Of a DNA stretch of 64,000 nt, positions 1 to 64,000 are shown one piece after another. The position numbers were made by a program, and so were the translations under genes. The stretch lies in sequence record PX969468.1; one strand, given 5' to 3'. The stretch is from a phage. The notes beneath the pieces are model-generated. The model saw nothing but the letters and a program-made list of their open reading frames with translations. It searched no databases and was not told the DNA's origin. How positions within the stretch are numbered: the first letter of the stretch is position 1; each line of letters opens with the position of its first letter.

Positions 1-2625
1 GTGGGCCAAGAAATGAGGGTTCTTGAATGGGAGTTCACCAAAAAGGGCGGTGTCAAGGTAAAACTCCGTCAAGATGCTAAAGAGTGGAATGATGCCACAG
101 GGCAACTTCCGGATTCTGGAGATGTGGATATTCCGATATCCCCGTCCGGTGTAGCTCAACCGCAAAACTTCAGATACTCTGTTCTTCAAGCTGGGGAAGT
201 AACTCATGGTGTTTTGGCTTGGGACAACGTTGGAACTTATGCTCAAAATATTGTGCAGGTAAGAAAGAACGGAGAGATTATTTGGACAGCGCAAACAGTC
301 GAGCAGTTTGTCCGCGTAGAAGGATTGACCAAAGGGTCATATACAGCAACCGTGGTTGCAACATCTTATAAGGGTGGTGTATCTCCAGAAGCCTACTGCG
401 AGTTCAACATTCAAGCACCTGAAGCTCCTGTTTCTGTAGAAGTTAAGCAGGGATACTTTGCTATCACCTTGATTCCGCACAGCAGGGACTTAGCAAGTGT
501 AAGCACCCAGTATGATTTTTGGACATCTGGTATGACAAGGTTGCCTGACACAAGTGATGCAACCGTTACTTCAAAAGCCACCCGTATGGGTGTTGGTTCA
601 ACTTGGACATCTGAAGGTCTGCAGAACGATAAGATTTATTATTGGTATATTCGAACCACAAACGCTTTTGGTAGTTCTCAGTTTGTAGAATGCGCTGCAC
701 GCTGCTACACCTCTATTGAAGATTTGATGCCTCAGATAGATGCTGAATTTAAAAAGACAGAAACTTATAAAGAGTTGATGAGCACTTTAGATTCCTCTAT
801 CGAGGAGGTTGAAAATCGTGTCATAGAGCTTAACAAGTACATGGACGGAAGGGTAGATGAGGCATTCCAACAACTTGGAGATAGGATAGGTGCGGTAGTT
901 ACAGAGACAACTCAGAAGTTTGAGGATGTCAATGGAAATATCACAGCTCTGGATAGGAAACTTGTTGCTGCACAGAACAAGTTCACCAACGATCTGAACA
1001 CTGAAAGTGGAAGACTGGCATCCCTGATCGAGACAACCAATAAAGCAACCACTGATCTTCTGAACAAAAAGACAGAGGCTTTAGACGAGAAATTGGTTGC
1101 AGCCAAAGGGGAGTTGGTAGAACAAATAAGTGGTGTGGAGAGCGGATACCTTGCCGGAGATAAAACTCTAGATGGCAAGATCAATACCCAGAGAACGGAA
1201 CTTGATGCAAGCATCTTAAGCACCAACCAGGCGACAGTGGATCTTCTCAACAGGACATCTGAAACTCTGGATCAAAAGATCAGTCAGACAAACGCGACGG
1301 TATCTAAGAACTATACCACCCTTGATGGTAAGATAACTACCGCAAAAACTGATCTCAATACCTTGATTGCCAATACCAACAAGGCCACCACAGATTTGTT
1401 GAATCAGAAAACCTCTGCACTGTCGGAGCAGATAACTTCTGCACGTGGGGAAATTTCTACCAACAAACAGGCGATTAAGGATTTAGATGGGAAGCTGACC
1501 TCCACAAAAACAGCACTGGACGCTACAATCTCCGATACCAACAAAGCAACCGTGGATCTTATTAACGGCACAGCGTCAGCTATTCGTCAAGAACTTGCTG
1601 TTGCTAAGCAGGAGATCATTGATGATGTCGGTGATGTGTCAGAGCTTAGAGCTGCAGTAGCTACAACATCTAAGGCTGTGACAGACTTAGAGGGCAAAGT
1701 AAATGCTCAATGGGGCACAAAAATACAGGTAGACTCCGCAGGGAATAAGTATGTGGCAGGTATCCAGTTAGGCATGGAAGGCTCTGGAGGCCAAGTTCAG
1801 TCATATTTCATGGTTAGCGCAAACAACTTTGCGGTATACAACCCAGGCAATGGAACAGCAACCCTTGCTTTCGCAATCAAGAACAACCAAGCGTTCTTGA
1901 AAGACGCTTTTATAGAGAACGGCACGATCTCTTCTGCCAAGATCGCGCAAGAAATTTCGTCAAACAACTACGATGGCAATGGGTACCACAAATACGGTTG
2001 GTATATTAACAAGAACGGGCACGCCCAGTTTATGGATGTGTGGGTGAAAGGTAACATCAACGCTAGTGCAGGTAACTTCACAGGGGCAGTTAACGCTACC
2101 AGTGGCACCTTCCGTGGAGATGTTTATGCCAACAATGGTAGCTTTAGAGGAACCATAGATGCAACAGGAGGTACATTCCGTGGACGTGTAGAAGCTTCCG
2201 TTATCCGTGCTAACCAGTTCGAAGGTGCGATTGTTGCACACAGGACTTACGGAGATTGTGCTCCAGTATACAACTCCCAGCAAAGGGTTTGCCGTTGGAG
2301 GTGGAGATATGTAGATAACGTTTCAGGTCAGGGTAAGAACGTAACATTCTTCTTTAAACTGAATGGTACTCTTGCCAGCTCCCAGCTTAACGTTTGGATA
2401 GCCGGACATCAAATCCTTGCAGGCAAGAAGTACGGAAACGACAACAACGGCATGTGTGCGGTAGGGATAACAGGTCTTGGTGAACAAACTATAGACATTA
2501 TCGTCGAGATTTACACACCATGGTCAACGTCAAGTGTGACAGGGGTTACAATATCTTGTCCAACCGTAATAGTTAGTCGTTCAAACTCTAGCCTCCAGGG
2601 ACCTTGGAACGAGTCTCATGACTAA
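1..2625 (+). CDS. Tail tip/tail fibre (host-specificity, J-like) protein, C-terminal 874 aa; 5' end outside window
   Basis: ORF open at window start; repeated coiled-coil units (NKATTDLLN.., TALDATISDTNKATVDL..), then SYFMVSANNFAVYNP and GxFRG repeats typical of tail tip/fibre C-termini; intrinsic terminator follows. Confidence 0.75.
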   Translation: MGQEMRVLEWEFTKKGGVKVKLRQDAKEWNDATGQLPDSGDVDIPISPSGVAQPQNFRYSVLQAGEVTHGVLAWDNVGTYAQNIVQVRKNGEIIWTAQTVEQFVRVEGLTKGSYTATVVATSYKGGVSPEAYCEFNIQAPEAPVSVEVKQGYFAITLIPHSRDLASVSTQYDFWTSGMTRLPDTSDATVTSKATRMGVGSTWTSEGLQNDKIYYWYIRTTNAFGSSQFVECAARCYTSIEDLMPQIDAEFKKTETYKELMSTLDSSIEEVENRVIELNKYMDGRVDEAFQQLGDRIGAVVTETTQKFEDVNGNITALDRKLVAAQNKFTNDLNTESGRLASLIETTNKATTDLLNKKTEALDEKLVAAKGELVEQISGVESGYLAGDKTLDGKINTQRTELDASILSTNQATVDLLNRTSETLDQKISQTNATVSKNYTTLDGKITTAKTDLNTLIANTNKATTDLLNQKTSALSEQITSARGEISTNKQAIKDLDGKLTSTKTALDATISDTNKATVDLINGTASAIRQELAVAKQEIIDDVGDVSELRAAVATTSKAVTDLEGKVNAQWGTKIQVDSAGNKYVAGIQLGMEGSGGQVQSYFMVSANNFAVYNPGNGTATLAFAIKNNQAFLKDAFIENGTISSAKIAQEISSNNYDGNGYHKYGWYINKNGHAQFMDVWVKGNINASAGNFTGAVNATSGTFRGDVYANNGSFRGTIDATGGTFRGRVEASVIRANQFEGAIVAHRTYGDCAPVYNSQQRVCRWRWRYVDNVSGQGKNVTFFFKLNGTLASSQLNVWIAGHQILAGKKYGNDNNGMCAVGITGLGEQTIDIIVEIYTPWSTSSVTGVTISCPTVIVSRSNSSLQGPWNESHD

Positions 2626-2632
2626 CAGTAAA

Positions 2633-2660
2633 GCCCCGCTTCGGCGGGGTTTATTTTTAT
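2633..2660 (+). terminator. Intrinsic terminator
   Basis: CCCCGC-TTCG-GCGGGG hairpin followed by TTTATTTTTAT. Confidence 0.75.
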
Positions 2661-2667
2661 GCTCGGA

Positions 2668-2696
2668 TTGACTATTGTTACAAAATTTGGTAAAAT
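2668..2696 (+). promoter_or_regulatory. sigma70-like promoter
   Basis: TTGACT, 17-nt spacer, TAAAAT; upstream of GGAGG RBS and GTG start at 2730. Confidence 0.6.
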
Positions 2697-2729
2697 ACCT
2701 TGTAGAGATTTTCATACCGGAGGAGTGAC

Positions 2730-4220
2730 GTGGCTAAGTATGGATTGACAGAGGCTGGTTTCGTTATACCAACCCTAAATGACCTAATCGTTGAAACTAA
2801 GCAAAGCCTGATCCGTGCTTTTGGCGAAAACTTCAACGTACAGAGTAACTCCGTTGCAGATAAGCTGACCACTATCTTCAACGAGCGAGAGTATCAACTT
2901 ATTCTTATGGCAGCATCTGTATACGCATCGCAGACGCTGTATGGGGCAGAAGGTATTTACCTGGATGAGCTTCTTGGAAGACAGGGTATTTACCGAAGAG
3001 GCCGTTCTAAATCATCAGGTACCTGCCAGTTGACAATCAACACAACTGTGCCGTACAATATGATTTATGATTCCAAAACTTATACGCTGGACAGTGGCAA
3101 CTTTGTTCTTAGCAACGATGTGCAGGTGGCGGGAAATCTTATTGCTCACAGAATAAACGCTCCAGACCTAAGAATTGGGAAATACAACTTTCAAATTACC
3201 AACCAGACAGACGGAAGTATCAAAACAAAAAGTTTGGTTTTAACAGATAAGGCTCTGGACTCTTCTGATTTGCCAAGCTTTTACGGCGAGATTAAGCAAT
3301 TCATTGTCGATAATACAACCCTGCTGAATGATGATTTAATTCAGATAGATATGTTGACAGGGACGTTGTGGATAGGGTACAATTCGAATCTTGATCAGGT
3401 TGGACTTAATAGCAGGGTAGATTTCAGAGTATCCCCGATTGTAGGGGAAAGAACTATCACCCTAGATGTTATCGCTAACGAGGCTGGTGAGCTGTCAAGA
3501 GAGGCAGAAACCGTGACAACAATGTCACCTACTCCCAGCGGATTTATCAAGCTTACCAACCGAGAAAGATTCAATGAGGGTAGGGATGTTGAGAAAGACT
3601 CTGAGTATCGCTTAAGAGCTTCCAGCACTAAACAGCTGACATCTAAAGCTACCCGTCCTGCAATCCTTAGCGCTGTAAGCGAGGTGAAAGGTGTTGAAAA
3701 AGTAAGAGTGTTCTCTAACAACACCGATAAAACGGATGTGAAAGGTATACCACCTTATAAGTTTCAAGTGGTGGTGTTTGGTGGTGCAACAGAGGATATC
3801 TGTCAGGCGCTGTATCAAACCATAGCTTGCACAAACAGAACTTATGGGAATATCTTCTACGATATTACCACATCAGACGGTCAGACTGAAAGGATTTATT
3901 ACTCCAAGGCAAATACCTACCGCCTAGATGTAAGAATTACCTACTCAGGTGCTGCGCTTTCCACAACCGAAAAAGATGCCATTGTAGAGGCTCTTTTGCA
4001 GGTTGTTAACGGACTGGATGTTGCAGATACGTTGTACAATATCCAATTGGTTGGTGCTGCATCGGCTGCTGTGTCAATAGGCAGATTTAACAGACTTGTA
4101 ATTCAAGTCAAACCTGTGGGGGCCTCTGATGAAGCTTACACTACAAACGATATTGTTGCAAACATGACTGAGGTGTTTGACCTAGACGAAAGTAATATAA
4201 CTTTCCAACAAACTATTTAA
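2730..4220 (+). CDS. Virion structural protein (tail/baseplate region), function unassigned
   Basis: 496-aa ORF, GGAGG RBS, GTG start; sits inside tail-fibre module. Confidence 0.6.
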   Translation: MAKYGLTEAGFVIPTLNDLIVETKQSLIRAFGENFNVQSNSVADKLTTIFNEREYQLILMAASVYASQTLYGAEGIYLDELLGRQGIYRRGRSKSSGTCQLTINTTVPYNMIYDSKTYTLDSGNFVLSNDVQVAGNLIAHRINAPDLRIGKYNFQITNQTDGSIKTKSLVLTDKALDSSDLPSFYGEIKQFIVDNTTLLNDDLIQIDMLTGTLWIGYNSNLDQVGLNSRVDFRVSPIVGERTITLDVIANEAGELSREAETVTTMSPTPSGFIKLTNRERFNEGRDVEKDSEYRLRASSTKQLTSKATRPAILSAVSEVKGVEKVRVFSNNTDKTDVKGIPPYKFQVVVFGGATEDICQALYQTIACTNRTYGNIFYDITTSDGQTERIYYSKANTYRLDVRITYSGAALSTTEKDAIVEALLQVVNGLDVADTLYNIQLVGAASAAVSIGRFNRLVIQVKPVGASDEAYTTNDIVANMTEVFDLDESNITFQQTI

Positions 4221-4231
4221 GGCGGTGAGAT

Positions 4232-4918
4232 ATGGCAGAGATTAAGTCGGATGTCAACCACATCCACACTCTGCCAGATTTTGTTCAGGGAGGTCTTGAT
4301 TACCTGCCTGGGGATTTTCTGGCTGAGAAGGTTAATTTAGTCACATTCTTAACCGTGTACCTTAAAAGGTTGGAGAATGTTGATAAAATACTGGTAGGCT
4401 TGGCTGAAGGAAGATTGCTTAACAATGCCAGCGGGAGATACCTTGACGAAGTTGGTAATCAACTTGGTATCCTTAGGAATGGTCTTTCAGACGCGGATTT
4501 TCGTGCTACGCTGATTATTCAGCAGGCAGCATCATCAAGAGGTGGTACTCGCGAAGATGTCATCTCCACCTTACGACAGTTGTTCGGAAGAGATAATTTC
4601 GATACGTGGAAAGGTGACAATTTCAGGTTTGACATAAACATTAGAAAAACTTGCTTTGACATATTGCAGTCTATCGACCAGATCTTAGATATGCTGCCAT
4701 TGCCTTGTCATTTGCGTCTTACGGAATCGCAAGGGCAAGCTTTTGGTTTTGAAGGGGACTCTGCAGCTCTCGGCTTCGGATCAGTGTGGGAAGAAAACCA
4801 GTTCGGGGTTGGTGGGTTGGCTACTTTGTTATATGTTCCTGACGTAAGACCTGATTGGGACACCACAACTATTTATTGTGAAAGTATTACAGTAAACGCA
4901 ACTAGACAGGAGGGTTAA
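4232..4918 (+). CDS. Structural-module protein, function unknown
   Basis: 228-aa ORF, RBS GGCGGTGAG; stop overlaps next start (TAATG). Confidence 0.55.
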   Translation: MAEIKSDVNHIHTLPDFVQGGLDYLPGDFLAEKVNLVTFLTVYLKRLENVDKILVGLAEGRLLNNASGRYLDEVGNQLGILRNGLSDADFRATLIIQQAASSRGGTREDVISTLRQLFGRDNFDTWKGDNFRFDINIRKTCFDILQSIDQILDMLPLPCHLRLTESQGQAFGFEGDSAALGFGSVWEENQFGVGGLATLLYVPDVRPDWDTTTIYCESITVNATRQEG

Positions 4919-6990
4919 TGGCAATAGCTGTTTTTAAACCTTACCGTGATTACTCTACAATGGCTGCACGGTTTCATTACCGCACAGTTCAAGATACTGC
5001 AGTTCCAGGTAGGGATTATGATCATGTTGAGGGTGATATAACTATTCCGGTTGGGGCAACCAGTATTGAGATTCCTGTAGAAATTGTTGACAAATTGCCA
5101 AACAGGTTGCCAAGAAGCTTCTTTATGGAGTTTTCATCAAACTCCCAAGGGGTTATGATTGGAACACAAAGAGCGAAATGTACAATAGTTTCAGATGAGA
5201 ATCTTGACAGAATATCTTGGGATACCGTTGAGGAGAGAATGTTTCACCCAAGATACTGGGTTACAACCACACAGCAGACTGAAAGCACCTGTATTGTTGC
5301 GGATAATAACTGCTGTATTAACCGTTTAGTGTCAAGAACATATGGAGGCATGGCTGGGTGCATTTGGGAAACAGTTGACAAGTATGACCATTTCGGTATT
5401 GGATTTGATGATCACTACGAGATGAGAAACACCAAGCTTTGGTTCAGAATGTCAATAACCAATGCCAGCAACTTTTCCACCCCTGAAAAGATGATTATGA
5501 CTGTAGACCTTGTTGATGGTACAATCATCTATGTTCCTTTAGCTCAATATGCTGTCAGCATCTCAGAGGATAAGAATGTTGCAGAAATTCATATTGATTT
5601 CGAGGACTGCGTCGGGATGGACCAGAACAACAACATGATGGGTGTTGATCCTCGGCAGGTGAGAAGGATTCTAATACCACTTATGCCTAAAGATTGGGTA
5701 GGTAATAGCACAGACCCGAGAACGGAAAATGTAGAGTGTGAGCTGCGTCTAGATCTGCTTCAGCCGGACACAGGCTGGAAAATGATGCAACTTAACAATA
5801 TCCAGGTGAAAGAGCACGACGTCGGGATCTGCACAGCATATGACGATATGTGGAACGTATCCCCTTTAAGGGTGTTGAGCAATATCAAGCGCCTTGGCTA
5901 TACCGGAACCATAAATCATTATGTTGGTATGAGTCATTATTATGACTACACATGGTCAGGAACCCAATGGTCTATAAACAAAACAGGGGCTCTAAACGCT
6001 GCAGCTTATAAATGGCATGATGATTTTATGTACAATGCCAAACGACATGACTTCGACGTTATGCAGTCTGTAAGCTTTGAGCTTTATAGCGATGCCTGCC
6101 CGTTGGAATGGACCCAGAGAGACTGGAACGATAACTATGCTAAAACAGGCTATACGCCTTGTAGTTACCTCCTGTCTCCAACCATTGAAGAGGGTATGAA
6201 TTTCCTTACTGCGGTATTTAAGAATTTTGCATCAGCCGCTATGAGAAACAACCTGCCAGTGATTATGCAGATTGGTGAACCGTGGTGGTGGTTCAATACC
6301 GATACTCGTAAGCCTTGTATTTATGACTACCCTACAAAGCAGGCGTTTTATGATGAGACTGGTGAATATGCACTAGACATTGGGACTATTGACGATCCTA
6401 AAACTGGCGGTGTTTATGACAAGTATGTAGCATTTTGTCGTGGTAAGCTTGGCGCTCGTATTGCAGCCATTTCAAAGGCAATAAAAGCACACGCTGCATC
6501 GGCTCAGATGACAGCTTTACTGTTTTTCCCCACTATTATGGAAACCGAGCTTACGCAAAAACTGAACCTTGCTGACCAATATAAAAAGGAAGCAGGTGCT
6601 CTTGATTTCTTCTGCACTGAGTGCTACGATTGGGTGATGCAGGGAGGTATTGAAAAGGCAAAAGAGTCTGTAAACATACCTATCGTTAAGTTAGGTTGGA
6701 AACCGTCTGAAATACAATACCTTGCAGGGTTCGTTCCTAGCAAAGAGCTTGCTCCGGTATATGGCTACGACCCAACCAGGAATTACCAAGAATTTTTATG
6801 GAGATGTATTTGCGGAAACATGGCAACCATAGAGTATAGATACCCTGAGGTAAAACAGTATGTGTGGGCATACCCGCAAGTAATGTCTGACAGCATCACT
6901 GTTACCGCTAGAGATTCTACCGTGCTTCATATGGGGCAGGTTGCTCTGAAAGGGTATGTAGAAGATGTTGTCCCGCCAGACTTCTCATAA
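4918..6990 (+). CDS. Structural-module protein with N-terminal Calx-beta-like domain
   Basis: 690-aa ORF; N-terminus TVQDTAVPGRDYDHVEGDITIPVGATSIEIPVEIVDK fits Calx-beta pattern. Confidence 0.55.
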   Translation: MAIAVFKPYRDYSTMAARFHYRTVQDTAVPGRDYDHVEGDITIPVGATSIEIPVEIVDKLPNRLPRSFFMEFSSNSQGVMIGTQRAKCTIVSDENLDRISWDTVEERMFHPRYWVTTTQQTESTCIVADNNCCINRLVSRTYGGMAGCIWETVDKYDHFGIGFDDHYEMRNTKLWFRMSITNASNFSTPEKMIMTVDLVDGTIIYVPLAQYAVSISEDKNVAEIHIDFEDCVGMDQNNNMMGVDPRQVRRILIPLMPKDWVGNSTDPRTENVECELRLDLLQPDTGWKMMQLNNIQVKEHDVGICTAYDDMWNVSPLRVLSNIKRLGYTGTINHYVGMSHYYDYTWSGTQWSINKTGALNAAAYKWHDDFMYNAKRHDFDVMQSVSFELYSDACPLEWTQRDWNDNYAKTGYTPCSYLLSPTIEEGMNFLTAVFKNFASAAMRNNLPVIMQIGEPWWWFNTDTRKPCIYDYPTKQAFYDETGEYALDIGTIDDPKTGGVYDKYVAFCRGKLGARIAAISKAIKAHAASAQMTALLFFPTIMETELTQKLNLADQYKKEAGALDFFCTECYDWVMQGGIEKAKESVNIPIVKLGWKPSEIQYLAGFVPSKELAPVYGYDPTRNYQEFLWRCICGNMATIEYRYPEVKQYVWAYPQVMSDSITVTARDSTVLHMGQVALKGYVEDVVPPDFS

Positions 6991-7002
6991 TCAGGAGATA
7001 AA

Positions 7003-8043
7003 ATGTCAAAACCTAGTTTTCCATTAGAGATTTGGGCAGAGGAGGATCAGGTTCTGCCTAACACCCACAGACAGAACAGGCTACGCCCGATTGATGATTT
7101 GTGGAGAAAAGGTTGGGATCTTGGTCAAAAGCCCTCATGTGAAGAACTTAACTATATTTTCAATATGCTCGGAACTTGGGCAAAATACATTGCTGACGAG
7201 CAGATCCCCGCTCAAGAAGGCCGTTATCTGGTACGCGATAATAACTTGAGTGATCTTTTGAACATCCCTGTTGCCCGTAGAAACCTTGGGATTATTACTA
7301 AGGAAGAGGCAGACGCCAGGTATGTAAAAGTTACAGGTGATACAATGACAGGCCCATTGGGTTTGCAACGTATCAACTTTAAAGCTGCCGAGACAGACAG
7401 GGCTTGGATAGAGACAACTATTGGCCCAGATAAGACAACTCTCGACTTTGGGTTAAGTGATAATATTGGGTCGTTTGATGATGGTGGTACATCTACAGTA
7501 GATGCGTTTCGTTGGAGATTTCAGCCAACTCAGCCGGATATCAATCCGGAGTTCACTTTGATGTACCTTAACGCGATCACGGCTAACCGTGCGCTGTTGA
7601 AAGTGGTAGGCAATGTTGAAGTTGTCGATAACATGAGGTGCAATAACCTTACTATTAGCAATACAGCAACATTCACCAACTGTAATGTGGCTAGTCAGTT
7701 GACGGCTGGGTCAGTGTATGTTAATGGTGGTACAAGTTGTGACAGTATGGTTGTAAGAAGTCAGCACTGTGTTGTCGGTAACAGAAATGTGGTGCGCTCT
7801 GTAAATGGAGTGACGGCTAACGGTAACGGTGATGTAACAATCACTATCCCGCAGACAGGTGTGCAAGACATCAGAATCGGTGCAAGACTTGTTGACGGCG
7901 TTTCCGAATCTCCAATTCGCAACGGCTACGTTGTCACAGGCTGGCATTTCGGTGACAAAAAAGAGATGCGTGGTTCAACCTACTGGGCAGGACCTTTACA
8001 AAAACTTGTAAATGGTCAATGGATCACTGTTAATTATGCATAG
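7003..8043 (+). CDS. Tail fibre protein (receptor-binding, P2 gpH-like C-terminus)
   Basis: 346 aa; C-terminus LQKLVNGQWITVNYA resembles recalled P2 gpH end (IQKYINGTWYNV); RBS AGGAGA. Confidence 0.7.
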   Translation: MSKPSFPLEIWAEEDQVLPNTHRQNRLRPIDDLWRKGWDLGQKPSCEELNYIFNMLGTWAKYIADEQIPAQEGRYLVRDNNLSDLLNIPVARRNLGIITKEEADARYVKVTGDTMTGPLGLQRINFKAAETDRAWIETTIGPDKTTLDFGLSDNIGSFDDGGTSTVDAFRWRFQPTQPDINPEFTLMYLNAITANRALLKVVGNVEVVDNMRCNNLTISNTATFTNCNVASQLTAGSVYVNGGTSCDSMVVRSQHCVVGNRNVVRSVNGVTANGNGDVTITIPQTGVQDIRIGARLVDGVSESPIRNGYVVTGWHFGDKKEMRGSTYWAGPLQKLVNGQWITVNYA

Positions 8044-8057
8044 ATCGGAGGACTAGC

Positions 8058-8642
8058 ATGAAAATACTTCAAGAGTTTAAACTTTACCAACCGGGATCTG
8101 GCGAATACCACGCCAACAAGGAAACCAAAGAGCTGACCCCTCAAGAGGTTGAGGATTACACCGCATACACTGGGTATTTTTTACGTAATGATGATGGCGA
8201 TTGGTATGTGCAGTCACGAACATTACGACAAGAAAATCCGGGTTGTATCTTCCTACTTGTTGACGAGAAGGGAATTCTTAAGACATCTACAGAAGAGCCT
8301 GATGCCTTATGGCCTGCTCCAGGTCTTCGTGTGGTTATCGCCAAAAAAGAAGAGGTACCAGAAAACATTATGCTTCACCACGACGCTTTGCGTTTAGTTG
8401 GTGATGAATTTGTCACAGATAATGAATTCTTTGTTCAACAGGCAGAGGGTGTCATAGAGACAGAACTTGCTTGGGCTACTGCTAGAATTGGTGCCTATCA
8501 AGACATGATTGACCTTGAATATGATCTTACTGATGACCAGAAACGTAACATCAGAGATTTGAAAATGTACAGGGTAAAACTTCTTGAAATAGATACATCT
8601 AAAGCCCCTGACATTTTCTTCCCGGAGCGACCTACCCTCTAA
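8058..8642 (+). CDS. Tail fibre assembly chaperone (Tfa family)
   Basis: 194 aa; C-terminal LKMYRVKLLEIDTSKAPDIFFPERP matches Tfa signature (YR..L..ID.S.AP....P..P). Confidence 0.7.
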   Translation: MKILQEFKLYQPGSGEYHANKETKELTPQEVEDYTAYTGYFLRNDDGDWYVQSRTLRQENPGCIFLLVDEKGILKTSTEEPDALWPAPGLRVVIAKKEEVPENIMLHHDALRLVGDEFVTDNEFFVQQAEGVIETELAWATARIGAYQDMIDLEYDLTDDQKRNIRDLKMYRVKLLEIDTSKAPDIFFPERPTL

Positions 8643-8653
8643 GAGGAGGTGTT

Positions 8654-8968
8654 GTGGAGTTGGATTTGGCGGCATTGTACGGTATCTGCATGGGTACCGT
8701 TGTCCCGATCTGTGTATGGGCTTTCAACCAGTGGCACACCAAATGGAAAGGCATTTCCAAGAGGTTGGATGAACTGGAGAAAGACCTCATCTTAGTGAAA
8801 AACAGTATGGTTACAAAAGATAAACTTGATTCCGTTATCGAGACCCGGTTAAGCAAGCTAGAGGCCGATATTAACGACCTTAAGCAGGATGTCAGGACAG
8901 ATGTCTCCGGCATCCGAGCTGATGTACAAAAGATTTTGCACATGCTTGTAGAGCATAGTAAAAGGTAA
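8654..8968 (+). CDS. Small protein with hydrophobic N-terminus and coiled-coil C-terminus
   Basis: 104-aa ORF, GTG start 4 nt after AAGAGGAGG; start uncertain. Confidence 0.45.
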   Translation: MELDLAALYGICMGTVVPICVWAFNQWHTKWKGISKRLDELEKDLILVKNSMVTKDKLDSVIETRLSKLEADINDLKQDVRTDVSGIRADVQKILHMLVEHSKR

Positions 8969-8998
8969 ACAAAGGTCAGGACGGAAAGGACTCCGTTC

Positions 8999-9027
8999 TT
9001 GCATTTTGTTTCCTAAAGTGTTAAAAT
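8999..9027 (+). promoter_or_regulatory. sigma70-like promoter between the two fibre cassettes
   Basis: TTGCAT, 17-nt spacer, TAAAAT; upstream of AGGAGA RBS and ATG 9058. Confidence 0.55.
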
Positions 9028-9057
9028 AGTCCTAAGGAATTTTCTCAGGAGAACGTG

Positions 9058-10101
9058 ATGACTAAACCAGTTATCCCTCTTGATATTTGGGCCAATCAGG
9101 ATGTTGTGCTTGAAAATACGGGAGAATTGAATAAGTCTCAACCAAAAAAAGAAGAGAGATTGAAAGGTTGGGATATGACACAAAGAGTGGCATGTGAAGT
9201 TGTTAACTTTGAACTTCACATGCTTTCTGCGTGGTTAAAGCATTTAACAGAAGATGTTGTCCCAGGATGGGATAATAGATTCTTAAGGGTCACTAATAAT
9301 CTAGCAGACGTTCCAGACAAAGCTGCTGCACGTCAAGTTCTCAATGTATACTCGCCTGAAGAAATGGACGATCTGTATGTTGACAAGTCTGGAGACATAA
9401 TGACTCAGACTCAAACTTTAGGCCTTCAAAGAATCGAGTTTGCATCTGCGTCAACAGACAATGCGGCAATATATACCACCATAACCTCAGACAAGACGAT
9501 GATGGATTTCTGGATTATGGACAACATCGGTGGTGCTGACGGCACAGATCTTGATGATCCTTCTCACCAAATAGACGGGTTCCGTTGGAGATTTCAGCCT
9601 TCTGGTGGGCAGCCTGTGTTTTCGGCTATGAAGCTCAATGCTATAACTGCCAACCGTGCAAGACTGGCTATTCAAGGAAATCTTGAATGCAACGATGCAA
9701 AAAGTTCCTCTGCAAATGCCAATGCAGTTACTATACCAAGAGCCACTGTTAATGGTCAACAATCCTGTGGAAGCGCTCAAATAGGTGGAAGAGTTGATTG
9801 TAACGATGAAACCGTCAGGGGCCAATATGCAACAGTTGGTGGAAGAAACGTGGTCCGTAGGGTAAATGGTAACAGCGCAGACGGTAGTGGTAACCTTACT
9901 ATTCCTATGCCTAGTAGGGGTGTTGAAGATGTAAGGATAGCAAACCGTTTCAGAACCACCTACAGAGAATCAAGAGTATACCCTGGGCATGTAATGTGCT
10001 CCGGCAATTACGCCTATAAACACCCGTATCAGGGCGACTATTGGACTGGAGCCATTCAAAAATTTGTAAATGGTCAATGGATCACTATATCTTATGCTTA
10101 A
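9058..10101 (+). CDS. Tail fibre protein, paralog of 7003-8043
   Basis: Conserved N-terminus (P.IPLDIWA..D.VL.NT...KGWD) and C-terminus (IQKFVNGQWITISYA) shared with 7003-8043; central part divergent. Confidence 0.7.
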   Translation: MTKPVIPLDIWANQDVVLENTGELNKSQPKKEERLKGWDMTQRVACEVVNFELHMLSAWLKHLTEDVVPGWDNRFLRVTNNLADVPDKAAARQVLNVYSPEEMDDLYVDKSGDIMTQTQTLGLQRIEFASASTDNAAIYTTITSDKTMMDFWIMDNIGGADGTDLDDPSHQIDGFRWRFQPSGGQPVFSAMKLNAITANRARLAIQGNLECNDAKSSSANANAVTIPRATVNGQQSCGSAQIGGRVDCNDETVRGQYATVGGRNVVRRVNGNSADGSGNLTIPMPSRGVEDVRIANRFRTTYRESRVYPGHVMCSGNYAYKHPYQGDYWTGAIQKFVNGQWITISYA

Positions 10102-10112
10102 AAAGAGGGTAA

Positions 10113-10379
10113 ATGAAATTAACTCAGTTTTTATGGGGGTTGGTTGCAGCATCTGATGACCCTACGAAAGTGTCCCAATCTAAGCTATGGTCAAACATAG
10201 GCATGGCAGTGATGACTGGGGTGTTTATTCATATGGGGTACAATGATACGCTTCCTGAATGGTATGCGTGGATATATGCACCTTCAGTAGCCTGCCCCCA
10301 GCTTATTAGCAAATTCATCTCGCTCCGGTGGGGTTGCCAGCACCCTGACCACGTTAAAAACGAAGAGCAAAAAGCTTAA
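10113..10379 (+). CDS. Hypothetical protein (88 aa) downstream of second fibre
   Basis: ORF with hydrophobic stretch; position equivalent to a fibre accessory gene but no Tfa motif. Confidence 0.45.
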   Translation: MKLTQFLWGLVAASDDPTKVSQSKLWSNIGMAVMTGVFIHMGYNDTLPEWYAWIYAPSVACPQLISKFISLRWGCQHPDHVKNEEQKA

Positions 10380-10388
10380 GGAGAAATC

Positions 10389-12134
10389 ATGGCGCAAGAC
10401 ATGACAAGCTTCGAGCAGGCGGTAGATCAAGTAATTGTTGATTCTGAACGTTTGCACTTGATTGTCAACGGTAACGCTGTGGATGAAGTTGTCGTAGAGG
10501 ATGGGACCACCATCCCTACGGTACGAAAAGCCATGCTTGACACCCTTTATTTTAAAACGCCACCAATCCCTTGGGCGTATGGTGCATCCACAACAGTTTT
10601 TAACCAGTTGTATGAGTTTAAAGGGGATACAGGCACTCAGTGGTGGTATGCCCCAGCAGCATCAAAATCTAACCCGGTTAGGATGCCAGCAGATCCTTCA
10701 CAATCTCCGAACTGGAGATTATATACCGATTCTGCAGTAATGGCAAAATACTACGCAAAACTTAACAGTCCAAGGTTCGAAGGTGACCCGAGAGCACCTA
10801 CACCTCCAATGGACGATAAGTCCGAGTCTATAGCAAACACAGAGTTTGTTGTTGACTATGTGGATAGTATATTCAAAGCCATGGAGGGGATGAAAGTAAC
10901 TGTAGGGTCTTTGGTAGTAAAAGGTCTTACAGAACTGGCTAACACCATAGTTGGTGGCACCCTTACCATACACGGGCCTGTTAATGGAGCGGATTCTACT
11001 GCACGCTTCAGGAACCTAATCCTTACTGCAAATACTTCTACACTAACTTTTGCGTGGAGCGATCCTAAGCATGCCGACTGGAGAAGCACAGAGCTGCAAC
11101 CTCATGAAGTATCCACCCACAGAGTTATAGCCGACACTATAACCTCTGGGAAACCAGTGGCTAATAACAACGATGTGCATTTTGACGGTCTAGGTAATAA
11201 CTTTTTTGACTACGTGTACATTCGTGGTAATGCCATGAAGGCAGCAACCGAACCGACATTGCAGGTCGATGGGACCACTAGGGTTAAGAACCTTGAGGTG
11301 ACAGGTACCGTTACAGGGATAACCTACTCTGTCGATGGCACCATGATCTACCCTAGCTATATTGAAAGCACGGGTGACGCATTAATAAATGGTGATTTGG
11401 AGGTTGGCGGGTCTGTAGTTATTCGAGGTACGGCCTCTATCCAAAACATAGCTCTGAATACTCTCAGAGTCAATGAGCGTGCAACTTTTGAAGGAGAAGG
11501 GCTTACAGCCAACAAAGGTGTAATTACCGAGCTGACAACCACCACTTTAACTGCAACAACTGCAAACTCTGAAAACTGCAACGTTACCAGAAACTTGCAG
11601 GTAAATGGGGATGTTAGTTTAAACGCAGCAGGTACGGGCACCACCTACCTTCACAACCTTGAAATATCCGGCACAGTGACTGGTTGGCTGCCAGACTTCT
11701 CTAATGTCAACTTTGTCTGTAATGGTATTAACTCTAGTGGTAAGATAACCACCTCTCAAGAAATTGAGGCTGGTAAAACCATCACTGCCCCTACTTTCCA
11801 CGCAGGGAAGGTAGATTTCGATTTAGAGGAGGTTGACGCGTCCAGTGGGACATGGACACCTAACGGGCAGGCCAGTATGTATGTTGTCCACGCTAAAGGG
11901 GATTTTACAATAGGCCAATGGCCTGGAACATCGGCTGAAGATAAACCTTACCCGTTTACTGCAATCATCTATGTCATTCAAGATGCCGTAGGCCACAACG
12001 TGACTTTGCACGATAAATATGCCATACTGTCGGCTACCCCTGTTATTAACAACAAAGCCAACAGCGTCACCTTGCTACAATTGACATATTGTGGTGTTGG
12101 TGATATCGTAGATGTGGTTATTGCACAACGTTAA
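10389..12134 (+). CDS. Tail fibre protein
   Basis: 581 aa, Thr/Gly/Asn-rich beta-type repeats (LEVTGTVTGITYSVDG..), RBS AAGGAGA. Confidence 0.65.
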   Translation: MAQDMTSFEQAVDQVIVDSERLHLIVNGNAVDEVVVEDGTTIPTVRKAMLDTLYFKTPPIPWAYGASTTVFNQLYEFKGDTGTQWWYAPAASKSNPVRMPADPSQSPNWRLYTDSAVMAKYYAKLNSPRFEGDPRAPTPPMDDKSESIANTEFVVDYVDSIFKAMEGMKVTVGSLVVKGLTELANTIVGGTLTIHGPVNGADSTARFRNLILTANTSTLTFAWSDPKHADWRSTELQPHEVSTHRVIADTITSGKPVANNNDVHFDGLGNNFFDYVYIRGNAMKAATEPTLQVDGTTRVKNLEVTGTVTGITYSVDGTMIYPSYIESTGDALINGDLEVGGSVVIRGTASIQNIALNTLRVNERATFEGEGLTANKGVITELTTTTLTATTANSENCNVTRNLQVNGDVSLNAAGTGTTYLHNLEISGTVTGWLPDFSNVNFVCNGINSSGKITTSQEIEAGKTITAPTFHAGKVDFDLEEVDASSGTWTPNGQASMYVVHAKGDFTIGQWPGTSAEDKPYPFTAIIYVIQDAVGHNVTLHDKYAILSATPVINNKANSVTLLQLTYCGVGDIVDVVIAQR

Positions 12135-12142
12135 TATATCTG

Positions 12143-12170
12143 ACCGCTCCTGACGGGGCGGTTTTCTTAT
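12143..12170 (+). terminator. Intrinsic terminator
   Basis: ACCGCTCC-TGAC-GGGGCGGT hairpin followed by TTTCTTAT. Confidence 0.65.
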
Positions 12171-12182
12171 CTGGAGAACACA

Positions 12183-15100
12183 ATGCTTCCAATCCCTTTG
12201 CTAAAACTTGGTCGTCATTTCCTCGATAAGAGGGGTGGAGTTAAGGAACTTGCTGTTCTGTCATACCCAATAGACAACAGTGACGGTACAAGCACTACAG
12301 TGCCATATGTAAATAGCTTAGCCATACTTTTTGACGACGGTCAACTCAATATTACAGGTTACAACAGGTTCGGGGAGTGCAGGACTGGAGATCTTGACAC
12401 GATAAACTACCCAAATGAGGCTGCCTGGAACGTTGATCATGTGTGGAGAGCAGACCGTGCGTTTGTGATCCGAACTTTTGATAATCAGTTTTTCTACATC
12501 GGCTGCACTGCAGGGCTTATTGGATCTGATGCTGCAGGTGGTAATGATGTTTGTGTAAGGGAGTGGACACCTCTTCCTGAACAGATTGTTAAAGGGTTGC
12601 ACCTTGACACCCACCCGGAGCGCCTTGTTGAGGTGATGGGTGGTATTAACAACACTGTCTGGGTTATTGCAGAGGCAGAAGGCACAGGCATACTGAATCT
12701 GTATGGGTCTGGTAACAACACCTACGGATCTTTGCATGTAGATAAAAATCAGCATGCAACCCCTGTAAAGATCGGTGAGACATCGGAAAATCCTGAAACA
12801 GGCCCTTGGAAAAACCCAAGCATTAACTGCGAGGTGCATGACAACTCTGTTATTTTCGGTGGTCCTAGAGGTTTCTGGATTGCTGGATACGACTTTCTGA
12901 GAAATAACAGTAGAAACGACCTTGTTTGGCCTCCTGTGCAGATTACTCGTAACGATTTGAGAGGCATTCCTGCAGATGAGGAGTGGAAAGGGTTTATGTG
13001 TGGTCCTAACGGGGCAATAATTGCCACACAGAGGATGCACAAACCTAATGACCAGCAGCTTGTTAACGTATTCTACGGGCAAGACGTCTGGGGAGATGAC
13101 ACATGGCGTTCCTTAAATATCACCTACACCCATGAGGTGATAATGGCTCGTGGATACGGCACAAGTGGCATTTTCTTCAATAATGGCACTAAGCAGTATC
13201 GTGGGTTCTCTCGCAACTTGTGTAATGATATTGGTGCACAATCTGCAAACAATAGCCCTAGGGCCAATTTTATCCACTATCAAGCTCTTGCTACAGCTAA
13301 ATATGTTGAGCAACGCCTGCCAGTTAGCTGGACAGAGAGTGTTTATTTCCAAGGCATCCACAGAGAAGGTTTCTTAGGGACCTTTACTGTTGTTAATGGT
13401 AAACTTTGGTGGTCAGGCATCCCGAGGGGAAGTTTTGCAGGATCTAACAACCTGTTTGGCGGCAGACTTAATAGTCAGGGGTTCACAGAGGTTCCTGAGA
13501 ATTGGTATAAAAATGTCCCAGTAGACAGTTGGGGTGTTGATGATATTTTCGATGTTAACGGTGTTAGCAGCGTTAGCAATATCTACATTGGTGACACGGT
13601 CAAGATGAAACTGAAGCCTCAGCCAGAGGGGGCTACGTTCATTATTGACAAAATTGAACTGGTAAATGCTGCAGGCACGGTTGTTACAGATGCAAATTAC
13701 CAATTCTCCACCAACTGGAACCACGGTGGGGCCAACGAAGTTGTTGTTACCCAATATAACAGAAATGTTAACAGACGTGGACTGTACTCTGTAAAAATAA
13801 CCTATCATGACAAACATGGCACAGGCAGAACCCACACAACAAGGACTTTGAACTGGAACACTATCGTCCCAGCGTACCCGTCTGATGGTAAATGGCATAC
13901 TGTCGGTAGAAACAAACAGTTCCATGTCAACGATACTGTATACTTTGGGTTGAATGCCGCCCAGCCTGCAGTAGAAGGGGATACATCGTATATGGTCAGA
14001 CTCCATAGAATGGATGCTGGATCAGTAACTTATGATGTTACTCAAGAGATTTATAATCAGCGACGAAATACCTATGATAACTTGGTGCAGACACAGGCCT
14101 TATGGGAGTTCAACCCAAACGGCAGAGGTGGTAAAATGTTGCAGGTCAATGAACAAAACTGGACATCGTTGACTGTTCACGAACACCAAAACCCTTGGCC
14201 TGATCCTGGAAAACCTAACTCTGGTGCTCGTACACTGAAAATTGTCAGCCATGATGTAGGGTATTTCGGAATACGCTGGGAAGCTACAGTAAGATATGCT
14301 GATGGGACAACAAACAACATAGGGATCACTCTTGGTGGCACTAGTGAGGATAACTCACTGAAAATTGCCTACACCCCTAGAGGCATCTCTATTGACAATA
14401 TGGATGTTGTTCGCAACGGTTACGGCGATGTGAATGTCAAAGTTACTCTTGGCGAACATCTTGGTGGGGAAAGGATCATCATGTATGCCTTTGATCATGA
14501 CCCTCGCACCAATGGAACCTATGCAGACCAAGCATGGAGTTACCTGATAAGCGCACCTGAGCCAAATACTAAAGAATTCTACTATGGTATGAAGCGAGAT
14601 GTGTGCAAGAAAACAGGAACACATGACTGGATTGCTATCTGCGTTAAAGATGAGCGCACAGCTTGGGATGAGCCTGTTAACAGATGGTTCATAGGTATTC
14701 CTACCAGAAGTGATAAGTATGTCGCAGAGTATATTGTATGCATGGGCGGTACCAACCTGAACATGTGTTGGAACGAAGATGTAAACAAATACTCTGATTA
14801 TGACTATATGAGGGATTACTCTTGCAATCTGTGGTTTAACCAAACTACAGGTTACCCTCCGCGTCAGGCAAGGGTAAATCCTGCAATCTTTACAGATACT
14901 CAGGTTTTCTTGACAAAACAGGCCAACGAGGTTCAGACCTTCAAGAATAAATACGATCCTAACAAGTGGTTCTACAACTGTTACGGCGCATTTTTCTGGG
15001 GCCCTGGTGAGTTACCTGGTGGAGGATCTTGCTTGAATGAGGCAACTTACGCCAGTGACTACATCATGGGGCAGGTCAAGAAGTATAAGATAATTCCCGG

Positions 15101-17810
15101 TCCTGAAACTCTGGGTAATGCCGTTGACCCTTATATCATCATGACTGCACTGAGATCCAACATGGACGGGACATCCATGTCTATGCAAATTCCGGTAACA
15201 AACGGGTACAAACGTGTTGTGATGATCATTAAGTGCGACTTAATAGGTAAACAAGTTCTTGCAGAAAACGGGACATCCACACATCCTTTTGAGGTTGCTC
15301 TGCACTATCAGTTTGCTGACTCACCTTTTGCAGGCGATAAGAGAATATCTGATACAGATGCACAGCGTTGTAAGAAAGTATTGTTGGGTGCAGGTTGGTG
15401 GTGGTATGAGTTTGATTTAACAGACAAATTCACCGACACGTCTAAAGTTGTAACAGGACTTCGTCTAGACCTTGGTGAGAACATGCACAAAGCTGTTTGT
15501 GATGGCACCTATGGTGACCCTACAATATACCTAAAATATATTTCTTTTGAGCATCCGGAAGATGTTGTCTACGGTCCAAAACTGAGATTGTTTGGCAGTT
15601 GGATTGCAAAAGATAGGGTAGGGATGGGTAAGAAGGTGAGAGGGTTCTTGGTTGATGCAGGAACAGAAGACATGCTGGTTAATGCAGTATGGCCTGAATT
15701 ACCCGGGACTCAGTGGAACAACTCAGCCAAATCTATAAACTGGTTTAACATTCATAGAGCCATGTGGACCACCAACTGCTACTTGTGGAGAGAGCTTAAC
15801 GATCAGGCCTTTGGCTTCAGCGATGGTAGAAGGATGGCGATCATTTGCTGGACAACACTGCAAAGATGTTATGACCATGACTACGAGATTGGGGGCAGGG
15901 CATGGAAAAATATCAGGGACAGAATCATAACCAATTTTGCAGACGACAACGGTGGTGGAGCACATAACTTTGGCACAAGCCGACTCATCCATTTGAACGG
16001 ATCCTCAGCCTACAAGAAAGAAGGTTACTCTGGGTCTATGATCGAGTGGGGTCTGGTGAAAGATGCTCGCGTATTGATGGGCCAGCAACTTGCTGCCGCA
16101 ATAGGTCCCAGCGCAGTGCAGTCGGTTAAACCAGCGTGGTTCGATATTCCAATATGGTCATCTGGAACACCAGGAACTGCTGCAATCAATCCTACTACCG
16201 GGGATCTGGAAATCTCTTGGGAGGACTTGAAGCAGGTTGGGGGCTGGGATAAGACAGGGTACCAGGTGCAATGGTGGAGGTCTGACGGATCGTTAGCTGC
16301 TGATGAGTTTGTTAAGGACAACTTCTACACCATGCCCTCTGCAAAAGCACAACAACTGTTCGGTCAGTCTACCCCGTCAACGATCACCATGTCCATGTGC
16401 TGTAAAGACAACAGGACTGGAGCTTTGGGCCCAAGGGTTGCTAAAGTTTTCTCAGGTATCAAATGGAATCTTCCTGTTCAAAGTGTTGCATGGAAGCAAA
16501 TAGGCGATAACAAGCTGCTAGTTACCCCAGCTTGTCAGTTCAACGCAACTCTTAACGTTGATCCTGCTGTTGCGGCAAACTCAGCTAAAGCTTCTGACTT
16601 CTCTGTGTCTAACACTGCCATGGCAGATGTGAGGAAGATTGACACGCTGAACGCCAGAATTACCTGTAAAAACACTTATGGCACATTTCAGATCATCAAC
16701 AACTTCACAGACGCGGATTCTAAGGTAGTGAGGACAGCAAGCCAGACTCTGAGTTTAGGAACTCTGGCCTATGCGGCCCTGATCACTGAACAGTCAGCAA
16801 CACTCCAAGGGGGTGGTGTAGGCAAGTCCATTACAACACCTGTGTGGAAGCCAAATGAGTGGGTTGTGTTTGATTTGACCGTGGACTTCTCCAGCGATAA
16901 TAACTGGACATGGGTAAGGAATTGCTTGTCACAACTGATGGGTGGTCCAAGCTCCGTTAGTGATAGCCACTACTCCACTGACCCGAGTGTGTTTCAGGTG
17001 GGTAAAACTCACCCGGAGACTGGAGCAACGTTGCCTGACAGGAAGTATGCTTTGGTTTGCATCTCTTACGGGAAGGCAGATGTCACCTTCTCAGGGACAC
17101 ACACTTATAACGGAACCTACAACTTCTCAAGGAAGTATAGTCTCAAAGCAGGGAACATTATAGACGAGGTTGGTGTGCTGTATAATCCTGGCAACGGCAT
17201 AGGGATTGTGGGCGGTAAACTGCAGATGCAGGAACCTTCTATTACCCCTTCCAACGTATCCGGGATTAGAAAGACTTGGGAAAGTAGTAATACCAACATT
17301 GCAACAGTGGATGCCACCACAGGGCTGGTAACATTTAAAGCTACTGGGAATGTCACCATAAAGTTTGTAGTTACAGATGATGCAGGCCGCAAAACGTCTT
17401 CAACATCGTTTACTGTCAGACAGATGGCACCTCAGTGGTTTATTTGGGAAGGAAATCCTCTTGACGGGGCTTACCCTAGACCTGCAGGAACGTCCAATAT
17501 GAGGGTCTTTACCGGTCCGGTCATGAACAATCCGACCACAACCACCAACCCTACATTTTTTGGTGCTTACATACCTGAAATTATTGGCCTACCAAGGAAC
17601 CAGATACAACTGCTTTTCGGAGCAGGTGTTGATGGTCTAGCCACTTTTGGGTACAGTGACAACATTGATGCAGCCAGAAGCTCGGGTTGGATTGGATTTA
17701 AGTTTCAGTGGAACCCTGGTGGTAGAACATTAGGTGTTGCAAGCATAGGTGTTATGCTACCTGGTGACCAGCAATACCATCTCGAAGCTTATACAAACTT
17801 CCCTAGTTAA
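12183..17810 (+). CDS. Large tail-associated protein (1875 aa) with C-terminal Ig-like (Big_2-type) domain
   Basis: Single long ORF; Big_2-like segment (ITPSNVSGIRKTWESSNTNIATVDATTGLVTFKATGNVTIKFVVTDDAGRKTSSTSFTV); Gly/Asn-rich repeats at N-terminus. Confidence 0.7.
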   Translation: MLPIPLLKLGRHFLDKRGGVKELAVLSYPIDNSDGTSTTVPYVNSLAILFDDGQLNITGYNRFGECRTGDLDTINYPNEAAWNVDHVWRADRAFVIRTFDNQFFYIGCTAGLIGSDAAGGNDVCVREWTPLPEQIVKGLHLDTHPERLVEVMGGINNTVWVIAEAEGTGILNLYGSGNNTYGSLHVDKNQHATPVKIGETSENPETGPWKNPSINCEVHDNSVIFGGPRGFWIAGYDFLRNNSRNDLVWPPVQITRNDLRGIPADEEWKGFMCGPNGAIIATQRMHKPNDQQLVNVFYGQDVWGDDTWRSLNITYTHEVIMARGYGTSGIFFNNGTKQYRGFSRNLCNDIGAQSANNSPRANFIHYQALATAKYVEQRLPVSWTESVYFQGIHREGFLGTFTVVNGKLWWSGIPRGSFAGSNNLFGGRLNSQGFTEVPENWYKNVPVDSWGVDDIFDVNGVSSVSNIYIGDTVKMKLKPQPEGATFIIDKIELVNAAGTVVTDANYQFSTNWNHGGANEVVVTQYNRNVNRRGLYSVKITYHDKHGTGRTHTTRTLNWNTIVPAYPSDGKWHTVGRNKQFHVNDTVYFGLNAAQPAVEGDTSYMVRLHRMDAGSVTYDVTQEIYNQRRNTYDNLVQTQALWEFNPNGRGGKMLQVNEQNWTSLTVHEHQNPWPDPGKPNSGARTLKIVSHDVGYFGIRWEATVRYADGTTNNIGITLGGTSEDNSLKIAYTPRGISIDNMDVVRNGYGDVNVKVTLGEHLGGERIIMYAFDHDPRTNGTYADQAWSYLISAPEPNTKEFYYGMKRDVCKKTGTHDWIAICVKDERTAWDEPVNRWFIGIPTRSDKYVAEYIVCMGGTNLNMCWNEDVNKYSDYDYMRDYSCNLWFNQTTGYPPRQARVNPAIFTDTQVFLTKQANEVQTFKNKYDPNKWFYNCYGAFFWGPGELPGGGSCLNEATYASDYIMGQVKKYKIIPGPETLGNAVDPYIIMTALRSNMDGTSMSMQIPVTNGYKRVVMIIKCDLIGKQVLAENGTSTHPFEVALHYQFADSPFAGDKRISDTDAQRCKKVLLGAGWWWYEFDLTDKFTDTSKVVTGLRLDLGENMHKAVCDGTYGDPTIYLKYISFEHPEDVVYGPKLRLFGSWIAKDRVGMGKKVRGFLVDAGTEDMLVNAVWPELPGTQWNNSAKSINWFNIHRAMWTTNCYLWRELNDQAFGFSDGRRMAIICWTTLQRCYDHDYEIGGRAWKNIRDRIITNFADDNGGGAHNFGTSRLIHLNGSSAYKKEGYSGSMIEWGLVKDARVLMGQQLAAAIGPSAVQSVKPAWFDIPIWSSGTPGTAAINPTTGDLEISWEDLKQVGGWDKTGYQVQWWRSDGSLAADEFVKDNFYTMPSAKAQQLFGQSTPSTITMSMCCKDNRTGALGPRVAKVFSGIKWNLPVQSVAWKQIGDNKLLVTPACQFNATLNVDPAVAANSAKASDFSVSNTAMADVRKIDTLNARITCKNTYGTFQIINNFTDADSKVVRTASQTLSLGTLAYAALITEQSATLQGGGVGKSITTPVWKPNEWVVFDLTVDFSSDNNWTWVRNCLSQLMGGPSSVSDSHYSTDPSVFQVGKTHPETGATLPDRKYALVCISYGKADVTFSGTHTYNGTYNFSRKYSLKAGNIIDEVGVLYNPGNGIGIVGGKLQMQEPSITPSNVSGIRKTWESSNTNIATVDATTGLVTFKATGNVTIKFVVTDDAGRKTSSTSFTVRQMAPQWFIWEGNPLDGAYPRPAGTSNMRVFTGPVMNNPTTTTNPTFFGAYIPEIIGLPRNQIQLLFGAGVDGLATFGYSDNIDAARSSGWIGFKFQWNPGGRTLGVASIGVMLPGDQQYHLEAYTNFPS

Positions 17811-17820
17811 CAGGAGGCAA

Positions 17821-17853
17821 ATAAAAAGGGGGCCAGACGGCCCCTTTCTTTTT
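17821..17853. terminator. Bidirectional intrinsic terminator between convergent modules
   Basis: GGGGCC-AGAC-GGCCCC hairpin flanked by A-tract on one side and T-tract on the other. Confidence 0.75.
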
Positions 17854-17857
17854 ATAA

Positions 17858-18058
17858 TTAGTAATATTCCCAACACGACCCATCTTCAGACGGCTGGACA
17901 CGCTTACCTTCATGATCGACATAGGTGTAACCACAGCCTTCACAGATAACAGGGGCCGCATAACCTTCCTTCCACTGGTCCTCTGTGATCAGTCCTTTCA
18001 GATCTCCGCAGTCACGACCAAACAACTCTTCAGAACAATCTTTGCAAAAATCAGCCAT
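17858..18058 (-). CDS. Zinc-ribbon protein (66 aa)
   Basis: CxxC..C..C and CEGCG Cys pairs. Confidence 0.5.
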   Translation of the reverse strand: MADFCKDCSEELFGRDCGDLKGLITEDQWKEGYAAPVICEGCGYTYVDHEGKRVQPSEDGSCWEYY

Positions 18059-18061
18059 TTC

Positions 18062-18508
18062 TCAGTCCTCGCATTTAACAAATTTTTCTACAGATCCACC
18101 AAGCACAGCTTGTTGTTTAATGGCACTTTCTTCATCATAGTGGGTAGATTTATGTTCCGTACCTCCAAACTTACCTGTGTGGAAGGTGTGCACCCAAATC
18201 TCTTTAGGAAGGGATTTATTCTCTTCCTCCACCAACTCCCACATACCCCACAAGTGATCTGTGATATCTCTGATGAAATATCCCTCACCGAGGTTTGTAT
18301 TCACACTATAAGCTGATTCGTGATCTCCGCAAATATAACGGAAGGCAGTGTACTCTTTACCTGGTGTGAAGTGAGTGTCCATTAGTATAGCTGTTAAAGA
18401 ATAAGGGTCTCGAAAGCCTAAGAACTTTAGTTTAACAATTTCGACATTTACATCCGCAAGATTATCCATGACGATCTCCTCTGTTCGGTTGGTGAGATAA
18501 TCATACAT
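18062..18508 (-). CDS. Hypothetical protein (148 aa); weak phosphoesterase-like motifs
   Basis: MDTHF and ICGDHES motifs only; weak. Confidence 0.45.
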   Translation of the reverse strand: MYDYLTNRTEEIVMDNLADVNVEIVKLKFLGFRDPYSLTAILMDTHFTPGKEYTAFRYICGDHESAYSVNTNLGEGYFIRDITDHLWGMWELVEEENKSLPKEIWVHTFHTGKFGGTEHKSTHYDEESAIKQQAVLGGSVEKFVKCED

Positions 18509-18633
18509 AGATCTGGTGTTGGTGTCAAGTTTAATTTTAAGCGATTCTGGGGAGGTATTTTGTTCAGGAGGGTAATCACACAGGGTAGGGCAATTTATGA
18601 AGGCACAGGCCTCGTTTGAGGCCTTAAAATAGG

Positions 18634-19014
18634 TTATGACGCTTTGACGTAGCGCTCTGACAAAGCTGGGAAGCCAAAAGCAGTACCTATACTACCGTAT
18701 GCTACCCACCAGTGAAGTTCATCGTGACACCATTTTCCGATCAGGAAGGTGCTGGGGTAGCGGGTCAGTATTTTGGCATAAGCTTTAGGGTCTGCATCCT
18801 CTGGGATAATGATACTTGGAACATCTTTGTTATGACCACAGCAGCAGTTTAGAGTTTTCAATCCTGCCGCCCATAGACTCATGATAGGCTTAGCCATGCA
18901 CTTATCAAGGCACACACGTTTTTTGCCGTCACGGAGCTTTTTAGGCACATCAACGATAACATTTTGATGCTTGGCACCTTTCACTTTCCAATTATAGGAT
19001 TTACACTTGCACAT
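18634..19014 (-). CDS. Cys-rich hypothetical protein (126 aa)
   Basis: CKCK..., CLDKC, NCCCGHNKD clusters suggest metal binding; GGAG RBS. Confidence 0.5.
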   Translation of the reverse strand: MCKCKSYNWKVKGAKHQNVIVDVPKKLRDGKKRVCLDKCMAKPIMSLWAAGLKTLNCCCGHNKDVPSIIIPEDADPKAYAKILTRYPSTFLIGKWCHDELHWWVAYGSIGTAFGFPALSERYVKAS

Positions 19015-19039
19015 TTAATCAGTCTCCATCTAGAAAGCA

Positions 19040-19215
19040 ATACTTTACTTAAAATCTTTGTCACCTATTACGATTGCACGAATCCACTCATTGTGATGTT
19101 CAATGGCGGTAAGATGTAACATAATGCAGTGATTGTCATTACCAAACACGGTGCGGTAAGCTTTAGCAGCACCATGATATAACTTCCACATCAGGTAATG
19201 ATATCTTCGCCTCAT
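19040..19215 (-). CDS. Possible small protein (58 aa), below ORF-track cutoff
   Basis: ATG overlaps stop of upstream gene (ATGA); His/Tyr-rich; low confidence. Confidence 0.3.
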
Positions 19216-19691
19216 GGCTCTTTCTCCGGTTCAGGATCTGGGTAATCTTCAATAATAAAGGGCCATCCGTTCCGCTTAGCCTCAGACTTGTACTCAATCT
19301 CCTTCATTGCAAACTCTAACTGATTTTTAGCCGGAATACATGCCGGAGAATCATCCACCCAGATGTCAGGGTAGATATCGAACTGCGCCAGGTAGGCTGC
19401 CTTCTGCACACCGCCTGTATAGAACACACCTACGTCCAACTCTTTGCGCCAATACTCAATGTCCACGTTGTCTTGAGTGATGAATCGGAAAGTCACAAGG
19501 TATACTGTCCACCCTTCCTTTTTCAAGTCCCTAATCAGACGGGAGAAGATGAAAGGACTCGCATTAAATGTTCCATCAAAGTCAATGGCAATGATGTGTG
19601 TGCCGTGGCGAGTCTCGTATGGATTGCTTGTGGTAAGATTACTGTAGTTAAAAGGAACTTCTTCCCCGCAGTAGCTGTAGTCCATATTCAC
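19212..19691 (-). CDS. HAD-superfamily phosphatase (nucleotidase-like)
   Basis: Motif I IIAIDFDGT and motif IV DIWVDD. Confidence 0.6.
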   Translation of the reverse strand: MNMDYSYCGEEVPFNYSNLTTSNPYETRHGTHIIAIDFDGTFNASPFIFSRLIRDLKKEGWTVYLVTFRFITQDNVDIEYWRKELDVGVFYTGGVQKAAYLAQFDIYPDIWVDDSPACIPAKNQLEFAMKEIEYKSEAKRNGWPFIIEDYPDPEPEKEP

Positions 19692-19963
19692 ACCTTCTCG
19701 TTGATAAATTTACGGGCGGTTTGGTGAGTTGTTTCTGCTGTCTTCAGAATGATATTAATTTTATTGTCAAGATCATTCATCTCTGCAGTTAATTCAGGAA
19801 TCTCTCCAGCATGCATAGTGAAATCATACATAGACATGCCCAGAATCTCATTGATGCGACGGTTGCATTCTGCAGCACGCTGGTTCATTTTCCAAGCTAA
19901 TACCAAAGCCTCCTGCGTAGCCTCTAGTGCAAAGTCTAATACGTCGGCCTCTTCTTTCGTCAT
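19688..19963 (-). CDS. Hypothetical protein (91 aa)
   Basis: ORF in operon-like array on - strand, overlapping stop/start with neighbours. Confidence 0.45.
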   Translation of the reverse strand: MTKEEADVLDFALEATQEALVLAWKMNQRAAECNRRINEILGMSMYDFTMHAGEIPELTAEMNDLDNKINIILKTAETTHQTARKFINEKV

Positions 19964-20018
19964 CTCAGTCTCTCCTGTTGTATTGTTGGTAGGTGCATGA
20001 ACACCTTATATCTCACTT

Positions 20019-20585
20019 TTATTCAAACTGCAATAGCAAGTCCACCACCGCACTAGGCCTGTCAACAAATTCCCCAGGTCCACATGCCCATAGAGGGTAT
20101 CCATCAACATACCGCCATATCCAACCTGCAGTGTGAAGCTCAAGCAGGGCAGTGCCGTCCTTACTGTCAACCACCCTTTCCCACAGTGTTGGGCAGCGAA
20201 GCTTGAGAATCGGATCACCCCCCTTATACCCGTCCATGTAGATGCCCATTGCAAAGTTCAGCATCATCTTTTTGTGCACTGATCTCTTACTGAGAGTGCT
20301 CATCACTTCCTCTTTGTGAATGTTTGTAAGCTTCTCTTTGGCTACCCGCAGATCGTTGCAACCATTGTTCAGCAGATCTTCCAGACACTTGATCCGAAGG
20401 TCGTGAATGTCTTTGTCGTGTACCGTTGGCACAGGGTCGTAGCGGTATAGCACTGTTGATACAAGGTTGCTCGGGTGTGGGTCTGACAGCAACCCATAAC
20501 CCCAATACTCTTCTGTATCTGAAAGGACAATACACCCAATGTCTCTGTCAAGCTTTCCTGTGTTGTAAGCCACATTGACCGCCAT
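20019..20585 (-). CDS. Hypothetical protein (188 aa)
   Basis: ORF, no recognised motif. Confidence 0.5.
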   Translation of the reverse strand: MAVNVAYNTGKLDRDIGCIVLSDTEEYWGYGLLSDPHPSNLVSTVLYRYDPVPTVHDKDIHDLRIKCLEDLLNNGCNDLRVAKEKLTNIHKEEVMSTLSKRSVHKKMMLNFAMGIYMDGYKGGDPILKLRCPTLWERVVDSKDGTALLELHTAGWIWRYVDGYPLWACGPGEFVDRPSAVVDLLLQFE

Positions 20586-20587
20586 GA

Positions 20588-20833
20588 CTATAGCTCCACT
20601 AACAAAGTGCTTTCAAAGTGCCGTTCATGCAGACCGTTGTAAGGGACCACTTCTACAACGCCATCACGGACATATGGGGCCATCATAGTAGTATAATCTC
20701 CAAACGGGTTGGTATTGTCACTAACCACAACCACCTTCTGCCCTTCCTTGGCAGAGTGCCAGATAGACCTGCACTTCATCAGGTGTTCGAGAGTTCCTGG
20801 TAAAATTTTGTTACGTTCTTTACGGGTCTTCAT
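20588..20833 (-). CDS. Hypothetical protein (81 aa)
   Basis: ORF, tightly packed with neighbours. Confidence 0.45.
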   Translation of the reverse strand: MKTRKERNKILPGTLEHLMKCRSIWHSAKEGQKVVVVSDNTNPFGDYTTMMAPYVRDGVVEVVPYNGLHERHFESTLLVEL

Positions 20834-21279
20834 AACAGGTATAGCTCCTTATGAAAGTAGTCTTTTAATTTCTCACTGAGAAACTTCTTGATACCTTCCT
20901 CTAAAGTGTTTTCGATGTAGTCCAGCTTAACTGCTTCGATGGACATATCATAGATCGCCAGCTCTAAGCTGTCAAGTCCCATCATAGCATGAACCATAAG
21001 ATTTTCATCTTCAGATACATTCAGGGGACTTCCTATAACATCTGTAGGGAGGATAGTTTCCCAATTATTCTGGGGGGTAGTTCTCCCGCCATCCACTTTA
21101 CGGCGCAGTTCGAAGGTGTTCTTAGTGTAGAACACTTCATAAGAAACGATACGACTATCGCTCTCATAATAAACGAAGTTCAGGTAGGAGCCTAGCCGCA
21201 GTCGGCAAACTTCTACCCCAAACCATTGTTTCTTATAAGAATTCAGGCTAATGCTGTCGCATTCACGTTTGCTCAACAC
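20830..21279 (-). CDS. Hypothetical protein (149 aa)
   Basis: ORF overlapping neighbour by 4 nt. Confidence 0.5.
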   Translation of the reverse strand: MLSKRECDSISLNSYKKQWFGVEVCRLRLGSYLNFVYYESDSRIVSYEVFYTKNTFELRRKVDGGRTTPQNNWETILPTDVIGSPLNVSEDENLMVHAMMGLDSLELAIYDMSIEAVKLDYIENTLEEGIKKFLSEKLKDYFHKELYLL

Positions 21280-21294
21280 GGCTCTCTCCTTTTG

Positions 21295-21528
21295 TTAATC
21301 TTCGTAAATCAGGATTTCTGCTTTAGGTTTTCGTGCTTTCAGGTCCAGCTCTATCCAGTGCACCATAGCTGTTTCAAGAAAAACAGCTTGGATGCATCCG
21401 TCCTCAGCGTGCCCCACCAACATAACAAGATCTTCACCTTCGTCATCTGCATCACGAACATACAGAATCTCTCCAGATTCAAAGTCTTTCACAACCTGAT
21501 TGCTGGATAATTTACGAATTTTTGCCAT
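21295..21528 (-). CDS. Hypothetical protein (77 aa)
   Basis: ORF. Confidence 0.45.
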   Translation of the reverse strand: MAKIRKLSSNQVVKDFESGEILYVRDADDEGEDLVMLVGHAEDGCIQAVFLETAMVHWIELDLKARKPKAEILIYED

Positions 21529-21529
21529 A

Positions 21530-21793
21530 TCAGAAACCCTCTAAAAAGCTCTTGTAGAAAATAATTTCAGTGTCCACACCTGTCACGATCTTATCGTTTC
21601 GGATCTCATCTGTGAGGTAGGTGTCAAAACGCAGAACCTGTGTGGTGTTGTCACACATCCACTCAGCTGTGACCATTGCGAAAATCTTAGCATCTTCATT
21701 ATCTGGTGTGAATGTTACCACCTCACCGCACTTAAACTTTTCGATAGGTTGAGTGTTGGCTTTCGGTTCTGCGATAGTGATTTTTGTGGTCAT
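21530..21793 (-). CDS. Hypothetical protein (87 aa)
   Basis: ORF. Confidence 0.45.
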   Translation of the reverse strand: MTTKITIAEPKANTQPIEKFKCGEVVTFTPDNEDAKIFAMVTAEWMCDNTTQVLRFDTYLTDEIRNDKIVTGVDTEIIFYKSFLEGF

Positions 21794-22059
21794 TACTCTT
21801 CCTCCATAGTTTCACCAAATACTTCGATACGAGCATCGAGCTCGGTTGCTTTCAGCTCCCCAACAAAATCTTTTAGTTCTTTCTCGTCCAGATCGTAAGC
21901 CCACACACAAGAAGAACATGCAGATTTCACAATCAGCAGCGTAGATATACGGCCTGACTCCGTGATCATGCTCACAATGGTTCCTACAGGGAACGTGTTG
22001 ATAGCTTTTTTAACTGGGCGTTCAGCTTTGATTACTACCTCTGTTGCCATAAATAACAT
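21793..22059 (-). CDS. Hypothetical protein (88 aa)
   Basis: ORF. Confidence 0.45.
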   Translation of the reverse strand: MLFMATEVVIKAERPVKKAINTFPVGTIVSMITESGRISTLLIVKSACSSCVWAYDLDEKELKDFVGELKATELDARIEVFGETMEEE

Positions 22060-22065
22060 CCTCTC

Positions 22066-23559
22066 TTACTTAGCGTACTCGATTAATTCCACAGTTTTCC
22101 CAAAGCTCGGAATATAATTTTTATTATACCCTTCGGTGAGAACCCATAGAGTATCGTACTTTTTCCACTTGTTGTCAACAGCCTTTTGTTCAAAGTTATG
22201 CTCAAAGTATAGGTCGGTCAGGACGATGACATCTTTTGCATTCGGTATGTTAGCATCCAGATACTCGAACACGCAAGCAGCTGTTGTGCCCCATGTTGAG
22301 TGGACCTCATAGTTGATCATCTCGTCTATGTTGCCGCGAGTGTATACTTTAACCTCTCCAACCTCAGTTGACCAACAGAACATTGTAACCTTAAACTCTT
22401 TATACAGATTGCACAATCCTGTGATTTCATTGAACATTTTCTTTAAAGTTCTTTGAGAGATCGAGCCAGAAACGTCCAAAGCCACCACAATATCTATAGT
22501 GTTTTCCGGATTACGACCAGGAACAATAACGTGTTGGTTCTTGTTTATAGCTCCGACTTTTCGCATTGTGCTGGTCAAAGACCCAGATCGGCGACCAGGT
22601 TTTCTGTAGGTCAGTTCGGCCTTTCTTTTAGACAACATACGCTGCTTGATGATGTCTATATAATTGATTACAGGCTTACCTCTATTCTTGACAAACTCAC
22701 GAACCGCCTCAGGGCAACGACCTCCGGAAGCTTGCATTGCTGCCTCAAGCATGTCACCAGAGTCCTGCATGGCCTGATCTTTATCAGATTGGCTGATTAC
22801 AGGTTGTGGCTGATCATACCCCATCGCCTTTCCAAGATCATCACTAGTGCCACCGTTACCACTCATGTGATCGTCGGTTTGTCGTTTATCTCCTTGAGAG
22901 TTCTCGCCTTTACCGTTCTTACTTTTACCGCTATTCTGATCTCTTTGCTTATCAAGAACCGCATAGACGTTCTCAGCAATCCATCCATGGAACCTCATGT
23001 CACAGTAGCAACTAGCTAAGAAGCCAAAAGACTTACCTTTTACAAACGTAGTGCTTTTCCCCTTCGGGAAGAAAACACAAGGGGGCTTGCTAAAGTCAAC
23101 CACAAGACCTGTGTTGATAACATGATCACAGGCAATATTGAACAGCTCCGGCTCAAAACTTTTGCCACGGACCAGATGATCACAGATAATATGCCCCACC
23201 TCATGCGATAGAAGAAATGCCACCTCTTTCACAGATTTTGGGGAATAGAAAACCTCAGCCATCTCAAACTGCTTGTCAGTCAAAGATGCTTTAAGAATGG
23301 TTTTGCGCTCATCCGCCAATCCCATAATGAACTCAGGGCTGTAATAAATGCGTTTATGGTCTGTTGCCATGGTGGAGCACCATGTGTGGTTTTCTACGAA
23401 CTGCAACCCTGACAACAGTGTGCCATAAAACGGCAGTTTTTCAAGAAGATACATACGTGCTGCCTGCAGCATTCGCAAGGCGTCATCTTTTTGTGCGGCA
23501 ATGATTTCTGAACTTCTGCTATCCATTAAAACTCCAGAAGGGGCCTTGGCCCCTGTCAT
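22066..23559 (-). CDS. vWA-domain protein with N-terminal HExxH metallopeptidase-like domain
   Basis: HEVGH motif (LLSHEVGHIICDH) and MIDAS DxSxS (VVALDVSGSIS). Confidence 0.7.
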   Translation of the reverse strand: MTGAKAPSGVLMDSRSSEIIAAQKDDALRMLQAARMYLLEKLPFYGTLLSGLQFVENHTWCSTMATDHKRIYYSPEFIMGLADERKTILKASLTDKQFEMAEVFYSPKSVKEVAFLLSHEVGHIICDHLVRGKSFEPELFNIACDHVINTGLVVDFSKPPCVFFPKGKSTTFVKGKSFGFLASCYCDMRFHGWIAENVYAVLDKQRDQNSGKSKNGKGENSQGDKRQTDDHMSGNGGTSDDLGKAMGYDQPQPVISQSDKDQAMQDSGDMLEAAMQASGGRCPEAVREFVKNRGKPVINYIDIIKQRMLSKRKAELTYRKPGRRSGSLTSTMRKVGAINKNQHVIVPGRNPENTIDIVVALDVSGSISQRTLKKMFNEITGLCNLYKEFKVTMFCWSTEVGEVKVYTRGNIDEMINYEVHSTWGTTAACVFEYLDANIPNAKDVIVLTDLYFEHNFEQKAVDNKWKKYDTLWVLTEGYNKNYIPSFGKTVELIEYAK

Positions 23560-24611
23560 TATTTAACGTGCTTGAAAATACCAGCCAACTCGGTCATTGT
23601 CATGCGGGTGGTCTTCATAAGGTCTGTCATAGCCTTCTCCATAATTGGAGATACTACCATAAAGTTACCTTTGGTGAAACCTTTATTCCAATCGGTCACT
23701 AATAGTGGTTTAAGTCCGGTCCCGAGACGCTCACCAGTTAAAGCACAACATTTTCGAATATACGTGCTCTTAAACTGACTGAATGACAGATCAACTTTCA
23801 TACCTGCATCGTAGAACGTCTGGCAATAGAAAGTGTAAGCTTTGGCAATCTCAACATCGTCAGGCAGTGCAGGAACCTCTTCTGTAAGCTCTTCTTCGGC
23901 CTCTTGAGGCTCTTTTTCCTCTTCGTGATCCTGTTGCATCATTTCTTCAATCTCTTCTGTTACAGGCTCATTTACGATGTCAGAAATGTGCTTGTTGGCT
24001 CCACGATTAGCCATGAAGTTTTTAAAATCCTGCATTGGTGACATATCTTCCTCCCATTCTTCGTCAAAGAGTGCTAGTTTATCCTCTTCCGTTCCATATT
24101 GCAAGATGAAATCTTCAAAAGTGTAATCACCTTTCAATTTCTCCATACGCTCTTCGCTCAGGTGGAGCATCATCTGCTGGACAATTTTTCGATCAGTTTT
24201 GTCTTTAATCAAGACTGCGGTCTTTTTATCTACCAGACAGTCCTTTAGAGAGTTGCATCTCAATCCCACCACACAACAATTATCAACAGCATAAGGACCT
24301 TCATCATCTATCCGCTCTAGGGAGGGGTAGAAAGGATTTCCCAGTCCGTTTTCATCTGTGTGCATGTCGAAAGGTATAAGGGTATAGTCGCACACCCCCT
24401 CTCCTAAAAGTTTTTTACCAAATAGGAGGTATTCTTCCCATGACAGGTTGAACTCTATATCTCGTTTCCGTGCATTATTTTGTTTGCGTCTGTATTTTTT
24501 GAGCAAGCGCTCTAACTCTTCTGGTGTATAATATTTTTCAAGATTCATGAGTTGTCTCTCGTGCTCTGTAAGTGAAGAAATCTTATCAATTGTCTCAACA
24601 GATGTCAACAT
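23559..24611 (-). CDS. HNH endonuclease-like protein (possibly degenerate), acidic central linker
   Basis: ARKRDIEFNLSWEEY and KVDLSFSQF repeats, IRKCCALTG..DWNKGFTKGNF resembles HNH_3 core but lacks terminal Cys pair. Confidence 0.4.
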   Translation of the reverse strand: MLTSVETIDKISSLTEHERQLMNLEKYYTPEELERLLKKYRRKQNNARKRDIEFNLSWEEYLLFGKKLLGEGVCDYTLIPFDMHTDENGLGNPFYPSLERIDDEGPYAVDNCCVVGLRCNSLKDCLVDKKTAVLIKDKTDRKIVQQMMLHLSEERMEKLKGDYTFEDFILQYGTEEDKLALFDEEWEEDMSPMQDFKNFMANRGANKHISDIVNEPVTEEIEEMMQQDHEEEKEPQEAEEELTEEVPALPDDVEIAKAYTFYCQTFYDAGMKVDLSFSQFKSTYIRKCCALTGERLGTGLKPLLVTDWNKGFTKGNFMVVSPIMEKAMTDLMKTTRMTMTELAGIFKHVK

Positions 24612-24621
24612 CAAAAACGTG

Positions 24622-24650
24622 TTGACTTTACTCTAAATCTCCGATATAGT
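24622..24650 (+). promoter_or_regulatory. sigma70-like promoter for + strand module, in divergent intergenic region
   Basis: TTGACT, 17-nt spacer, TATAGT. Confidence 0.65.
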
Positions 24651-24690
24651 GCACCCATTCGAAAGAAAACTAACATAGGAGCACTCACTC

Positions 24691-25590
24691 ATGGCAAATC
24701 TTAACAGTTTTAGTACGCGGTGGAAACAGGACATAACAACCAATCTTTCAGCTGGGGACATCCTTTCTGCAATTTACGAGGCTTTAGATGATAAAGCTAC
24801 TTCAAAAGCGGTTTGTACCAACCCACTAATTCCTATAGTGATGAAGGTGATTGAGCGTAGATTGGTATCGGGGTCTGATAAGTGGACATATTTAGATAAT
24901 GAAGGACACACCTATTCCAACGGGTATGTCGATATAAAAGTAGAATACGCGGTATCATACCGCCGGAGCGGTTCTGTGACTTTCAACTTTTCTGGAGGTT
25001 TTCGATCTCTGGCAACTTCACCTTTTGTTTCCTCAGAAGAGAAGTTTGAACTTCCGTTCCTTTGGATGATGGCTAACGCGACAGGAAAAACCCCCGTGAG
25101 CATTCGCGTAAAATACAACTACAACGGGTCCAGTAAGATCTATGCCGAGAGTATCTCAGCAAGTTTTTATTTTGTGATGGGGGATGGAATCCTCAAGCAC
25201 ATAAAGATGTGCGATATGCATGATGTTATAAATGAAGTGACTGATAAGAATGTTTTAGTGAAGGACCTCAACAATTTCTATACACCTGGGGACTATTACG
25301 TCAACCGCCCACTGTGCATCTTTAATGCCGCACACCCTTTAGGTGAATACCTGATCGTTAATAGTGACATTGCTAACAACATTTTTGAACTGGCAAGAGT
25401 ACAAAATGAGGTATTGACATCCTGCAAAAGTGGTGATAAATTTACTGATGAAGAGATGGGTGTTTTAGAAATGATGGGGTATAAATGCAGTCTTTGGGTA
25501 GATGAGGTGTTTAATGACTACATCTACGGACAGGATATTTACCCGTTAAAGAAGTATACTGATACAAGTTTAATTTATGCGGGGATTTGA
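24691..25590 (+). CDS. Hypothetical protein (299 aa), first gene of + strand module
   Basis: ORF with RBS AGGAG. Confidence 0.55.
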   Translation: MANLNSFSTRWKQDITTNLSAGDILSAIYEALDDKATSKAVCTNPLIPIVMKVIERRLVSGSDKWTYLDNEGHTYSNGYVDIKVEYAVSYRRSGSVTFNFSGGFRSLATSPFVSSEEKFELPFLWMMANATGKTPVSIRVKYNYNGSSKIYAESISASFYFVMGDGILKHIKMCDMHDVINEVTDKNVLVKDLNNFYTPGDYYVNRPLCIFNAAHPLGEYLIVNSDIANNIFELARVQNEVLTSCKSGDKFTDEEMGVLEMMGYKCSLWVDEVFNDYIYGQDIYPLKKYTDTSLIYAGI

Positions 25591-25865
25591 CTATGATGAA
25601 GGCATGTGGTAATGTATATTACGTCGGTGAGCATGTTCAGGCAGACAGTGTGTGGAAATCTATTAAGTCCACCACTGACGATGCCTTTCTGAGTGGACTA
25701 TGTTTCCCCAATCCGGGAGACATCCTCCCTCACCCTGGAGATTTTGTTATCAACAAGATGGACGGTTATACCGTGTGCCTGATGGTTGAGAAAATCTTTT
25801 TAGACACTAGGCACAATCACCGTCTTGTGTTAAAATTTCAAGAATGTAAAATGACAATTGCCTAA
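25587..25865 (+). CDS. Hypothetical protein (92 aa)
   Basis: ORF overlapping upstream stop. Confidence 0.4.
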   Translation: MTMMKACGNVYYVGEHVQADSVWKSIKSTTDDAFLSGLCFPNPGDILPHPGDFVINKMDGYTVCLMVEKIFLDTRHNHRLVLKFQECKMTIA

Positions 25866-25878
25866 GGAGGCCTTACCT

Positions 25879-26235
25879 ATGTCTAAAGTTACTTATCGTG
25901 CAGCTATTTACTGCAATGAACACCCAATCAATAATGATGGTCACTGCCTTTTTAAAGAAAATCAGTTGGGCTGTATTGTCCTACCTGATGAAGGGGAAGG
26001 TTATCTGATTGCATTGACAGGGTTTGAGCCTGAAGCTCTGGAAGCCAATCTGGACTACCTGGTAGAAGAGGGTGCTGCAGACCTGGTTGCTAATGGCCTC
26101 TCCGTAAGCCTTGACGAAGTGGAGCGCTTCATGGGCAATTACCGTGTAGTGCGGGAGTTTACTATCGATGTGGAAACTCCAGAGTGGGGTAGCACTGAAA
26201 CTAATGCCGAAGAAAAAGAAGAGGAGGTAGAATAA
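25879..26235 (+). CDS. Hypothetical protein (118 aa), acidic C-terminus
   Basis: ATG 8 nt after AAGGAGG; track start 25858 is an in-frame TTG. Confidence 0.45.
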   Translation: MSKVTYRAAIYCNEHPINNDGHCLFKENQLGCIVLPDEGEGYLIALTGFEPEALEANLDYLVEEGAADLVANGLSVSLDEVERFMGNYRVVREFTIDVETPEWGSTETNAEEKEEEVE

Positions 26236-26492
26236 TGAAAGTACAGATCTTGACTAATGCCGAGAAGATGTTTATTGAAGATACACCTTTTGAAGCTGGT
26301 GAGCTACAGTTTGTTTATTTTGTTGACTTAGATAAGGTGTTTCCTGCACTGAATCTGGGTCTGGATGAAGTTCCTCATAAGGTTTTGTGCCAAGTTGTTC
26401 GTGCCTTAGCGGCAGAGGGGGAGTTCCGCACCCTTCAAGATGTCCAGACCTACGGGTATCTTGAACTACAACGAGAAGAAGAGGTGGACTGA
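26235..26492 (+). CDS. Hypothetical protein (85 aa)
   Basis: ORF, ATGA overlap with upstream gene. Confidence 0.45.
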   Translation: MKVQILTNAEKMFIEDTPFEAGELQFVYFVDLDKVFPALNLGLDEVPHKVLCQVVRALAAEGEFRTLQDVQTYGYLELQREEEVD

Positions 26493-26494
26493 TA

Positions 26495-26875
26495 ATGGCA
26501 CGGTGGAAGACAACAGTTGACCTTCATGATCAGTGGTTAGGACGCATCACTGAAGACGGGAAACTAGTGGAGTGGGACAATAAGCATGTTAGCGAGTTGG
26601 CAAGCATTGTGGCTGGCAAGTTACGCTCCAAGTTCCCTGAACAACTGGATCCTGATAATTCAAAGTTCGATCCTGAGTTGGAGGATGTTGTATACTACTT
26701 CGATACCGTGGATGACTACGATGCGTGGTTTGCAGCACGAGAGCTTTACCCACAAGGCTCTGCTATGCGCCAGATGGAAGAAGATTATCCTCCGTGCGAG
26801 CAATTTAATAGCGCAATGACTTGCCTCTACGATTGGGCAGATAAGAACCTTGTCTGGATTCGGACTGCATTCTAG
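26495..26875 (+). CDS. Hypothetical protein (126 aa)
   Basis: ORF. Confidence 0.45.
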   Translation: MARWKTTVDLHDQWLGRITEDGKLVEWDNKHVSELASIVAGKLRSKFPEQLDPDNSKFDPELEDVVYYFDTVDDYDAWFAARELYPQGSAMRQMEEDYPPCEQFNSAMTCLYDWADKNLVWIRTAF

Positions 26876-26881
26876 CAGGTA

Positions 26882-27184
26882 GTGGCAAGGATGCCACTTA
26901 AAAGAGTAATAAACATGTTATACCAGAAACACGAACTTTGTGCAGAAAAAGAGTTAAATTTTGACAAAGTTATCCACAGATATTGTTATGGAAAAACCGG
27001 AAGACAACTAAGAAGATGCACTCCAGCATTCTTTCACCCCAGCAGGCGGCTAAGTCCTGAAGAGGCGACAGCAGAAAGGGTTGCATACAACTGGGAAGTT
27101 GTGTACGATATTGACAGATCCGATGTGACATCTGTTTTGGAAAACTTTGAAAACACTTACACACAAGTAGAGGATTTTTACTAA
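26882..27184 (+). CDS. Hypothetical protein (about 100 aa), start uncertain
   Basis: ORF; weak RBS. Confidence 0.4.
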   Translation: MARMPLKRVINMLYQKHELCAEKELNFDKVIHRYCYGKTGRQLRRCTPAFFHPSRRLSPEEATAERVAYNWEVVYDIDRSDVTSVLENFENTYTQVEDFY

Positions 27185-28368
27185 TGTCAAGAAACGTATT
27201 TGAAAGTGGTCAAATCACTGTCCGTGAGTTGCCAGCTATCATTCAGTTTGCCCAGCGTCATAACCGATCTGTCCTGATTTTAGGACCAATGGGTGTGGGA
27301 AAGAGTCAGGTGATGAAGCAGATCGCTGATAATATGTTCGGTGAGCGAGATGACAACCTGGTTGACGTGCGGCTGTCAGATAAAGATCCTGCCGACTTAT
27401 CTGGGCTACCTATCCCTGTAGAAGCTGATGGAACTACACGTACAGTGTTTGCAATTCCAGAATTTTGGCCTGCAGATCCGAACTGGAGCGGAATTATCTT
27501 TCTGGATGAGCTTACTCATGCAGATAACTATCTGCAAAAGGTTGCAATGCAGATTATGCTCGACCACAAGTGCGGCACCTATGCATTCCCTAAAGGCTCT
27601 GTTTTTGTGGCTGCGGGTAACCGTTCTACAGATGGTGCTGTTCTTTCGGCGCTCGAAGCTCCTCTGGCTAACCGCTTTATCATTGTAGAGGTTACAAGCA
27701 ATGCAGAGGTGTTTATTGAGGACTACGCATTCCTCAACGGGGTTCACTCCTCTGTAATTGGGTATCTGAAAAGAGTTCCATCAGCTATTGATAATTATGA
27801 GGCTATGGCTGAGATTAATTGTCCATCTTTTGCCACACCACGATCTTGGGTTGCTGCATCTGACATCTTGCACGATTTTGACAGCGGTATTATTTCTGAC
27901 GCTATGGCCCGTGTTCTTCTGCAAGGTGCTATTGGTCACACTGCAGCGGTAGAGATCTGGACCTACCACACCAAGAAACGCAACTTACCGGAAATCGGTC
28001 GGATTATGGCAGGGGGTTGCAAAGAATACGTAGGTCCTAAACAGCCAGACATCTTGTGGATTCTTGGATCTGAAGGTTGTATCGCTATTCGTAATATGAT
28101 GGAAAATGCAAGTATCTCCGACGAAGATCTTGTTAGCTGTGTGGCAAACTTCCTCGATTTCCTTTGGGAAAACTTCAAGGACGAGAACCGAGATTTTGTA
28201 TTCTCAGTCTTTATGGCGATGATGAAACCTAATGCCTTAGGAAATGCCTTGCTTATCGGTAAAGGTCGTGACAAGATTGTTGCTCAGCTGATCAAAGCAT
28301 ACCCAAACCTGATGAAGATTGTAAAAGAGTTTGGTGAAGAGTTTAGCGCCATTTTGGCTAAAGCTTAA
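27184..28368 (+). CDS. MoxR-like AAA+ ATPase
   Basis: Walker A LILGPMGVGKS, Walker B IIFLDELTHA. Confidence 0.75.
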   Translation: MSRNVFESGQITVRELPAIIQFAQRHNRSVLILGPMGVGKSQVMKQIADNMFGERDDNLVDVRLSDKDPADLSGLPIPVEADGTTRTVFAIPEFWPADPNWSGIIFLDELTHADNYLQKVAMQIMLDHKCGTYAFPKGSVFVAAGNRSTDGAVLSALEAPLANRFIIVEVTSNAEVFIEDYAFLNGVHSSVIGYLKRVPSAIDNYEAMAEINCPSFATPRSWVAASDILHDFDSGIISDAMARVLLQGAIGHTAAVEIWTYHTKKRNLPEIGRIMAGGCKEYVGPKQPDILWILGSEGCIAIRNMMENASISDEDLVSCVANFLDFLWENFKDENRDFVFSVFMAMMKPNALGNALLIGKGRDKIVAQLIKAYPNLMKIVKEFGEEFSAILAKA

Positions 28369-28377
28369 GGAGGTTGT

Positions 28378-28758
28378 ATGGCTAAAGTAGGTAAGCGGGG
28401 AAACTACCTGGTGGTATTGACCGAGGAGCCGGAGAAGGAGTACGAATGCAGCTCCACTTGCGTGATCGATATCCGAGAAAAAGATGTAGATGAAATCTGG
28501 TTTAAAATATTGGACGCTTGCGATAGCAGTGATTATTTCTTCATCTATGTCAACGATAAGGCTGGGTTCTTCCATGACGACGGAGAGTTGCCGTATGAAA
28601 TCTATGAACTTGTAGAGGCTTGCCATCGTGGAGATGCGGAGTTGTTTGGCCTACGGCTGAAAAGCGGTAAATTCTTCTATCAAGATGAGTGCATGAATCT
28701 TCATAACTTTGTAGAGGGAACTTGCAACGATGGAGAGATTTTGGCACACTACGATTAA
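28378..28758 (+). CDS. Hypothetical protein (126 aa)
   Basis: ORF with RBS AAGGAGG. Confidence 0.45.
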   Translation: MAKVGKRGNYLVVLTEEPEKEYECSSTCVIDIREKDVDEIWFKILDACDSSDYFFIYVNDKAGFFHDDGELPYEIYELVEACHRGDAELFGLRLKSGKFFYQDECMNLHNFVEGTCNDGEILAHYD

Positions 28759-28769
28759 TTTCTAATACC

Positions 28770-28797
28770 ACCCCGCTTCGGCGGGGATTTTCTATTT
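28770..28797 (+). terminator. Intrinsic terminator (same stem as 2633-2660)
   Basis: CCCCGC-TTCG-GCGGGG followed by ATTTTCTATTT. Confidence 0.7.
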
Positions 28798-28806
28798 GGA
28801 GTTATT

Positions 28807-29307
28807 GTGAAAATTAAGATCTTTGCTATTATTTTGAGCGCATTTTTATCGCTGCCTGTTGTTGCAGCACCAAAACAAAAAGTATATCATACTTGCAAGC
28901 CCTCAGATACTAAGGAAAACATTTTGGCATGTAATATCTACAGGGAAGCTAGAGGGGATGGCACGATGGGTATGCTGGCATCTGGGTTTGCCACATTAAA
29001 CAGGAAATCTCACCCTAAATACCCAGACACTATAAGAAAGATTGTCTACCAACCTAACCAGTTTTCGTGGACAAACCACGGCAAAACTTTTAAGGTGACA
29101 GAAAAAGATTCATGGGATCACGCTAAAAGTCTTGCAAAGATGCTTCTAAAGGTCTATAATAACAACCATGTTGCATACATGGCTATGGACATAACAGGTG
29201 GAGCAACACACTACCATACAACCAAAGTACTACCGAAATGGGCAAAAAAGATGCAGAGGACAGCTCAATTCGGGAGCCATATCTACTACAAGGAGCGCAA
29301 TAAATGA
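28807..29307 (+). CDS. Secreted cell-wall hydrolase, SleB/CwlJ-like
   Basis: N-terminal signal peptide (MKIKIFAIILSAFLSLPVVAAP); NIYREARGDG..ATLNR resembles EARGE motif of the family. Confidence 0.6.
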   Translation: MKIKIFAIILSAFLSLPVVAAPKQKVYHTCKPSDTKENILACNIYREARGDGTMGMLASGFATLNRKSHPKYPDTIRKIVYQPNQFSWTNHGKTFKVTEKDSWDHAKSLAKMLLKVYNNNHVAYMAMDITGGATHYHTTKVLPKWAKKMQRTAQFGSHIYYKERNK

Positions 29308-31286
29308 TTGTAAACAGTAATGAAACTAAAGCAGTGCTAACCGGAAATATGGAGGTCACCAGGGGCTCAATTTCTCTTAACAAAGAGACTTTTGGGCTAA
29401 TCATTAAAGGGATTTACGAAGATAAGGTGCTGGCAAGCTGCCGTGAACCAATCTTCAATGCTGTGGACTCTCATGTTGAGTCTGGACGGGGTGATGTGCC
29501 GATCATTATTCACTCTCCTACAGACCTTGAACCATACTTCTTTGTGCAGGACGTTGGATTGGGCATGTCAGAAGAGATGGTCCGCAACACTTTCATGAAC
29601 CTCGGTGAGTCAACCAAGCGCAACAGCAACGCTCTGGTTGGCAATAAAGGTGTTGGTTCAAAGGCTCCGTTCAGCATGGTGGACACTTTCGATGTTATCA
29701 GTGTGCACAATGGTATTGAAAGCACATATCTATTGTTCTTGGATCAGGGTATCCCAAACGTTACCAAGATCCGCGAGCGGAAGACTGAAGAGCACAACGG
29801 GGTAAAAGTTCAGTTCCATGTTAAGAAAGAGCATGTTCTGAAATATCGCACTGCTATTGCGTCATGCCTACGCTATGCAAAGTTTCCGTTTACCGTTACC
29901 GACCCTATGACCAGTAAGATGCTGGAAGGTGACAAGGTTGAGGCGCAGTATCGCTACGAGAAAGATGGTTGGAAAATGACTATCCTGAAAGGTTATACCA
30001 GCTCTGATGAGAGCCGTGTGGTGATGGGACACCAACCTTACCGCTCTAAGTTTCTGGAAACATTGACAGACTACCCTGCAATCTGTGTAGAGATCCCTAT
30101 CGGGGATTGCAATATTAACCCTGGGCGCGAATGGACCATAGAGGGGCACGACGATGGTGGATTCCAGGATCGCCTGGAGGCCTTTGTCAAAGAAGGTATA
30201 CGTCTTCGTGGGGCAGAAGTTGTTGCAGAACTGGAGACGGCAAAAACCTCCGCAGAAGCACGTGAAATGATGAAGAATAGTGGGGTGTTCGGACACATCT
30301 TCGGCAAAAACTTTATGTGGAACCGTTGGGAAGAAACAGGACTTGGAGACTTAGGCGATTGTGAAATTTTCGCTGGCGGCTTAAATAAAGGCCGCATAGG
30401 CTATGCTCGTTATGGAAAGTCAGAGTTCTTACGGGGAGTCTATTTAGTATTTAACGACGGAGACGGCAAATATAACCGAAATAAGTGTAACTACTTAAGC
30501 GAGATCACCGGACGCAACGTTTTCTATTGCCGTAACACGGATCTGGTGGAAGAGTTTAAAGAAGCGGCACACCACCCGTTCTTTGCAGATACAGTCAAAT
30601 TGTTATCAGAGCTCCCTCGCCGACCTGTCAAGAAAGGTGAAACAAAAACTCGTTATGAGCCAGGCTATTGGGTTAAAAAACTTGAGAAGGATGGTTACTT
30701 CCGCCGTGAGCGTATTACTAAGGCAGAGTTCCGGAAGATTAAACACTGCATCCCTTATGAGGGTGATATCCAACGTGGAAGTTGTTGGCTGGGGCAGATG
30801 AGTAACATCTACCAGCAAGATTATGACCGTGTACGTGCGGCACTTCAGATTCCTGAAGGTGAAGATCTGTATCTGGTATCTGAATCTCGTCTGCTTTGGA
30901 CTGATCCTGATTGCCAGTATGTTACAGAGAAGAATGTGGAGCACCTGTTGAAAGAGGATGCTTGGAAATTCTTACTGACCCGTGCAGCAAATGAGACTTC
31001 TTATGACAGCCTGTATAGACAATTAGGGAAAATTATTCCCATGCAAGATTTTGGAAATTATCGGCCACATTTCCACAAGTGGGAAGGTAACACCACGTGG
31101 AAGCACAGTGAGCTAAATCATCGTGCCAAAATCTTAATCGCCAACCGAGTTAAATGCGGGAAGGCCTATATTGCAAGATTGGAAAAGAAATACCCACTTT
31201 TGAAGCATGTAGGCTTGAAATATTGGGACACTCCTGCTATGATTGAATACCGTGAACTGATCGATACAAAGAATAACATCAAATAA
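29304..31286 (+). CDS. rIIA: rIIA-like protein
   Basis: N-terminal GHKL-type motifs (FFVQDVGLGMSEEM, GNKGVGSKAPFSM) matching recalled T4 rIIA N-terminus. Confidence 0.7.
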   Translation: MIVNSNETKAVLTGNMEVTRGSISLNKETFGLIIKGIYEDKVLASCREPIFNAVDSHVESGRGDVPIIIHSPTDLEPYFFVQDVGLGMSEEMVRNTFMNLGESTKRNSNALVGNKGVGSKAPFSMVDTFDVISVHNGIESTYLLFLDQGIPNVTKIRERKTEEHNGVKVQFHVKKEHVLKYRTAIASCLRYAKFPFTVTDPMTSKMLEGDKVEAQYRYEKDGWKMTILKGYTSSDESRVVMGHQPYRSKFLETLTDYPAICVEIPIGDCNINPGREWTIEGHDDGGFQDRLEAFVKEGIRLRGAEVVAELETAKTSAEAREMMKNSGVFGHIFGKNFMWNRWEETGLGDLGDCEIFAGGLNKGRIGYARYGKSEFLRGVYLVFNDGDGKYNRNKCNYLSEITGRNVFYCRNTDLVEEFKEAAHHPFFADTVKLLSELPRRPVKKGETKTRYEPGYWVKKLEKDGYFRRERITKAEFRKIKHCIPYEGDIQRGSCWLGQMSNIYQQDYDRVRAALQIPEGEDLYLVSESRLLWTDPDCQYVTEKNVEHLLKEDAWKFLLTRAANETSYDSLYRQLGKIIPMQDFGNYRPHFHKWEGNTTWKHSELNHRAKILIANRVKCGKAYIARLEKKYPLLKHVGLKYWDTPAMIEYRELIDTKNNIK

Positions 31287-31296
31287 GGAGACCAAG

Positions 31297-32502
31297 ATGA
31301 TTTTCATCTACGAACATTTCAAAACTCGTAAAGAAGCACGCGACCGCCGTGCAGAACTTGAGAAGAAAGGTTTCACATGTGCCATTGAGAAAGGTGACAC
31401 AACCTGGACACTGGCAGTGGGTGCCCCAGAATTGTTCGATCCTGACCGTGACAGCGTCTGCTACACCCGTGAGGATTTTGAAACCCGTGAAGAGGCCCGT
31501 CTATTTCGATATGGGCTGGAAGATAACGGTAAGTACGCCATGATCTTAGACTTAGGCGAAGGTTCCGTTAAACGTTGGGGCGTGATATACCCACTGTGTG
31601 TTGTTCACGGTGTGGGGTTTACTGGGGTAGCAATCAAGTCAGAAGAACCTTTAGTAGAAGTCAAAGATCCGGTGCTGGAAGTGGTGAGCAGTGTGTCTCA
31701 GCAACAGACTCGAAGCATCGAGCCTTTGGTAGTTATTTGCGGGGAACTCCTCCAGATCACCTGCAACGAAGGAATTTTTGAAATTCGCCGCAGCGAAAGT
31801 GAGGAAGTTTACCAGAAAGTCTTCGACCATATCTCTGTTCAGGAATATGATGAGGCAATTGGTGAAATCCTTGTCTGGCTGGAACGCAAGAATGAGTTCA
31901 CCACACTTGCAGACAACCTGATCATGAAAGATGGTAAGCTCTACTACTACGGTGTAGAGATGCGATCCACCATTGCAAAGAAAATTGAGAAAGATTATGC
32001 AGACGGAACGCTGGATGACCGCTATGTGAAATTCCTCGTTCGCCTGCTACGCAATCCTTCTGCAAAATCTGTAAACATGCTCTACGATTTTATGCAGGCC
32101 AATGATATTCAGATTGCAGAAGATGGTCGAATCATTTGCTACAAAGGGGTTCAGTTTAACGGCAGCAAGTGGGTGGATTGTCACAGTGGTAAAGTTCCAC
32201 AATACCAGGGTGCTTTTGTATCCATGCCTCGTAACTTTGTAGAGGATGATCCGGAAGCTGCGTGCTCCTATGGCTTACACTGCGCCAGCAAAGAGTATGC
32301 AAAGAGCTACGGCACTGTAATGACTGTTATGGTTGATCCTGCAGATGTGGTTAGTGTGCCATACCAACACAATAGCGCTAAGTGCCGTGCATGCCGCTAT
32401 GAGATTGTGGTAGCTCCGGAAGCACGCAAAGATGGAGACCCTATTGAATATGTAGTTGATCGTGACGGTAACACTATCGACATTCTTTACGAGGAGGCGT
32501 AA
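31297..32502 (+). CDS. rIIB: rIIB-like protein
   Basis: C-terminal signature (MLYDFMQANDIQIAEDG..DCHSGKV..MPR..SYGLHCASKEY..DVVSVPY..AKCRACRYEIV) matching recalled T4 rIIB. Confidence 0.65.
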   Translation: MIFIYEHFKTRKEARDRRAELEKKGFTCAIEKGDTTWTLAVGAPELFDPDRDSVCYTREDFETREEARLFRYGLEDNGKYAMILDLGEGSVKRWGVIYPLCVVHGVGFTGVAIKSEEPLVEVKDPVLEVVSSVSQQQTRSIEPLVVICGELLQITCNEGIFEIRRSESEEVYQKVFDHISVQEYDEAIGEILVWLERKNEFTTLADNLIMKDGKLYYYGVEMRSTIAKKIEKDYADGTLDDRYVKFLVRLLRNPSAKSVNMLYDFMQANDIQIAEDGRIICYKGVQFNGSKWVDCHSGKVPQYQGAFVSMPRNFVEDDPEAACSYGLHCASKEYAKSYGTVMTVMVDPADVVSVPYQHNSAKCRACRYEIVVAPEARKDGDPIEYVVDRDGNTIDILYEEA

Positions 32503-33872
32503 TGGAAAAAGGGCAGTATGATGTAGGCACAGATGCTGCCCTCGTTGCAATCATGAGCGGTGAGAATGTCTTCGTTTCAGGACCCGCAGGTTGTGGGAAG
32601 ACGTACCTCATCAACATGATCCAGTCAATGTATGGAGACTCTTGCATAACGGTTGCCCCGACAGGGGTAGCCGCTTTAAACGTTAATGGAGCAACAGCAC
32701 ACCGAACCTTCGATCTTGCAGCAGGTGTGAGCATGGAGTCAGACTGGACCGCAATAAGGGAAAAAACAGCAAAGCCTTTGAAAAGCAAGGCATTTACCAT
32801 CCTAATTATCGATGAAATCTCTATGATCCGTGCTGATAAGTTTATAGAGATGGATAGGAAACTCCGCTTCCTTCGAAAAAATGACAAACCTTTCGGGGGC
32901 ATACAGGTCATATTGTTTGGCGATTTTTACCAGGCACCTCCTGTTGTCTCTTCTATGGAGAAGGAAGCCTACTTCAACTTCTACCATACGGACCTATGTT
33001 GCTATACCGAATCTTGGAAAGAGCTTGACCTCCACAACATAGCCCTAATAGATCAGTTCCGACAGGAGTCTATTCGATTCGCCACAATGCTCAACTGTGT
33101 TCGTGAGGGTCGTCGCATAAAAGAGGTTGTAGCAGAGCTTAATGCTCGCTGTTACAAAGGTGGTGTACCAACAGACGCTCTCACAATTTGCGCCACCAAC
33201 AAACAAGCAGAGGAAGTGAACAGAAGGTTCTATGATGCCATCAACGCCCCAGAGAAGGTATACACTGGTGAAATGAAGGGTAAGTTTCCCTCCACCTTGC
33301 CAGTTGAGCAGGAGATGAAGTTGAAAATTGGCATGAAAGTTATGATAACCGCCAACGATGTTGACCCGACGCACAAAGTACCTTATTATGTTAACGGAAC
33401 ACGTGCCACGATTGTTAAATTTAAGAACAAGGCAGTGGTGGTAGAGCTTGAAGATGGAACACAGGTTGACATAGAGCAGAGGTTGTGGGAGAATAACGAG
33501 TATAAGCCATCTCAAAGATACAACATTGCAGAAAGGAAGATGGAGAAGTTTATAGAGAGGGTAGTGATTGGATCATACAAGCAACTTCCTCTGAAATCTG
33601 GGTATGCCGTAACATCTCATAAAAGTCAAGGACTTACGCTAGATTGTTACAACCTGGACCTTGGAAAGAACGGAGCTTTCTCTCCTGGGATGACGTATGT
33701 TGCTTTGAGTCGAGTTAAGACAATACAAGGAATAAACTTGTTGCGTCCACTAAGAGAAGTTGACATTATTGTTGACCCGCGAGTCGTAGAGTTTTACAAT
33801 ACAACATTCCCTGACTTAGACAAAATTGTCAGGAAAGATTTTGAAACCAGAGCAGAAGAGGGGGACGTATGA
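32502..33872 (+). CDS. SF1 helicase, Dda/Pif1-like
   Basis: Walker A VSGPAGCGKTY, Walker B ILIIDEISMI, YAVTSHKSQGLTLD motif. Confidence 0.75.
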   Translation: MEKGQYDVGTDAALVAIMSGENVFVSGPAGCGKTYLINMIQSMYGDSCITVAPTGVAALNVNGATAHRTFDLAAGVSMESDWTAIREKTAKPLKSKAFTILIIDEISMIRADKFIEMDRKLRFLRKNDKPFGGIQVILFGDFYQAPPVVSSMEKEAYFNFYHTDLCCYTESWKELDLHNIALIDQFRQESIRFATMLNCVREGRRIKEVVAELNARCYKGGVPTDALTICATNKQAEEVNRRFYDAINAPEKVYTGEMKGKFPSTLPVEQEMKLKIGMKVMITANDVDPTHKVPYYVNGTRATIVKFKNKAVVVELEDGTQVDIEQRLWENNEYKPSQRYNIAERKMEKFIERVVIGSYKQLPLKSGYAVTSHKSQGLTLDCYNLDLGKNGAFSPGMTYVALSRVKTIQGINLLRPLREVDIIVDPRVVEFYNTTFPDLDKIVRKDFETRAEEGDV

Positions 33873-34210
33873 GTTTGTGGAGAAATATAGTTAACTACGT
33901 GTGTGGCAATCCAACTCCTGAAGAGAAGGATGTTGTGATTCACGATTTTACTAAAAGATCTCGTGAAAAAGACCTACTGCTAACAAAGGTGACTGATAAA
34001 GATCCTGCAGTAGGGGACTGGGCAGGTTTTGCGTTTACATCGGACAAATACACCTTTAACAAAGGTGACTATCTTGTTGTAGATTTTAACGAAGACATTG
34101 ATGGTGCTGAACCCTACTATCAGACCCTTATTATTGCAGGGTGCGTTGATCTCTCTGCAGGCATGCACAGTTTGATTCTTTTTGAGCTTGACTCTGAAGA
34201 CCTTCAGTAG
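33869..34210 (+). CDS. Hypothetical protein (113 aa)
   Basis: ORF. Confidence 0.45.
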   Translation: MSLWRNIVNYVCGNPTPEEKDVVIHDFTKRSREKDLLLTKVTDKDPAVGDWAGFAFTSDKYTFNKGDYLVVDFNEDIDGAEPYYQTLIIAGCVDLSAGMHSLILFELDSEDLQ

Positions 34211-34270
34211 TAAGATGTTAGTCTAAAGGGGAGGCACTCCTCCCCACAAAAACTAAGGAAGCACTAAACG

Positions 34271-34573
34271 ATGAAACGTTATAAACCATACACTTTTGAA
34301 ATCGATTTCGAACTTGACGATATGTTTACTGTGGAAGCTCAAGCAGTTGTCCAGTTGCCAGACTCGGAGTGCCGTGACTCTGATGTTGACTATTACGGAT
34401 TTAGACAAATTACCGATGTGCGTGTTTACCACAACGGTGAAGAGGTGGACTTCCACCAACTGCCAAACGATATGCGCTACTCAATTTACAAACGTGCAGC
34501 CCGTGAACTAGAGTCCTATCTGGATGCAGCGACGACAGCAGCTGCATTTGCTGAAGAAGTTGGAGGTTTCTGA
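34271..34573 (+). CDS. Hypothetical protein (100 aa)
   Basis: ORF with RBS AAGGAAG. Confidence 0.45.
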   Translation: MKRYKPYTFEIDFELDDMFTVEAQAVVQLPDSECRDSDVDYYGFRQITDVRVYHNGEEVDFHQLPNDMRYSIYKRAARELESYLDAATTAAAFAEEVGGF

Positions 34574-34968
34574 TGATTACAGGTGTGAAGATTATCCAAT
34601 ACCACTTAACCAAATTGGAAGATGCTGAAAAAGAGCTTGCAGAAGTTCTGAATAGTGGATATACTTTGCTATCATGCGCCTGCTCAGATACCTACGCTGT
34701 GTGGACACTTACCCGGAAGGAAGAGCCTGCATGGGTCTTGGTGCCAAACCCTAAGATTATTAGTGAGGTGGATGACTACCCTCAGGACGGCCTGCCAGAA
34801 GACTGGGAAGTATGGGAAGGTGGTGAAAACCCTGCACCAGGTAAGTGGGTAAAATATAAACTACGTAGTGGTGCACAGTACGCTGACTACTCTGATAACC
34901 TAGACTGGAGTCATTCTTCACTAGGATCGTCTGCAAGTTCATATGATATCGTTGCTTTTCAGGAATAA
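34573..34968 (+). CDS. Hypothetical protein (131 aa)
   Basis: ORF. Confidence 0.45.
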   Translation: MITGVKIIQYHLTKLEDAEKELAEVLNSGYTLLSCACSDTYAVWTLTRKEEPAWVLVPNPKIISEVDDYPQDGLPEDWEVWEGGENPAPGKWVKYKLRSGAQYADYSDNLDWSHSSLGSSASSYDIVAFQE

Positions 34969-34980
34969 GGAGAAGGTAGT

Positions 34981-35463
34981 ATGTCAGATTTTATGTGGAA
35001 AGTAGGTTATGCCTCTCCTGAAATGTGCGAGGCTTGCTTTGTAAAAATAGGCCGCGAGGATATTGACAAAGTGATCTTTAAGTTTCGTGATGTATCTGTG
35101 ATCGGCAACCGAGTGCTTAAGCACTTAAAGAATCTGAAGCTCACCAAAAAGAAGTTCTTCGGACTTTTCGAAGAGAAAGTTGATGCTTGGACCCATTGCA
35201 TTCAGGAAGCTAAATCTCACTACAGTGCTATCGTTACCCCAGAACGGGTAGCCAAGATGGAAGGATTCATCAACAGCACAGAGTTTGAGTGCCTAAAGGC
35301 TGCCCTTAATAGTTATCCAAAGTGCCTCAAACACCTTGACAAGTATGTAGAAAAGGATGGGGAAATGTATCTCACCCTGGATGCATACTATGAGATGCAA
35401 GAAATTTTAAATTTAGATTTGACATTGGTATCCACCGAGTATACAATAGGTATCCGGGTTTAA
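34981..35463 (+). CDS. Hypothetical protein (160 aa)
   Basis: ORF with RBS AGGAGAAGG. Confidence 0.45.
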   Translation: MSDFMWKVGYASPEMCEACFVKIGREDIDKVIFKFRDVSVIGNRVLKHLKNLKLTKKKFFGLFEEKVDAWTHCIQEAKSHYSAIVTPERVAKMEGFINSTEFECLKAALNSYPKCLKHLDKYVEKDGEMYLTLDAYYEMQEILNLDLTLVSTEYTIGIRV

Positions 35464-35468
35464 CACTA

Positions 35469-35497
35469 GGCCCTGCCCGAAAGGGTGGGGCTTTTTG
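35469..35497 (+). terminator. Intrinsic terminator (identical stem-loop to 46467-46495)
   Basis: GCCCTGCCC-GAAA-GGGTGGGGC followed by TTTTTG. Confidence 0.7.
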
Positions 35498-35514
35498 CAT
35501 TAGGAGACAGCAAA

Positions 35515-36279
35515 TTGAAATTTATCTATAAAGAACACTACCACAAAGGTGTTGTGTGGAGTCTATTTGACGGATCTGGCGGTGCAGTCATTGACTGGGC
35601 AAAAGCTGGATATCTGTGCCTGTGCTTTAACGCAGAAGGTGCTGACCACGGCAGTTATGCAGAGGTGATCACCGATCATCCAAATATTCACTATGTAGAT
35701 TATTGGATTGATCCATGGTTCCCTCAGGAAACTTTCTGCATGTACCCAGCTCCGGACTTTGTTCTTGCATTTCCTCCGTGCACGCATTTAGCGGTATCAG
35801 GTGCTGCACATTTTAAGAAAAAGCTGGCTAAGGATCCTTTGATCCAAATTAATGCTGTAAAGGATGCTCGGGTTGCGGAAGAGCTGGGAGAGATTTACGA
35901 TTGCCCGTGGCATGTAGAGAATCCTGTTGGTGTTATGTCCACACTGTGGCGCAAACCTGATTACCGTTTTCATCCTTCTGACTATGGCGGGTATTTACCG
36001 GAGGATGATGTAAACCCCTGGTTTCCTGAATTTATAGCTCCACGTGATGCCTATCCAAAAATAACTTGCGGCTGGATAGGTAATGGATTTATAATCCCGG
36101 CCACAAAACCTGTCCCGCAAATAGTTGACGCGGTTAGCGGGTATTCCATGCAACACGCCAAGCTGGGTGGAAAGAGTGCAAGAACGAAGATGATCCGAAG
36201 CCTCACACCACGTGGCTGGGCAAAAGCCGTATTCTTAGCAAACGAGCCTGTAGTAAGGAGCAGAATTAATGGGAAGTAA
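35515..36279 (+). CDS. DNA (cytosine-5)-methyltransferase-like protein
   Basis: Motif I LFDGSGGAV (FxGxGG), motif IV FPPCTHLAVSG (PC), motif VI HVENPVG (ENV); TTG start after GGAGA. Confidence 0.55.
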   Translation: MKFIYKEHYHKGVVWSLFDGSGGAVIDWAKAGYLCLCFNAEGADHGSYAEVITDHPNIHYVDYWIDPWFPQETFCMYPAPDFVLAFPPCTHLAVSGAAHFKKKLAKDPLIQINAVKDARVAEELGEIYDCPWHVENPVGVMSTLWRKPDYRFHPSDYGGYLPEDDVNPWFPEFIAPRDAYPKITCGWIGNGFIIPATKPVPQIVDAVSGYSMQHAKLGGKSARTKMIRSLTPRGWAKAVFLANEPVVRSRINGK

Positions 36280-38347
36280 ATTTATGGCATCTGCATACAA
36301 CCGTTTCGGTGAGCCAAACCCGAAAGCAACTAAGTATAAAAGTGGGGGAAGTGTGAAACGAGACTATCGTGATGAAAAAGAAGTTGAAACTGTAGAGACT
36401 GTTTTAGAAAATACTAAAATTGTCCCTGTCCCACAACAAAATATCGGTCTGATGGCTGCACAATATTTTGGTGTGCGATCAGCATTGTCCCAAGAAGACG
36501 GTGTGACAGTCACTGCAACATATTTCCCATATTACGACCGCTACGGAAATCTGTCCGGTTTCAAAAAGCGTGACTGGACGATTCCTAAAGAGCAAAGGGG
36601 CCATTTCTCCGTTGTTGGCATCGTAAAGGCCAACTCCCAGATGTTTGGTCAAAAGCTGTGTGCATCTTCCAACAACCGTAAGCAGATTAACGTTTGTGAG
36701 GGAGAAGGTGATGTTATTGCAGCATGGCAGGCTGCATATCAGATACAAGTAAAAGGGATTCTCACCAACGCTAAAGCCCCGGCAAAGGTGAAGCAGTGGG
36801 CTAAAGAGGTCCAGGACGGGATCGACGCAGTTATCAACGGTGGTGATCTGGCAGGAAAACCCTGCCTGCCTTTTGTTGGAATTAACTGTGGATGTGCAAA
36901 CGCAGTAGATACTTTTGCAAACAATGAGAAGTTTATCCGTAGCTATGGAACAGTTGTGCTGGCAATGGATAACGATGCAGCTAACGAGGTAGAGAAGCAA
37001 AAACACGTCATTAAAGGTGTTGAGGCCACGCACAATATCGCAGCATTTTTGATGGCTGATAACGTTTACCACGTAGAATACCCTGGTGAAGTAAATGACC
37101 CTGACGGTGTAAAAGATATCCGAGACATGCTGAAGGCTAAAAAGCTGGAAGATATTGTCAACATGTTCCGGCACCCTGTTAAATATGTGCCTGATGCTGT
37201 GTCGGATTTAGAAGACTTCTCTATCGAATCTTTGCGGAAAAAGACTTCCAACGGGGTAGATATCAGCGCAGAGTTCCCAAAACTGCAAAAAATGCTAAAA
37301 GGCTTGCACAAAGGGACACTTGTAATGCTTACAGGTCCATCAGGAGGCGGTAAAACAACTGTAGCTAAAAAACTGGAACACTGTATTGCAAGATACCTAA
37401 TGGACCCGACATGCCAGAAGGCTGATGACTACGAAGAGGATGATCGTCTATGTATGATCCATCTTGAGGAGGACCCAGAGGAAGCAATTAACTCCTTGTA
37501 TGCAAACCAGTTAGGGTTCGATGTTAAAGAGTTTGTTGAAGATCCTAGCCAGTTTTTAACTGATCAAGAACACGCAGAGATTCACCAATCATGGGCAAAA
37601 GCTGGAAAAATCAAAGTGTTCAAACATTTCGGGTCTATTCCGGTGGACGAGTTGATTACCAAGCTTAAGCAAATGGTTTGCCTGTACCATTGTCGTTATA
37701 TTGTACTGGATCACCTGTCCATGGTAATTTCAGGGCTTAATGTTAAGGATGAGCGAAAAGAACTGGACATAGCTATGACCCAACTGGCTGCGTTTTGTAA
37801 GCAGTTTAATGTGTTTATCTTGGTGATCGCTCACCTCAAACGTACAGAGATTGTGCCTCCTAAAGACAAGGATGGTAACCCGTTACCTTTCTGGTATCCT
37901 GTGCGAAAAGAGAATTTGCGAGGATCGGCTGGGCTTGAACAGTTGAGTTGGGTAGTTATAGGTGTCGAGGCCGAAGAAATGGTGGATCGTTCTCGTGGAC
38001 GTGTCCGTCTGGTAGGTCTTAAAAACCGTCCAGCAAAAACTTTAGGTATTGCTGACACTTTGGTTATGGACCCGCATACAGGTAAGTTCCATGATGCCAG
38101 TAATTGGTACTGGGACAAAGAAATGCAAATGTTTACAGATGGAGAAGGTGGGGAGGTTGTTTGGAGACCTCAGGCTATGTTTGAGGATCAGGAGCATGCA
38201 GTTGTAGAAACACCTATGGGCAAGGTTGTGGCTGATAAGGTTGTAACTCCTACTGTTAAGCCTGTTGACACGCAGGAAGACCTCCAGTACGATGATCCGT
38301 CCTCTGACCCTGTTCCTGGTTTTGAAGACGATGAAACACCTTTTTAA
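36269..38347 (+). CDS. Replicative primase-helicase (DnaB/gp4-like helicase domain)
   Basis: Walker A LTGPSGGGKTT, Walker B IVLDHLSMV, RecA-like fold motifs; N-terminal domain putative primase. Confidence 0.7.
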   Translation: MGSKFMASAYNRFGEPNPKATKYKSGGSVKRDYRDEKEVETVETVLENTKIVPVPQQNIGLMAAQYFGVRSALSQEDGVTVTATYFPYYDRYGNLSGFKKRDWTIPKEQRGHFSVVGIVKANSQMFGQKLCASSNNRKQINVCEGEGDVIAAWQAAYQIQVKGILTNAKAPAKVKQWAKEVQDGIDAVINGGDLAGKPCLPFVGINCGCANAVDTFANNEKFIRSYGTVVLAMDNDAANEVEKQKHVIKGVEATHNIAAFLMADNVYHVEYPGEVNDPDGVKDIRDMLKAKKLEDIVNMFRHPVKYVPDAVSDLEDFSIESLRKKTSNGVDISAEFPKLQKMLKGLHKGTLVMLTGPSGGGKTTVAKKLEHCIARYLMDPTCQKADDYEEDDRLCMIHLEEDPEEAINSLYANQLGFDVKEFVEDPSQFLTDQEHAEIHQSWAKAGKIKVFKHFGSIPVDELITKLKQMVCLYHCRYIVLDHLSMVISGLNVKDERKELDIAMTQLAAFCKQFNVFILVIAHLKRTEIVPPKDKDGNPLPFWYPVRKENLRGSAGLEQLSWVVIGVEAEEMVDRSRGRVRLVGLKNRPAKTLGIADTLVMDPHTGKFHDASNWYWDKEMQMFTDGEGGEVVWRPQAMFEDQEHAVVETPMGKVVADKVVTPTVKPVDTQEDLQYDDPSSDPVPGFEDDETPF

Positions 38348-38405
38348 TGTTTAACCAAGAGTGGGAGGGGTAGTACAACCGCCTCCCCTTTAAGGAGAAC
38401 ACTTT

Positions 38406-40835
38406 ATGAGTATGTATAGCTTCGATTTTGAGGCCTCTGGGCTTTTGGAAGATCCAGACCTTTATTATCACTGCGGCCTGTTTAAAGCGTTGAATAAGAA
38501 CCGTTTTATGCTGTTCCTTCCTCTAAATGACCGCACACACTACTCCGAGGAGGATATAGAAAAGGCTAAGAACTTCATTCTGGCAAAGAAAACTCTTTAT
38601 AAAGATTTTGAAGTTCGCATAGCAGATTTTTCAGAGTTGGAAGGTTGGCTTACAGGAAATTCTGACTGGTCACCAACAGCTTTGAACTGCCATAACTGCT
38701 ACAGTTATGACTTTATGCTGATGGAAAGATTATCTGGTATTCATTTTGATATGTTCCGTGATCCTAAATGTATGGGGACTATCAACGATCACCAGGTTAA
38801 CCTGTTTGATACGTTGGCGATGAGCCGAATCTTGTGGCCTGATCGCCCTTTACCAAAAGGTTGTCCGGACTCTGTATTCAACCCGGTTACTAAGAAAATG
38901 CAGCCTGTTGGTCCTCACGGCCTTATGGCATGGGGCTACGCCCTTGGTAACCAGAAAGTTCAAATTGATGACTGGCGCGATCTTCCGTTATGGAAGTATG
39001 TGGATCGTGTATTTGAGGACGTTATCATCCAGGAGCTGCTCTGGAAAGAGCTGGTAGCGGAATCAAAAGGTGTATTCTACGGCAAATCTGACATGCAGAA
39101 CTTTATGTACGATCCTGCCAAAGAGAAGCCGAAAGGGTTCAAGAAGATCACCTGGAAGAACGCATTACGTCGAGGCATGTTGCAGCACTTCCTGATGGAG
39201 CTGCAGGCCCGTCAGGGTGTATACTTCGACATAGATGGAGCTATTGCTTTACGTGACCGTTGCGATGCGTGGATGAAAGAAATCGCTGATCGTGTTGAAC
39301 CACAACTGCCTTTAAAAGAGCTGTCAATGTCTCAGCGGCCCAAGTTCCCTGAAAAGCCGTTTAACCAAGATGGGACAATCTCTAATAATGGTTGGAAATG
39401 GTTAAAAGATAAGCTTGGCTATCCTGTGGACATGAGTGCTTTAGAGTTCAAAGCCCCACCTAAGCGAGCATTTACCTCTACAGGAGATGTCAGTAAGATG
39501 GGGATAAAATGGTGTGAAGAGATGGGCTGCAAAGACCACGATAAGATGGCTGATTTCTTGAGAGGCTATATTAAGGGCACCTCCACACCACAACCTTTAC
39601 CTAAAGAGCTAATGGATCAGGCAATAAGTGATCTACAGCAGAAGCGAATGCCGGACTGCAAGATACCTATGAAAATCAGCAATCAGGACGACATTAAGCG
39701 ATACCTGATCAGTGCTGGTTGGCTTCCGACAATGTGGAGAACTAAGGATGTAACTAAAGACAGCAAGAAGAAAGCTTTACCTGATGCAGATGTTGATGCA
39801 CGAGTATATGCATATATGGACGAGCTTTTGGAGTCAGAGTATTGTGACCTAATTATCAACTTCTGGAACAAAACTGATGCTAAGTTCCAGACAACCGTGC
39901 ACAAGTTCCGAAGCTTTCCTAACTCCGAAAGGATTAAAAAGGAAGTATTCGGGAAAATACGTAGAAAAGCTAGGGCACTTATTACTTCTCCGCAACTGAA
40001 AGATACGTTTGGACACCTGTGTCCGAATCTTGAAAAATTGAACGGAGAGATGGCTAAAGATATCGTCTTATGGTTATCATTGCGAAACCGCAGATCGGTA
40101 CTTGATCCAATCAAGGAGGATAAGGTTGACACTGGTCTTCTTAATCACCCACGTTTGAAGATTGACCATAAGCTTCCTGCTAAAAGCTCTGGATTAACAA
40201 ACACTTCCAGACAGAAACACAGTATTTGTGCAAACATGCCTAAACCCTCTCCTAAAGTGGTTATGGGTAAAGAGATGCGTAGCTTGTGGGGTGTTCCTCC
40301 AGGATACTTTGAGATCGGTATCGACGGGTCCAACTTAGAGCAGCTTATCGGGGCTTGGGGTGCCTTTGAGTTCGACAACGGCCTGTATTACGATGTTGTA
40401 AGTAACGGAGACGCACACCAAAACAATGCTGAGGCATATACAAAAGTAGCAGGCAGAGAGGTGTCCCGTAACGACGGTAAACCTATCACGTATGGGGTTA
40501 TGTACGGGGCACAAAAAGATAAAGTTGCAGATATGCTGGACATCTCTCCAGAGTTGGGACAAAGGGTAATCGATGCGCTTTGGGATGCCAACCCTGGTCT
40601 TAAGGGCCGTAAAGAGGATCTGGAGAAATTCTGGGAAGCAACGGGTAAGAAGTTTATCTACTCTTTTGATGGTCATGCCATCTGGACCCGATCTAAACAC
40701 TCTTTACTTAATGCATACCAACAGAATGGTGGTGCATCGCTGTGTGACTTAGTTGGGATACTCATGCACCACCAAATGGTGAAGCGTGGGTGGTACGATG
40801 AAGGTGTTCGTCGTATTATTTATTACCATAAATAA
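38406..40835 (+). CDS. DNA polymerase, family A
   Basis: Exo I FDFEASG, motif A IGIDGSNLEQL, motif B RNDGKPITYGVMYG. Confidence 0.85.
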   Translation: MSMYSFDFEASGLLEDPDLYYHCGLFKALNKNRFMLFLPLNDRTHYSEEDIEKAKNFILAKKTLYKDFEVRIADFSELEGWLTGNSDWSPTALNCHNCYSYDFMLMERLSGIHFDMFRDPKCMGTINDHQVNLFDTLAMSRILWPDRPLPKGCPDSVFNPVTKKMQPVGPHGLMAWGYALGNQKVQIDDWRDLPLWKYVDRVFEDVIIQELLWKELVAESKGVFYGKSDMQNFMYDPAKEKPKGFKKITWKNALRRGMLQHFLMELQARQGVYFDIDGAIALRDRCDAWMKEIADRVEPQLPLKELSMSQRPKFPEKPFNQDGTISNNGWKWLKDKLGYPVDMSALEFKAPPKRAFTSTGDVSKMGIKWCEEMGCKDHDKMADFLRGYIKGTSTPQPLPKELMDQAISDLQQKRMPDCKIPMKISNQDDIKRYLISAGWLPTMWRTKDVTKDSKKKALPDADVDARVYAYMDELLESEYCDLIINFWNKTDAKFQTTVHKFRSFPNSERIKKEVFGKIRRKARALITSPQLKDTFGHLCPNLEKLNGEMAKDIVLWLSLRNRRSVLDPIKEDKVDTGLLNHPRLKIDHKLPAKSSGLTNTSRQKHSICANMPKPSPKVVMGKEMRSLWGVPPGYFEIGIDGSNLEQLIGAWGAFEFDNGLYYDVVSNGDAHQNNAEAYTKVAGREVSRNDGKPITYGVMYGAQKDKVADMLDISPELGQRVIDALWDANPGLKGRKEDLEKFWEATGKKFIYSFDGHAIWTRSKHSLLNAYQQNGGASLCDLVGILMHHQMVKRGWYDEGVRRIIYYHK

Positions 40836-41102
40836 CATTGTGGCTTCATAGAGTAATCTATGTCGAATAACCTCTTTAACTGCGGGAAGCCTAAACCTTA
40901 TGGCAAGGTAATCCGCAACGAAGCGCTCAAAAGAGCGAACGCTCAGAGGCCATTCCGAAAGGAAGTAGACCAGCAAGTGCGGTCGAAATGGGAGGATTCC
41001 TGTGGTTGCTTATCATAGGAATATGAGATGGTCCGATCCTACGTGAAAACGTATGGCTATGCACGTAATGGTGCGGGGTAGCTTAACGACCTACCTGAAC
41101 TA

Positions 41103-41459
41103 TTGGATGAGTACCAACTTCAAGTGCCTGACACACCGAAGTATAAGACTGTGTACACCTTCGACACAATTGAAGAACTGGAAGCATTTAAGGCAGAACA
41201 GGAGGCCAAACTTCATGTGTTCGACGGTCATAAGTACAAAAAGGCACGCAAAGATGAGGACGGAAACGAAGTAGTTGACAGGGACGGAAACACGGTGTAC
41301 GATCCTATCCTGAACGATGACGGAAAGCTTGAACTTATCTGGAGCCCTGTGGGCGAAATGGTGGTGCATTGCTTCTGGCAAGCTTCTAAAATGATGGGCG
41401 TTCCGTTCCAGATCACAGGTGAATACTTGTGTGGTCGTAACTGGGGCGATTGTCACTAA
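41103..41459 (+). CDS. Hypothetical protein (118 aa), start uncertain
   Basis: ORF; weak RBS. Confidence 0.4.
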   Translation: MDEYQLQVPDTPKYKTVYTFDTIEELEAFKAEQEAKLHVFDGHKYKKARKDEDGNEVVDRDGNTVYDPILNDDGKLELIWSPVGEMVVHCFWQASKMMGVPFQITGEYLCGRNWGDCH

Positions 41460-41508
41460 TGTAAACTATCAACACACGGAAGTGTTGTTAGATAGAGAGG
41501 AGACTTTT

Positions 41509-41793
41509 ATGGTAGTAGAACCGACAAAAACATTTACCTCCATGACTATTCCTGTTATTATGCAGGTAGAGTGCGTTCAGGTGTCTCAAGTGTGGCCAGG
41601 TACTAAAATTCCAACAGGGCCTGATTTCTTTCAGGTCGGCAAAGTGTATAATGTCTGGAAGGCACCGGATTGTTACCCTTTCATTAAAGATGACCGTGGA
41701 ATGTTATGGTATCTGGGAAATGATTTGACACTGCATCTTGGAAATGCTATTATTGCAGTGTTCCGGCTCAACAAGAAGGAGGCAGATCAATGA
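41509..41793 (+). CDS. Small protein, paralog family A (member 1)
   Basis: RBS AGAGGAG; C-terminal DDRGMLWYLGNDLTLHLGNAIIAVF shared with next two genes. Confidence 0.45.
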   Translation: MVVEPTKTFTSMTIPVIMQVECVQVSQVWPGTKIPTGPDFFQVGKVYNVWKAPDCYPFIKDDRGMLWYLGNDLTLHLGNAIIAVFRLNKKEADQ

Positions 41794-42017
41794 CAACTTT
41801 GGTTAAAGCGACGTTTGTAGAAGAAAAGATGACAGACCTGTCATTCTTTGAAGAAGGTAAGGTCTACAAGGTTTACTACGATAAGGATCGCAGGAACAAT
41901 ATGATCGAAGACGAGGAAGGTGTTGCCTGGTTTATCTCCCATCTGGCAAATGGTGAGTATCATATCTATGGAACCACCCTACTTGCCAAGTTTGTAGCTG
42001 TTGAAGAGGATCTATGA
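41790..42017 (+). CDS. Small protein, paralog family A (member 2)
   Basis: DEEGVAWFISHLANGEYHIYGTTLLAKFV. Confidence 0.45.
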   Translation: MTTLVKATFVEEKMTDLSFFEEGKVYKVYYDKDRRNNMIEDEEGVAWFISHLANGEYHIYGTTLLAKFVAVEEDL

Positions 42018-42208
42018 AAGTAAAGTATCTGGCTGAAGGTATGAGTAGGTATTTTACCCTCGGAGAGGAGTATTGGCCCTTTACGGAAAATGGAGATGTA
42101 TACGTGAAGGATGACCAAGGTGTGCCGTGGTTTCTGCACCATAATGGGTTGGGGTATTCCATCTACTGCGGTGCAGTGAACAACACAACCCTTGCAGAGT
42201 TTGTCTAG
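42014..42208 (+). CDS. Small protein, paralog family A (member 3)
   Basis: DDQGVPWFLHHNGLGYSIYCGAV. Confidence 0.45.
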   Translation: MKVKYLAEGMSRYFTLGEEYWPFTENGDVYVKDDQGVPWFLHHNGLGYSIYCGAVNNTTLAEFV

Positions 42209-42218
42209 AGGAGGCAGA

Positions 42219-42590
42219 ATGTTAGTAAAAGGTACCCACACAGTCAAGCAACGTATTGAAGTTGAGATCGATGATTGTGAGCTGAAGCATATTTTGCGGT
42301 CATGCTCCAACGTTTTGCTCCTTAGTATTCTCCAGGAGCGAGCGGAGAACGAGTTCTTAAATGCACTGGCAGGTCGCCCCGGTGACTTCTGTGTGCGTAA
42401 GCGTGGTGACAACAAGTCATGGTTGTGGGAAATCGATGCCGACTGGGATTACCACAAAAATGAGGGTATAGATGAGCCTATTCGTGAATTGACAGACAAA
42501 GAGATTCAGATGTACAATGAAGTTTGTCATTGGGCAACACGCCAACAAATTTACCTCGACCCTGTGTGGCTGATTGAAAATAGCCATTGA
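42219..42590 (+). CDS. Hypothetical protein (123 aa)
   Basis: ATG after GAGGAGG. Confidence 0.45.
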   Translation: MLVKGTHTVKQRIEVEIDDCELKHILRSCSNVLLLSILQERAENEFLNALAGRPGDFCVRKRGDNKSWLWEIDADWDYHKNEGIDEPIRELTDKEIQMYNEVCHWATRQQIYLDPVWLIENSH

Positions 42591-42666
42591 CAAGAAGTAA
42601 GATTAGATATAAGATGCTTCACACAAACAGAGCGTTGATTTTTAAATAACCAAGGAGACTGCCAAG

Positions 42667-42921
42667 ATGAAAATCACTTTGAAGCCAGAAGAAGTTGCAA
42701 ATGACCGAGCTTTTAAGGATTGCACAGTCGGTGCAATTTATGAAGCAGAGTTTTGTGAGAACCCTCTGGTAAAAGCCCTTCTGGAAGAAGGGGCCCCTTT
42801 ATCACAAGAAGAGATTGATGAGCTGGAAAACTCAGCACAGTGCCTTACCTTTAAAGACGATGAAGGAGACTCTGTCTTGTGCACTGTTAACGAAGTAGTT
42901 TTTGTAAAACCTGAACATTAA
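42667..42921 (+). CDS. Small acidic protein, paralog family B (member 1)
   Basis: AFKDCT...DDEGDSVLCT motif shared with 42985-43245 and 43944-44189. Confidence 0.45.
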   Translation: MKITLKPEEVANDRAFKDCTVGAIYEAEFCENPLVKALLEEGAPLSQEEIDELENSAQCLTFKDDEGDSVLCTVNEVVFVKPEH

Positions 42922-42924
42922 TAC

Positions 42925-42961
42925 TTGACAACAGTGATAGGGCCTAATATAATGGCCCTAT
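42925..42961 (+). promoter_or_regulatory. Consensus sigma70 promoter with -10 embedded in an 8-bp-arm palindrome
   Basis: TTGACA, 17-nt spacer, TATAAT; ATAGGGCC-TAATATAAT-GGCCCTAT. Confidence 0.6.
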
Positions 42962-42984
42962 CAAAACGAAAGGGGACCACAGCA

Positions 42985-43245
42985 ATGACTAAACAATATC
43001 AACGAATTAAAGCCAAGGTTAAGCCAGACTATCTGGAGAAGGACTCTGCTTTTCGGGACTGCACAGCGGACAAAGTTTACACAGGGGCCGTCCTGTTGAA
43101 CGATGAACTTGAAGTAGATGTTCTGGGTAAAGAGGCCGTTATCGAGGATGACAACGGTGACTGTGTTTTCTGCACCACACGGGAGCTAGAAGTTTTAGAA
43201 TACTTCGGTGAAATCTTCAACTCCTTAGACGAAGAGGAAGCGTGA
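42985..43245 (+). CDS. Small acidic protein, paralog family B (member 2)
   Basis: AFRDCT...DDNGDCVFCT; ATG after AAAGGGGA. Confidence 0.45.
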   Translation: MTKQYQRIKAKVKPDYLEKDSAFRDCTADKVYTGAVLLNDELEVDVLGKEAVIEDDNGDCVFCTTRELEVLEYFGEIFNSLDEEEA

Positions 43246-43634
43246 TGAAAAATATTTGGGATATTGATATCTTTGAAGCCTCTAAGCTTGACGGTGCTGA
43301 TGGAGTGATTATGGTGTCTGATGGCAAGGCAACACTAACTTCCGGAGATACCATCTATGCCTTGGACGAGCTGGCGCTTCTGAAATCTACCGGTAACACT
43401 TTAGAGGAGCGTCTTCAAGGCTTCGCCTTCAAAGAAGGCACAAATACCGCCATGATGGGTACCACACGGACAGTCCAGGTTGGTAACGGTGTCTATATGA
43501 TCATTGCTGTGTGTCCTAAATTCAGCAACGTCAACAAAGATGATGCTGACGCTGTCAACGATGTGGTTGTTCTCTTCGTGGGTGACGCTATGGCAGACCT
43601 GATGAATGCAGGAGAAGCGGCAAATGAAGACTGA
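43242..43634 (+). CDS. Hypothetical protein (130 aa)
   Basis: ORF. Confidence 0.45.
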   Translation: MMKNIWDIDIFEASKLDGADGVIMVSDGKATLTSGDTIYALDELALLKSTGNTLEERLQGFAFKEGTNTAMMGTTRTVQVGNGVYMIIAVCPKFSNVNKDDADAVNDVVVLFVGDAMADLMNAGEAANED

Positions 43635-43926
43635 AAACATTACCCCAGCAGGGTTCTTAAAAGTATACCGTGAACTGCTATATACTACAGAGGACAGTGT
43701 TCTAGAGTATCCAGAATATCTTTTGCTGTATAAGTATCTACAGGAAGCTGGTGAAAATCTGCCAGTTAGTGCAGAAGGTGGTCCGAACTGGATATACAGC
43801 GCATGGAGAAAGGTTGACATTCTCCCAGATCCAGGTAAAGATATGGTAGTTTGGCAGCTTATCAACAACATCGGGATTCCAATCTTCGATGAAGCTGTTA
43901 AAATCTATTTTGAACTTGACGATTAA
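43624..43926 (+). CDS. Hypothetical protein (100 aa)
   Basis: ATG after GGAGAAG, overlaps upstream stop. Confidence 0.4.
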   Translation: MKTENITPAGFLKVYRELLYTTEDSVLEYPEYLLLYKYLQEAGENLPVSAEGGPNWIYSAWRKVDILPDPGKDMVVWQLINNIGIPIFDEAVKIYFELDD

Positions 43927-43943
43927 TATCAGGAGACCTTAAG

Positions 43944-44189
43944 ATGGCTGAAGCAGTTGCTCGCGCGGGACAGAAAGTACGTTGTGTTGAAGTAGGTTTT
44001 GGTGGTAAAGGGTGTCAAAACTTGACTCAAGGTAAGGAATACGCTGTTATTTCTGGTGGTGGCGACGAAAGTATTGTGTTCGAGGGCCACATCCTGGATG
44101 CTGAAAACTTTGAAATCTTTGACGACGATGGGGATCCGATCACCTGCCTGCTGGACGGGAATTGGGGAACTTTCGAAGTGATTGGCTAA
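43944..44189 (+). CDS. Small acidic protein, paralog family B (member 3)
   Basis: DDDGDPITCL motif. Confidence 0.45.
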   Translation: MAEAVARAGQKVRCVEVGFGGKGCQNLTQGKEYAVISGGGDESIVFEGHILDAENFEIFDDDGDPITCLLDGNWGTFEVIG

Positions 44190-44272
44190 CAAATACCTAT
44201 TGTAATTTACAGAAGGGGATGCTAAAATAGTGTCTCCTTCTATGTTGTTCAAATAAAATCGGAGATTCCATA

Positions 44273-44638
44273 ATGGAACAAATGAACGATCAAGCGTCGG
44301 TTGCGATGAACGAGCAAGAACAACCTCAAGAATTTTTCTTAGGGTTAAGTAAAGATCAAGTGTCTCTTCTGCTAGTGCTTTCTTCTTTCATGGGAAGACT
44401 TCAGGAGCTCACACAACAACCGGAGGCTGAACAATTATTTCAGGCTCTGCGTGAAGAAGAAAAATATCGTCGTTTGGACTATGCCTTAGGTTGGGTAGCT
44501 CAACAACGAGATATGCTGATGGCCCTCTCTGGGACCACAAGTTTTGCAATGGGCCTGTTGGCTCAAGTTCAGGACAAATTAATTCAAGCAGGGTTTGCAC
44601 ACACGGCAAACACTAACGAAGAACAAGGAGACAAATAA
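44273..44638 (+). CDS. Hypothetical protein (121 aa)
   Basis: promoter-like TTGTAA-17-TAAAAT upstream; RBS GGAGA. Confidence 0.45.
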   Translation: MEQMNDQASVAMNEQEQPQEFFLGLSKDQVSLLLVLSSFMGRLQELTQQPEAEQLFQALREEEKYRRLDYALGWVAQQRDMLMALSGTTSFAMGLLAQVQDKLIQAGFAHTANTNEEQGDK

Positions 44639-45864
44639 TGAGCGTTATTCAACAATTCGCTAACCCGATGAATCCGCGTGAAACTGTTTTACTGGCTCAC
44701 GGCATGATCAAGCGTGTTAGCATCAAGCCTATCAAAGGTGCTGATCCTACAACAGGTATTAAAACCACTGTGTGGCAAGGTAAGAAAATTGAGTCCAGCC
44801 ACACCATCTCTTTACTGATTTCTGAACTGGATTCCTCTGATAACCTACTTCAAGGTGGTGAAGAAGTTTGGATCAGTATGGGCGATAAGCTGCTTAAACC
44901 GGGTCATCAAGACTCTGTCTCTGTTAAAATTGATGACAAGTGGGAAACCGTAACGCCAGGATGGATCGTAAATATCCCTTTGAAGGCAAACGAGCATAAC
45001 GGTAAGACCTACTACAAAGGCTCACTGGCTAAGATGGTTAAGCTGGGTGCAGGAGAGGCTCCAGCAGCGACTCAGCAGCAAAAACCGCAACAAGGTGCAC
45101 AATCACAAGGCCAGAAGCAGAAACATCAGCAGAATGCCAATCAGGACGTTTTACGCATCTATGGTGATGTGACTCAGATTGTTGGCAACGTGGTTACTGT
45201 TAATGACCACAAGATTGGCGAAGGTGCTATGGTTGTAACTGATGAGCAGCTTAAAGACCTGGTGGTAGGTGGTCGTGTTGCAGCCATTGTTGACAAAGAC
45301 ACCGGAAACATTATCAGTGGTTTCAAGGCCTATCCTCCTAAGGCAGAGAACGGCACTCAAGGCTCTGGTGGCAAGCGTAAATCCTCTTACGACCCTATCG
45401 GTGTGGAAACGGGGCATAGCATCAATGCGTTGCAAATCATCCTGGATCGCGGGTTTAAGGTAGACGACCCACTAGGAGTGGCTAAAACACTACACGTAGT
45501 CACTATTGAGCTTAAGAAAGAGTATGCTCAAGCCACCAACCGAACTGAAGATGAAGTAGGTGCCAGTGTCGGTAATGCGGTGTTGAACGCTTGTCGCCGT
45601 ATTGACAAGAAAACGAAAGTTGATGATTTTGCAGCGGCAATTACTGCAGAAGCAAAAGATGTCTTGACTAATCTGGCTGAGCCGTTGTACGATTGGATCA
45701 AGAACGGTGCTGGGTCAACTGACCATCAAGAACCTCAGGCTGCCAAACAGGAAGCAGCTCCACAGCAAAACACTGTAGACGCTCCTCCTGTAAATGATGA
45801 GGAAGATGACCCAATGGATCAGAATCCAGCACAGTATGAGTTCGATGACTCGATCCCCTTCTGA
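44638..45864 (+). CDS. ssb: Single-stranded DNA-binding protein-like, with acidic C-terminal tip
   Basis: C-terminus ...EFDDSIPF resembles SSB acidic tip (DDDIPF); Gln-rich low-complexity linker. Confidence 0.55.
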   Translation: MSVIQQFANPMNPRETVLLAHGMIKRVSIKPIKGADPTTGIKTTVWQGKKIESSHTISLLISELDSSDNLLQGGEEVWISMGDKLLKPGHQDSVSVKIDDKWETVTPGWIVNIPLKANEHNGKTYYKGSLAKMVKLGAGEAPAATQQQKPQQGAQSQGQKQKHQQNANQDVLRIYGDVTQIVGNVVTVNDHKIGEGAMVVTDEQLKDLVVGGRVAAIVDKDTGNIISGFKAYPPKAENGTQGSGGKRKSSYDPIGVETGHSINALQIILDRGFKVDDPLGVAKTLHVVTIELKKEYAQATNRTEDEVGASVGNAVLNACRRIDKKTKVDDFAAAITAEAKDVLTNLAEPLYDWIKNGAGSTDHQEPQAAKQEAAPQQNTVDAPPVNDEEDDPMDQNPAQYEFDDSIPF

Positions 45865-45872
45865 GTCCAGTT

Positions 45873-46451
45873 ATGAAATGCAAACGTTGTGGGGAGGACA
45901 AGGAGGCCTCCGACTTCTATACCAGCAACAAATCAACGTGCAAAGAGTGTTGCAAGAAGGCCAGTAGAGAGTCTGACCAATTTGCTAGAGACTCTTCAGA
46001 AAAAGGTGTAATACGCGTGTTGTACAAGGCTCAAAAGTGCAACAGCAAGCAAAGAGGTCACCCTCCTCCGACTTACACCAAGAAAGAGTTTAAGGATTGG
46101 CTATACCTAAACGGTTACAAAGAGTTGTATGACCAATGGGTAGCCAGCGGATACGACAAAAGGAAAAAGCCTTCTTGTGACAGGATAGATGATTTCAAAG
46201 GATACTCTTTTGATAATATCCGTTTAACGACTTGGGGAGAAAATAAAGACAAGCAGACAGAGGATATTCTATTGCATAGAAGCACCAGCGGTAGACGGTG
46301 TAAAAACGTAAGAAGGCTGGACAGGAATGGCAACATTCTCAAAGAGTGGGTATCTCACAACTCTTGTAGGAGAGAAACCGGAATATGTGTTGATTACTAC
46401 ATTCATGAAAAAATTCCAGCCCCCGATGGGTACTTCTATGAATACTTTTAA
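45873..46451 (+). CDS. HNH homing endonuclease
   Basis: N-terminal CxxC..CxxC zinc motif; PSCDRIDDFKGYSFDNIRLTTWGEN resembles HNH_3 core. Confidence 0.6.
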   Translation: MKCKRCGEDKEASDFYTSNKSTCKECCKKASRESDQFARDSSEKGVIRVLYKAQKCNSKQRGHPPPTYTKKEFKDWLYLNGYKELYDQWVASGYDKRKKPSCDRIDDFKGYSFDNIRLTTWGENKDKQTEDILLHRSTSGRRCKNVRRLDRNGNILKEWVSHNSCRRETGICVDYYIHEKIPAPDGYFYEYF

Positions 46452-46466
46452 CACCTAGTTAACATA

Positions 46467-46495
46467 GCCCTGCCCGAAAGGGTGGGGCATTTTTG
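46467..46495 (+). terminator. Intrinsic terminator (identical stem-loop to 35469-35497)
   Basis: GCCCTGCCC-GAAA-GGGTGGGGC followed by ATTTTTG. Confidence 0.7.
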
Positions 46496-46513
46496 TATAA
46501 GGAGATCTGAAAA

Positions 46514-46930
46514 ATGACATTAGAAGATATCATTGTTAAACCTGAGAACTATAACCAATACAATCTATCAACCCAATCTGTGGACCTTGGATGCGCCACT
46601 GTCAGTGCGTGGCTGGTTAACGGAAAAGAGTTGGATAAATGCTTAGAAGCTCACATGACTGTGAACAAGTTCCTTGATGAAAATACTCACTGGCTGGAAG
46701 GTGCAGGTGTATACGCTTCGTGGCTAGAGAGTATGGGATTTGACTACCAATCTGAAGAGGGGTGGTGGAGCTATCTGGCTATCTGTCCAGAGACATTGCA
46801 ATGCTTCATGAAATATTCTGAAGATTTGGAGTACCGGGCGGTGGTTGACAGTGCTATTGCTCGTTATAGCCGTAAACCTTTTTCCCACGACATTAAAACT
46901 GTGGAAGAATTTGTTGAAGTTTTCTGTTGA
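46514..46930 (+). CDS. Hypothetical protein (138 aa)
   Basis: ORF with RBS AAGGAGA. Confidence 0.45.
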   Translation: MTLEDIIVKPENYNQYNLSTQSVDLGCATVSAWLVNGKELDKCLEAHMTVNKFLDENTHWLEGAGVYASWLESMGFDYQSEEGWWSYLAICPETLQCFMKYSEDLEYRAVVDSAIARYSRKPFSHDIKTVEEFVEVFC

Positions 46931-47026
46931 CACAGGTTGTAAGGTGTGCAATTATAACCTTGTAGAGCTGGAGGATGTGATGAACGAAGAAAACTGGGAT
47001 GTGTAACTAACAGGAGGCCACTGCCC

Positions 47027-47224
47027 ATGATTTATCGAATCCGTGTGAGAGAAGATGCACCAGGTTGTTACTTTGACTGGCGTGGGTGGTGGTTTCTCCA
47101 CCCAATGGATGGACTCACAGATAGAATGCTGGATGCTGCCCTTTACACAGATACCGACATAGAGTATAATCTTTACTTGAAAGATGGTATCGATAACGGC
47201 CTGTTTGAAGCAATTCCTGCGTAA
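47027..47224 (+). CDS. Hypothetical protein (65 aa)
   Basis: RBS AGGAGG. Confidence 0.4.
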   Translation: MIYRIRVREDAPGCYFDWRGWWFLHPMDGLTDRMLDAALYTDTDIEYNLYLKDGIDNGLFEAIPA

Positions 47225-47289
47225 GAGAATGTGATCGCCATGTTTTATGATCTTCCTGTAGCACCACCTATTGATCCTGGAGAACTACG

Positions 47290-47709
47290 ATGATTTATGA
47301 AATGCCAAAATTGATCCGTGACGATGCCCAAAACCACACCATTATTATGGGTAAACGCATGAATATCCTTTGCCGTAACGATTTCTGTGGTGTAGAATAC
47401 GTTGCAGACTACTTCGGTGAGAATGGTAAACACCCTGTTCAGTTCTTCCTTGACCATGAGGATAACATTATCTGGGAGTTTGAAACTGAAGATATCCGCA
47501 ACCTCTTCATCTTCCTCGGTGTCAAGGTTAAGGCCAATTTCGCGGAAGGTGAGTGCGACGATTGTGGATTTTATGAGGTGACAGACTTCTATCTCCCGAG
47601 TGGCAAGAACCTTTACTATGAGAGTCACTTCGGAAACACCAACATGCCTCAAAGCTGGGAAGAATTTTTCAGTATCGTAGAAGAGGAGCTGGCATACCGT
47701 GATTATTGA
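47290..47709 (+). CDS. Hypothetical protein (139 aa), overlaps macro-domain gene
   Basis: ORF with two Cys pairs (C..C, CDDC); 11-nt overlap with downstream gene. Confidence 0.45.
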   Translation: MIYEMPKLIRDDAQNHTIIMGKRMNILCRNDFCGVEYVADYFGENGKHPVQFFLDHEDNIIWEFETEDIRNLFIFLGVKVKANFAEGECDDCGFYEVTDFYLPSGKNLYYESHFGNTNMPQSWEEFFSIVEEELAYRDY

Positions 47710-48157
47710 TACTGTAAAGGGAGATTTAATCTCCCTTTTTAAGAGCGGTGCTGGTCACCTAATCCACGGTTGTAACTGCTTCCACACAATGGGTAAGGGC
47801 ATAGCAAAACAGATTGCCCGTGAGTTTCCTCAAGCATTGTCAGCCGACAAAGAGACCAGACACGGTTGCCTAAGTAAACTGGGTGCGTTCTCCCGATGGG
47901 AGCACTTATCTCCGAGAGGTATTGTCTACGGAATCAATCTGTATACTCAGTTCTACCCAGGGCCTAATGCTGAATATTTCTCAATCCTGAAAGGCTTTGA
48001 GCTAGTCAATGAGGTATTCGAGGGATCGACTTTACCATTCTACATCCCTAAGATCGGATGCGGTATAGGCGGTTTGAAGTGGGAGCACGTAGAGGACGTT
48101 ATTAACCTCGCCACTTTTGATATAGATATTATCGTGGTGGAGTACAAAGAGTGTTGA
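47699..48157 (+). CDS. Macro-domain protein (ADP-ribose binding/hydrolase-like)
   Basis: GDL..HGCNCFHTMGKGIAKQI resembles macro NAAN..GGGV..AI; IPKIGCGIGG resembles second Gly-rich motif; GTG start. Confidence 0.6.
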   Translation: MIIDTVKGDLISLFKSGAGHLIHGCNCFHTMGKGIAKQIAREFPQALSADKETRHGCLSKLGAFSRWEHLSPRGIVYGINLYTQFYPGPNAEYFSILKGFELVNEVFEGSTLPFYIPKIGCGIGGLKWEHVEDVINLATFDIDIIVVEYKEC

Positions 48158-48213
48158 CAGCTGACTTTTGAGATGGTATAGTCACCACAACGATTGAGAG
48201 AGGGAGCACCACT

Positions 48214-48414
48214 ATGGAGACTAAAATCTTAATTCTGGCTGTGATAGATACGACCGAAGGGGCCGTGTTCGAATCTGCAGGAGGGTATTTCTACCTGCCC
48301 TACGGAAAAATAACTTCCGAACCGAGTAAAGATTCAATCCTTAAAGTGTTCCCTTGTGCTTTCTGGCTGGAGATTCTGGTAGAAGATTGCAGAGGATTGG
48401 GGAGAGAATTATGA
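48214..48414 (+). CDS. Hypothetical protein (66 aa)
   Basis: RBS GAGGGAG; ATGA overlap with next gene. Confidence 0.4.
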   Translation: METKILILAVIDTTEGAVFESAGGYFYLPYGKITSEPSKDSILKVFPCAFWLEILVEDCRGLGREL

Positions 48415-48605
48415 GAAACAAGAAAGAGCTTTACTCTGGCGAGTGGATCAACGATCAACAGGTCGGAGAGGTAACCTGCTTCCGGTGTTTTACTCGGTAC
48501 AATCTTAAAACTGCACCAAAAAGTGTTCCAAAGACTGACGGTTATTACATAAAAGAACCTCATTGCCCAAAATGTAAATGCCGATTGTACTGGAGCAATC
48601 TATAA
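48411..48605 (+). CDS. Zinc-ribbon protein (64 aa)
   Basis: CFRCF ... CPKCKC. Confidence 0.45.
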   Translation: MRNKKELYSGEWINDQQVGEVTCFRCFTRYNLKTAPKSVPKTDGYYIKEPHCPKCKCRLYWSNL

Positions 48606-48668
48606 GAGGTTGACATCTGAAAACTGCAGTGTATAGTATACACATAAACTAACAGAGAGCGATGTATT

Positions 48669-48860
48669 ATGGTAATTTTTAACCGGGATGGTATCATAGT
48701 TAGACAGCACCCGTTCCTTGAATACTATCAAATTGAGCAATGGTGCTACGGGGATTGCAGTCACTCTTATGGGCAAAGTTGGGGATATCGCACAGTTTTT
48801 GAATCAACAGACCTTGACAAAGTAAGACAGAAAGTTTTAGAACTTATTAACAACAAGTGA
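48669..48860 (+). CDS. Hypothetical protein (63 aa)
   Basis: ORF. Confidence 0.4.
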   Translation: MVIFNRDGIIVRQHPFLEYYQIEQWCYGDCSHSYGQSWGYRTVFESTDLDKVRQKVLELINNK

Positions 48861-48870
48861 GTATCGTGCC

Positions 48871-49203
48871 ATGGTAACATTGGAAAGACGTAAAGCTATC
48901 GCCGCCACACTGGCAGACATCTTTTGGGATTGCAACTTAAAAGATACTCGAAATTGTGGCGCATCTGTAGATGTATTATTCCCACGGCCCACCATTGTTG
49001 CAATGGGAAACCTGCTCGATGTGGTATATGGAGCATGGGACAAGGAAGGTGGATTCTATATCTGGCAACCTGACTACGGGACTTGGAAAGAGGTTAGTGG
49101 TTCTTCGGACTTCACTCCTGCAGTGGCTAAAATGGATAGCTGGAAAATCTATGTCGGTAACGACATGGAACTGAAAGGCGAAATTGTTTACTGGTTACCT
49201 TAA
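48871..49203 (+). CDS. Hypothetical protein (110 aa)
   Basis: ORF. Confidence 0.45.
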   Translation: MVTLERRKAIAATLADIFWDCNLKDTRNCGASVDVLFPRPTIVAMGNLLDVVYGAWDKEGGFYIWQPDYGTWKEVSGSSDFTPAVAKMDSWKIYVGNDMELKGEIVYWLP

Positions 49204-49224
49204 GAAAGTCCAGGAGATAAAGTT

Positions 49225-49470
49225 ATGAACAAAGGGTGGACATTTGTAGACGGCGTTAAAAACATGCCTCTAGGAAAGTATATTGTAGCCATGGCAGATG
49301 AGAATGGCAATGTGGATTTCGGAGCTTGCGAGGTTGTTCTTGCAGGATCTGGTAACTATGTGGACAAAACCGGGATAATTAACGGTCAGTTCTACTTTGA
49401 TCACAACCCTGTTGTAGCGTATATGGCTATGCCAGAGTTCAAGTTCCCAAAGGAGGGTGCAGATGTTTAA
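49225..49470 (+). CDS. Hypothetical protein (81 aa)
   Basis: RBS CAGGAGA. Confidence 0.45.
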   Translation: MNKGWTFVDGVKNMPLGKYIVAMADENGNVDFGACEVVLAGSGNYVDKTGIINGQFYFDHNPVVAYMAMPEFKFPKEGADV

Positions 49471-49660
49471 GCTTAAATCTGCATGGAACATCGCTGTGGG
49501 GGACGAGATCCGTATCCCAGGTGGAAAGACCATTATGAAGATATCTCGTATCGAGTACGAAGGTGATCGTGTATTTCATATCTTTGCAGAGGATGGTCGA
49601 GAAATTTATATACAGGCAGGCTCTCACATCTATATTCGTAAGAAAGGGGACGACAAATGA
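49463..49660 (+). CDS. Hypothetical protein (65 aa)
   Basis: ATG after AAGGAGGG. Confidence 0.4.
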   Translation: MFKLKSAWNIAVGDEIRIPGGKTIMKISRIEYEGDRVFHIFAEDGREIYIQAGSHIYIRKKGDDK

Positions 49661-49983
49661 CAGAGATCATCGTTTCAACTGCAGGGTATGTATTCCTGAC
49701 AATCATTGCGCTGGCTATTCTGGTGGCGGTGTATGGATTTGTTATCCTGCCCATTCTTGAGACATTTAGTTTGTGTCGGTGTTGGAGAAAAGCTTACGGT
49801 CCACAACCATGGAAGGACTGGCCCCACCTGGTGCGCTTAGCGTTCTCTTATGCTTACGATCACTCCAGCAGTGCATGCATAACCGGATACCACGCCCACA
49901 ACTGGAGCTGGGAAGGGTTGAGGAAATGGAATGTTACAAAGACCATACCTCTGCGCATGTACAAAGGAAAAAGGAGGGATTGA
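49657..49983 (+). CDS. Small membrane protein (108 aa)
   Basis: N-terminal TM helix (YVFLTIIALAILVAVYGFVILPIL). Confidence 0.45.
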   Translation: MTEIIVSTAGYVFLTIIALAILVAVYGFVILPILETFSLCRCWRKAYGPQPWKDWPHLVRLAFSYAYDHSSSACITGYHAHNWSWEGLRKWNVTKTIPLRMYKGKRRD

Positions 49984-50627
49984 TGGGGATACCTGTTAAA
50001 GACAGAAAAATATGTGGTCGTGGAGTAAACGATTTAAAAGACAAAGTCCCAATGTACCAATCTGTTAATGGTAAGAGAGTACCAGAACCTCACTATGCTA
50101 CATGGAAAGCATTATTCCAGAGGTGCTACGGCGATAACTCAAAGTACCATACAGGTTGTGAAGTTGTAGAAGATTGGTGGTTGTTCTCAGAATTCTGGAA
50201 ATGGATGGATACACAAGAGTGGAAAAGAGACGCTAAGAAGTTCACTCTTGACAAAGACCTGAAAATCCCCGGAAACAGAATATACTCCCCAGAAACATGT
50301 ATGTTTGTTCCACCACAAATAAACACCTTATTTGGCATAAGACAGGCAGCACGAGGGGATTTACCTTTGGGTGTGACACTTAGAAAAGATGTAAACAAGT
50401 ATCTCGTGCATTGTCATCAAGATGGAAAAATTGTTCATGGTGGTCATTTCGATGATCCGCAGATAGCACACAAGGTGTGGCAAGAAATGAAACTTGAGGA
50501 GATGAAGCTTCAAGCTATTAAAAACAAAGATGAGATTTGGCTGTTCGCCATTAAACGTGCAATAACTATCCTTGAGAATGATTTGAAAAATAATAAGGAG
50601 ACTATAACATTGGTGAAATTTATTTAA
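49983..50627 (+). CDS. Homing-endonuclease-associated DNA-binding/HNH-like protein
   Basis: ATG after AAGGAGGG; YATWKALFQRCYG..YHTGCEVVEDWWLFSEFWKWM motif common in phage HNH/AP2-type proteins. Confidence 0.45.
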   Translation: MGIPVKDRKICGRGVNDLKDKVPMYQSVNGKRVPEPHYATWKALFQRCYGDNSKYHTGCEVVEDWWLFSEFWKWMDTQEWKRDAKKFTLDKDLKIPGNRIYSPETCMFVPPQINTLFGIRQAARGDLPLGVTLRKDVNKYLVHCHQDGKIVHGGHFDDPQIAHKVWQEMKLEEMKLQAIKNKDEIWLFAIKRAITILENDLKNNKETITLVKFI

Positions 50628-50639
50628 GATATTTATGGT

Positions 50640-51250
50640 GGTATTTATTTTAAAATTATAAAAATTTTAGGTGATGAGGGAAAATATGTAATGGATTTTC
50701 CCTTATTTATCAGATATTTGCAGATATTTGGAAATCCTTAGAAAATCAGAAAATGGATCGAAAACTAAAATGGATTTTTCAGAGTAGGCGCGACAAGCTG
50801 AATAACTCATCCTATCGTTTGCACCATATTCCAGGCCACCATTATAGATTTCCCACACATGCTAACCTCCCTCTACTAGAACTTCCTCCACTTACCCTTG
50901 ACCTTCTATGGTAACAATCTAACCACTATCTTGAAGTTGCGGTGCAGCTTTCCAGGTACTCGATCTACTTTTCATTTCAGGGCTTGGATTTTCTGAAAAT
51001 TTTTCTCGATAAATTTCTCAGTACTCGATCTGTTTTTCGTTTTCTGAATCGGATTTTCTGGAAATCGTTCCGGATCTAGGCCTGAAATTTTTAGGGACGA
51101 AATCGATTTTTCGTTTTCAGAAATGGATTTTTAAAATTTCTATATGGGAATATTTTAGTGGATACTATTTTATAGGAAATTGTTACGGAGGGTAATTAGC
51201 GTGCTAATTAAATTTATTAAATGCGAGGAGTTCTCATTTAGAATTTTGAA
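50640..51250. repeat. AT-rich non-coding region with short direct repeats (origin-like)
   Basis: AAATGGATTTTTC / GGATTTTCTG copies, tandem CAGATATTTG x2, GTACTCGATCT x2, GATTTTTCGTTTTC x2. Confidence 0.6.
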
Positions 51251-51278
51251 TGATAATCATTCTCGTTTGCAGAATAAC

Positions 51279-51308
51279 GGGCAGGCCCGGTGATTGTCTC
51301 CCGGCCCC
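51279..51308. repeat. Left copy of 25-bp inverted repeat GGCAGGCC(C/T)GGTGATTGTCTCCC
   Basis: Matches reverse complement of 61065-61089 at 23/25 positions; partial third copy at 51419-51437. Confidence 0.7.
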
Positions 51309-51675
51309 TACTGCCCCGGCTTGTTATTATAGTAACACACAGGACAAAGAAAGCAAGAAGTTTTTGCATAAATTTTTAGACGATAATGATAATCGTTCTC
51401 ATTTCATGCAGCGCCCATCCCCGGTGGTTGTCTCCCCCGTCACCGGTGCCTGCCGTCCTTTCGATATGTATATTGTGCCACCTGGCGGGGCCGCTGTCAA
51501 CACTTTTCAAAAAATTTTTTCTAACCTGATGCGCTAACCGCTGCAACCTGGCGGGGCCAGCCTGGCAGGACCTAACTGACCAGGTAGGGGAGAATGAAGG
51601 CTTGCAAACCTGGTGGGCCTATGCTATAGGATAGGTAACAATTGAAGAGGAGGTACAAAAAATGAAAGGTAATAT

Positions 51676-51840
51676 ATGATCCCCCTGGAAAATGTAGCTA
51701 TTAATGACACTGAGGCTATCGCCCTGGTTGAAAAGGCTATGGCGGGAGCGTTGGAACATAAAGAAGAGTACGAAAAAATGATGGTTAACCTGGCAGGGGC
51801 GGCGGCTGGAGAATTCTACCCAAAAAATAATTTTAACTAA
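51676..51840 (+). CDS. Possible small protein (54 aa), below ORF-track cutoff
   Basis: ATG after GGAGG and a 5-codon leader mini-ORF. Confidence 0.3.
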   Translation: MIPLENVAINDTEAIALVEKAMAGALEHKEEYEKMMVNLAGAAAGEFYPKNNFN

Positions 51841-51843
51841 TGG

Positions 51844-51872
51844 TTGACAGCTCGGACAGTTCTTGTTATTCT
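51844..51872 (+). promoter_or_regulatory. sigma70-like early promoter
   Basis: TTGACA, 17-nt spacer, TATTCT. Confidence 0.55.
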
Positions 51873-51925
51873 TATCCTCGCAAGGTGAACAACACCACAC
51901 CAATTAACAGAGAGGATAAAAAATC

Positions 51926-52123
51926 ATGAACGCCTACGGAATTAAAGTACGTCGCAACACTCGCCAGGTGGTCACCAATCAAGTGATTTGCCGGGTGGAT
52001 GTAACCATCAACAACGGGCAAGGCCTTTATAAATTTCGTCGCGGTCATAGCTATACCCTGCAGCAGCTTAACCGTTGCGCCCTGACAAAAGGTCAGATCA
52101 ACCACTGGTTTAATAAAAAATAA
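51926..52123 (+). CDS. Early-region small basic protein (65 aa)
   Basis: RBS AGAGAGG; own promoter. Confidence 0.5.
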   Translation: MNAYGIKVRRNTRQVVTNQVICRVDVTINNGQGLYKFRRGHSYTLQQLNRCALTKGQINHWFNKK

Positions 52124-52136
52124 ATATTGACACGTA

Positions 52137-52165
52137 GTCTGACACAAAATATACTTAAATCACAA
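52137..52165 (+). promoter_or_regulatory. sigma70-like early promoter
   Basis: TTGACA, 17-nt spacer, TATACT. Confidence 0.65.
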
Positions 52166-52187
52166 AAGACACTAAGAGGATAAAATC

Positions 52188-52586
52188 ATGAAAACTACAA
52201 CCTTTAATTTTGACAATGCCGACTTCTCTTTTTCTGATGTTAAGAATTGCCGCCGTGATCGTGGATTTTACAAGGCTTATAATCTGGTTGGCCTAGACGA
52301 TGATAATAATTTGCACGAAGTAGCGGAGATCCGGTACTATGCCGCCGCCAGCGGTAACACTAACTACTGCGTTTTTTGGATACACGACAACAAGAATAAT
52401 AAGTACGGTTATACTGGTGGCAAGGCGAGCGGTCACGGTTATGATAAGGCCAATGCAGCACTTGAGAGCGCGTTAAATGCTATGGGGATCACTGCCAACG
52501 GCTGGATCTATGAAGATGAGTTTTTGTCAGCACTTGCTGCCCACCTGGGGTATAAAAAGCACATTGTGACATGCGCCCACGAATAA
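52188..52586 (+). CDS. Early-region protein (132 aa)
   Basis: RBS AAGAGGA; own promoter. Confidence 0.55.
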   Translation: MKTTTFNFDNADFSFSDVKNCRRDRGFYKAYNLVGLDDDNNLHEVAEIRYYAAASGNTNYCVFWIHDNKNNKYGYTGGKASGHGYDKANAALESALNAMGITANGWIYEDEFLSALAAHLGYKKHIVTCAHE

Positions 52587-52597
52587 AAAAAAAATTA

Positions 52598-52654
52598 TTG
52601 ACACGCTGCAAAATTAAAGTAAACTAGACACAAAAGGCGGGAATGTTTCCCGCC
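52598..52654 (+). promoter_or_regulatory. Early promoter plus 5'-leader GC hairpin
   Basis: TTGACA-N16/17-TAAACT, then GGCGGGAA-TGT-TTCCCGCC hairpin, CA-rich spacer, SD, ATG 52675. Confidence 0.55.
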
Positions 52655-52674
52655 AACACAAAGGAAAAAAGATC

Positions 52675-53070
52675 ATGAATAAGAACGTACGCCGCATCAT
52701 GAACGAACTGGCAAACGATGAAAAAATTATTGATATGCATTTGGTAAACATTTGCCGCCGTTGTGTAACATATAACAACCGCGCCGCAAAAGCGCGTGAG
52801 ATGAACGCAAAAGGCACCTTAAAGCCCTTTCAGGTGGTTGTAAAATCTATAACCAGTGCAGCAGGCCAGGCGCATGACCACAACAACGGGAGCACTAATA
52901 TTGATCCGTCTTACGTAATGAAACGGATCCGGACTTGCAAGAATAAAGAGCAGGTGTATAACGTCATAGATTGGCTGGACTCCCTGGGCGATGTGGTTTA
53001 TAATAGGTTTTCTGCAGCTATCGAGATCCAGCTTGACAGACTGGACGGGAAAGTACTGAAAACTTACTAA
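52675..53070 (+). CDS. Early-region protein (131 aa)
   Basis: RBS AAAGGAAAAAAG; own promoter and leader hairpin. Confidence 0.55.
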   Translation: MNKNVRRIMNELANDEKIIDMHLVNICRRCVTYNNRAAKAREMNAKGTLKPFQVVVKSITSAAGQAHDHNNGSTNIDPSYVMKRIRTCKNKEQVYNVIDWLDSLGDVVYNRFSAAIEIQLDRLDGKVLKTY

Positions 53071-53082
53071 GTTTATTTTTAG

Positions 53083-53119
53083 ATGGCCTTGACGCCAGGG
53101 CCATCAATAAAGTAAACTA
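53083..53119 (+). promoter_or_regulatory. Palindrome-embedded promoter element, copy 1
   Basis: GATGGCC-TTGACGCCAG-GGCCATC with -35 TTGACG in the centre and TAAACT at -10. Confidence 0.6.
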
Positions 53120-53149
53120 ATCCCAGTTAAGCTAAAAGGAGGCTTGAAG

Positions 53150-53269
53150 ATGAGCACTACACGCCAGCACACAAAGGTAACTATTATCGTTTGCATCATT
53201 GGTTATATCCTGGCGCAAATGTTGATGGGTAGCGCCAACGGTGTCGCAAAATTTTTCTTAAACTTTTAA
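53150..53269 (+). CDS. Possible small hydrophobic peptide (39 aa)
   Basis: ATG after AAAAGGAGG immediately downstream of palindromic promoter; TM-like core. Confidence 0.4.
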   Translation: MSTTRQHTKVTIIVCIIGYILAQMLMGSANGVAKFFLNF

Positions 53270-53324
53270 TTGACAAGCTAACTTAGATCGGTATACTAAA
53301 CACATCAACGGGAAAACTTCCCAG
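53270..53324 (+). promoter_or_regulatory. Early promoter plus 5'-leader hairpin
   Basis: TTGACA-N16-TATACT, then GGGAA-AAC-TTCCC hairpin. Confidence 0.6.
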
Positions 53325-53347
53325 AACACACAAAAGGAGAAAACACC

Positions 53348-53689
53348 ATGACCACTATGACCGCCGCAGAAAAAGCTATTCAGATCGCTGCCCTGAAAAA
53401 ACAGATCGCAGACCTTGAGAATAAGATCGATAACTTTGAAATCGACGAGGACAAGTACGACGAAAACTATGATGAATGGTTAGACGAGATCTACGGCGAA
53501 ATTATGATCGGAAACATTTCTTTTCTTCCGTCGCGTATCCTCAAGGAGCTAGATCCTATCGCTTACCGCTGCGGATTTAGCGACTACATCGACAGCCTGG
53601 ATATTGAGGACGATGAAGAATACCAGGAATTACAGACAGAGTTGGAAGAAGCAAAAGAAGAGCTTGCGGAGCTGGAAGAAAACGAGTAA
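53348..53689 (+). CDS. Early-region highly acidic protein (113 aa)
   Basis: RBS AAAGGAGA; Asp/Glu-rich throughout. Confidence 0.55.
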   Translation: MTTMTAAEKAIQIAALKKQIADLENKIDNFEIDEDKYDENYDEWLDEIYGEIMIGNISFLPSRILKELDPIAYRCGFSDYIDSLDIEDDEEYQELQTELEEAKEELAELEENE

Positions 53690-53702
53690 GATTATTTTTA
53701 GA

Positions 53703-53738
53703 TGGCCTTGACTCCAGGGCCATCAATAAAGTAAACTT
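53703..53738 (+). promoter_or_regulatory. Palindrome-embedded promoter element, copy 2
   Basis: GATGGCC-TTGACTCCAG-GGCCATC then ATAAAGTAAACT. Confidence 0.6.
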
Positions 53739-53778
53739 TATACTGTTAACACTGAACTAATGCATAGGAGTTAAAACC

Positions 53779-54024
53779 ATGGCAGCACTAATCACTAAAT
53801 ATTACGCCCCTACCAACACCAAAAGCGCCCGTATCATGGTAAAAGGCTTCGGACGTAAAAAGGTTTACACCTGGGATTATGCCTTAGACATGGAAGACAA
53901 CTACACCAACGCGATGACAGATTTTATTAATGAGCTGAACACGCGGATCTTGACAAATTATAAAATTACCGATATTGCCTATATAGGGGAAGGCGGGATC
54001 TGTTTTGTCGGTATCGTCAAATAA
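53779..54024 (+). CDS. Early-region protein (81 aa)
   Basis: RBS TAGGAG. Confidence 0.5.
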   Translation: MAALITKYYAPTNTKSARIMVKGFGRKKVYTWDYALDMEDNYTNAMTDFINELNTRILTNYKITDIAYIGEGGICFVGIVK

Positions 54025-54100
54025 ACTGTTTTTTCGGTGGTCCTGGTAGCAGGGCCATCTATAAAGATAGTTTATCAATACAATGAAAGGAGAAAGTAAC

Positions 54101-54454
54101 ATGATCAGTGGGGCAAGTTTTATTATTGGCGCTATTGCTACGGCTTTAATTGTAAACAAGATCCAATCTAAAAACGAAAAAGAGAGCAACGCGCTCACAG
54201 AATACCCATTTTGGATATTCAACGACAATGAAGACTACATTATCAAGTACAAGAATGAGAAGGGCGACCAGGTAACACCGCGACCGATCCCGGCCTACAA
54301 GATGCAAGAAACACTATACCGCCTAAAGGCTGGAGGCGCAAAAATCGTAGACTTTTGGGGATATGATTGCAAGGATCAGGAGGTTATAAAACGGCGTATC
54401 CGGGCTATTCAGGCCAATATTGAAGTTAGCAAGGGGGGAATATATGAAGATTAA
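54101..54454 (+). CDS. Early-region membrane protein (117 aa)
   Basis: ATG after AAAGGAGAAAG; N-terminal TM helix. Confidence 0.5.
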   Translation: MISGASFIIGAIATALIVNKIQSKNEKESNALTEYPFWIFNDNEDYIIKYKNEKGDQVTPRPIPAYKMQETLYRLKAGGAKIVDFWGYDCKDQEVIKRRIRAIQANIEVSKGGIYED

Positions 54455-54641
54455 TTTTGAGAAGATTGTAAAGCGATCTCATGATTCCGAAGAGCTGCCG
54501 GAACGCCGCCAGCGTAACAATAAACTGAATAAGCCAAAAAGATTTGGGAAGATCTGGCGGAATCATTATGATCGTAAATTGCCGGGCCTCCTTTTGGAAC
54601 GTGAACGGCAGGCGGAACGATACCGCCATAAAGACAAATAA
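54444..54641 (+). CDS. Early-region small basic protein (65 aa)
   Basis: ATG after AAGGGGGGAA; Arg/Lys-rich. Confidence 0.45.
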   Translation: MKINFEKIVKRSHDSEELPERRQRNNKLNKPKRFGKIWRNHYDRKLPGLLLERERQAERYRHKDK

Positions 54642-54659
54642 CAACCAACGCCCCGCCAT

Positions 54660-54689
54660 CGTGCGGGGCTTTTTATTTCTACCCTACGA
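54660..54689 (+). terminator. Intrinsic terminator
   Basis: CCCCGC-CATCGT-GCGGGG followed by CTTTTTATTT. Confidence 0.7.
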
Positions 54690-54884
54690 ATAGCGCCCCT
54701 GGTTGGCCCCACAACGCCAAAAAGGCCCCACCTATGCAATCGCCCCCCTTTAACCTGAAAACATCGCTTAGGGCCGTTTTATGGCGTTAAAAATATCATT
54801 GACAGTGATTTTATTTAAAGCTTGACATCTAAAATATTCTAGATATACTAATCACATCAAAGCGAGAAGTAAGGAGTAAACGCC

Positions 54885-55145
54885 ATGCGTAAATTAAAAA
54901 ATTTTGATAAAGTTGATATTGTCCTGAATAATTTTTACTACTGCAATAACAAGGCCGTTTGGTGGCGTGATAGTTCCACCGATAAAGTCAAGGCGCGCTT
55001 TCTCCAGGGGCACTGGCAAGGCCGCCCAGTGATTAAAATCATGGGGCAATTGGTAGCGTTTAAAAATTGCCGCCGTGTTGATGACGTTGAAGAGATTTTA
55101 AACATTTTGCGCCACAATAATTTAAAAAATAGTGTTGACAAGTAA
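54885..55145 (+). CDS. Early-region protein (86 aa)
   Basis: RBS AAGGAG; promoter-like TTGACA-N16-TATACT at 54827-54856. Confidence 0.5.
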   Translation: MRKLKNFDKVDIVLNNFYYCNNKAVWWRDSSTDKVKARFLQGHWQGRPVIKIMGQLVAFKNCRRVDDVEEILNILRHNNLKNSVDK

Positions 55146-55191
55146 ATCTCAATAAGTATAATTAAAAACACAGGCGGGAAAACTTCCCGCC
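55135..55191 (+). promoter_or_regulatory. Early promoter (overlapping upstream stop) plus leader hairpin
   Basis: TTGACA-N16-TATAAT, then GGCGGGAA-AAC-TTCCCGCC hairpin. Confidence 0.65.
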
Positions 55192-55219
55192 ACTAACAAA
55201 GAAAACAGGAGAAAATATC

Positions 55220-55843
55220 ATGACCACCGTTAACATTACCACAGGTTACAATTTAGCTTTCGACGTGCTGACCGACGAACAAAAAGAAAAAGCCGTGGAA
55301 ATGGTCCGCGAAAGAGAAGAACACAGCGGGGATAACTTTTTTGCAGAAAGTGTAATTGAGTACTATAAAGAATATATCTTTCCAGAGTACGGCCTTGAAG
55401 ATACCGATGTACATTGGTCAGGCTTTTGGTGCCAGGGTGACGGCGCGTCAATCAGTGCGGAAAACGTGGATTTAGAAAAATTCTTGCGTAAAGTCAAGTC
55501 TCTGACTAAATTCCGCTCAATTCGTCACTTGTTCGGCACAATGCACGATGGCGAGTTATCCGCAAGTGTTGAGCGTGATCCATATAGCCGCTATAGTCAC
55601 GAAAACACTGTAAACGGATACATCGATACTACATGGCTAGACCTGACCACCAAACAAGAAAACAAAGTGGAAGATCTGGAAGAGCTGATCACCGAGACGG
55701 TACGGGAGTTATCCCGCAAGGTTTACGTAGACCTGGAGGAAGCCTATCTTGAACAATTCACCGCCGAAAACTTGATCGGCCTTATCGAGGCCAATGATTG
55801 GCGGTTTGATGTCGATGAACACGGTGAGATGACTTTTTCATAA
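55220..55843 (+). CDS. Early-region acidic protein (207 aa)
   Basis: RBS CAGGAGAAAA; own promoter and leader hairpin. Confidence 0.55.
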   Translation: MTTVNITTGYNLAFDVLTDEQKEKAVEMVREREEHSGDNFFAESVIEYYKEYIFPEYGLEDTDVHWSGFWCQGDGASISAENVDLEKFLRKVKSLTKFRSIRHLFGTMHDGELSASVERDPYSRYSHENTVNGYIDTTWLDLTTKQENKVEDLEELITETVRELSRKVYVDLEEAYLEQFTAENLIGLIEANDWRFDVDEHGEMTFS

Positions 55844-55931
55844 ATAAAGTGTTGCAATAACCTAAAAACCTGCTATATTAAAACTCAAGGGGCAAGACGT
55901 TTGCCCCACACAAAACAAAGAGGTAAACATT

Positions 55932-56312
55932 ATGAAAAACACTACTAAAGCTATTGACACCGTTATGTTTAACCTGGTTACATTCCGTGAAGATATGAAA
56001 GATCTTCCACGTGAAACAGTGTGCGATCACATTGAAAACTATCGCAAACTAATCAAAGAGTTGCCTTTAAAACGTGACCAGTATGCGGCTAACGCTATGC
56101 TTAACGCCATGATCAAAAAGATGATTCAGTGTGATTTAACTCTGGCCTATGATTATGCAGGTGGTCGTTTTGCAGTATACAATCAGCCCGTGCCTGGTAT
56201 GAGCACCACCGAAGAATTGCACGCGTTAAATCTGAAACAAGATGTATGGGATAACATGCCCCGCGTGGTGGTGTGGGCAGAAAGCGGAAAGATTTACGGC
56301 GATAATTTTTAA
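55932..56312 (+). CDS. Early-region protein (126 aa)
   Basis: promoter TTGCAA-N16-TATATT upstream, hairpin GGGGCAA..TTGCCCC, RBS AGAGG. Confidence 0.55.
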   Translation: MKNTTKAIDTVMFNLVTFREDMKDLPRETVCDHIENYRKLIKELPLKRDQYAANAMLNAMIKKMIQCDLTLAYDYAGGRFAVYNQPVPGMSTTEELHALNLKQDVWDNMPRVVVWAESGKIYGDNF

Positions 56313-56376
56313 TCAGGTAACAGGCGGCATATTTGCCGCCTTATTGTTAAACAGAACTGCAAAAGAGGTACATAGA

Positions 56377-56748
56377 ATGGAATTTATTATTTTGGCTGTA
56401 GTAGTTGCCTTGTTCAACGCCTGGATCGCTGGCAAGATAGGTAGATCCGCTTTTCTATGGTTTGTTATATCTATTTTCCTGGGAGTGGTTGCAACTATTG
56501 TATTGGTTATCCTTGCAATTGTTGACAAGGGCGATAATAGAAAGGGTAAAGTGTTTTCCGACCTGTATGACGCACAAACGTTTGTCAACGCCTATTATAG
56601 TGATCTTCCAGTCTCCCTACGCTGCAGCCTGGCACAACAGGTTTTTGATGAGGCTAAAACCAGAGACCAAGCCCATGAGATATGTTTAACTGAAGCGGAT
56701 CGCCTATTTGAGAGGAATAGAAAATATGTGGACCAGCCGTTTAAATAA
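56377..56748 (+). CDS. Early-region membrane protein (123 aa)
   Basis: ATG after AGAGG; two predicted TM helices; leader hairpin GGCGGCA-TATT-TGCCGCC. Confidence 0.5.
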   Translation: MEFIILAVVVALFNAWIAGKIGRSAFLWFVISIFLGVVATIVLVILAIVDKGDNRKGKVFSDLYDAQTFVNAYYSDLPVSLRCSLAQQVFDEAKTRDQAHEICLTEADRLFERNRKYVDQPFK

Positions 56749-56947
56749 CGCCACGTTAATTAATCCCTTTAGTGAAGATTTGAAGCCAGCCGCCTGGCGT
56801 GACGGATTCAATAACGAACGCTTTATTTTCAGGCCTGATCTTGAGGAATTTTATAACAATGGATCGAACAACAGCGGAGATAATTTTTCTTGTGGTGTGC
56901 GTGGTGATAGGACTCCTGGGGGCCATTGTAAACCACGTCACCACTAA
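56726..56947 (+). CDS. Possible small protein (73 aa); alternative overlapping frame also possible
   Basis: ATG after GAGAGG; overlaps 56859-56984 frame that would encode a TM peptide. Confidence 0.3.
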   Translation: MWTSRLNNATLINPFSEDLKPAAWRDGFNNERFIFRPDLEEFYNNGSNNSGDNFSCGVRGDRTPGGHCKPRHH

Positions 56948-56967
56948 CAGGAGGGAAGGGGGAGACG

Positions 56968-57087
56968 ATGACAACCAAGGATAAGCCATGCGCTGATAAG
57001 GTGCGCCGTGTTATGGTATGGCTTGAGATTATCGCCCTTGAAATATTGTTAGGCGTAGGGATGTACTTTATCGCTGTAAGTAACTAA
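56968..57087 (+). CDS. Possible small membrane peptide (39 aa)
   Basis: ATG after AGGAGGGAAGGGGGA; hydrophobic core; terminator follows. Confidence 0.35.
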   Translation: MTTKDKPCADKVRRVMVWLEIIALEILLGVGMYFIAVSN

Positions 57088-57091
57088 GAGC

Positions 57092-57125
57092 GGCCCCCGA
57101 TCATGGGGGCCTATCTTTTAAAAAA
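57092..57125 (+). terminator. Intrinsic terminator
   Basis: GGCCCCC-GATCAT-GGGGGCC followed by TATCTTTTAAAAAATTTTTC. Confidence 0.7.
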
Positions 57126-57225
57126 TTTTTCTTCCGGGGTGTTGCAATCCGGTCCGGAATGTGGATAATAACAATCAACGGGGAGCTAATCCCCACCACC
57201 ACAAAAACCAGAAAGGAGAAACAAA

Positions 57226-57426
57226 ATGAGCAACAATATCCGCGTTATTAACTTCAAAAAAGAAGAAAAAATTGCCGTGCTGATTGACGGTCAAGAAATC
57301 TTCAAGGGCGACTATGAAGATCATCAAACGGCGATTAGTATCACTCGCGTGATTGGTTATCATAATTTCTACCCCCAAGGCGCTGAGGCAGCAGTTAAAC
57401 GAATCAAAGAGATTGTAGGCCTGTAA
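57226..57426 (+). CDS. Early-region protein (66 aa)
   Basis: promoter TTGCAA-N17-GATAAT upstream, hairpin GGGGA..TCCCC, RBS AAGGAGA. Confidence 0.5.
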   Translation: MSNNIRVINFKKEEKIAVLIDGQEIFKGDYEDHQTAISITRVIGYHNFYPQGAEAAVKRIKEIVGL

Positions 57427-57438
57427 AATTTATTTTTA

Positions 57439-57475
57439 GATGGCCTTGACTTCAGGGCCATCGATAAAGTAAATT
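57439..57475 (+). promoter_or_regulatory. Palindrome-embedded promoter element, copy 3
   Basis: GATGGCC-TTGACTTCAG-GGCCATC then GATAAAGTAAATT. Confidence 0.6.
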
Positions 57476-57510
57476 TAAACCCTGTTAAAATACCACGCAG
57501 TTAACAAGGA

Positions 57511-57819
57511 GTGATAGACATGTTTATCCAGGCTAATAATCTTTATTTCTTTGATGGTCAGATCGTAGATGGTGTGGAAGTGGAGATCACCGGGTGCCCT
57601 GGCGGTCAGGCTATGACTTTTCGGAATAATGCCTTTGATGATTCTCATATCGTTATGAGAATGGAAGTTACGAAGCTGGACGACAAGAAAACACTTATTG
57701 ACTATTCTGTGAAAGATCATCCAGACTACCGCATGATCCATGGTGATTTGTGCATTGTTGACCGTGACAAGGTGGGCGGCATTGTGATCGCTATTGTGAA
57801 CGATGTTTTCTCAAACTAA
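57511..57819 (+). CDS. Early-region protein (102 aa)
   Basis: RBS AAGGAG. Confidence 0.5.
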   Translation: MIDMFIQANNLYFFDGQIVDGVEVEITGCPGGQAMTFRNNAFDDSHIVMRMEVTKLDDKKTLIDYSVKDHPDYRMIHGDLCIVDRDKVGGIVIAIVNDVFSN

Positions 57820-57836
57820 TTTCAGCAGGCGATTTT

Positions 57837-58187
57837 ATGAAAGTCAAACTATATTACCTTAATGAGCTTAACCCCCTTGCCCAGGTCCGCGCCCTAGCTA
57901 ATACCTTGATTTGTGAGAAATCTGTATATTGTGTTGAGCTTAACGCCATGCGTGAACGTCTCAAAGGTGGTTACTTTGACATCCATGCTGCAATCAACGG
58001 CCTGAATATGGAATTTATACGCTTACGTAACAGCCGCCGGAATCTGGCAAGAATGGAACAAGATCCGGCCCACCTTCGTAAGCTGGTTATTGAAAATCAT
58101 CTGATGTTTAATGCCGAGGGTGATTATTACCATTTTCACCGCAAACGCTGGTACCGTGGCGGCAATACAGGCAAGAATGCAAAATAA
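57837..58187 (+). CDS. Early-region protein (116 aa)
   Basis: ORF; weak RBS. Confidence 0.45.
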   Translation: MKVKLYYLNELNPLAQVRALANTLICEKSVYCVELNAMRERLKGGYFDIHAAINGLNMEFIRLRNSRRNLARMEQDPAHLRKLVIENHLMFNAEGDYYHFHRKRWYRGGNTGKNAK

Positions 58188-58222
58188 GGCCCCTAGCAGG
58201 GCCTGCAGCAATATAATCACAT

Positions 58223-58255
58223 AAAGGCCATGCGGTTGCATGGCCTTTATTATTT
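58223..58255 (+). terminator. Intrinsic terminator
   Basis: AAAGGCCATGC-GGTT-GCATGGCCTTT followed by ATTATTTTGG. Confidence 0.7.
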
Positions 58256-58389
58256 TGGCGTTACAACGGCATACGGGGCGCTTAAAAAATTTTTAAAGAA
58301 GTACTTGCATCATTCCCGACAATATGGATAATAAGAGTTGTCGAGGGGGAGGCCCCCAATCGTTGACCAGATAGATAGGAGTTAAAATC

Positions 58390-58674
58390 ATGGCTATTGT
58401 TACCGCTGGCGATGTAGTAGAAATGGAAGCAAAATACTTAAAAGCGGGTATGCACATCCTACGGAATGATCAAGAGTTATTATTAACGATGGTTGACTAT
58501 AATCACGGCCAGGATTATCCAAGCATCGACTACTTTTTTGAGTATGTTGATGAAGAGTTGAAAGAGGATGAGGCCTATTGCGGTGAGTTCTGCAACTTCT
58601 TTTGTCCTGATGAGGTTGTAAAGGTTATTTATCAACCTGGCGTAGCTTTCCCGCTGCACGCTATCAATAAATAA
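58390..58674 (+). CDS. Early-region acidic protein (94 aa)
   Basis: promoter TTGCAT-N17-GATAAT upstream, hairpin GGGGG-AGG-CCCCC, RBS TAGGAG. Confidence 0.5.
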   Translation: MAIVTAGDVVEMEAKYLKAGMHILRNDQELLLTMVDYNHGQDYPSIDYFFEYVDEELKEDEAYCGEFCNFFCPDEVVKVIYQPGVAFPLHAINK

Positions 58675-58729
58675 ACCTGGCGGGGCCGAAAAGGCCCCCA
58701 ATTATGAAAATAAAGAGAGGCAAATCATC

Positions 58730-58963
58730 ATGATGGAACAAATTAAACGCGCCGAGGCTATTAATGGCAACGTGATCTATTTTGTCAGCAAAAACGAAAA
58801 AGGCGTACCATATGCGGCAGTAATAGTACAACCTGACGGCGATTATTGGTTTACTGTGTACGGCACTTATTCTTTTGGGCGTCCAGTGCATGATAAAATT
58901 TTGAAAGTAGCGAACCCTACCGGGAAGAATATCACAGCAGAAAAATTTTTTGAAAATAGTTGA
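58730..58963 (+). CDS. Early-region protein (77 aa)
   Basis: RBS AGAGAGG. Confidence 0.5.
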   Translation: MMEQIKRAEAINGNVIYFVSKNEKGVPYAAVIVQPDGDYWFTVYGTYSFGRPVHDKILKVANPTGKNITAEKFFENS

Positions 58964-59038
58964 CATGACCATATAAGACTGTAATATATAAATCAAAGGG
59001 GGCAACGAACCCCACCAACTACAAAGAGGATAAAAATC

Positions 59039-59218
59039 ATGGCTATTATTGCAAAGACTGAGATCGTAGGCTTAGATTCTATTCTCCTCGCATATGAGGA
59101 AGCTATAGAAATGTATGTGGTTTCCTATGGTGAGTATATCCGTGAATATAAATCTATTGATCTGGCTTTTGAATGTTATATCCGCCAGGTTAATAAAGCG
59201 TACGATGATTATCGTTAA
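59039..59218 (+). CDS. Possible early-region protein (59 aa), below ORF-track cutoff
   Basis: promoter TTGACA-N16-TAATAT at 58968, leader hairpin, RBS AGAGGA. Confidence 0.4.
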   Translation: MAIIAKTEIVGLDSILLAYEEAIEMYVVSYGEYIREYKSIDLAFECYIRQVNKAYDDYR

Positions 59219-59224
59219 AATAGT

Positions 59225-59253
59225 TTGACAACAGCCATCTTACAAAGCATAAT
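59225..59253 (+). promoter_or_regulatory. sigma70-like early promoter
   Basis: TTGACA, 17-nt spacer, CATAAT; followed by GGCGG..CCGCC leader hairpin. Confidence 0.6.
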
Positions 59254-59305
59254 ACATAAGGCGGTGGAATGGTCCGCCACCTGGAACAAAGAAGAGGTAA
59301 ACACC

Positions 59306-59551
59306 ATGAAAAGCAATAAAGGTTATAACGGTTACAAAAACAAAACTCATTGGAATGTAAGCCTTTGGATTAATAACGATGAGTCATTGTACCGGTTGGC
59401 CCAAGGCTTTATTAACGCCAATGCTAATCGTAATGATGCGGCGCGGGATATGATGCTTTTTCTGGAGCTAACCGGACAAGATAAGACCCCGGACGGCTTC
59501 AAGTACAGCACTACGGCGATCCGTGCCGCGATGGTTGGAATGAAACACTAA
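59306..59551 (+). CDS. Early-region protein (81 aa)
   Basis: ATG after AGAAGAGG; track ORF start 59225 lies in promoter. Confidence 0.5.
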   Translation: MKSNKGYNGYKNKTHWNVSLWINNDESLYRLAQGFINANANRNDAARDMMLFLELTGQDKTPDGFKYSTTAIRAAMVGMKH

Positions 59552-59628
59552 AAGCACATAGCTGCCTTACCCTGGGGCTGTGGTAGCGGCCCCATGAATA
59601 AGGTTACTAACAGAAGAGAATAAACACC

Positions 59629-59733
59629 ATGAAACAGAAATTAATCGATGCAGTGATCTTGGTTATTGCCCTGGGTATTGGCCTGATTGCAACCATGTCT
59701 AATATGATCTTGTCTTCCAACGGTATCGGGTGA
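59629..59733 (+). CDS. Possible small membrane peptide (34 aa)
   Basis: ATG after AGAAGAG; hydrophobic core. Confidence 0.3.
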   Translation: MKQKLIDAVILVIALGIGLIATMSNMILSSNGIG

Positions 59734-59742
59734 GGTTGGCAA

Positions 59743-59958
59743 ATGATCACTAACAAAACAGGCAAAACGGAATTTTTACGCAACTTACAGATCGGCAAGC
59801 CTGAGATCTGGTACTGCACTAAAACACCGCGTGACGAAATGAAAGACTTCACCGCCACGCTGCAACGGGTAAAGATATCTATCACGCAGAAAAAGGCCTT
59901 ACTAGTGGTGGAAGGGGAGATCCCCCAAACCGTTGTTATAGTTGAGCGTACAGCATAG
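59743..59958 (+). CDS. Early-region protein (71 aa)
   Basis: RBS GAGGTTGG. Confidence 0.45.
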   Translation: MITNKTGKTEFLRNLQIGKPEIWYCTKTPRDEMKDFTATLQRVKISITQKKALLVVEGEIPQTVVIVERTA

Positions 59959-60049
59959 TTTAATTTATACAGATACCTGAAAATTAACCAACAAAGCATA
60001 AACAGGCGGTTACCGCCGCCTTAAACGTAGCAGAAAGAGGATAGACACA

Positions 60050-60334
60050 ATGAAAAAGATGATCGCAGTGGTTACCCTGGTTGTTGGACTTAATGCGCCT
60101 GTAATGGCTAAAGAGCTGGCAAAAGAGGTTAATCTAACGGATATTCATGCCGTCAATCAAATCGGGGTTACTTATCGCTTATGCCTTGCCGCTAAAACTT
60201 TTAAGGACGGCACAACAGAGTACTACGGATTCGAGGGTATCCGGTGCGGTGAGCTTGCTCGCGACCTTAAGGAAGATCCAGACCTGGAGGATCTGCCCAT
60301 AACCGTGAACGGGAAAACTTACGTGAACCGTTAA
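60050..60334 (+). CDS. Early-region secreted protein (94 aa)
   Basis: signal-peptide-like N-terminus (MKKMIAVVTLVVGLNAPVMA); RBS AGAGGA; leader hairpin GGCGG-TTA-CCGCC. Confidence 0.5.
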   Translation: MKKMIAVVTLVVGLNAPVMAKELAKEVNLTDIHAVNQIGVTYRLCLAAKTFKDGTTEYYGFEGIRCGELARDLKEDPDLEDLPITVNGKTYVNR

Positions 60335-60336
60335 CC

Positions 60337-60471
60337 ATGAGAAAGATAATTATTACCATGGGGATCGTGGCGGCAATGTTGGCGATCTTTCCCTTTATGG
60401 TTAGGTATGTGCTGATTAATGTTGTCCTGGTAGTCAGCGATCTGGTGTTATATATTAACTCATTGTTTTAG
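60337..60471 (+). CDS. Possible small membrane peptide (44 aa)
   Basis: ATG 2 nt after upstream stop; hydrophobic. Confidence 0.3.
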   Translation: MRKIIITMGIVAAMLAIFPFMVRYVLINVVLVVSDLVLYINSLF

Positions 60472-60479
60472 GCGCGATA

Positions 60480-60671
60480 ATGACAGCGGAAGAAGTTAAA
60501 AAAGTACTGGCGGTACTGCGTTATCATAATCATTGCAAGGTGAAGAATGATCCTGATTATCTTGATTCATCCCTTGAAGAGGATACACTACAAGCCATAA
60601 GCAACATGCAAGAATTGCTTAAGCGTATGACAGAGAAAAACCGACCGGACTACATAGGGGGTAAAATATGA
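60480..60671 (+). CDS. Early-region protein (63 aa)
   Basis: ORF. Confidence 0.4.
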   Translation: MTAEEVKKVLAVLRYHNHCKVKNDPDYLDSSLEEDTLQAISNMQELLKRMTEKNRPDYIGGKI

Positions 60672-60979
60672 TCGCTATTACGCCAACCGTTTTAGATTGG
60701 TATCGGCAACGCATAGCGCCTCCGCTGGCTATCTTCAAAGATGCGGAAGCAAAACAACGCCGGATCTCAATACATGAGATCATCAACCTTAACGCTGGAG
60801 GCACACCATACCGCCCAGGACCTGGCCGTGAGATGGACAATACATTGGCGATCCTGAAGATACGCCGTAAACGGTCCTCCCTTACGCTGGATTCATTACA
60901 CACAATGCAGTCTCCGTTCCAGGTGACTGGGAAACGGATCGCCAGGTCCTGGACAAAGGCCAATGACCGGACCGTATAA
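60668..60979 (+). CDS. Early-region protein (103 aa)
   Basis: RBS AGGGGG; ATGA overlap with upstream gene. Confidence 0.45.
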   Translation: MIAITPTVLDWYRQRIAPPLAIFKDAEAKQRRISIHEIINLNAGGTPYRPGPGREMDNTLAILKIRRKRSSLTLDSLHTMQSPFQVTGKRIARSWTKANDRTV

Positions 60980-61064
60980 ATAAAAAGTGTTTTGGTACTG
61001 ATTTTGGGGTTGACTTGTTCGGCCCCTTTTGCTATTCTTATTAAACGGGCGGCACTTGGGAACA

Positions 61065-61089
61065 GGGGGAGACAATCACCAGGCCTGCC
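61065..61089. repeat. Right copy (inverted) of 25-bp repeat GGCAGGCC(C/T)GGTGATTGTCTCCC
   Basis: GGGGGAGACAATCACCAGGCCTGCC is the reverse complement of the 51279-51308 core. Confidence 0.7.
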
Positions 61090-61197
61090 TGTCATATAAG
61101 AACTATAAAAACCGTTGACATCTGCCAGGGGGTGGGGTAACATTTATCTTGAAGGGGCAAAGGTGCCCACACAACAACCAGAAGAGAGGAAAACACT

Positions 61198-61470
61198 ATG
61201 TCAAGCTGGATTAATCAAGAAGTCGAATCACGTTTTAATGCTATTTGGGATCTCATCGAAAAAGAAGACGGCACATCAAGCCCCTACCTCAACAATTTGG
61301 AATTCCATTTTGTGGAAGCGATGAACGCAGAACATGATCACGAAGGTGGTGCGGACGAGTTCGCTAAAGGGTATGGCTTCAATAATGCCAACGAAATGAT
61401 CGAGGCGGTTGTACTCCAGGCTGAGGAAGATTATCAATTAAAAACGCTTGAATTCTGCCGCCGTAAGTAA
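61198..61470 (+). CDS. Early-region acidic protein (90 aa)
   Basis: promoter TTGACA upstream, leader hairpin GGGCA-AAGG-TGCCC, RBS AGAGAGGAAAA. Confidence 0.5.
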   Translation: MSSWINQEVESRFNAIWDLIEKEDGTSSPYLNNLEFHFVEAMNAEHDHEGGADEFAKGYGFNNANEMIEAVVLQAEEDYQLKTLEFCRRK

Positions 61471-61530
61471 TAAGATAATGACACGGGCCGGGAGGCCCAC
61501 TAATCAGAACCACACAAAGAGGTAAACATC

Positions 61531-61794
61531 ATGAAACGTCTTGATCAGCTTAAACTAGTTCAGTACATGGCCTACAAAGTTCTTGAAGTCCAAAAAGGTA
61601 GCAAAAAAGAGGTTTGCGAGAAAGCATATAAGATCTTTACCCGTAAAAAAGATGATTGGATGTTACGCCAGACCAAAAAAGCCGATATCCTGGGATACCT
61701 GGAAGAAGAGATCCGACTTGAAGAACAAGAAGAGATCCGCCGTAGTGAGGCAGATTATCAGGCAGCTTGGGAAAACTGGATGAGCAACAAATAA
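61531..61794 (+). CDS. Early-region protein (87 aa), Lys/Glu-rich
   Basis: leader hairpin GGGCC-GGGA-GGCCC, RBS AGAGG. Confidence 0.5.
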   Translation: MKRLDQLKLVQYMAYKVLEVQKGSKKEVCEKAYKIFTRKKDDWMLRQTKKADILGYLEEEIRLEEQEEIRRSEADYQAAWENWMSNK

Positions 61795-61937
61795 TACAAC
61801 AAGTTACATGGTCAGGGGCAATAAAGCCCCTTGATCACATAAAAATTATGCTATCCTTGGTTGACAAGGATCGGCAGTTTTGCTATATTCTTTTTGAAGG
61901 GAAGTTGTAAGAAAATTAACTAAGAGGTAAAAACACC

Positions 61938-62357
61938 ATGAACATTAAATCTAATAATCCGGCATATAGCTTTGATAACGCTTTTTGTCACGGTCCGGCG
62001 GCGAAAGGATTCGAAATCGATGGTAAACTAATTATTGTCAATGTTGACGGGGAAGAGGTTGCAGTATATCCGGTGGCAGACGTAAAAAGCCGTTTACAAT
62101 GCCGCATTGATGTTACCGCCTATCAGCTTGATCCGGTCCGCATAGTTGCCCTGGTCCTGGAAGAAGAAATTAAAGCCATGCACCATAGCAACAGATTTAT
62201 TGGTGACGCGCAGGATAATATGAAAGTATGCCGCCATAAAGTTAATGAAGTGCTTAAAGAGTACGGCTATAAAGATCTTATGATCAAACGTGAGGAAAAA
62301 TTCCGCTACCGTAACGACCTGGCAAATCGAATCTATGAAATATACGAATCATTATAA
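61938..62357 (+). CDS. Early-region protein (139 aa)
   Basis: promoter TTGACA-N17-TATATT at 61861-61889, RBS AGAGG. Confidence 0.55.
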   Translation: MNIKSNNPAYSFDNAFCHGPAAKGFEIDGKLIIVNVDGEEVAVYPVADVKSRLQCRIDVTAYQLDPVRIVALVLEEEIKAMHHSNRFIGDAQDNMKVCRHKVNEVLKEYGYKDLMIKREEKFRYRNDLANRIYEIYESL

Positions 62358-62376
62358 TTTCTTAACTAAACTATCA

Positions 62377-62403
62377 GGGGCTTTAAAAGGCCCCTTTCTT
62401 TTT
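62377..62403 (+). terminator. Intrinsic terminator closing the small-gene block
   Basis: GGGGCT-TTAAAA-GGCCCC followed by TTTCTTTTTG. Confidence 0.7.
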
Positions 62404-63020
62404 GTCTGTATTTCTCCTACCACAAACGGCCCAGCCTGGCAAGTGGAATAATTGACTAGCCATCAATCCCACACACTGTACAAATATACATGGAAAATAA
62501 CTATTGCATAATCTTTCATTGTGTGGTAGCAGGGACATTTTTACCCGTTTTCTCTCCCAAAAGTGCACGTAATGCCGCTATTGCACAAATTTTAACCTGA
62601 TGCACATCTCCAATATCTTGTCAACAACTAAAAATCTTTATAAGTCATACACTTACACAACATCGAAAGCGTGTCCTACGCGAAAAATCGAGTATAACTA
62701 TAGCCGCCAAATCTCAGAATTCACGTACGCACGCCATTCTATAGCCTGCAAAGTATTTATTCCAACCACAGAATAACGGAATAGTCAATACCTGCATAAA
62801 ATAATTATTCGTGTAAACTGCATAACATAAATCCGCTCAGGTGTCAACATTTTTCGTAAACAGTCCGAAATTATCACGATGAGTTATCATAAACAAAGAA
62901 ATCTTTAGTCGTCTAATGTTTACTGTACATTACTATACTGACTGGAATCATTAGATGACTAAGAGAAAGATAAGGAATAATTAACAATGTAAGTATTTTA
63001 CCTGCAACAATAAGGCAACT

Positions 63021-63040
63021 ATGCAAACGAATGGCATGGC
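63021..63040. repeat. 20-bp direct repeat, copy 1
   Basis: ATGCAAACGAATGGCATGGC; second copy at 63325-63344 with one mismatch. Confidence 0.7.
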
Positions 63041-63053
63041 GCGACGGAGTCGC

Positions 63054-63205
63054 GACATAATATAAAAGCAGTAACAATCACCCCCGTGATAGTTTTTCTG
63101 CAATCTATTATTCAGATCATAGTTGCCTTGTATCCAGTTAATCATGACATAATAAGCAAGGCAACTATAGATCTGATAATAGTTGCCCTGCTTTTATATT
63201 ATGTC
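63054..63205. repeat. Perfect 18-bp inverted repeat pair enclosing AAGGCAACTAT sites
   Basis: GACATAATATAAAAGCAG (63054-63071) and CTGCTTTTATATTATGTC (63188-63205); four AAGGCAACTAT-like copies between 63011 and 63190 in both orientations. Confidence 0.75.
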
Positions 63206-63256
63206 ATAGAAACGCCCGAAGGGGTGACCTAGTCACCTGGCATAGCCAGCGAAAGA

Positions 63257-63320
63257 TTATTAACTTGTTAATCGTCAGCTTGTTGGCTGTTAGCTTGTCA
63301 ATTGTTAACTTGTTAATTGT
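63257..63320. repeat. Iteron array 1 (4 x about 15 bp, TTAACTTGTTAAT-like)
   Basis: TTAACTTGTTAATCG, TCAGCTTGTTGGCTG, TTAGCTTGTCAATTG, TTAACTTGTTAATTG in tandem. Confidence 0.7.
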
Positions 63321-63324
63321 TTTC

Positions 63325-63344
63325 ATGCAAACGAATGTCATGGC
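63325..63344. repeat. 20-bp direct repeat, copy 2
   Basis: ATGCAAACGAATGTCATGGC. Confidence 0.7.
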
Positions 63345-63356
63345 TTATCATATCTG

Positions 63357-63432
63357 TGTAAACTGTCAAGGTGTAAACTATCCAGGCGTAAACAGTCTAT
63401 GCGGGAACAATCTATACGTGAACAGTGAAACA
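63357..63432. repeat. Iteron array 2 (5 x about 15 bp, GTAAAC-N3-TC-like)
   Basis: GTGTAAACTGTCAAG, GTGTAAACTATCCAG, GCGTAAACAGTCTAT, GGGAACAATCTATAC, GTGAACAGTGAAACA. Confidence 0.7.
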
Positions 63433-63453
63433 TGAAATAATAACAGTCGTTAT

Positions 63454-63545
63454 TGTGTCGAAAGTGTATAAAGTGTCAGATTATGGCATATTGTGTGACA
63501 TTGTGTCAAAGGTAAAAGTGTCAAAAGTGGCAAAAGTGTCAGACA
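63454..63545. repeat. Iteron array 3 (about 8 x 10 bp, AAGTGTCA-like)
   Basis: TTGTGTCGAA, AAGTGTATAA, AAGTGTCAGA, TTGTGTGACA, TTGTGTCAAA, AAGTGTCAAA, AAGTGGCAAA, AAGTGTCAGA at about 10-bp period. Confidence 0.7.
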
Positions 63546-64000
63546 AGTTTTTCTCCTCTTTGTCAAGTGCTGCATGAAAAATTTACAAACTGGTATGGTA
63601 GCATTTTTGCGGCCCTGTTTACATTCAGGAGTGTATGTATAACCCTTGTTGTGTGGGCGTTTAGACGTCTGGACGGTCAGAAGTCCGCAGGTTAATATCT
63701 AATCTATTGGTCGCTAACTATATCCCCCACAAATAATAAGAAATGCAATTGTTATGTGCGTAAACAGTGACTCATGTTATCAATCCCTGTATGTATCGCC
63801 AGTGGTGCGCATAATGGGTATTATGTTAAATTGCCCGTAATGATAACTATTCTCACAATGATAGGTATTCTCATTCAACCCCGCAAAACAGGTTGCAAAT
63901 GTTGTGCCACTGTGTGAACGGCCTCACCTATTAATCTGCCTCACTGCCCCGATATTTGAGAATTGTTATAAGAATGAGAAGTATTCCCATTTCGTCCGCC

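What the first reader, a model, noticed from the sequence alone, without database searches (positions are those of the whole stretch)
47290..48157. Phage macro-domain protein with overlapping upstream partner: candidate ADP-ribosylation counter-defence
47699-48157 carries macro-domain Gly-rich motifs (HGCNCFHTMGKGIAKQI; IPKIGCGIGG). Macro domains bind or remove ADP-ribose; in a phage this could reverse ADP-ribosylation imposed by host toxins or defence systems, or degrade an ADP-ribose-derived signal. The gene overlaps by 11 nt with a 139-aa Cys-containing ORF, suggesting a translationally coupled pair.
Basis: partly seen in the sequence, partly recalled or inferred. Interest (0 to 1): 0.6.

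Follow-up and report, generated by a model that had tools for sequence, protein, structure and literature searches.

The report
Phage macrodomain, likely anti-DarT enzyme
This rV5-like coliphage carries a small ADP-ribose-removing enzyme of the same family as phage T4's recently named anti-DarT factor AdfM, so it is an ordinary member of a known phage counter-defence family, and the overlapping upstream gene shows no sign of being its functional partner.

Summary
Both ORFs exist as described in a Vequintavirus (rV5-like) coliphage. The 152-aa protein is a real macrodomain: it passes Pfam's cut-off, its AlphaFold2 model has pLDDT 96.7, and the best fold matches are TARG1, Poa1p, DarG and SCO6735.

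It is a full-length homologue of phage T4 Tk.4 (40% identity) and RB49 Tk.4 (70%). A 2025 preprint named T4 Tk.4 AdfM because deleting it makes T4 sensitive to the DarTG2 defence system. Several GenBank records already call this gene "macro domain protein" or "phosphatase".

The whole Tk.4 family has an invariant Gln where DarG and TARG1 have their catalytic Lys. SCO6735 has the same Gln, and it still removes ADP-ribose from thymidine in DNA.

The most likely role is early-expressed removal of DarT2-type ADP-ribose from phage DNA. This is inferred from homology and has not been tested in this lineage.

The proposed partnership with the upstream gene is not supported:
- 16 of 40 gene junctions in this block overlap, three of them by 11 nt.
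- The upstream gene belongs to a tiny phage-only family with no recognisable fold.
- Its RB49 homologue lies 9 kb from tk.4.
- Both orthologues are dispensable in phage Bas54.

Verdict: a new member of a known kind, of low to moderate interest.

The parts
47142..47170 (+). Sigma-70-like promoter match (TTTACA-17-TATAAT, 11 of 12) about 120 nt upstream of the 139-aa ORF; inferred early promoter for the two-gene unit
   Evidence: The window holds 19 such near-consensus sites against 1.6 +/- 1.1 in shuffles. Twelve of the 15 plus-strand sites lie in the small-gene block at 41.7-61.9 kb. Promoter function is inferred, not shown.
47290..47709 (+). 139-aa ORF of unknown function (PHROG 8157). It has a variable N-terminal half and a conserved C-terminal module of about 55 aa (EGxCDxCGxYxVxD...LPSG...HFGNxNxP..WxEF).
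47683..47688 (+). Shine-Dalgarno-like GAGGAG inside the 3' end of the upstream ORF, 10 nt before the GTG start of the macrodomain gene
   Evidence: conserved in MaxTheCat, JES2013 and ECP2303.
47699..47709 (+). 11-nt overlap (GTGATTATTGA) between the stop codon of the upstream ORF and the start of the macrodomain gene
   Evidence: The same overlap is annotated in ECP2303, JES2013, MaxTheCat and Bas54. It is one of three 11-nt overlaps among 40 junctions in this block.
47699..48157 (+). 152-aa single-domain macrodomain protein, a member of the Tk.4/AdfM family of phage ADP-ribosyl hydrolases (ALC1-like class)
47774..47776 (+). Codon for Asn26, equivalent to DarG N22 and PhiKZ AdfM N23 (active-site Asn); invariant in the family alignment
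   Evidence: N22/N23 are described as active-site residues in PMC13309987.
47948..47950 (+). Codon for Gln84, at the position of the catalytic Lys of DarG (K80) and TARG1 (K84) and of the essential Gln85 of SCO6735; invariant in the Tk.4 family, including T4 Tk.4
   Evidence: Alignments; the Q85A result for SCO6735 is from PMC9411070.
48053..48073 (+). Gly-rich loop IGCGIGG (residues 119-125), the ADP-ribose diphosphate-binding loop of macrodomains. The position of TARG1 Asp125 is Gly here.
48154..48182 (+). Sigma-70-like promoter match (TTGACA-17-TATAGT with an upstream TG, 11 of 12) overlapping the macrodomain stop codon; inferred promoter for the next small genes

Best explanation
The 152-aa protein is a catalytically competent, single-domain macrodomain ADP-ribosyl hydrolase of the T4 Tk.4/AdfM family. 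It is probably transcribed early from host-type promoters. Its most likely role is to remove the ADP-ribose that DarT2-type toxins of DarTG2 defence systems attach to thymidines in single-stranded phage DNA, so that replication and packaging can proceed.

Catalysis probably follows the SCO6735 style. Asn26 and an invariant Gln84 would position the distal ribose and a water molecule, in place of the Lys used by DarG and TARG1.

The upstream 139-aa ORF is a separate, lineage-restricted early gene of unknown function. It probably shares the transcript and may be translationally coupled, but it is probably not part of the enzyme's mechanism.

Shown here: the fold, family membership, conserved active-site pattern, gene structure, and dispensability of the orthologues. 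Inferred: the substrate, the defence system targeted, and the timing of expression.
For: - **Fold and class.** Pfam Macro scores above its cut-off. The AlphaFold2 model has pLDDT 96.7. The top Foldseek matches are TARG1, Poa1p, DarG, BT1257 and SCO6735. The family profile matches the same set at E = 3e-19 to 1e-14. The PADLOC DarG model matches the macrodomain part at E = 3.3e-14.
- **Family.** The protein is 40% identical to T4 Tk.4 over its full length (pairwise E = 8e-42) and 69.5% identical to RB49 Tk.4. Homologues occur in 2,812 phage records.
- **Function of homologues.** A clean T4 tk.4 knockout becomes sensitive to DarTG2, and the gene was named adfM (preprint 10.1101/2025.11.20.689424). 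PhiKZ AdfM, a more distant macrodomain, removes thymidine-linked ADP-ribose in vitro (PMC13309987).
- **Active site.** N26 and Q84 are invariant in 44-47 family members, including T4 Tk.4. Q84 aligns with SCO6735 Q85. That enzyme cleaves thymidine-linked ADP-ribose on DNA, and its Q85A mutant is inactive.
- **Accessory character.** The Bas54 orthologues bas54_0091 and bas54_0092 are non-essential on E. coli K-12, with 21 of 23 and 31 of 31 TA sites disrupted. Deleted or frameshifted alleles occur in metagenomic Vequintavirus contigs. Intact copies are under purifying selection.
- **Early expression.** The pair is flanked by near-consensus sigma-70-like promoter matches, within a block strongly enriched for them.
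Against: - No Vequintavirus has been tested on a DarTG2 host. A literature search for DarTG together with Vequintavirinae found none.
- At 40% identity to T4 Tk.4, the substrate could differ.
- The T4 evidence is genetic and comes from a preprint. No biochemistry exists for any Gln-type phage macrodomain.
- The catalytic Lys of DarG is absent.
- The residues that align with those mutated in the Poa1p H23A and S30A structures are His23 and Thr30 here, so phosphatase or small-molecule activity is not excluded.
- In the one Bas54 comparison visible in the stored supplement, the orthologue was not depleted (log2 fold change +0.42, q = 1). The host in that comparison is not identified in the excerpt and may lack DarTG2.
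Confidence: 0.6

Rival explanations
1. The enzyme reverses ADP-ribosylation of protein or RNA rather than DNA. The modification could be imposed by other host toxins or defence ADP-ribosyltransferases, or by the phage's own transferases.
For: TARG1 is the top structural match. Macrodomains of this class act on several kinds of substrate. SCO6735 also de-ADP-ribosylates proteins, by a different mechanism.
Against: The TARG1 Lys84/Asp125 dyad needed for Glu/Asp-linked ADP-ribose is absent; the equivalent residues are Gln84 and Gly. No ADP-ribosyltransferase is annotated in the parts of relatives' genomes I read, though I did not survey whole genomes. The only phenotype known for a family member is DarTG2-specific.
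Confidence: 0.15
2. It is a Poa1p-like hydrolase acting on small ADP-ribose metabolites, such as ADP-ribose-1''-phosphate or O-acetyl-ADP-ribose. This is what the historical 'phosphatase / A1pp' annotation of Tk.4 says.
For: The protein matches Poa1p by sequence and by fold. His23 and Thr30 align with the Poa1p residues mutated in the H23A and S30A structures. Several records annotate it as phosphatase or Poa1p-like.
Against: No source pathway for ADP-ribose-1''-phosphate (a Tpt1-type RNA 2'-phosphotransferase) is annotated nearby. The 'phosphatase' label comes from motif-based annotation, not from an assay. This activity does not explain the DarTG2 phenotype of T4 tk.4.
Confidence: 0.1
3. It is a non-catalytic ADP-ribose binder that sequesters ADP-ribose-derived immune signals, such as the Thoeris signals gcADPR or His-ADPR.
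For: Macrodomains bind ADP-ribose derivatives. Type II Thoeris ThsA senses His-ADPR through a macrodomain.
Against: The active-site Asn and Gln are invariant across the family, which suggests catalysis. No phage macrodomain sponge turned up in my literature searches. The T4 homologue's phenotype is DarTG2-specific.
Confidence: 0.05
4. The two overlapping genes form a two-component counter-defence. The 139-aa protein would supply what DarG's C-terminal domain supplies (binding and inhibiting DarT) or would target the macrodomain to DNA, making a 'split DarG'.
For: The 11-nt overlap, shared promoter-like site and internal Shine-Dalgarno site are conserved across the genus Vequintavirus. In the phage collection, the upstream family is found only in the two lineages (Vequintavirus and Krischvirus) whose macrodomains are about 70% identical to each other. 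Family members sit directly upstream of DNA-modification-type genes in three lineages: the macrodomain, dam, and a PP-loop/QueC-like gene.
Confidence: 0.08

Closest known systems
Phage T4 Tk.4 = AdfM (anti-DarT factor Macrodomain; HIDEN-SEQ preprint 10.1101/2025.11.20.689424) and its RB49 orthologue
   Same: Both are single-domain proteins of about 150 aa, alignable end to end (40% identity to T4 Tk.4, 69.5% to RB49 Tk.4). They share the HGCNCFHTMG and NLYTQ motifs and the G-rich loop. Both are orphan genes in a block of small early genes, overlap the upstream gene, and are non-essential in the laboratory host.
   Different: The phage family and genomic neighbours differ: T4 has vs upstream and tk.3 downstream. 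This orthologue has no knockout or DarTG2 data. The T4 evidence is genetic only.
Streptomyces coelicolor SCO6735 (PDB 5E3B) and Bacteroides BT1257 (PDB 2FG1): ALC1-like macrodomains with Gln at the catalytic position
   Same: Gln stands in place of the catalytic Lys (Q84 here, Q85 in SCO6735), and the IGCGxxGG loop is shared. SCO6735 cleaves thymidine-linked ADP-ribose on DNA and protects against DarT.
   Different: These are cellular proteins with only about 22-23% identity in the structural alignment. The loop after the Gln differs (QFYPGPN against QHGMKTG).
DarG antitoxin macrodomain (PDB 5M3I, 5M31, 7OMU) and chimallivirus AdfM (PhiKZ gp104)
   Same: They share the fold, the active-site Asn and the G-rich loop. 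DarG was the best PDB sequence hit for the single protein (E = 8e-8). PhiKZ AdfM is likewise an orphan phage macrodomain, and it removes thymidine-linked ADP-ribose.
   Different: DarG and PhiKZ AdfM keep the catalytic Lys (K80, K78), where this protein has Gln. DarG also has a C-terminal DarT-binding domain and a neighbouring darT gene, both absent here. The NCBIfam DarG model scores 48.5 bits against a cut-off of 250. Identity to PhiKZ gp104 is about 20%.
Human TARG1/OARD1 (PDB 4J5R) and yeast Poa1p (PDB 6LFR)
   Same: These are the top structural matches (TM-score 0.70-0.76) and belong to the same ALC1-like class.
   Different: The TARG1 Lys84/Asp125 dyad is absent. Poa1p is longer (about 180-residue chains in the PDB entries) and acts on a small molecule.

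Membership tests
Macro domain (Pfam PF01661) | Profile match above the curated gathering score | tested here: met
   28.5 bits against a cut-off of 22, E = 1.6e-6. A family profile matches solved macrodomains at E = 3e-19.
Macro domain (Pfam PF01661) | Three-layer alpha/beta/alpha macro fold | tested here: met
   The AlphaFold2 model has pLDDT 96.7 and pTM 0.91. Foldseek returns 170 PDB matches at E <= 0.001; the listed matches are macrodomains or designed proteins (TM-score about 0.75 to TARG1 and DarG).
Macro domain (Pfam PF01661) | Binds or hydrolyses ADP-ribose | not testable with these tools
   This needs a binding or hydrolase assay.
T4 Tk.4 / AdfM family (Gln-type phage macrodomain) | Full-length homology to T4 Tk.4 | tested here: met
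   40% identity over 150 of 152 residues, pairwise E = 8e-42. PHROG 335 gives E = 2.9e-60. Identity to RB49 Tk.4 is 69.5%.
T4 Tk.4 / AdfM family (Gln-type phage macrodomain) | Family-invariant residues (G24, N26, C27, G34, A36, N80, Q84, G120) | tested here: met
   All are present in the window protein, in alignments of 44-47 members.
T4 Tk.4 / AdfM family (Gln-type phage macrodomain) | Loss of the gene sensitises the phage to DarTG2 | not testable with these tools
   This is shown only for T4. The Bas54 orthologue is non-essential on K-12, and I found no DarTG2 challenge of a Vequintavirus.
DarG antitoxin (NCBIfam NF048014, PADLOC DarG) | Catalytic Lys (K80) in the macrodomain | tested here: not met
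   Gln84 aligns with the DarG PTKK lysine.
DarG antitoxin (NCBIfam NF048014, PADLOC DarG) | C-terminal DarT-binding domain, giving a full-length equivalog score | tested here: not met
   The protein is only 152 aa. It matches model positions 2-143 of 338 and scores 48.5 bits against a cut-off of 250. PADLOC matches positions 3-141 of 329.
DarG antitoxin (NCBIfam NF048014, PADLOC DarG) | Adjacent darT toxin gene | tested here: not met
   The flanking ORFs that were profiled match unknown-function PHROGs and have no Pfam hit. Annotated relatives list only small hypothetical phage genes there. Three small downstream ORFs were not profiled.
TARG1-type glycohydrolase | Lys84/Asp125 catalytic dyad | tested here: not met
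   The equivalent residues are Gln84 and Gly, in the GIGG loop.
SCO6735-type (Gln) ALC1-like macrodomain | Gln at the catalytic-Lys position (Q85 in SCO6735), with the IGCGxxGG loop | tested here: met
   In the profile alignment, NlYtQ aligns with NMIGQ and IGCGIGG with IGCGLAGG. The role of Q85 is from PMC9411070.
SCO6735-type (Gln) ALC1-like macrodomain | Hydrolysis of thymidine-linked ADP-ribose on DNA | not testable with these tools
   This needs an in vitro assay on a DarT2-modified oligonucleotide.
Poa1p-like ADP-ribose-1''-phosphate phosphatase | Residues equivalent to those mutated in the Poa1p H23A and S30A structures | tested here: inconclusive
   His23 is conserved, and Thr30 replaces Ser (alignment; mutant names). 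The numbering offset of the PDB chain is inferred. The same His is also present in TARG1 and SCO6735.
Two-gene macrodomain-plus-partner module | The two genes stay adjacent outside one genus | tested here: not met
   They are adjacent only in Vequintavirus. In RB49 the homologue lies upstream of dam, 9 kb from tk.4. Other lineages have other neighbours.

The most novel reading that the evidence does not exclude
The 139-aa upstream protein is a new kind of accessory factor for enzymes that act on DNA bases. Its conserved C-terminal module (CxxC...HFGN) would bind DNA or DarT. Together with the macrodomain it would form a 'split DarG'. In other phages the same module would serve Dam or a QueC-like enzyme, since family members sit directly upstream of those genes and overlap them.
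Probability: 0.07. Interest if true: 0.55.

Novelty: new member of a known kind. Interest (0 to 1): 0.25.

Why it matters
If the assignment holds, rV5-like phages, which are widely considered for therapy and biocontrol, carry a ready-made counter to DarTG2 toxin-antitoxin defence. That helps predict host range on clinical E. coli that encode DarTG.

The analysis also shows that phage "AdfM" proteins fall into two clades that differ at the catalytic position:
- a Lys-type, DarG-like clade (PhiKZ);
- a much more widespread Gln-type, SCO6735-like clade (T4, RB49, rV5-like and others), with homologues in about 2,800 of 50,697 phage records.

No Gln-type phage enzyme has been characterised biochemically. 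The identical protein in BASEL phage Bas57, or its orthologue in Bas54, would be an easy test case.

None of this changes the current picture. It extends a known counter-defence family to one more lineage.

Tried and rejected
1. **A four-Cys zinc site in the upstream ORF.** Rejected. Only C89, C92 and H113 are conserved family-wide, and C33 is Trp in the other Vequintavirus sequences aligned.
2. **Homology of the upstream ORF to anything known.** None was found.
   - Pfam gives only a sub-threshold GCM hit at 12 bits.
   - PADLOC and NCBIfam give nothing.
   - A profile search of PDB sequences returns no hit at E <= 10.
3. **An exhaustive HMMER search for the upstream family.** It returned 13 hits among 1.84 billion representatives. 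The three large proteins among them are artefacts: they sum weak repeats of about 10 bits each around a CGLCGDY-type motif.
4. **A macrodomain gene near other members of the upstream family.** The 151-aa neighbour in locus L012 is not a macrodomain. The neighbour in L010 is a PP-loop/QueC-like protein.
5. **An upstream extension of the macrodomain ORF**, as annotated in phage PMBT16.
6. **A fold search against afdb50.** The library was unavailable.
7. **The first structure job.** I rebuilt the alignment without them.
8. **The Poa1p structure paper.** It is not in the held library, so the roles of Poa1p residues rest on PDB entry titles alone.
9. **An ADP-ribosyltransferase in the phage.** None is annotated in the parts of relatives' genomes I read, but I did not survey whole genomes.

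Full report
**What is there**

The window is an rV5-like coliphage of the genus Vequintavirus. The stretch 46400-49300 is 96% identical to BASEL phage MaxTheCat (Bas57) and 91-94% identical to most of the other listed relatives, out of about 120 records with a match.

Both ORFs exist exactly as described. One runs 47290-47709 (139 aa, ATG start). The other runs 47699-48157 (152 aa, GTG start). They overlap by 11 nt.

The GTG is the only feasible start for the second gene:
- the reading frame opens at 47681;
- the next start codon would remove the conserved N-terminus;
- a GAGGAG sequence lies 10 nt upstream;
- RB49 and T4 homologues begin at the same aligned residue.

The junction sequence is conserved in three relatives. 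The same two genes with the same overlap are annotated in ECP2303, JES2013, MaxTheCat and Bas54. Both genes are under purifying selection, with dN/dS of 0.05-0.23.

**The macrodomain is real**

- Pfam Macro scores 28.5 bits against a cut-off of 22.
- PHROG 335, labelled "phosphatase", matches at E = 2.9e-60.
- An AlphaFold2 model built from 44 homologues has mean pLDDT 96.7 and pTM 0.91.
- Its best PDB fold matches are TARG1, Poa1p, DarG, BT1257 and SCO6735, which together form the ALC1-like class of macrodomains.
- A family profile matches the same proteins by sequence at E = 3e-19 to 1e-14.

This part of the finding is not new. Several GenBank records already call the gene "macro domain protein", "phosphatase" or "Poa1p-like family protein".

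**Which family it belongs to**

A translated search finds homologues in 2,812 of 50,697 phage records. RB49 Tk.4 is 69.5% identical and T4 Tk.4 is 40% identical, over the full length.

Tk.4 now has an assigned function. A 2025 preprint reports tk.4 as the single significant hit when a T4 transposon library was grown on a DarTG2 host. A clean knockout sensitises T4 to DarTG2, and the authors named the gene adfM, for anti-DarT factor Macrodomain. An independent paper gave the same name to a chimallivirus macrodomain, PhiKZ gp104. That work showed in vitro removal of thymidine-linked ADP-ribose.

The window protein is an orphan macrodomain. The DarG models of PADLOC and NCBIfam match only their N-terminal macrodomain part. 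The NCBIfam equivalog score is 48.5 bits against a cut-off of 250. The protein therefore lacks DarG's DarT-binding domain and is not a DarG.

**Active site**

Across 44-47 family members, including T4 Tk.4, residues N26 and Q84 are invariant.

N26 aligns with DarG N22 and PhiKZ AdfM N23. Q84 occupies the position of the catalytic Lys of DarG (K80) and TARG1 (K84). The position of TARG1 Asp125 is Gly.

The same Gln occurs in SCO6735 and BT1257. SCO6735 cleaves thymidine-linked ADP-ribose on DNA and protects against DarT. Its Q85A mutant is inactive, and a water-mediated mechanism has been proposed for it.

PhiKZ AdfM keeps the Lys (K78) and is only about 20% identical to the window protein. Phage "AdfM" proteins therefore fall into a Lys-type, DarG-like clade and a widespread Gln-type, Tk.4 clade. 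The window protein belongs to the Gln-type clade.

The His and Ser mutated in the Poa1p H23A and S30A structures align with His23 and Thr30 of the window protein. A small-molecule phosphatase activity therefore cannot be excluded from sequence alone.

**Context and expression**

The gene lies in a long block of small plus-strand genes downstream of the DNA polymerase gene.

The window contains 19 near-consensus sigma-70-like promoter matches, against 1.6 +/- 1.1 in shuffled sequence. Twelve of the 15 plus-strand matches lie in this block. One (47142-47170) precedes the 139-aa ORF. Another (48154-48182) overlaps the macrodomain stop codon. No terminator-like site lies between them.

I infer a two-gene early transcription unit. 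This has not been shown.

In the relative Bas54, both orthologues are non-essential on E. coli K-12, with 21 of 23 and 31 of 31 TA sites disrupted. Metagenomic Vequintavirus contigs carry deleted, fused or frameshifted alleles. This is the pattern expected of an accessory, conditionally useful gene.

**The upstream "partner"**

The overlap carries little weight. In the MaxTheCat annotation, 16 of 40 plus-strand junctions in this block overlap, three of them by 11 nt.

The 139-aa protein belongs to a very small phage-only family:
- 177 phage records carry it, by name nearly all Vequintavirus- or Krischvirus-type phages;
- an exhaustive search of 1.84 billion representatives returned 13 hits, three of which are repeat artefacts.

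Only a C-terminal module of about 55 aa is conserved, including C89, C92 and H113. The N-terminal cysteines are not conserved.

Its AlphaFold2 model is fairly confident (pLDDT 84.8), but it has no significant structural neighbour. No profile library or PDB sequence search matches it.

The adjacency does not hold outside the genus. In RB49 the homologue sits directly upstream of dam, 9 kb from tk.4. In other lineages its neighbours are a PP-loop/QueC-like gene or small unannotated genes. T4 AdfM works in a phage that has no homologue of this ORF.

Within Vequintavirus the two genes also have different histories. The partner allele in this window differs from the JES2013 and ECP2303 allele by dS of 1.2-2.9. 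The macrodomain gene differs by only 0.1-0.3.

I conclude that the two genes probably share a transcript but are probably not a functional pair.

A speculative alternative cannot be excluded. The partner family might be an accessory for DNA-modification-type enzymes, since in three lineages it sits upstream of a macrodomain, dam or a QueC-like gene. I give this about 7%.

**Verdict**

The macrodomain and counter-defence interpretation is supported by homology to a genetically validated family member. The proposed partnership is not supported.

The most likely mechanism is early removal of DarT2-type ADP-ribose from thymidines in phage DNA by a Gln-type macrodomain hydrolase (confidence about 0.6). 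Fold, family membership and the active-site pattern are shown here. The substrate and the defence system targeted are inferred.

This is a new, untested member of a known kind of phage counter-defence enzyme. The one mildly interesting point is the Lys-versus-Gln split among phage AdfM proteins.

Noticed in passing
window 40820-41055 (+), within the DNA polymerase gene 38406-41459: A group I intron (Rfam RF00028, 64.7 bits, E = 4e-14) interrupts the DNA polymerase gene. The first exon ORF ends at 40835, and MaxTheCat annotates the polymerase as a two-piece join, whereas JES2013 and PMBT16 have an uninterrupted 2,778-nt gene.
   Followed up: partly
window 45873-46451 (+): An HNH / 'endonuclease VII'-type homing endonuclease ORF (PHROG 1035, E = 8e-33). 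It is also present in JES2013, Bas54 and PMBT16, but it is missing from the closest relatives MaxTheCat and A6-1 and from ECP2303, so it looks like a mobile insertion. It sits just after the 408-aa gene whose Bas54 orthologue is scored essential.
   Followed up: partly
window 41700-61900 (+), e.g. 42925-42953, 47142-47170, 48154-48182, 55135-55162: A dense array of near-consensus sigma-70-like promoter matches. The window holds 19 at 11 of 12 or better, against 1.6 +/- 1.1 in shuffles. Twelve of the 15 plus-strand sites fall in the small-gene block and point the same way as the genes, which suggests many short early transcription units.
   Followed up: partly
L009 2501-2866 (Logan ERR11560567 contig, 135.5 kb); proteins P0017, P0020, P0038, P0062: Natural loss alleles in other Vequintavirus assemblies. 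One is an in-frame fusion of the first 54 codons of the upstream ORF to the last 67 codons of the macrodomain gene, joined at a shared 'QFY' microhomology. There are also one internal deletion and two frameshifted macrodomain genes. I did not check whether these are real variants or assembly errors.
   Followed up: partly
protein P0130 (142 aa, metagenomic): A chimeric ORF. Its N-terminal ~88 residues resemble the homing endonuclease family of window 45873-46451, fused to the conserved C-terminal module of the upstream-ORF family. This hints that the endonuclease inserts into, or recombines with, genes of this family.
   Followed up: no
window 47290-47709 compared with L001 6856-7278 and L002 6894-7316: The 139-aa ORF in this window (no amino-acid differences from MaxTheCat and A6-1) is a strongly diverged allele relative to most Vequintavirus: 72-78% protein identity and dS of 1.2-2.9. 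The adjacent macrodomain gene is much closer (dS 0.1-0.3). This implies a recombination breakpoint in or near the ORF.
   Followed up: partly
L006 2327-2758 (RB49), L010 514-951, window 47290-47709: Members of the upstream-ORF family lie directly upstream of, and overlap, three different genes related to DNA modification: dam in RB49 (1 nt), a PP-loop/QueC-like ATPase in a metagenomic contig (17 nt), and the macrodomain gene here (11 nt). With only three cases, and a fourth lineage that has small unannotated neighbours, this may be coincidence.
   Followed up: partly
GenBank MG065644, MG065690, MG065662 and 13 others: Sixteen records named 'Campylobacter phage', with host given as Campylobacter jejuni for 15 of them, are about 91% identical to this E. 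coli rV5-like region over 2.9 kb. They are probably coliphage genomes with mislabelled hosts.
   Followed up: no
window 48354-48605 (+): An 83-aa ORF two genes downstream carries CxxC...CxxC motifs. The 64-aa gene at the corresponding position in L009 (3118-3312) carries a precomputed Pfam hit to PF23903 (Phage_zn_bind_2). I assumed the correspondence from gene order and did not align the two.
   Followed up: no

Follow-up and report, generated by a model that had tools for sequence, protein, structure and literature searches.

The locus lies in a 64,000-nucleotide window, the whole stretch of DNA analysed (sequence record PX969468.1), which derives from a Vequintavirus (rV5-like) E. coli phage and represents the genome arm reaching the physical terminus. 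A gene-free stretch of ~1 kb runs from 50628 to ~51660 (Table 1). The original prediction had placed a non-coding region at 50640–51250. Its non-coding character holds, but the right limit was set too early, the left ~90 bp belong to the flank of an HNH cassette, and the flagged part constitutes the left two-thirds of a conserved module at about 50685–51500. All the short repeats that it listed were recovered, and its CT-rich tract (50821–50940) is confirmed with 63% C + T and only 10% G. The region was also said to lie directly downstream of the replication genes, which in fact end ~9.8 kb upstream, with ~20 small ORFs between. Nor is the adjacent HNH gene a functional clue: it is an insertion, and no more than 3 of 122 related records have it beside the region. 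It was rejected as a functional partner, being a sporadic homing-type gene (PHROG-953) unrelated to the ~275 aa ORFs that occupy this position elsewhere. Capture of host DNA was ruled out, as the region has no similarity to any E. coli genome.

Table 1. Features of the gene-free region, the terminal repeat and the replication genes (window coordinates)
Feature	Position	Strand	Content and remarks
PIF1 helicase gene	32502–33872		
DnaB-like primase/helicase gene	36269–38347		
PolA gene	38406–40835		
AT-rich 3′ flank of sporadic HNH cassette	50628–50720		Own B-box copy AATGGATTTTC (50690–50700); 12-bp inverted repeat (50674–50706); one GATATTT (50628); relatives mostly homologous only from about 50722 rightward
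Tandem CAGATATTTG doublet	50711–50730	+	GATATTTG at 50713 and 50723; left edge of conserved module
Left B-box-like cluster, both orientations	50730–50796		GGAAATCC, GAAAATCAG, AAAATGGATCGAAAAC, AAAATGGATTTTTC; 80% of columns invariant (eight Vequintaviruses)
Variable spacer	50797–50950	+	C-rich, G-poor; rut-like for rightward RNA; G-rich, hence R-loop-prone, for leftward RNA
Iteron unit 1	50946–51010	+	A-box GTACTCGATCT (50956), T-rich run, B-box TTGGATTTTC (50984–50993), A/T tract
Iteron unit 2	51011–51084	+	A-box GTACTCGATCT (51021), GTTTTTCGTTTTC, B-box ATCGGATTTTC (51048), inverted B-like GGAAATCG; nearly invariant (eight Vequintaviruses)
Iteron unit 3	51085–51140	+	Degenerate A-box GGGACGAAATCGAT, GATTTTTCGTTTTC, B-box AAATGGATTTTT (51121)
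AT-rich, least stable duplex segment	51126–51219		Between iterons and palindromes; GC 29% for 51140–51250
Small hairpin AATTAGCGTGCTAATT	51194–51209		Inside AT-rich segment
Palindrome array	51220–51267		Degenerate site (51220–51239) and 19-bp palindrome AATGATAATCATTCTCGTT (51249–51267), 29 bp apart
Conserved motif CAGAATAACGGGCA-N5-GGTGATTGTCTCC	51270–51320		Inside imperfect GC-rich hairpin; most conserved part between genera
Predicted promoter P1	51326–51356	−	TTGCTT, 16 bp, TACTAT with TGn (or 19 bp, TATAAT)
Second palindrome GATAATGATAATCGTTCTCATT	51382–51403		Bases 51382–51400 match the E. coli Fur-box consensus at 17/19; 0 expected in shuffles
Second GGTGGTTGTCTCC motif copy	51405–51471		GC-rich; duplicate of palindrome-plus-motif unit; 94% of columns invariant (eight Vequintaviruses)
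Predicted promoter P2	51472–51500	−	TTGACA, 17 bp, CACAAT with TG
Variable right edge	51501–51660	+	Four AACCTGGCGGG copies; indel-rich
Rightward promoter-like site	51602		TTGCAA, 17 bp, TATAGG; precedes first downstream small gene
Terminal-repeat palindromes	63839–63991		At 63839, 63857 and 63973; one GATATTTG at 63951, next to a palindrome

The earlier statement that the region holds no plausible ORF also stands. GenBank records annotate one to five ‘hypothetical proteins’ under it, and a plus-strand frame at 50753–50914 is open in six of eight relatives, as would be expected of small protein-coding genes. However, the frame and strand of the annotated ORFs disagree between records, and among relatives the predicted protein undergoes radical amino-acid changes, an internal frame change and shifts of its stop codons. 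Substitutions show no codon-phase bias (24/22/20 by codon position in the open frames of the CT-rich tract, p = 0.83), indels in the spacer are not multiples of three, and the open frame is to be expected because G-poor sequence seldom makes stop codons. The converse view, that this is AT-rich, low-complexity sequence with chance repeats, conflicts with motif counts far above those of shuffled sequence and with a geometry conserved across genera. Small genes or chance repeats are thus barely credible as explanations of the locus. Within the genus, 50955–51500 is nearly invariant; among eight Vequintaviruses, 88% of columns are invariant at 50951–51140 and 92–94% at 51220–51505, compared with 89% in a neighbouring gene and 43% in the spacer. 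The module is under purifying selection without coding. It was found in 122 Vequintavirus-level records, versus about 118 with the primase/helicase (at least 95% identity), and 249 records matched overall.

About 11 lineages of Vequintavirinae and Stephanstirmvirinae share one geometry: GATATTT(G) repeats, a spacer of ~229–244 bp, three iteron units of ~65–78 bp, an AT-rich stretch of ~150 bp, 19-bp palindromes spaced 29 bp, a GC-rich motif and leftward sigma-70-type promoters. Measured from a CAGAAT anchor in nine lineages, the last GATATTT lies at −529 to −565, the three A-boxes near −310, −240 and −170 and the palindromes at −21, −50 and −79; two to five copies of GATATTT occupy the equivalent place, 520–565 bp left of the anchor, in every genus examined. 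The distance from GATATTT to the A-box is exactly 229 bp in Vequintavirus, Mydovirus and Certrevirus, with spacer sequences that are unrelated. Phapecoctavirus carries a different repeat in place of the three-unit iterons. The flanking genes change from genus to genus: the upstream neighbour is the HNH gene, a 109-aa ORF, a NADAR-domain protein or one of the unrelated ~275 aa ORFs, and the downstream neighbours belong to four different PHROG families. A search for a DNA-binding regulator among the adjacent small genes returned no informative family.

The left half of the module is built from short boxes. GGATTTTC occurs at 50694, 50987 and 51052, with AAATGGATTTTTC at 50768 and AAATGGATTTTTA at 51121, and the pattern AWYGGATTTTY has four exact matches in 64 kb, all within 50690–51132 (0.51 expected; four were reached in 0 of 100 shuffles). 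Exact copies of GTACTCGATCT at 50956 and 51021 form cores of a three-copy direct repeat of 47–62 nt (at 50946, 51011 and 51085; spacing 65 and 74 bp; 70–74% identical), and GTTTTTCGTTTTC and GATTTTTCGTTTTC lie at 51031 and 51103. Both A-boxes and B-boxes are confined to the locus within about 136 kb, and the three units present the clustered direct repeats of a candidate binding unit that characterize an iteron-bearing origin. Analogues of the left B-box-like cluster were found in Mydovirus, Seunavirus and Certrevirus sequences. The iteron block folds no better than shuffled sequence on either strand (z −1.15 and −0.02). Where fold z scores are low in other genera, both strands are affected, pointing to inverted repeats in the DNA. 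A-tracts in the region show no consistent ~10.5-bp helical phasing that would indicate curvature. GATC occurs only three times in the iterons of the window, not enriched beyond the genome background, and is not avoided genome-wide (314 observed, 315 expected); its ~3-fold local enrichment in other genera arises largely because GATC is part of the box there.

To the right of the iterons, 51126–51185 is the second least stable 60-bp window of 49–53.5 kb, and in most other lineages examined the corresponding place also ranks with the least stable windows. In most of these lineages the stability minima fall just left of the palindromes and at the GATATTT cluster. The segment has the composition and instability of an AT-rich unwinding element, a property that is by itself not specific to origins. 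To the left of the iterons lies a second compositional extreme: 50804–50903 (38 C, 8 G) is the most C-rich, G-poor 100-nt window of the plus strand in the entire 64 kb, across which C − G per 100 nt averages −3.3 with a standard deviation of 7.5. This spacer is no more structured than shuffled sequence (fold z +0.99), and among the eight Vequintaviruses its composition is kept at a mean pairwise identity of 80%. Rut (Rho utilization) sites provide a natural comparison. Like them, the tract would give at least 80 nt of C-rich, G-poor, unstructured and untranslated RNA (here >100 nt), lies directly 3′ of the last gene of the rightward operon, has no intrinsic terminator, and conserves composition rather than sequence. 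Unlike them, its strong C > G bias is lineage-limited, being found in Vequintavirus and two other lineages only and weak or absent in some genera. The spacer is most simply read as a predicted Rho loading site.

The palindromes resemble Fur boxes, for which the E. coli consensus is GATAATGATAATCATTATC and the 7-1-7 form TGATAATnATTATCA. Besides the second palindrome (Table 1), TTGAATGATAATCATTCTC at 51246–51264 matches this consensus at 15 of 19 positions, and the terminal-repeat copies, the last of which ends 9 nt before the genome end, at 12–14 of 19 (all counted by hand). A relative in IMG/VR keeps 16 consecutive consensus positions (AATGATAATCATTATC). Scanning IMG/VR for the palindrome by 16-mers lacked the specificity to be of use. 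Other genera carry two to four palindrome copies with an exact 29-bp period. Over ~136 kb the palindrome is limited to the gene-free region and the terminal repeat, save for one genic match with three mismatches on one strand (EdH4 ~84369). The palindromes share with Fur boxes their dyad symmetry, AT-richness and close match to the consensus. By contrast, the family consensus AAATGAGAAT-N-ATTCTCATTT has G/C where Fur prefers T/A, and the arrays with a 29-bp period, the copies in the terminal repeat and the lack of an iron-related gene nearby are further differences. The promoter overlap typical of Fur regulation is also missing: counted from the predicted P2 start, the sites fall at ~+65 to +83, and relative to P1 they are upstream of its −35 element. 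The sole overlapping promoter-like site, on the plus strand (TTGCAT, 18 bp, GATAAT; score 8.3), loses its −10 T in other Vequintaviruses. The literature searched contained no mention of Fur boxes in virulent rV5-like phages. That these are real, high-affinity sites for host Fur, arrayed in front of the leftward promoters or the origin and also placed only a few bases from either end of the genome, appears unlikely.

Between genera, distant blastn matches (72–88% identity) are restricted to the GC-rich motif at 51270–51320. As RNA, its hairpin has no consistent structure according to RNAalifold; single-sequence folds are significant in some lineages, with a slight preference for the minus sense. 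Next to the two motif copies lie P1 and P2, which are consensus predictions. At the P1 position, a minus-strand TTGnnn, 16–17 bp, TAnnnT was read by hand in 13 of 13 lineages despite differing spacer sequences. Between genes in 44–62.3 kb, no minus-strand site other than P2 scores 10/12 or more, against ~17 such sites on the plus strand, and every lineage scanned has a strong minus-strand site at the relative position of P2. In all seven lineages scanned for this purpose, leftward sites are the strongest promoter-like sites of the gene-free region. These sigma-70-type sites oppose all flanking genes and, as conserved consensus matches, point at the AT-rich segment; no intrinsic terminator was found between them and the iterons. 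In other genera, further leftward promoters precede a GC-rich element of ~100 nt, which is conserved, together with a small gene on the leftward strand (DUF7170). The element retains a hairpin of variable sequence in the same place, with few compensatory changes in either sense.

Taken together, these features suggest an autonomous cis-acting module that is most likely, if still tentatively, an iteron-bearing, transcription-activated lytic replication origin with its control region. The proposal of a ‘replication origin or regulatory hub’ in the original prediction is still the best class of explanation; both of its positional arguments were weak or wrong, and the reading is instead strengthened because the repeat architecture and spacing are kept across genera with unrelated flanking genes. 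In the mechanism that we envisage, host RNA polymerase would start at the tandem leftward promoters (P2, 51500–51472; P1, 51356–51326), and the transcripts would cross the palindromic operators at 51382–51403, 51249–51267 and 51220–51239, where a dimeric repressor could gate leftward transcription; the sites look like those of host Fur, and a phage protein is equally possible. Transcription would then enter the easily melted segment at 51126–51219, which abuts the iterons (50946–51140). With the second box cluster and the GATATTTG repeats (50690–50796) held ~230 bp from the iterons, a box-binding protein may assemble a looped or wrapped complex that helps to load the phage T7-like primase/helicase and PolA. 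As a Rho site, the C-rich spacer (50797–50950) would keep untranslated read-through transcripts of the upstream genes from running rightward into the iterons; in the leftward direction, its G-rich RNA could form a persistent R-loop.

Iteron origins such as lambda ori, P1 oriR and RSF1010 oriV likewise place direct repeats beside an easily melted AT-rich segment, with flanking GC-rich or palindromic elements, in a compact non-coding region that is better conserved than its surroundings. The present module differs in its composite A-box plus B-box units of 65–78 bp, compared with 18–22 bp, in its second box cluster ~230 bp away, and in lacking DnaA boxes and an adjacent initiator gene: TTWTNCACA has three matches in 64 kb and none in 50600–51700, and no initiator candidate was identified, the neighbouring small proteins belonging to no informative family. 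At the T7 primary origin, the tandem promoters phi1.1A and phi1.1B fire into an AT-rich segment. The arrangement here is similar, with two tandem (predicted) promoters directed at such a segment in a linear genome with short direct terminal repeats, at an internal site 9–15% from one end. The phage also encodes a T7-like replisome, with PolA, a DnaB/gp4-like primase-helicase (PF03796; annotated as primase/helicase in relatives) and in addition the PIF1 helicase; the PolA assignment comes from a PF00476 match of 27.9 bits, under the Pfam cutoff of 34.3, in a gene interrupted by a group I intron. Unlike in T7, the promoters are of the host sigma-70 type and oppose the flanking genes, and iterons and operator palindromes, absent from T7, are present. 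GC skew, a weak criterion for phages, shows no global switch at the region: cumulative skew keeps rising, with local sign changes only, which are due to the C-rich tract. In rV5, shifts in GC skew were reported only where the direction of transcription changes (PMC3606486). A second complex gene-free region at 62370–63540, next to the terminal repeat and with GTGTC-containing repeats, is another candidate for an origin. Further points against an origin at the module are the unphased A-tracts, the unenriched GATC and the different repeat of Phapecoctavirus. In ICP1, which is the nearest relative whose origin has been mapped by coverage, the surroundings of that origin near 60 kb contain neither a large gene-free region nor shared motifs, and no origin-mapping or transcriptome reports for this phage group were found in the literature searched.

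The main rival of the origin reading is a purely transcriptional control hub at which replication does not start. The palindromes would then be operators of a repressor, host Fur or a phage protein, that controls promoters in the terminal repeat as well as the leftward ones, whose product would be a non-coding or regulatory RNA, while the iterons and GATATTTG boxes would be sites for a further regulator or for nucleoid proteins that loop the DNA. We consider this possible but somewhat unlikely. The 19-bp, dyad-symmetric palindromes in arrays with an exact 29-bp period are operator-like, the predicted leftward promoters are conserved, the region lies inside a dense field of strong rightward early-type promoters, and other genera have the GC-rich element and DUF7170 gene downstream of such promoters. 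The palindrome has a second locus, the terminal repeat, which hints at a small regulon more than at a single origin; the copies there would suit an origin factor and a regulator of transcription or of the ends equally well. However, neither the −35 nor the −10 element of the predicted leftward promoters is overlapped by a palindrome, and since the flanking genes are not conserved between genera, a hub would have no obvious conserved target gene. The iteron block gives no strand-specific RNA-structure signal and no Rfam match, and a simple operator region would hardly need a fixed module of ~550 bp with three 70-bp units. Alternatively, the repeats might be transcribed into a structured non-coding RNA or into a tandem array of RNA units that mimics a type III antitoxin, as does the pseudo-ToxI of phiTE. 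Three tandem units of ~65–74 nt do lie downstream of the predicted leftward promoters, and the relative phiTE encodes a repeat RNA that counters ToxIN (PMC3475682). Yet the block folds no better than shuffles on both strands; Rfam searches gave nothing better than E = 0.59 in 50500–52300 and nothing in six related loci, and ARAGORN found no tRNA in the window. Pseudo-ToxI itself was rejected as a counterpart: the phiTE escape locus is a different one, between tRNA-Tyr and phiTE_203 near the terminase gene, and has an unrelated sequence with a 36-nt period, against 65–74 bp here. A structured RNA or RNA array is very unlikely.

A structural, cis-acting DNA site to which host or phage proteins bind during DNA entry, end pairing or circularization would be another way to account for the palindromes and GATATTTG that the region shares with the terminal repeat, and for its location 12.4–13.4 kb (about 9–10%) from the physical end of the ~136 kb genome. 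The analogue is the injection-stop region of T5, ~1.7 kb of untranslated sequence at 7.9% of the genome with repeats and palindromes in a kept order. Its conservation exceeds that of the flanking ORFs, it has inverted repeats in common with a second locus closer to the end, and some phages have an HNH gene inserted among the repeats; paired DnaA boxes have been proposed as a conserved feature (10.1101/866236). The module is alike in being a large untranslated array of repeats and palindromes ~8–10% from the end, with conserved order, a sporadic HNH gene, stronger conservation than the flanking ORFs and elements shared with a locus nearer the end. It differs in the absence of DnaA boxes from 50600–51700 and in a terminal repeat of 459 bp, compared with about 10 kb. 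Two-step injection is not known for rV5-like phages with contractile tails, and phiTE, which has the same module, was reported to be circularly permuted and hence has no fixed end, which argues against an entry site (PMC3475682). The region is flanked on either side by small genes and strong early-type promoters, which speaks against an early/late boundary at this point. By analogy with T5, a role in DNA entry is therefore conceivable but quite unlikely. Nor is the module itself a pac site or the terminus of the genome: the direct terminal repeat of 459 bp (EdH4) maps to 63542–64000 of the window, 12.4 kb away (PMC6563267, PMC7471380). The ‘non-coding box’ of the rV5 paper is likewise another locus, namely the terminal region (104013–106618 in rV5).

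If the Fur resemblance were functional, a virulent phage would read or manipulate the iron status of its host. Through Fur, the iron state of the host could govern replication initiation or leftward transcription; alternatively, amplified genomes could titrate Fur, derepress host iron uptake and so feed the iron-dependent ribonucleotide reductases of the phage. In two subfamilies of lytic phages, a conserved origin-like module would then take input from a host metal sensor. Independently of Fur, rV5-like phages (Vequintavirinae and relatives) are widely used in therapy and biocontrol work, and few non-coding features other than this module are conserved throughout the group. GenBank records leave it blank or cover with spurious ‘hypothetical proteins’. 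It may serve as an engineering handle for phage-dependent plasmid amplification or conditional replication, and it offers a precise candidate for the origin or master control region of these phages, comprising iterons, an operator array, two predicted leftward starts and a candidate Rho site.

A region spanning 50400–51700 was matched by megablast in 122 phage records, nearly all Escherichia Vequintavirus (90–98% identity), and the primase/helicase was found at at least 95% identity in ~118, so the region is essentially universal in the genus. The Vequintavirus relatives of the window are rV5-like myoviruses of ~136 kb, with direct terminal repeats of 458–459 bp (PMC6563267; PMC7471380). The EdH4 record carries the same 459 bp at its start and end, and these map to 63542–64000 (94% identical to both record ends); the window therefore covers the final 64 kb of the packaged DNA, and its last nucleotide is the exact physical end. 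Because the flagged region lies 12.4–13.4 kb inward of that end, it was ruled out as a genome terminus or packaging site. The rV5 paper's 'non-coding' box (104013–106618) is the terminal region and was rejected as this locus. Sixteen MG0656xx 'Campylobacter phage' records (host given as C. jejuni) are 95–98% identical to E. coli Vequintaviruses over the gene-free region and primase/helicase, and their host labels look doubtful.

All repeat elements named in the original prediction are present, as is its CT-rich tract (63% pyrimidine, 10% G). Both GTACTCGATCT copies form the cores of a three-copy direct repeat of 47–62 nt at 50946, 51011 and 51085 (spacing 65 and 74 bp), and AWYGGATTTTY has four matches in the 64 kb, all within 50690–51132 (0.51 expected). 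The gene-free stretch exists but extends beyond its proposed end: the next RBS-bearing gene starts at ~51662, and solid ORFs restart at 51926 and 52188. In that first small gene, the window has a 2-nt insertion just 3' of the ATG (ATGAAAGGTAATATATGA, 51662–51680) relative to seven other Vequintaviruses, which truncates the frame; the ORF restarts at 51676.

Coordinates of features in and around the gene-free region (window positions unless stated; conservation from an alignment of eight Vequintavirus genomes)
Feature	Position	Strand	Sequence or remark	Invariant columns	Mean pairwise identity
PIF1 helicase	32502–33872				
DnaB-like primase/helicase	36269–38347				
PolA	38406–40835		with group I intron		
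C-rich spacer (the CT-rich tract)	50797–50950			43%	80%
Iteron block	50951–51140			88%	95%
Palindromes, gene-free region	51249, 51385		degenerate copy at 51220		
Palindromes, GC motif and P1	51220–51360			92%	98%
Predicted promoter P1	51356–51329	-	TTGCTT-16-TACTAT		
Second unit with P2	51361–51505			94%	98%
Predicted promoter P2	51500–51472	-	TTGACA-17-CACAAT with TG; predicted by two scans		
AACCTGGCGGG(GCC), four copies	51479, 51545, 51559, 51607				
Neighbouring 65-aa gene	51926–52123			89%	96%
Palindromes, terminal repeat	63839, 63857, 63973		last ends 9 nt from genome end		
GC-rich ~100-nt element, other genera	L005 2650–2790; L006 2615–2750; L007 2650–2790; L004 2680–2790				

Compared with the 65-aa gene, the non-coding core is constrained at least as much as coding sequence. 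The sequence of the C-rich spacer is free to vary, and its indel lengths are not divisible by three, but its composition is kept. Sensitive blastn matched 249 records; outside Vequintavirus, the alignable part is only ~80–150 bp around 51208–51358 (72–88% identity). Syntenic gaps of ~1–1.3 kb were compared in Phapecoctavirus (ukendt), Mydovirus (Seu621), Certrevirus (CR8), Seunavirus (KE23), Pectobacterium phage POP18 and phage ABPH49, and also in IMG/VR contigs of 146–153 kb; all share one architecture with the window. Positions are counted from a conserved CAGAAT anchor (window 51270; negative values leftward). The final GATATTT falls between -520 and -565; nine lineages have three A-boxes, (G)GTNCTCGATCK, at about -310, -240 and -170; and 19-bp palindromes recur every 29 bp exactly, at -21, -50, -79 and, in some cases, -108. 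In Vequintavirus, Mydovirus and Certrevirus alike, exactly 229 bp separate the GATATTT cluster from the first A-box, across spacers that have no common sequence. Each iteron unit consists of an A-box, a T-rich run (TTTTCGTTTTC), a B-box (YGKATTYTC; GGATTTTC in the window's phage) and an A/T tract, and a second cluster of B-box-like sites adjoins the GATATTT repeats. Phapecoctavirus has two different ~50-bp repeats in place of the three units, keeping GATATTT and four palindromes.

The flanking genes differ between genera: upstream lies a NADAR-domain protein, one of several unrelated ~275-aa ORFs or a 109-aa ORF, and downstream four different PHROG families occur. The module is therefore an autonomous cis-acting unit rather than the regulatory region of one conserved gene: a non-coding DNA unit of fixed geometry under strong purifying selection. 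The HNH endonuclease gene (ORF 49773–50627, PHROG-953 match) does adjoin the region in the window, as the original prediction had it, but in only three relatives, all others being homologous from ~50722; it is unrelated to the ~275-aa ORFs at its position in other genera and is a mobile insertion outside the element. Placement directly downstream of the replication module proved inaccurate, because the replication genes end ~9.8 kb upstream (Table); the 3' end of the family A DNA polymerase ORF holds a group I intron (Rfam RF00028, 64.7 bits, 40820–41055).

Where Vequintavirus has a duplicated palindrome-plus-motif unit, other genera carry a highly conserved GC-rich element of ~100 nt, comprising CTACCGGCGATCCACCTTCC, a hairpin that keeps its place and changes its sequence, and GTTAGCCCCGCCTTTTCGCCGTGGGGTGGCG. 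A predicted leftward promoter lies on each side of it, and a tandem CTTTACA motif precedes it; it has no match in Rfam and could be a small RNA not yet described. Within their otherwise rightward-transcribed region, Mydovirus, Seunavirus and Phapecoctavirus have a small leftward gene of 63 aa (Pfam DUF7170, PHROG 4653; L005 2827–3018, minus strand, with equivalents in L007 and L004) with its own promoter-like site; the window lacks this gene.

A rough sigma-70 weight matrix applied to seven lineages placed the strongest promoter-like sites within the gap on the minus strand in all seven. Read by hand, all 13 sequences contain a minus-strand TTGnnn, 16–17 bp, TAnnnT site, often with TGn, immediately right of the GC-rich motif, and the spacers are unrelated among the thirteen; kept promoter elements with unrelated spacers would be the pattern expected of a functional promoter. 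Among the intergenic minus-strand sites in 44–62.3 kb, P2 alone scores 10/12 or more, and no intrinsic terminator was predicted on either strand between P1/P2 and the iterons. The predicted outcome is leftward non-coding transcription across the palindromes into the AT-rich segment and iterons, opposing every neighbouring gene. Two of the four AACCTGGCGGG(GCC) copies fall within the spacers of promoter-like sites, one in P2 (minus strand) and the other in the oppositely oriented TTGCAA-17-TATAGG (plus strand). In other genera, too, promoter-like sites of the gap have spacers rich in GC (CCGGGCC, CCTGG), often together with a CACAAT -10 element. These sites may form a promoter class of their own, or the motif may be one more binding site.

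On the plus strand, many near-consensus sigma-70 promoters precede small genes on either side of the region in 44–62 kb, with ~17 promoter-like sites of at least 10/12 in 44000–62300, typically one per small gene. Promoter-like sites (60 versus 37 expected) and terminator-like sites (31 versus 16) are in excess there, and the promoter density fits an early-gene field flanking the region on both sides. The most C-rich, G-poor 100-nt plus-strand window of the 64 kb is 50804–50903 (C 38, G 8), within an untranslated tract ~150–300 nt 3' of the last upstream gene's stop codon that folds no better than shuffled sequence (z +0.99). In composition the tract matches a Rho loading site, at which rightward read-through would be stopped short of the iterons; transcribed leftward, it would give RNA of 38% G and 8% C, and such RNA is prone to form persistent R-loops. 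Of 13 lineages, 5 have their local maximum of C>G bias here, most show a moderate bias and one shows none; the bias is therefore a tendency rather than a constant feature.

The palindrome consensus, AAATGAGAAT-N-ATTCTCATTT, gives nine strand-hits in the window at up to three mismatches (0.25 expected), at two loci only: the gene-free region and the terminal repeat. The other 72 kb of EdH4 adds just the second terminal-repeat copy and one weak intragenic hit, and no A-boxes or B-boxes occur elsewhere in the window or in those 72 kb. GATATTTG has one copy in the terminal repeat, adjoining a palindrome (63839–63991), and two more at the other end of EdH4, its right end (35582 and 35698 of its segment L138), within ~450 bp inside the end. 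The module is unique in the genome, bar motifs it has in common with the terminal repeat. The site at 51382–51400, GATAATGATAATCGTTCTC, matches the E. coli Fur-box consensus at 17/19 positions (none expected by chance), 51246–51264 matches at 15/19, and one IMG/VR relative keeps 16 consecutive consensus positions. Unlike E. coli Fur boxes, the phage sites do not overlap predicted core promoters; no iron-related genes lie near them, and the literature searched yielded no report of Fur boxes in virulent members of the group. The genus also has a gene for a putative DNA N6-adenine methyltransferase (EdH4 108389–109207; L138 8389–9207), an enzyme that could be relevant to GATC-containing A-boxes; GATC shows no special enrichment in the window's phage, its iterons included.

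Explanations at the level of protein or RNA are poorly supported. GenBank records annotate one to five mutually inconsistent 'hypothetical proteins' in the region; as foreseen, no plausible ORF emerged from the eight-genome alignment, in which substitutions in the open frames are not biased by codon phase (24/22/20) and the frames carry radical amino-acid changes, an internal frame change and stop codons whose positions differ between relatives. For an RNA array, the region yielded no Rfam family or tRNA and the iterons no strand-specific RNA structure; in two genera, both strands of the iterons have low fold z-scores, indicating inverted repeats in the DNA, TCTCGA...TCGAGA for example. The GC hairpin has no RNAalifold support and is significant in only some lineages, and the pseudo-ToxI of the related phage phiTE was ruled out, its locus lying elsewhere. 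The region also shows no similarity to E. coli genomes, no A-tract helical phasing and no GC-skew switch.

Iterons, a readily melted AT-rich segment and an operator-like array of palindromes lie together in the module, with conserved promoter-like sites pointing into it. Its closest functional analogy is a T7-primary-origin-like, transcription-activated origin, elaborated with iterons and a repressor gate, and we tentatively favour this reading; the phage resembles T7 in its replisome and in having a linear genome that ends in short repeats. A purely transcriptional control hub, which we consider somewhat less likely, would explain palindromes at two loci at least as well as an origin does, but leaves unexplained the lack of a conserved target gene and the module's size and rigidity. 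A T5 iss-like DNA entry or end-related site has many formal features in common with the module (10.1101/866236), which nevertheless lacks DnaA boxes and a boundary position, making this reading improbable. ICP1, whose primase/helicase is 48% identical to that of the window's phage, has an origin coverage-mapped near 60 kb, and no comparable module was found there. An alternative or second candidate, for an origin or a packaging signal, is the repeat-rich gene-free region 62370–63540 between the last gene, with its intrinsic terminator at 62376–62395, and the terminal repeat. Besides GTGTAAAC and TTGTTAAC/TTGTTAAT repeats it has inverted repeats, one of them perfect over 18 bp (63054/63188) and others of ATAGTTGCCTTG, and its AAAGTGTCA repeats (63455–63545) hold several copies of GTGTC, a T7-type primase recognition pentamer.

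The origin of rV5 was sought and not located (PMC3606486), and none of the papers searched describes the module or its geometry across genera, nor its leftward promoters or Fur-like palindromes. In kind, the module resembles known origins and control regions. Both Fur and a phage protein are candidate binders of the palindromes; were Fur binding true, the interest of the module would rise sharply.

Follow-up and report, generated by a model that had tools for sequence, protein, structure and literature searches.

Genomic Context of the Inverted Repeat

The window, a 64,000-nucleotide stretch of phage DNA, belongs to a Vequintavirus (rV5-like) genome which shares 98.7% identity with phage A6-1. 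A repeat search detected two inverted arms of 29 nt (51274–51302 and 61067–61095), which are 90% complementary and have 9764 nt between them, occupied largely by a block of small early genes. The 17-nt core GGGAGACAAYCACCRGG is present in three copies in the window versus 0.12 expected. When the core was written as GGGAGACAATCACCGGG and up to three mismatches were allowed, three matches per 64 kb were again found versus 0.12 expected, and none of 100 shuffles reached three. The perfectly identical stretch between copies is only 14–23 bp long. The repeat is confirmed as real and non-random.

Most of what the first-pass annotation had described at these positions was recovered. The two 23-mers that it quoted are inverted, with 22 of 23 positions complementary; the right one lies exactly at 61067–61089 and the left one at 51280–51302, 1 base off the earlier coordinates. 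The partial third copy exists at 51420–51438 (1–2 bases off), and both local stems are present (GGGCAG 51279–51284 with CTGCCC 51311–51316 on the left, ACAGG 61062–61066 with CCTGT 61088–61092 on the right). On the other hand, the statement that the repeat flanks the small-gene cluster almost exactly is only approximately correct: the left edge of the cluster is at 51663, and past the right copy there are four further small plus-strand genes, to ~62.78 kb.

The three copies, designated L2 and L1 (left) and R (right), and the features around them are as follows.

50946–51131: iteron-like region downstream of the leftward modules; three repeats of ~65–74 bp with GATCGAGTAC and A/T tracts
51246–51264: Fur-box-like palindrome TTGAATGATAATCATTCTC downstream of L1; 15/19, inner 7-1-7 GAATGAT-A-ATCATTC
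51279–51316, minus strand: predicted L1 hairpin, holding the left repeat arm; core GAGACAATCACC at 51300–51289
51326–51356, minus strand: predicted L1 promoter; -35 TTGCTT, spacer 16 nt, TGtTACTAT overlapping TATAAT
51382–51400: Fur-box-like palindrome GATAATGATAATCGTTCTC downstream of L2; 17/19 to the classical Fur consensus
51408–51453, minus strand: predicted L2 hairpin; core GAGACAACCACC at 51434–51423; MFE -20.1 kcal/mol, z -1.6
51472–51500, minus strand: predicted L2 promoter; -35 TTGACA, spacer 17 nt, extended -10 TGgCACAAT
61010–61038, plus strand: predicted R promoter; -35 TTGACT, spacer 17 nt, extended -10 TGcTATTCT
61045–61092, plus strand: predicted R hairpin, holding the right repeat arm; core GAGACAATCACC at 61069–61080; MFE -18.1, z -2.0
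61115–61143, plus strand: second predicted promoter past R; TTGACA-17-TAACAT
61198–61470, plus strand: first gene downstream of R; 90 aa, PHROG 7287
63841–63989: second non-coding region, to the right of the early block; four more Fur-like boxes

Each Copy Follows a Predicted Promoter

A sigma-70-type promoter was predicted 27–37 nt upstream of every core in the window, always on the GGGAGACAA strand. The L2 promoter, which is preceded by the A/T tract AAAAAATTTTTTGAAAAGTG, matches the consensus at 10 of 12 positions and carries the TG (score 11.5; 37 nt from the -10 end to the core). The L1 promoter scores 8 here versus 12 in L130 and L137a (28 nt from the -10 end to the core), and related clades have TTGACA-16-TATTAT at this position. 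The -35 element of the R promoter sits within a terminator-like hairpin (61006–61026) of the preceding gene. The search for terminator-like sites gave none between R and the gene at 61198–61470, and R would therefore make up the 5' portion of a long leader.

The same arrangement was observed in the 26 modules examined from this and other genomes, all of which have the promoter on the motif strand. The mean promoter score is 9.7 on this strand versus 7.0 in the opposite direction, the motif strand being the better one in 23 of 26, and the -10 hexamer ends 27–31 nt ahead of the motif in 22. In FFH2-type relatives the DNA upstream of R is unrelated, yet a promoter (TTGCAA-16-TGtTATACT) is found at the same distance. 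The early block contains many promoters, and promoter–terminator composites are abundant in it; only three promoters carry the motif. Two leftward and one rightward predicted early units thus leave the small-gene block, which is why the copies look inverted at a distance of ~9.8 kb.

Conservation across Phages

The first-pass annotation had named a blastn comparison with related phages as a check, and conserved islands were indeed found at both modules. The left island (51246–51304) comprises the downstream box of L1 and half of its hairpin and the right one spans 61027–61080; both are present in Phapecoctavirus, Certrevirus, Seunavirus, Mydovirus, Klebsiella phages, and one Aeromonas phage, with unalignable flanks. 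The motif hairpin occurs in 2–3 copies per genome. In every genus examined the order is promoter, G-rich hairpin, A/T-rich palindromes, 3–4 GATC-bearing iterons, and CAAATATC repeats, and the iteron-like region is kept in all of them. Motif and Fur-like box, used as a single pattern, matched 13 of 13 IMG/VR contigs of 84–153 kb and 15 metagenome contigs, mostly of 136–150 kb; in 185,579 bacterial species genomes the only match was a 4-kb MAG contig.

Evidence for a Proposed RNA Hairpin

In at least six rV5-like genera the 12-nt core shows little or no variation, whereas the closing stem drifts and covaries. In an alignment from which the variable internal loop had been cut out by hand, 87.5% of the closing-stem cells are paired versus 20–57% after sliding the partners, and one pair position is AU in eight sequences, GC in five, and GU in three; the sequences share ancestry, so these counts are not independent. 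On the GGGAGACAA strand G·U cells outnumber A·C cells (16 vs 6), and the paired cells are 119 versus 109 between the two strands. The excess of G·U over A·C favors an RNA on the GGGAGACAA strand. Transcription units sharing a cis element, or structured RNA, were among the readings of the first-pass annotation, and this suggestion is supported by the same-strand promoter at every copy and the covarying closing stem.

Thermodynamic support for the predicted hairpin is weak. Folding of single sequences yielded z-scores between +0.07 and -2.8, no consensus structure emerged when RNAalifold was run on a plain MAFFT alignment, and comparison of MFE values did not tell the two strands apart. The L1 hairpin has the stems GGGCAG/CUGCCC and CCGG/CCGG, and the stem register varies between clades. 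The apical part may be drawn as a GACAA pentaloop closed by an A-U pair where W is U, a closing pair which is gone where W is A or C. At the Rfam gathering threshold the window has a single match, to a group I intron at a different place, and permissive Rfam scans of both regions returned only chance-level matches (E at least 0.4). Neither a description of the promoter–hairpin module in the literature searched nor an Rfam family for it was found.

Fur-Like Boxes Downstream of the Motif

The Fur box of the enterobacterial iron regulon is the 19-bp GATAATGATAATCATTATC, which is also read as 7-1-7 tGATAATnATTATCa. As a criterion for a Fur operator we used a match to the 19-bp consensus, which is equal to at least three NATWAT hexamers. 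In most modules 1–5 Fur-box-like palindromes were detected, beginning ~25 nt past the motif, and both left copies of the window belong to these modules (boxes at 51382–51400 and 51246–51264; 0.00 expected by chance). In the window phage no Fur box follows the hairpin of R. The 7-1-7 pattern has 11 matches in the window versus 1.4 expected. Boxes of relatives match at 18/19 and 17/19, and across modules the match to the consensus is 15–18/19.

The boxes, which are arrayed with hexamer periodicity, are concentrated in the two non-coding regions on either side of the early block in every genus examined, with ~6–14 predicted boxes per genome. Clusters equivalent to that at 63841–63989 were found in PcCB7V, CR3, KaOmega, SSE121, and ukendt, and include boxes only 1–2 mismatches from the 19-mer. 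Phages with conserved boxes infect Escherichia, Klebsiella, Cronobacter, Pectobacterium, Salmonella, Proteus, and Aeromonas, which are hosts sharing the enterobacterial Fur consensus. The idea of protein-binding boundary sites, raised by the first-pass annotation, receives indirect support only: Fur-like palindromes stand beside L2 and L1 and are clustered in the two bounding regions, but they are sequences separate from the repeat itself.

The palindromes share the consensus of enterobacterial Fur boxes and are candidate operators; their setting is different. In classical Fur repression the operator lies over the promoter, whereas the boxes here are located downstream of the conserved promoters, at about +60 to +150, without overlapping the -35 or -10 elements. 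An opposite-strand promoter (TTGAAT-18-CAGAAT) overlaps the boxes in the window, but its -10 varies, reading CGGAAT in L109, L134, and L135. Unlike members of the Fur regulon, the boxes belong to a virulent phage and lie in its non-coding DNA, with no iron-related gene adjacent. In the literature searched, phage Fur boxes were described only upstream of the sit operon in temperate lambdoid phages (PMC6969025).

Alternative Explanations

Recombination or inversion sites had also been suggested in the first-pass annotation, and from the gene content and the genomes of relatives we largely rejected a 9.8-kb inversion segment. The arms do bracket a gene block, as the short flanking inverted repeats of Hin/Gin/Cin-type systems do, and the L–R spacing is retained at 9.4–10.6 kb in Phapecoctavirus and Certrevirus. 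However, none of the ten largest ORFs within or near the block matched a serine or tyrosine recombinase in Pfam and PHROGs scans, the only functional match being an HNH-endonuclease-like protein. No inverted isomers were seen among 66 related genomes, which are collinear over at least 80% of 50800–61400 (the best ones in one piece), and the genes inside and outside the block are all on the same strand. In addition, Seunavirus SSE121 and Mydovirus Mydo carry two copies in direct orientation. Identity is also limited to 14–23 bp, and site-specific inversion or homologous recombination flipping the block is extremely improbable. A different use of the DNA, in which GAGACAAWCACC would be a duplex operator located at about +22 to +35 of the three early promoters and recognized by a protein of phage or host origin, is unlikely. 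Such a site might shut off or pause early transcription, the hairpin potential being incidental. An invariant 12-nt core amid drifting surroundings, a fixed promoter-to-motif distance, and the weak thermodynamic evidence of structure are consistent with it; the motif also resembles a Fur half-site (GACAATCA vs GATAATCA), and the right copy of ukendt is GATAATCACC. The flanking stems, however, vary by compensatory and G·U-type changes instead of being kept as half-sites, and a duplex DNA site would not yield the strand-specific bias of G·U over A·C. Moreover, the motif lacks symmetry, and a candidate for the protein that would bind it was not found.

For the left modules alone, it is conceivable, if quite unlikely, that L2 and L1 are origin-activating or primer promoters, whose leftward transcripts would cross the A/T-rich palindromes and prime or open an origin at the iterons (50946–51131), with the hairpin as part of the primer RNA. 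The conserved order from promoter to CAAATATC repeats agrees with this, as do the confinement of GATCGAGTAC to the iteron-like region in the window and the lack of a leftward ORF or terminator after the left modules of the window phage. T4 oriF/oriG and T7 phi1.1A/B, the T7 primary origin, are transcription-activated phage origins; the left copies resemble them in having a promoter that fires into an A/T-rich element beside repeats in a non-coding region. In contrast to those, no mapped origin is known in the rV5-like group, and R, like the second copies in SSE121 and Mydo, leads into genes with no such iterons. No initiator protein was found, the adjacent 284-aa ORF being HNH-endonuclease-like, and skew analysis of rV5 gave no origin signal in the corresponding region (PMC3606486). 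We also regard as very unlikely that the copies are remnants of mobile promoter cassettes spread by recombination, with promoter function only, similar to the PeSL cassettes of T4-type phages (PMC2839356; PMC4122927), promoter–stem-loop composites whose shuffling is documented (PMC2839356). PeSLs join a strong early sigma-70 promoter to a stem-loop and are dispersed between small ORFs of a hyperplastic region, and mosaic junctions occur at the cassettes. Similarly, the early block is full of promoter–terminator composites, and a mosaic junction falls exactly at the R promoter, whose -35 is inside a terminator hairpin. But PeSL stem-loops are terminators upstream of or overlapping the promoter, in many cassettes, whereas the hairpin described here is downstream of the promoter and has an invariant loop sequence. 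Its restriction to three of many early promoters also disagrees with mobile cassettes, and the retention of motif and Fur-box partner across genera amid unalignable flanks argues for selection on the leader itself.

A Proposed Promoter–Leader Hairpin Module Coupled to Fur-Like Operators

The reading we prefer, with modest confidence, is that the repeat is a conserved promoter–leader hairpin module coupled to Fur-like operators in rV5-like phages. Each module would consist of an early sigma-70 promoter and a hairpin of ~45–50 nt, beginning at or very near the predicted 5' end of the transcript and displaying the invariant GAGACAAWCACC within or next to its apical loop; a Fur-box-like array would, in most modules, start ~25 nt past the motif. 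The tandem L2 and L1 would fire leftward from the left edge of the block into the non-coding iteron region, and R rightward near its right edge. Both the leader RNA and its start sites are predictions, and we infer the function of the module. As a 5'-terminal leader the hairpin might offer its conserved loop as a docking site for a factor that governs what becomes of the transcribing polymerase or how stable the RNA is; alternatively, it might accumulate as a small stable RNA. This leader-RNA reading gives no account of the invariance of the 12-nt motif. Host Fur bound just downstream could make outward transcription, or a local nucleoprotein state, responsive to iron.

A tentative and rather doubtful extension is that rV5-like phages read or manipulate the iron status of the host, through predicted Fur operator arrays and the invariant-loop hairpin acting together. 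The hairpin would then represent a new class of phage leader RNA, either a nut/put-like factor-docking or polymerase-modifying element or a stable decoy RNA. The arrays in the two bounding non-coding regions would switch outward early transcription in response to iron or, after genome amplification, might serve as a Fur sponge. Such a sponge, if it exists, would de-repress iron uptake for the iron-dependent ribonucleotide reductases of the phage.

GACAA is the loop sequence of P22 boxB. The boxB of nut has a 5-bp stem and a GNRA-like pentaloop, and the GACAA drawing of the rV5-like element fails where W is A or C. For boxA (CGCUCUUUA-like, at most one mismatch) there are 15 matches in the window, none of them in 51200–51520 or 61000–61100, and a crude composition scan detected no plausible early ORF for an N-like protein with an N-terminal Arg-rich stretch. 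The put RNA of HK022 is ~70 nt long with two stem-loops and works on RNA polymerase in cis, needing no protein factors; in comparison, the rV5-like element is one compound predicted hairpin and has no Rfam match. It also differs from nut and put in that its host genome is a large virulent myovirus and that Fur-like boxes come after it. The lambdoid nutL/nutR, the boxA–boxB RNAs of N antitermination, and HK022 putL/putR, which act on the transcribing polymerase, are among the nearest counterparts: these pairs are short structured RNAs just past divergent early promoters and look inverted about a central region, and the copies described here lie downstream of divergent early promoters, two reading leftward and one rightward.

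Promoter-Linked Repeat Copies in the Window

A repeat search in the window recovered the inverted pair reported in the first-pass annotation and extended its arms to 29 nt (51274-51302 / 61067-61095, 90% complementarity). The left arm had been described accurately, with coordinates shifted by 1 base; the partial third copy is also present, at 51420-51438, 1-2 bases from where it had been placed, and the small local stems are as described. A pattern search with a 17-nt core, allowing up to 3 mismatches, found three sites in the 64-kb window versus 0.12 expected, a number reached in 0 of 100 dinucleotide shuffles of the window.

51286-51302, minus strand, first left copy (L1)
51420-51436, minus strand, second left copy (L2)
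61067-61083, plus strand, right copy (R)

The region shares 98.7% identity with Escherichia phage A6-1 and 92-98% with many Vequintavirus (rV5-like) genomes. From ~49 kb to 62.8 kb, all credible genes are small and lie on the plus strand; the small genes of the block come with sigma-70-like promoters and terminators of their own, and none has an assigned function. Two non-coding regions border this block, the second of which separates the plus-strand unit from a converging minus-strand unit, based on the annotation of phage MaxTheCat.

50630-51650, NC1, which holds both left copies
~62780 to past the window end, NC2, ~2.5 kb by the MaxTheCat annotation

On the strand that reads GGGAGACAA (the motif strand), a sigma-70-type promoter was found shortly upstream of each copy.

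61010-61038, plus strand, R promoter, TTGACT-17-TGcTATTCT
51500-51472, minus strand, L2 promoter, TTGACA-17-TGgCACAAT
51356-51326, minus strand, L1 promoter, TTGCTT-16-TGtTACTAT/TATAAT

Promoters were scored in 26 modules from the window and related phages and compared with the best promoter from the opposite side. The mean score was 9.7 on the motif strand versus 7.0 in the opposite direction, with the motif-strand promoter scoring higher in 23 of the 26 modules, and the distance from the end of the -10 hexamer to the motif is 27-31 nt in 22 of them. In FFH2-type Vequintaviruses, unrelated DNA has been substituted upstream of R, and a TTGCAA-16-TGtTATACT promoter is found at an unchanged distance. 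The arrangement appears inverted because the transcription directions differ: L2 and L1 point left, out of the block, and R points right. Transcripts are predicted to start near 51465 and 51320 (minus strand) and near 61045 (plus strand).

A mosaic junction was observed exactly at the R promoter (window 60985-61030 compared with sequences L139-L141 of relatives). In the FFH2-type genomes, the upstream gene and the terminator/-35 hairpin were exchanged for unrelated ones, while the -10 hexamer and leader of R were retained, which resembles a PeSL-like modular exchange. A 51-nt repeat family (53068-53118, 53687-53737, 54022-54072, and 57425-57475) forms composite terminator-promoter cassettes separating small genes, in which the -35 hexamer of an early promoter sits in the hairpin loop (GATGGCCTTGACGCCAGGGCCATC). 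PeSL cassettes, described in T4-type phages (PMC2839356), are among the closest systems and resemble these surrounding composites more than the motif.

Distribution of the Module in Related Phages

Outside Vequintavirus, blastn matches to the left region were limited to a short island with 72-88% identity, and the right region also gave an island.

51246-51304, left island in Certrevirus, Seunavirus, and an Aeromonas phage
51208-51357, left island in Phapecoctavirus
61027-61080, right island

The same module could be read in Phapecoctavirus ukendt, Certrevirus (PcCB7V, CR3, and KaOmega), Seunavirus SSE121, Mydovirus Mydo, Aeromonas phage PhAER-3, and contigs from IMG/VR and metagenomes. Its order is a promoter, a hairpin with GAGACAAWCACC, and, in most modules (R of the window being an exception), aATGAGAATgATTCTCATt-type palindromes. 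An earlier IMG/VR pattern with 14 specified bases was too unspecific (120 mostly chance matches). A combined pattern (the motif, a gap of 18-45 nt, and AATGNTTNTCATT) was found in 13 IMG/VR contigs, all 84-153 kb in length, and in 15 metagenome contigs, mostly of 136-150 kb. A search of 185,579 bacterial and archaeal species genomes gave a single match, in a 4-kb phage-looking contig of a metagenome-assembled genome, and the left module had no homology match in E. coli genomes. Given this rarity in bacterial genomes and the lack of an E. coli match, the sequence comparisons indicate that the module is specific to the rV5-like phage group and was not taken from a host promoter.

The inverted layout of left and right copies, 9.4-10.6 kb apart, is retained in Vequintavirus, Phapecoctavirus, and Certrevirus. 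In SSE121 and Mydo, the second copy is in direct orientation within the NC2-equivalent region and has its own promoter upstream. These observations bear on one option raised in the first-pass annotation, inversion or recombination sites, which we consider wrong: the larger ORFs yielded no recombinase, relatives align collinearly over both arms, two genera carry direct copies, and the identical stretch is short.

The leftward unit of Seunavirus and Mydovirus begins with a small, conserved leftward ORF (~61 aa, MENVNVVTSETMVTLFTWE...), which has no counterpart in Vequintavirus.

~2150-2340 of L006 (SSE121), minus strand, ~61-aa ORF
1868-2053 of L007 (Mydo), minus strand, ~61-aa ORF

Evidence for a Proposed Structured Leader RNA

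Folding analysis revealed that every copy can form a hairpin enclosing the motif. Single-sequence energies were only weakly better than those of shuffles (z-scores from +0.07 to -2.8), and RNAalifold found no consensus structure in a plain MAFFT alignment because MAFFT misaligned the 5' stem strands. The summed number of pairs enclosing the motif was 190 versus 142 ± 17 with shuffled flanks, which is only suggestive. Minimum free energy divided the choice of strand 15 versus 11, and G·U versus A·C counts in the closing stem were more informative.

For covariation, 17 distinct left-type modules were aligned on sequence anchors. In this ungapped alignment of related sequences, from which the variable internal loop was cut out by hand, 87.5% of cells in an 8-bp closing stem were paired, versus 20-57% when the partners were slid by 1-3 columns. 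One closing-stem pair occurs as AU (8), GC (5), and GU (3), and two others switch between GC and GU. Read on the GGGAGACAA strand, the closing stem has 16 G·U and 6 A·C cells (119/136 paired); on the opposite strand these counts are swapped and 109/136 cells are paired. The right-type stem behaves likewise, GGCAGGCA pairing with UGCCUGUC in FFH2 and with UGCCUGCU in HeinrichReichert. Covariation and promoters together favor, with moderate confidence, an RNA made from the GGGAGACAA strand whose 5' end would lie at or adjoin the closing stem; the relatedness of the sequences and the hand-curated alignment keep this short of proof.

The finding is a real, conserved regulatory module, and of the options raised at first pass, that of a shared cis element or structured RNA was the right one, as promoter linkage and covarying stems indicate. 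It is apparently undescribed. Rfam scans at gathering and permissive thresholds gave no family for it, a tRNA/tmRNA scan gave no match, and searches of the literature on Vequintavirus transcriptomes, PVP-SE1, and phage Fur boxes did not turn it up. We lean slightly toward the hairpin being a 5'-leader RNA on outward-directed early transcripts; any specific downstream effect is less probable. The 12-nt motif itself is invariant or nearly so. Conserved loops of this kind are usually contact sites for a protein or another nucleic acid, and the most likely mechanism would be that the loop docks a factor. A stable GAGACAAUCACC-carrying species of ~50-70 nt, if present, would suggest that the hairpin serves as an sRNA or decoy.

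Several other readings of the hairpin were considered. The nut/put elements of lambdoid phages are among the closest systems: their placement logic is the same, and some copies allow a GACAA pentaloop to be drawn. A nut-type element was nevertheless rejected: no boxA was found, a crude composition scan gave no N-like protein, and copies with A or C at the variable position lose the pentaloop closure. An intrinsic terminator is also improbable, as none was called on either strand and the hairpin tails are U-poor. A pseudoknot between the loop and the Fur-box RNA would use 5-7 complementary bases; it was dropped because the variable loop position does not covary. With regard to CRISPR-repeat mimicry, comparison with type I-E and I-F repeats gave no convincing match. 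A coding reading is offered by ORF 51250-51537 (plus strand, 95 aa), which spans both left modules and which the annotations of some relatives list as a "hypothetical protein". Its start lies inside a Fur-like box, it has premature stops in a close relative (L133), and in all other genera examined it is broken by stops and not conserved. Because of this start and these interruptions, it is probably a mis-annotation and not a gene.

Fur-Like Boxes in NC1 and NC2

Fur is the iron-sensing repressor of the host. Two boxes in NC1 match the classical Fur consensus at a level for which 0.00 matches are expected by chance in the window.

51382-51400, Fur-like box, GATAATGATAATCGTTCTC, 17/19 to consensus
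51246-51264, Fur-like box, 15/19 to consensus

With a 7-1-7 Fur pattern and up to 2 mismatches, 11 sites were found in the window versus 1.4 expected, concentrated at 51.25-51.40 kb and 63.84-63.99 kb. The equivalents of NC1 and NC2 hold clusters of Fur-like boxes in every relative examined. NC2 of PcCB7V contains ~9 boxes in 800 bp (10690-11450 of its sequence L004), the best being 18/19 (GATAATGAGAATCATTATC) and 17/19 to consensus; small GC-rich hairpins flank each box in this array, the densest observed in these phages.

In most modules, the first Fur-like box lies ~25 nt past the motif; in the right copies of CR3 and KaOmega it lies ~50 nt past, and downstream of R in the window no such box was found. 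Fur operators are among the closest systems in sequence and differ in placement: with the boxes located downstream of them, the conserved promoters would not be subject to classical promoter occlusion. An opposite-strand promoter, TTGAAT-18-CAGAAT, overlaps the boxes in the window and is not conserved in relatives. Fur could act as a roadblock, through convergent-promoter interference, or by being titrated by replicated genomes, and the leader hairpin would be physically coupled to the putative Fur operators.

No report of Fur boxes in the rV5-like phage group was found in the literature searched, where the only phage Fur boxes were upstream of the sit operon in temperate lambdoid phages (PMC6969025). 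What the rV5 genome paper records here is limited to a "non-coding" box and predicted promoters (PMC3606486).

The small conserved regulatory module and the dense Fur-operator-like arrays are located in the two large non-coding regions on either side of the early host-takeover genes. Should the Fur link prove real, these phages would offer a clear example of virulent phages that tie their early program to a metal-sensing regulator of the host, and the outcome of infection would be predicted to depend on iron supply, which is relevant to the gut and infected tissue. The hairpin may represent a new RNA family, one with a simple, testable phenotype. rV5-like phages (Vequintavirinae and Stephanstirmvirinae) are common coliphages with a broad host range and are used widely in therapy and biocontrol, and to our knowledge their regulation is almost unstudied.

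Other Elements in NC1, NC2, and Their Surroundings

Downstream of the leftward modules, NC1 (50630-51250) has an architecture conserved in all genera (equivalents in L003-L009, sequences of relatives). It consists of 3-4 repeats of ~65-75 bp with (C)GATCGAG(T/A)(A/C)CC and AAAAATTTTTT tracts, followed by CAAATATC repeats adjoining the stop of the preceding gene; exact GATCGAGTAC occurs in the window only at 50956 and 51021. This part resembles a replication-origin-type region or another site of nucleoprotein assembly.

Some relatives carry a second promoter-driven element of ~95 nt, which is strongly conserved, lies immediately upstream of the hairpin module with the same orientation, and reads ...GAGGAGACGCCACCCCACGGCGAAAAGGCGGGGCTAACGTACCGG...GGAAGGTGGATCGCCGGTAGTTCG. 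It is absent from the window, has no Rfam match, and is a candidate new phage ncRNA.

~1890-1990 of L005 (CR3), minus strand, ~95-nt element, also in L003, L006, L007, and L008

NC2 (62780-64000 and beyond) is a non-coding stretch of >2 kb where transcription units converge, with the following elements.

within 62780-64000, GTAAAC(A/T)GT repeats
63054-63071 / 63188-63205, perfect 18-nt inverted repeat
63455-63545, five AAAGTGTCA repeats
63509-63480, minus strand, strong leftward promoter
63841-63989, four Fur-like boxes

Two further features lie to the left of these regions. The 284-aa ORF matches the C-terminal part of PHROG 953 and has no Pfam match; the intron is placed in the replication/nucleotide-metabolism part of the genome.

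49773-50627, plus strand, 284-aa ORF directly left of NC1, PHROG 953 (HNH endonuclease), E 1e-64
40820-41055, plus strand, group I intron, Rfam RF00028, 64.7 bits
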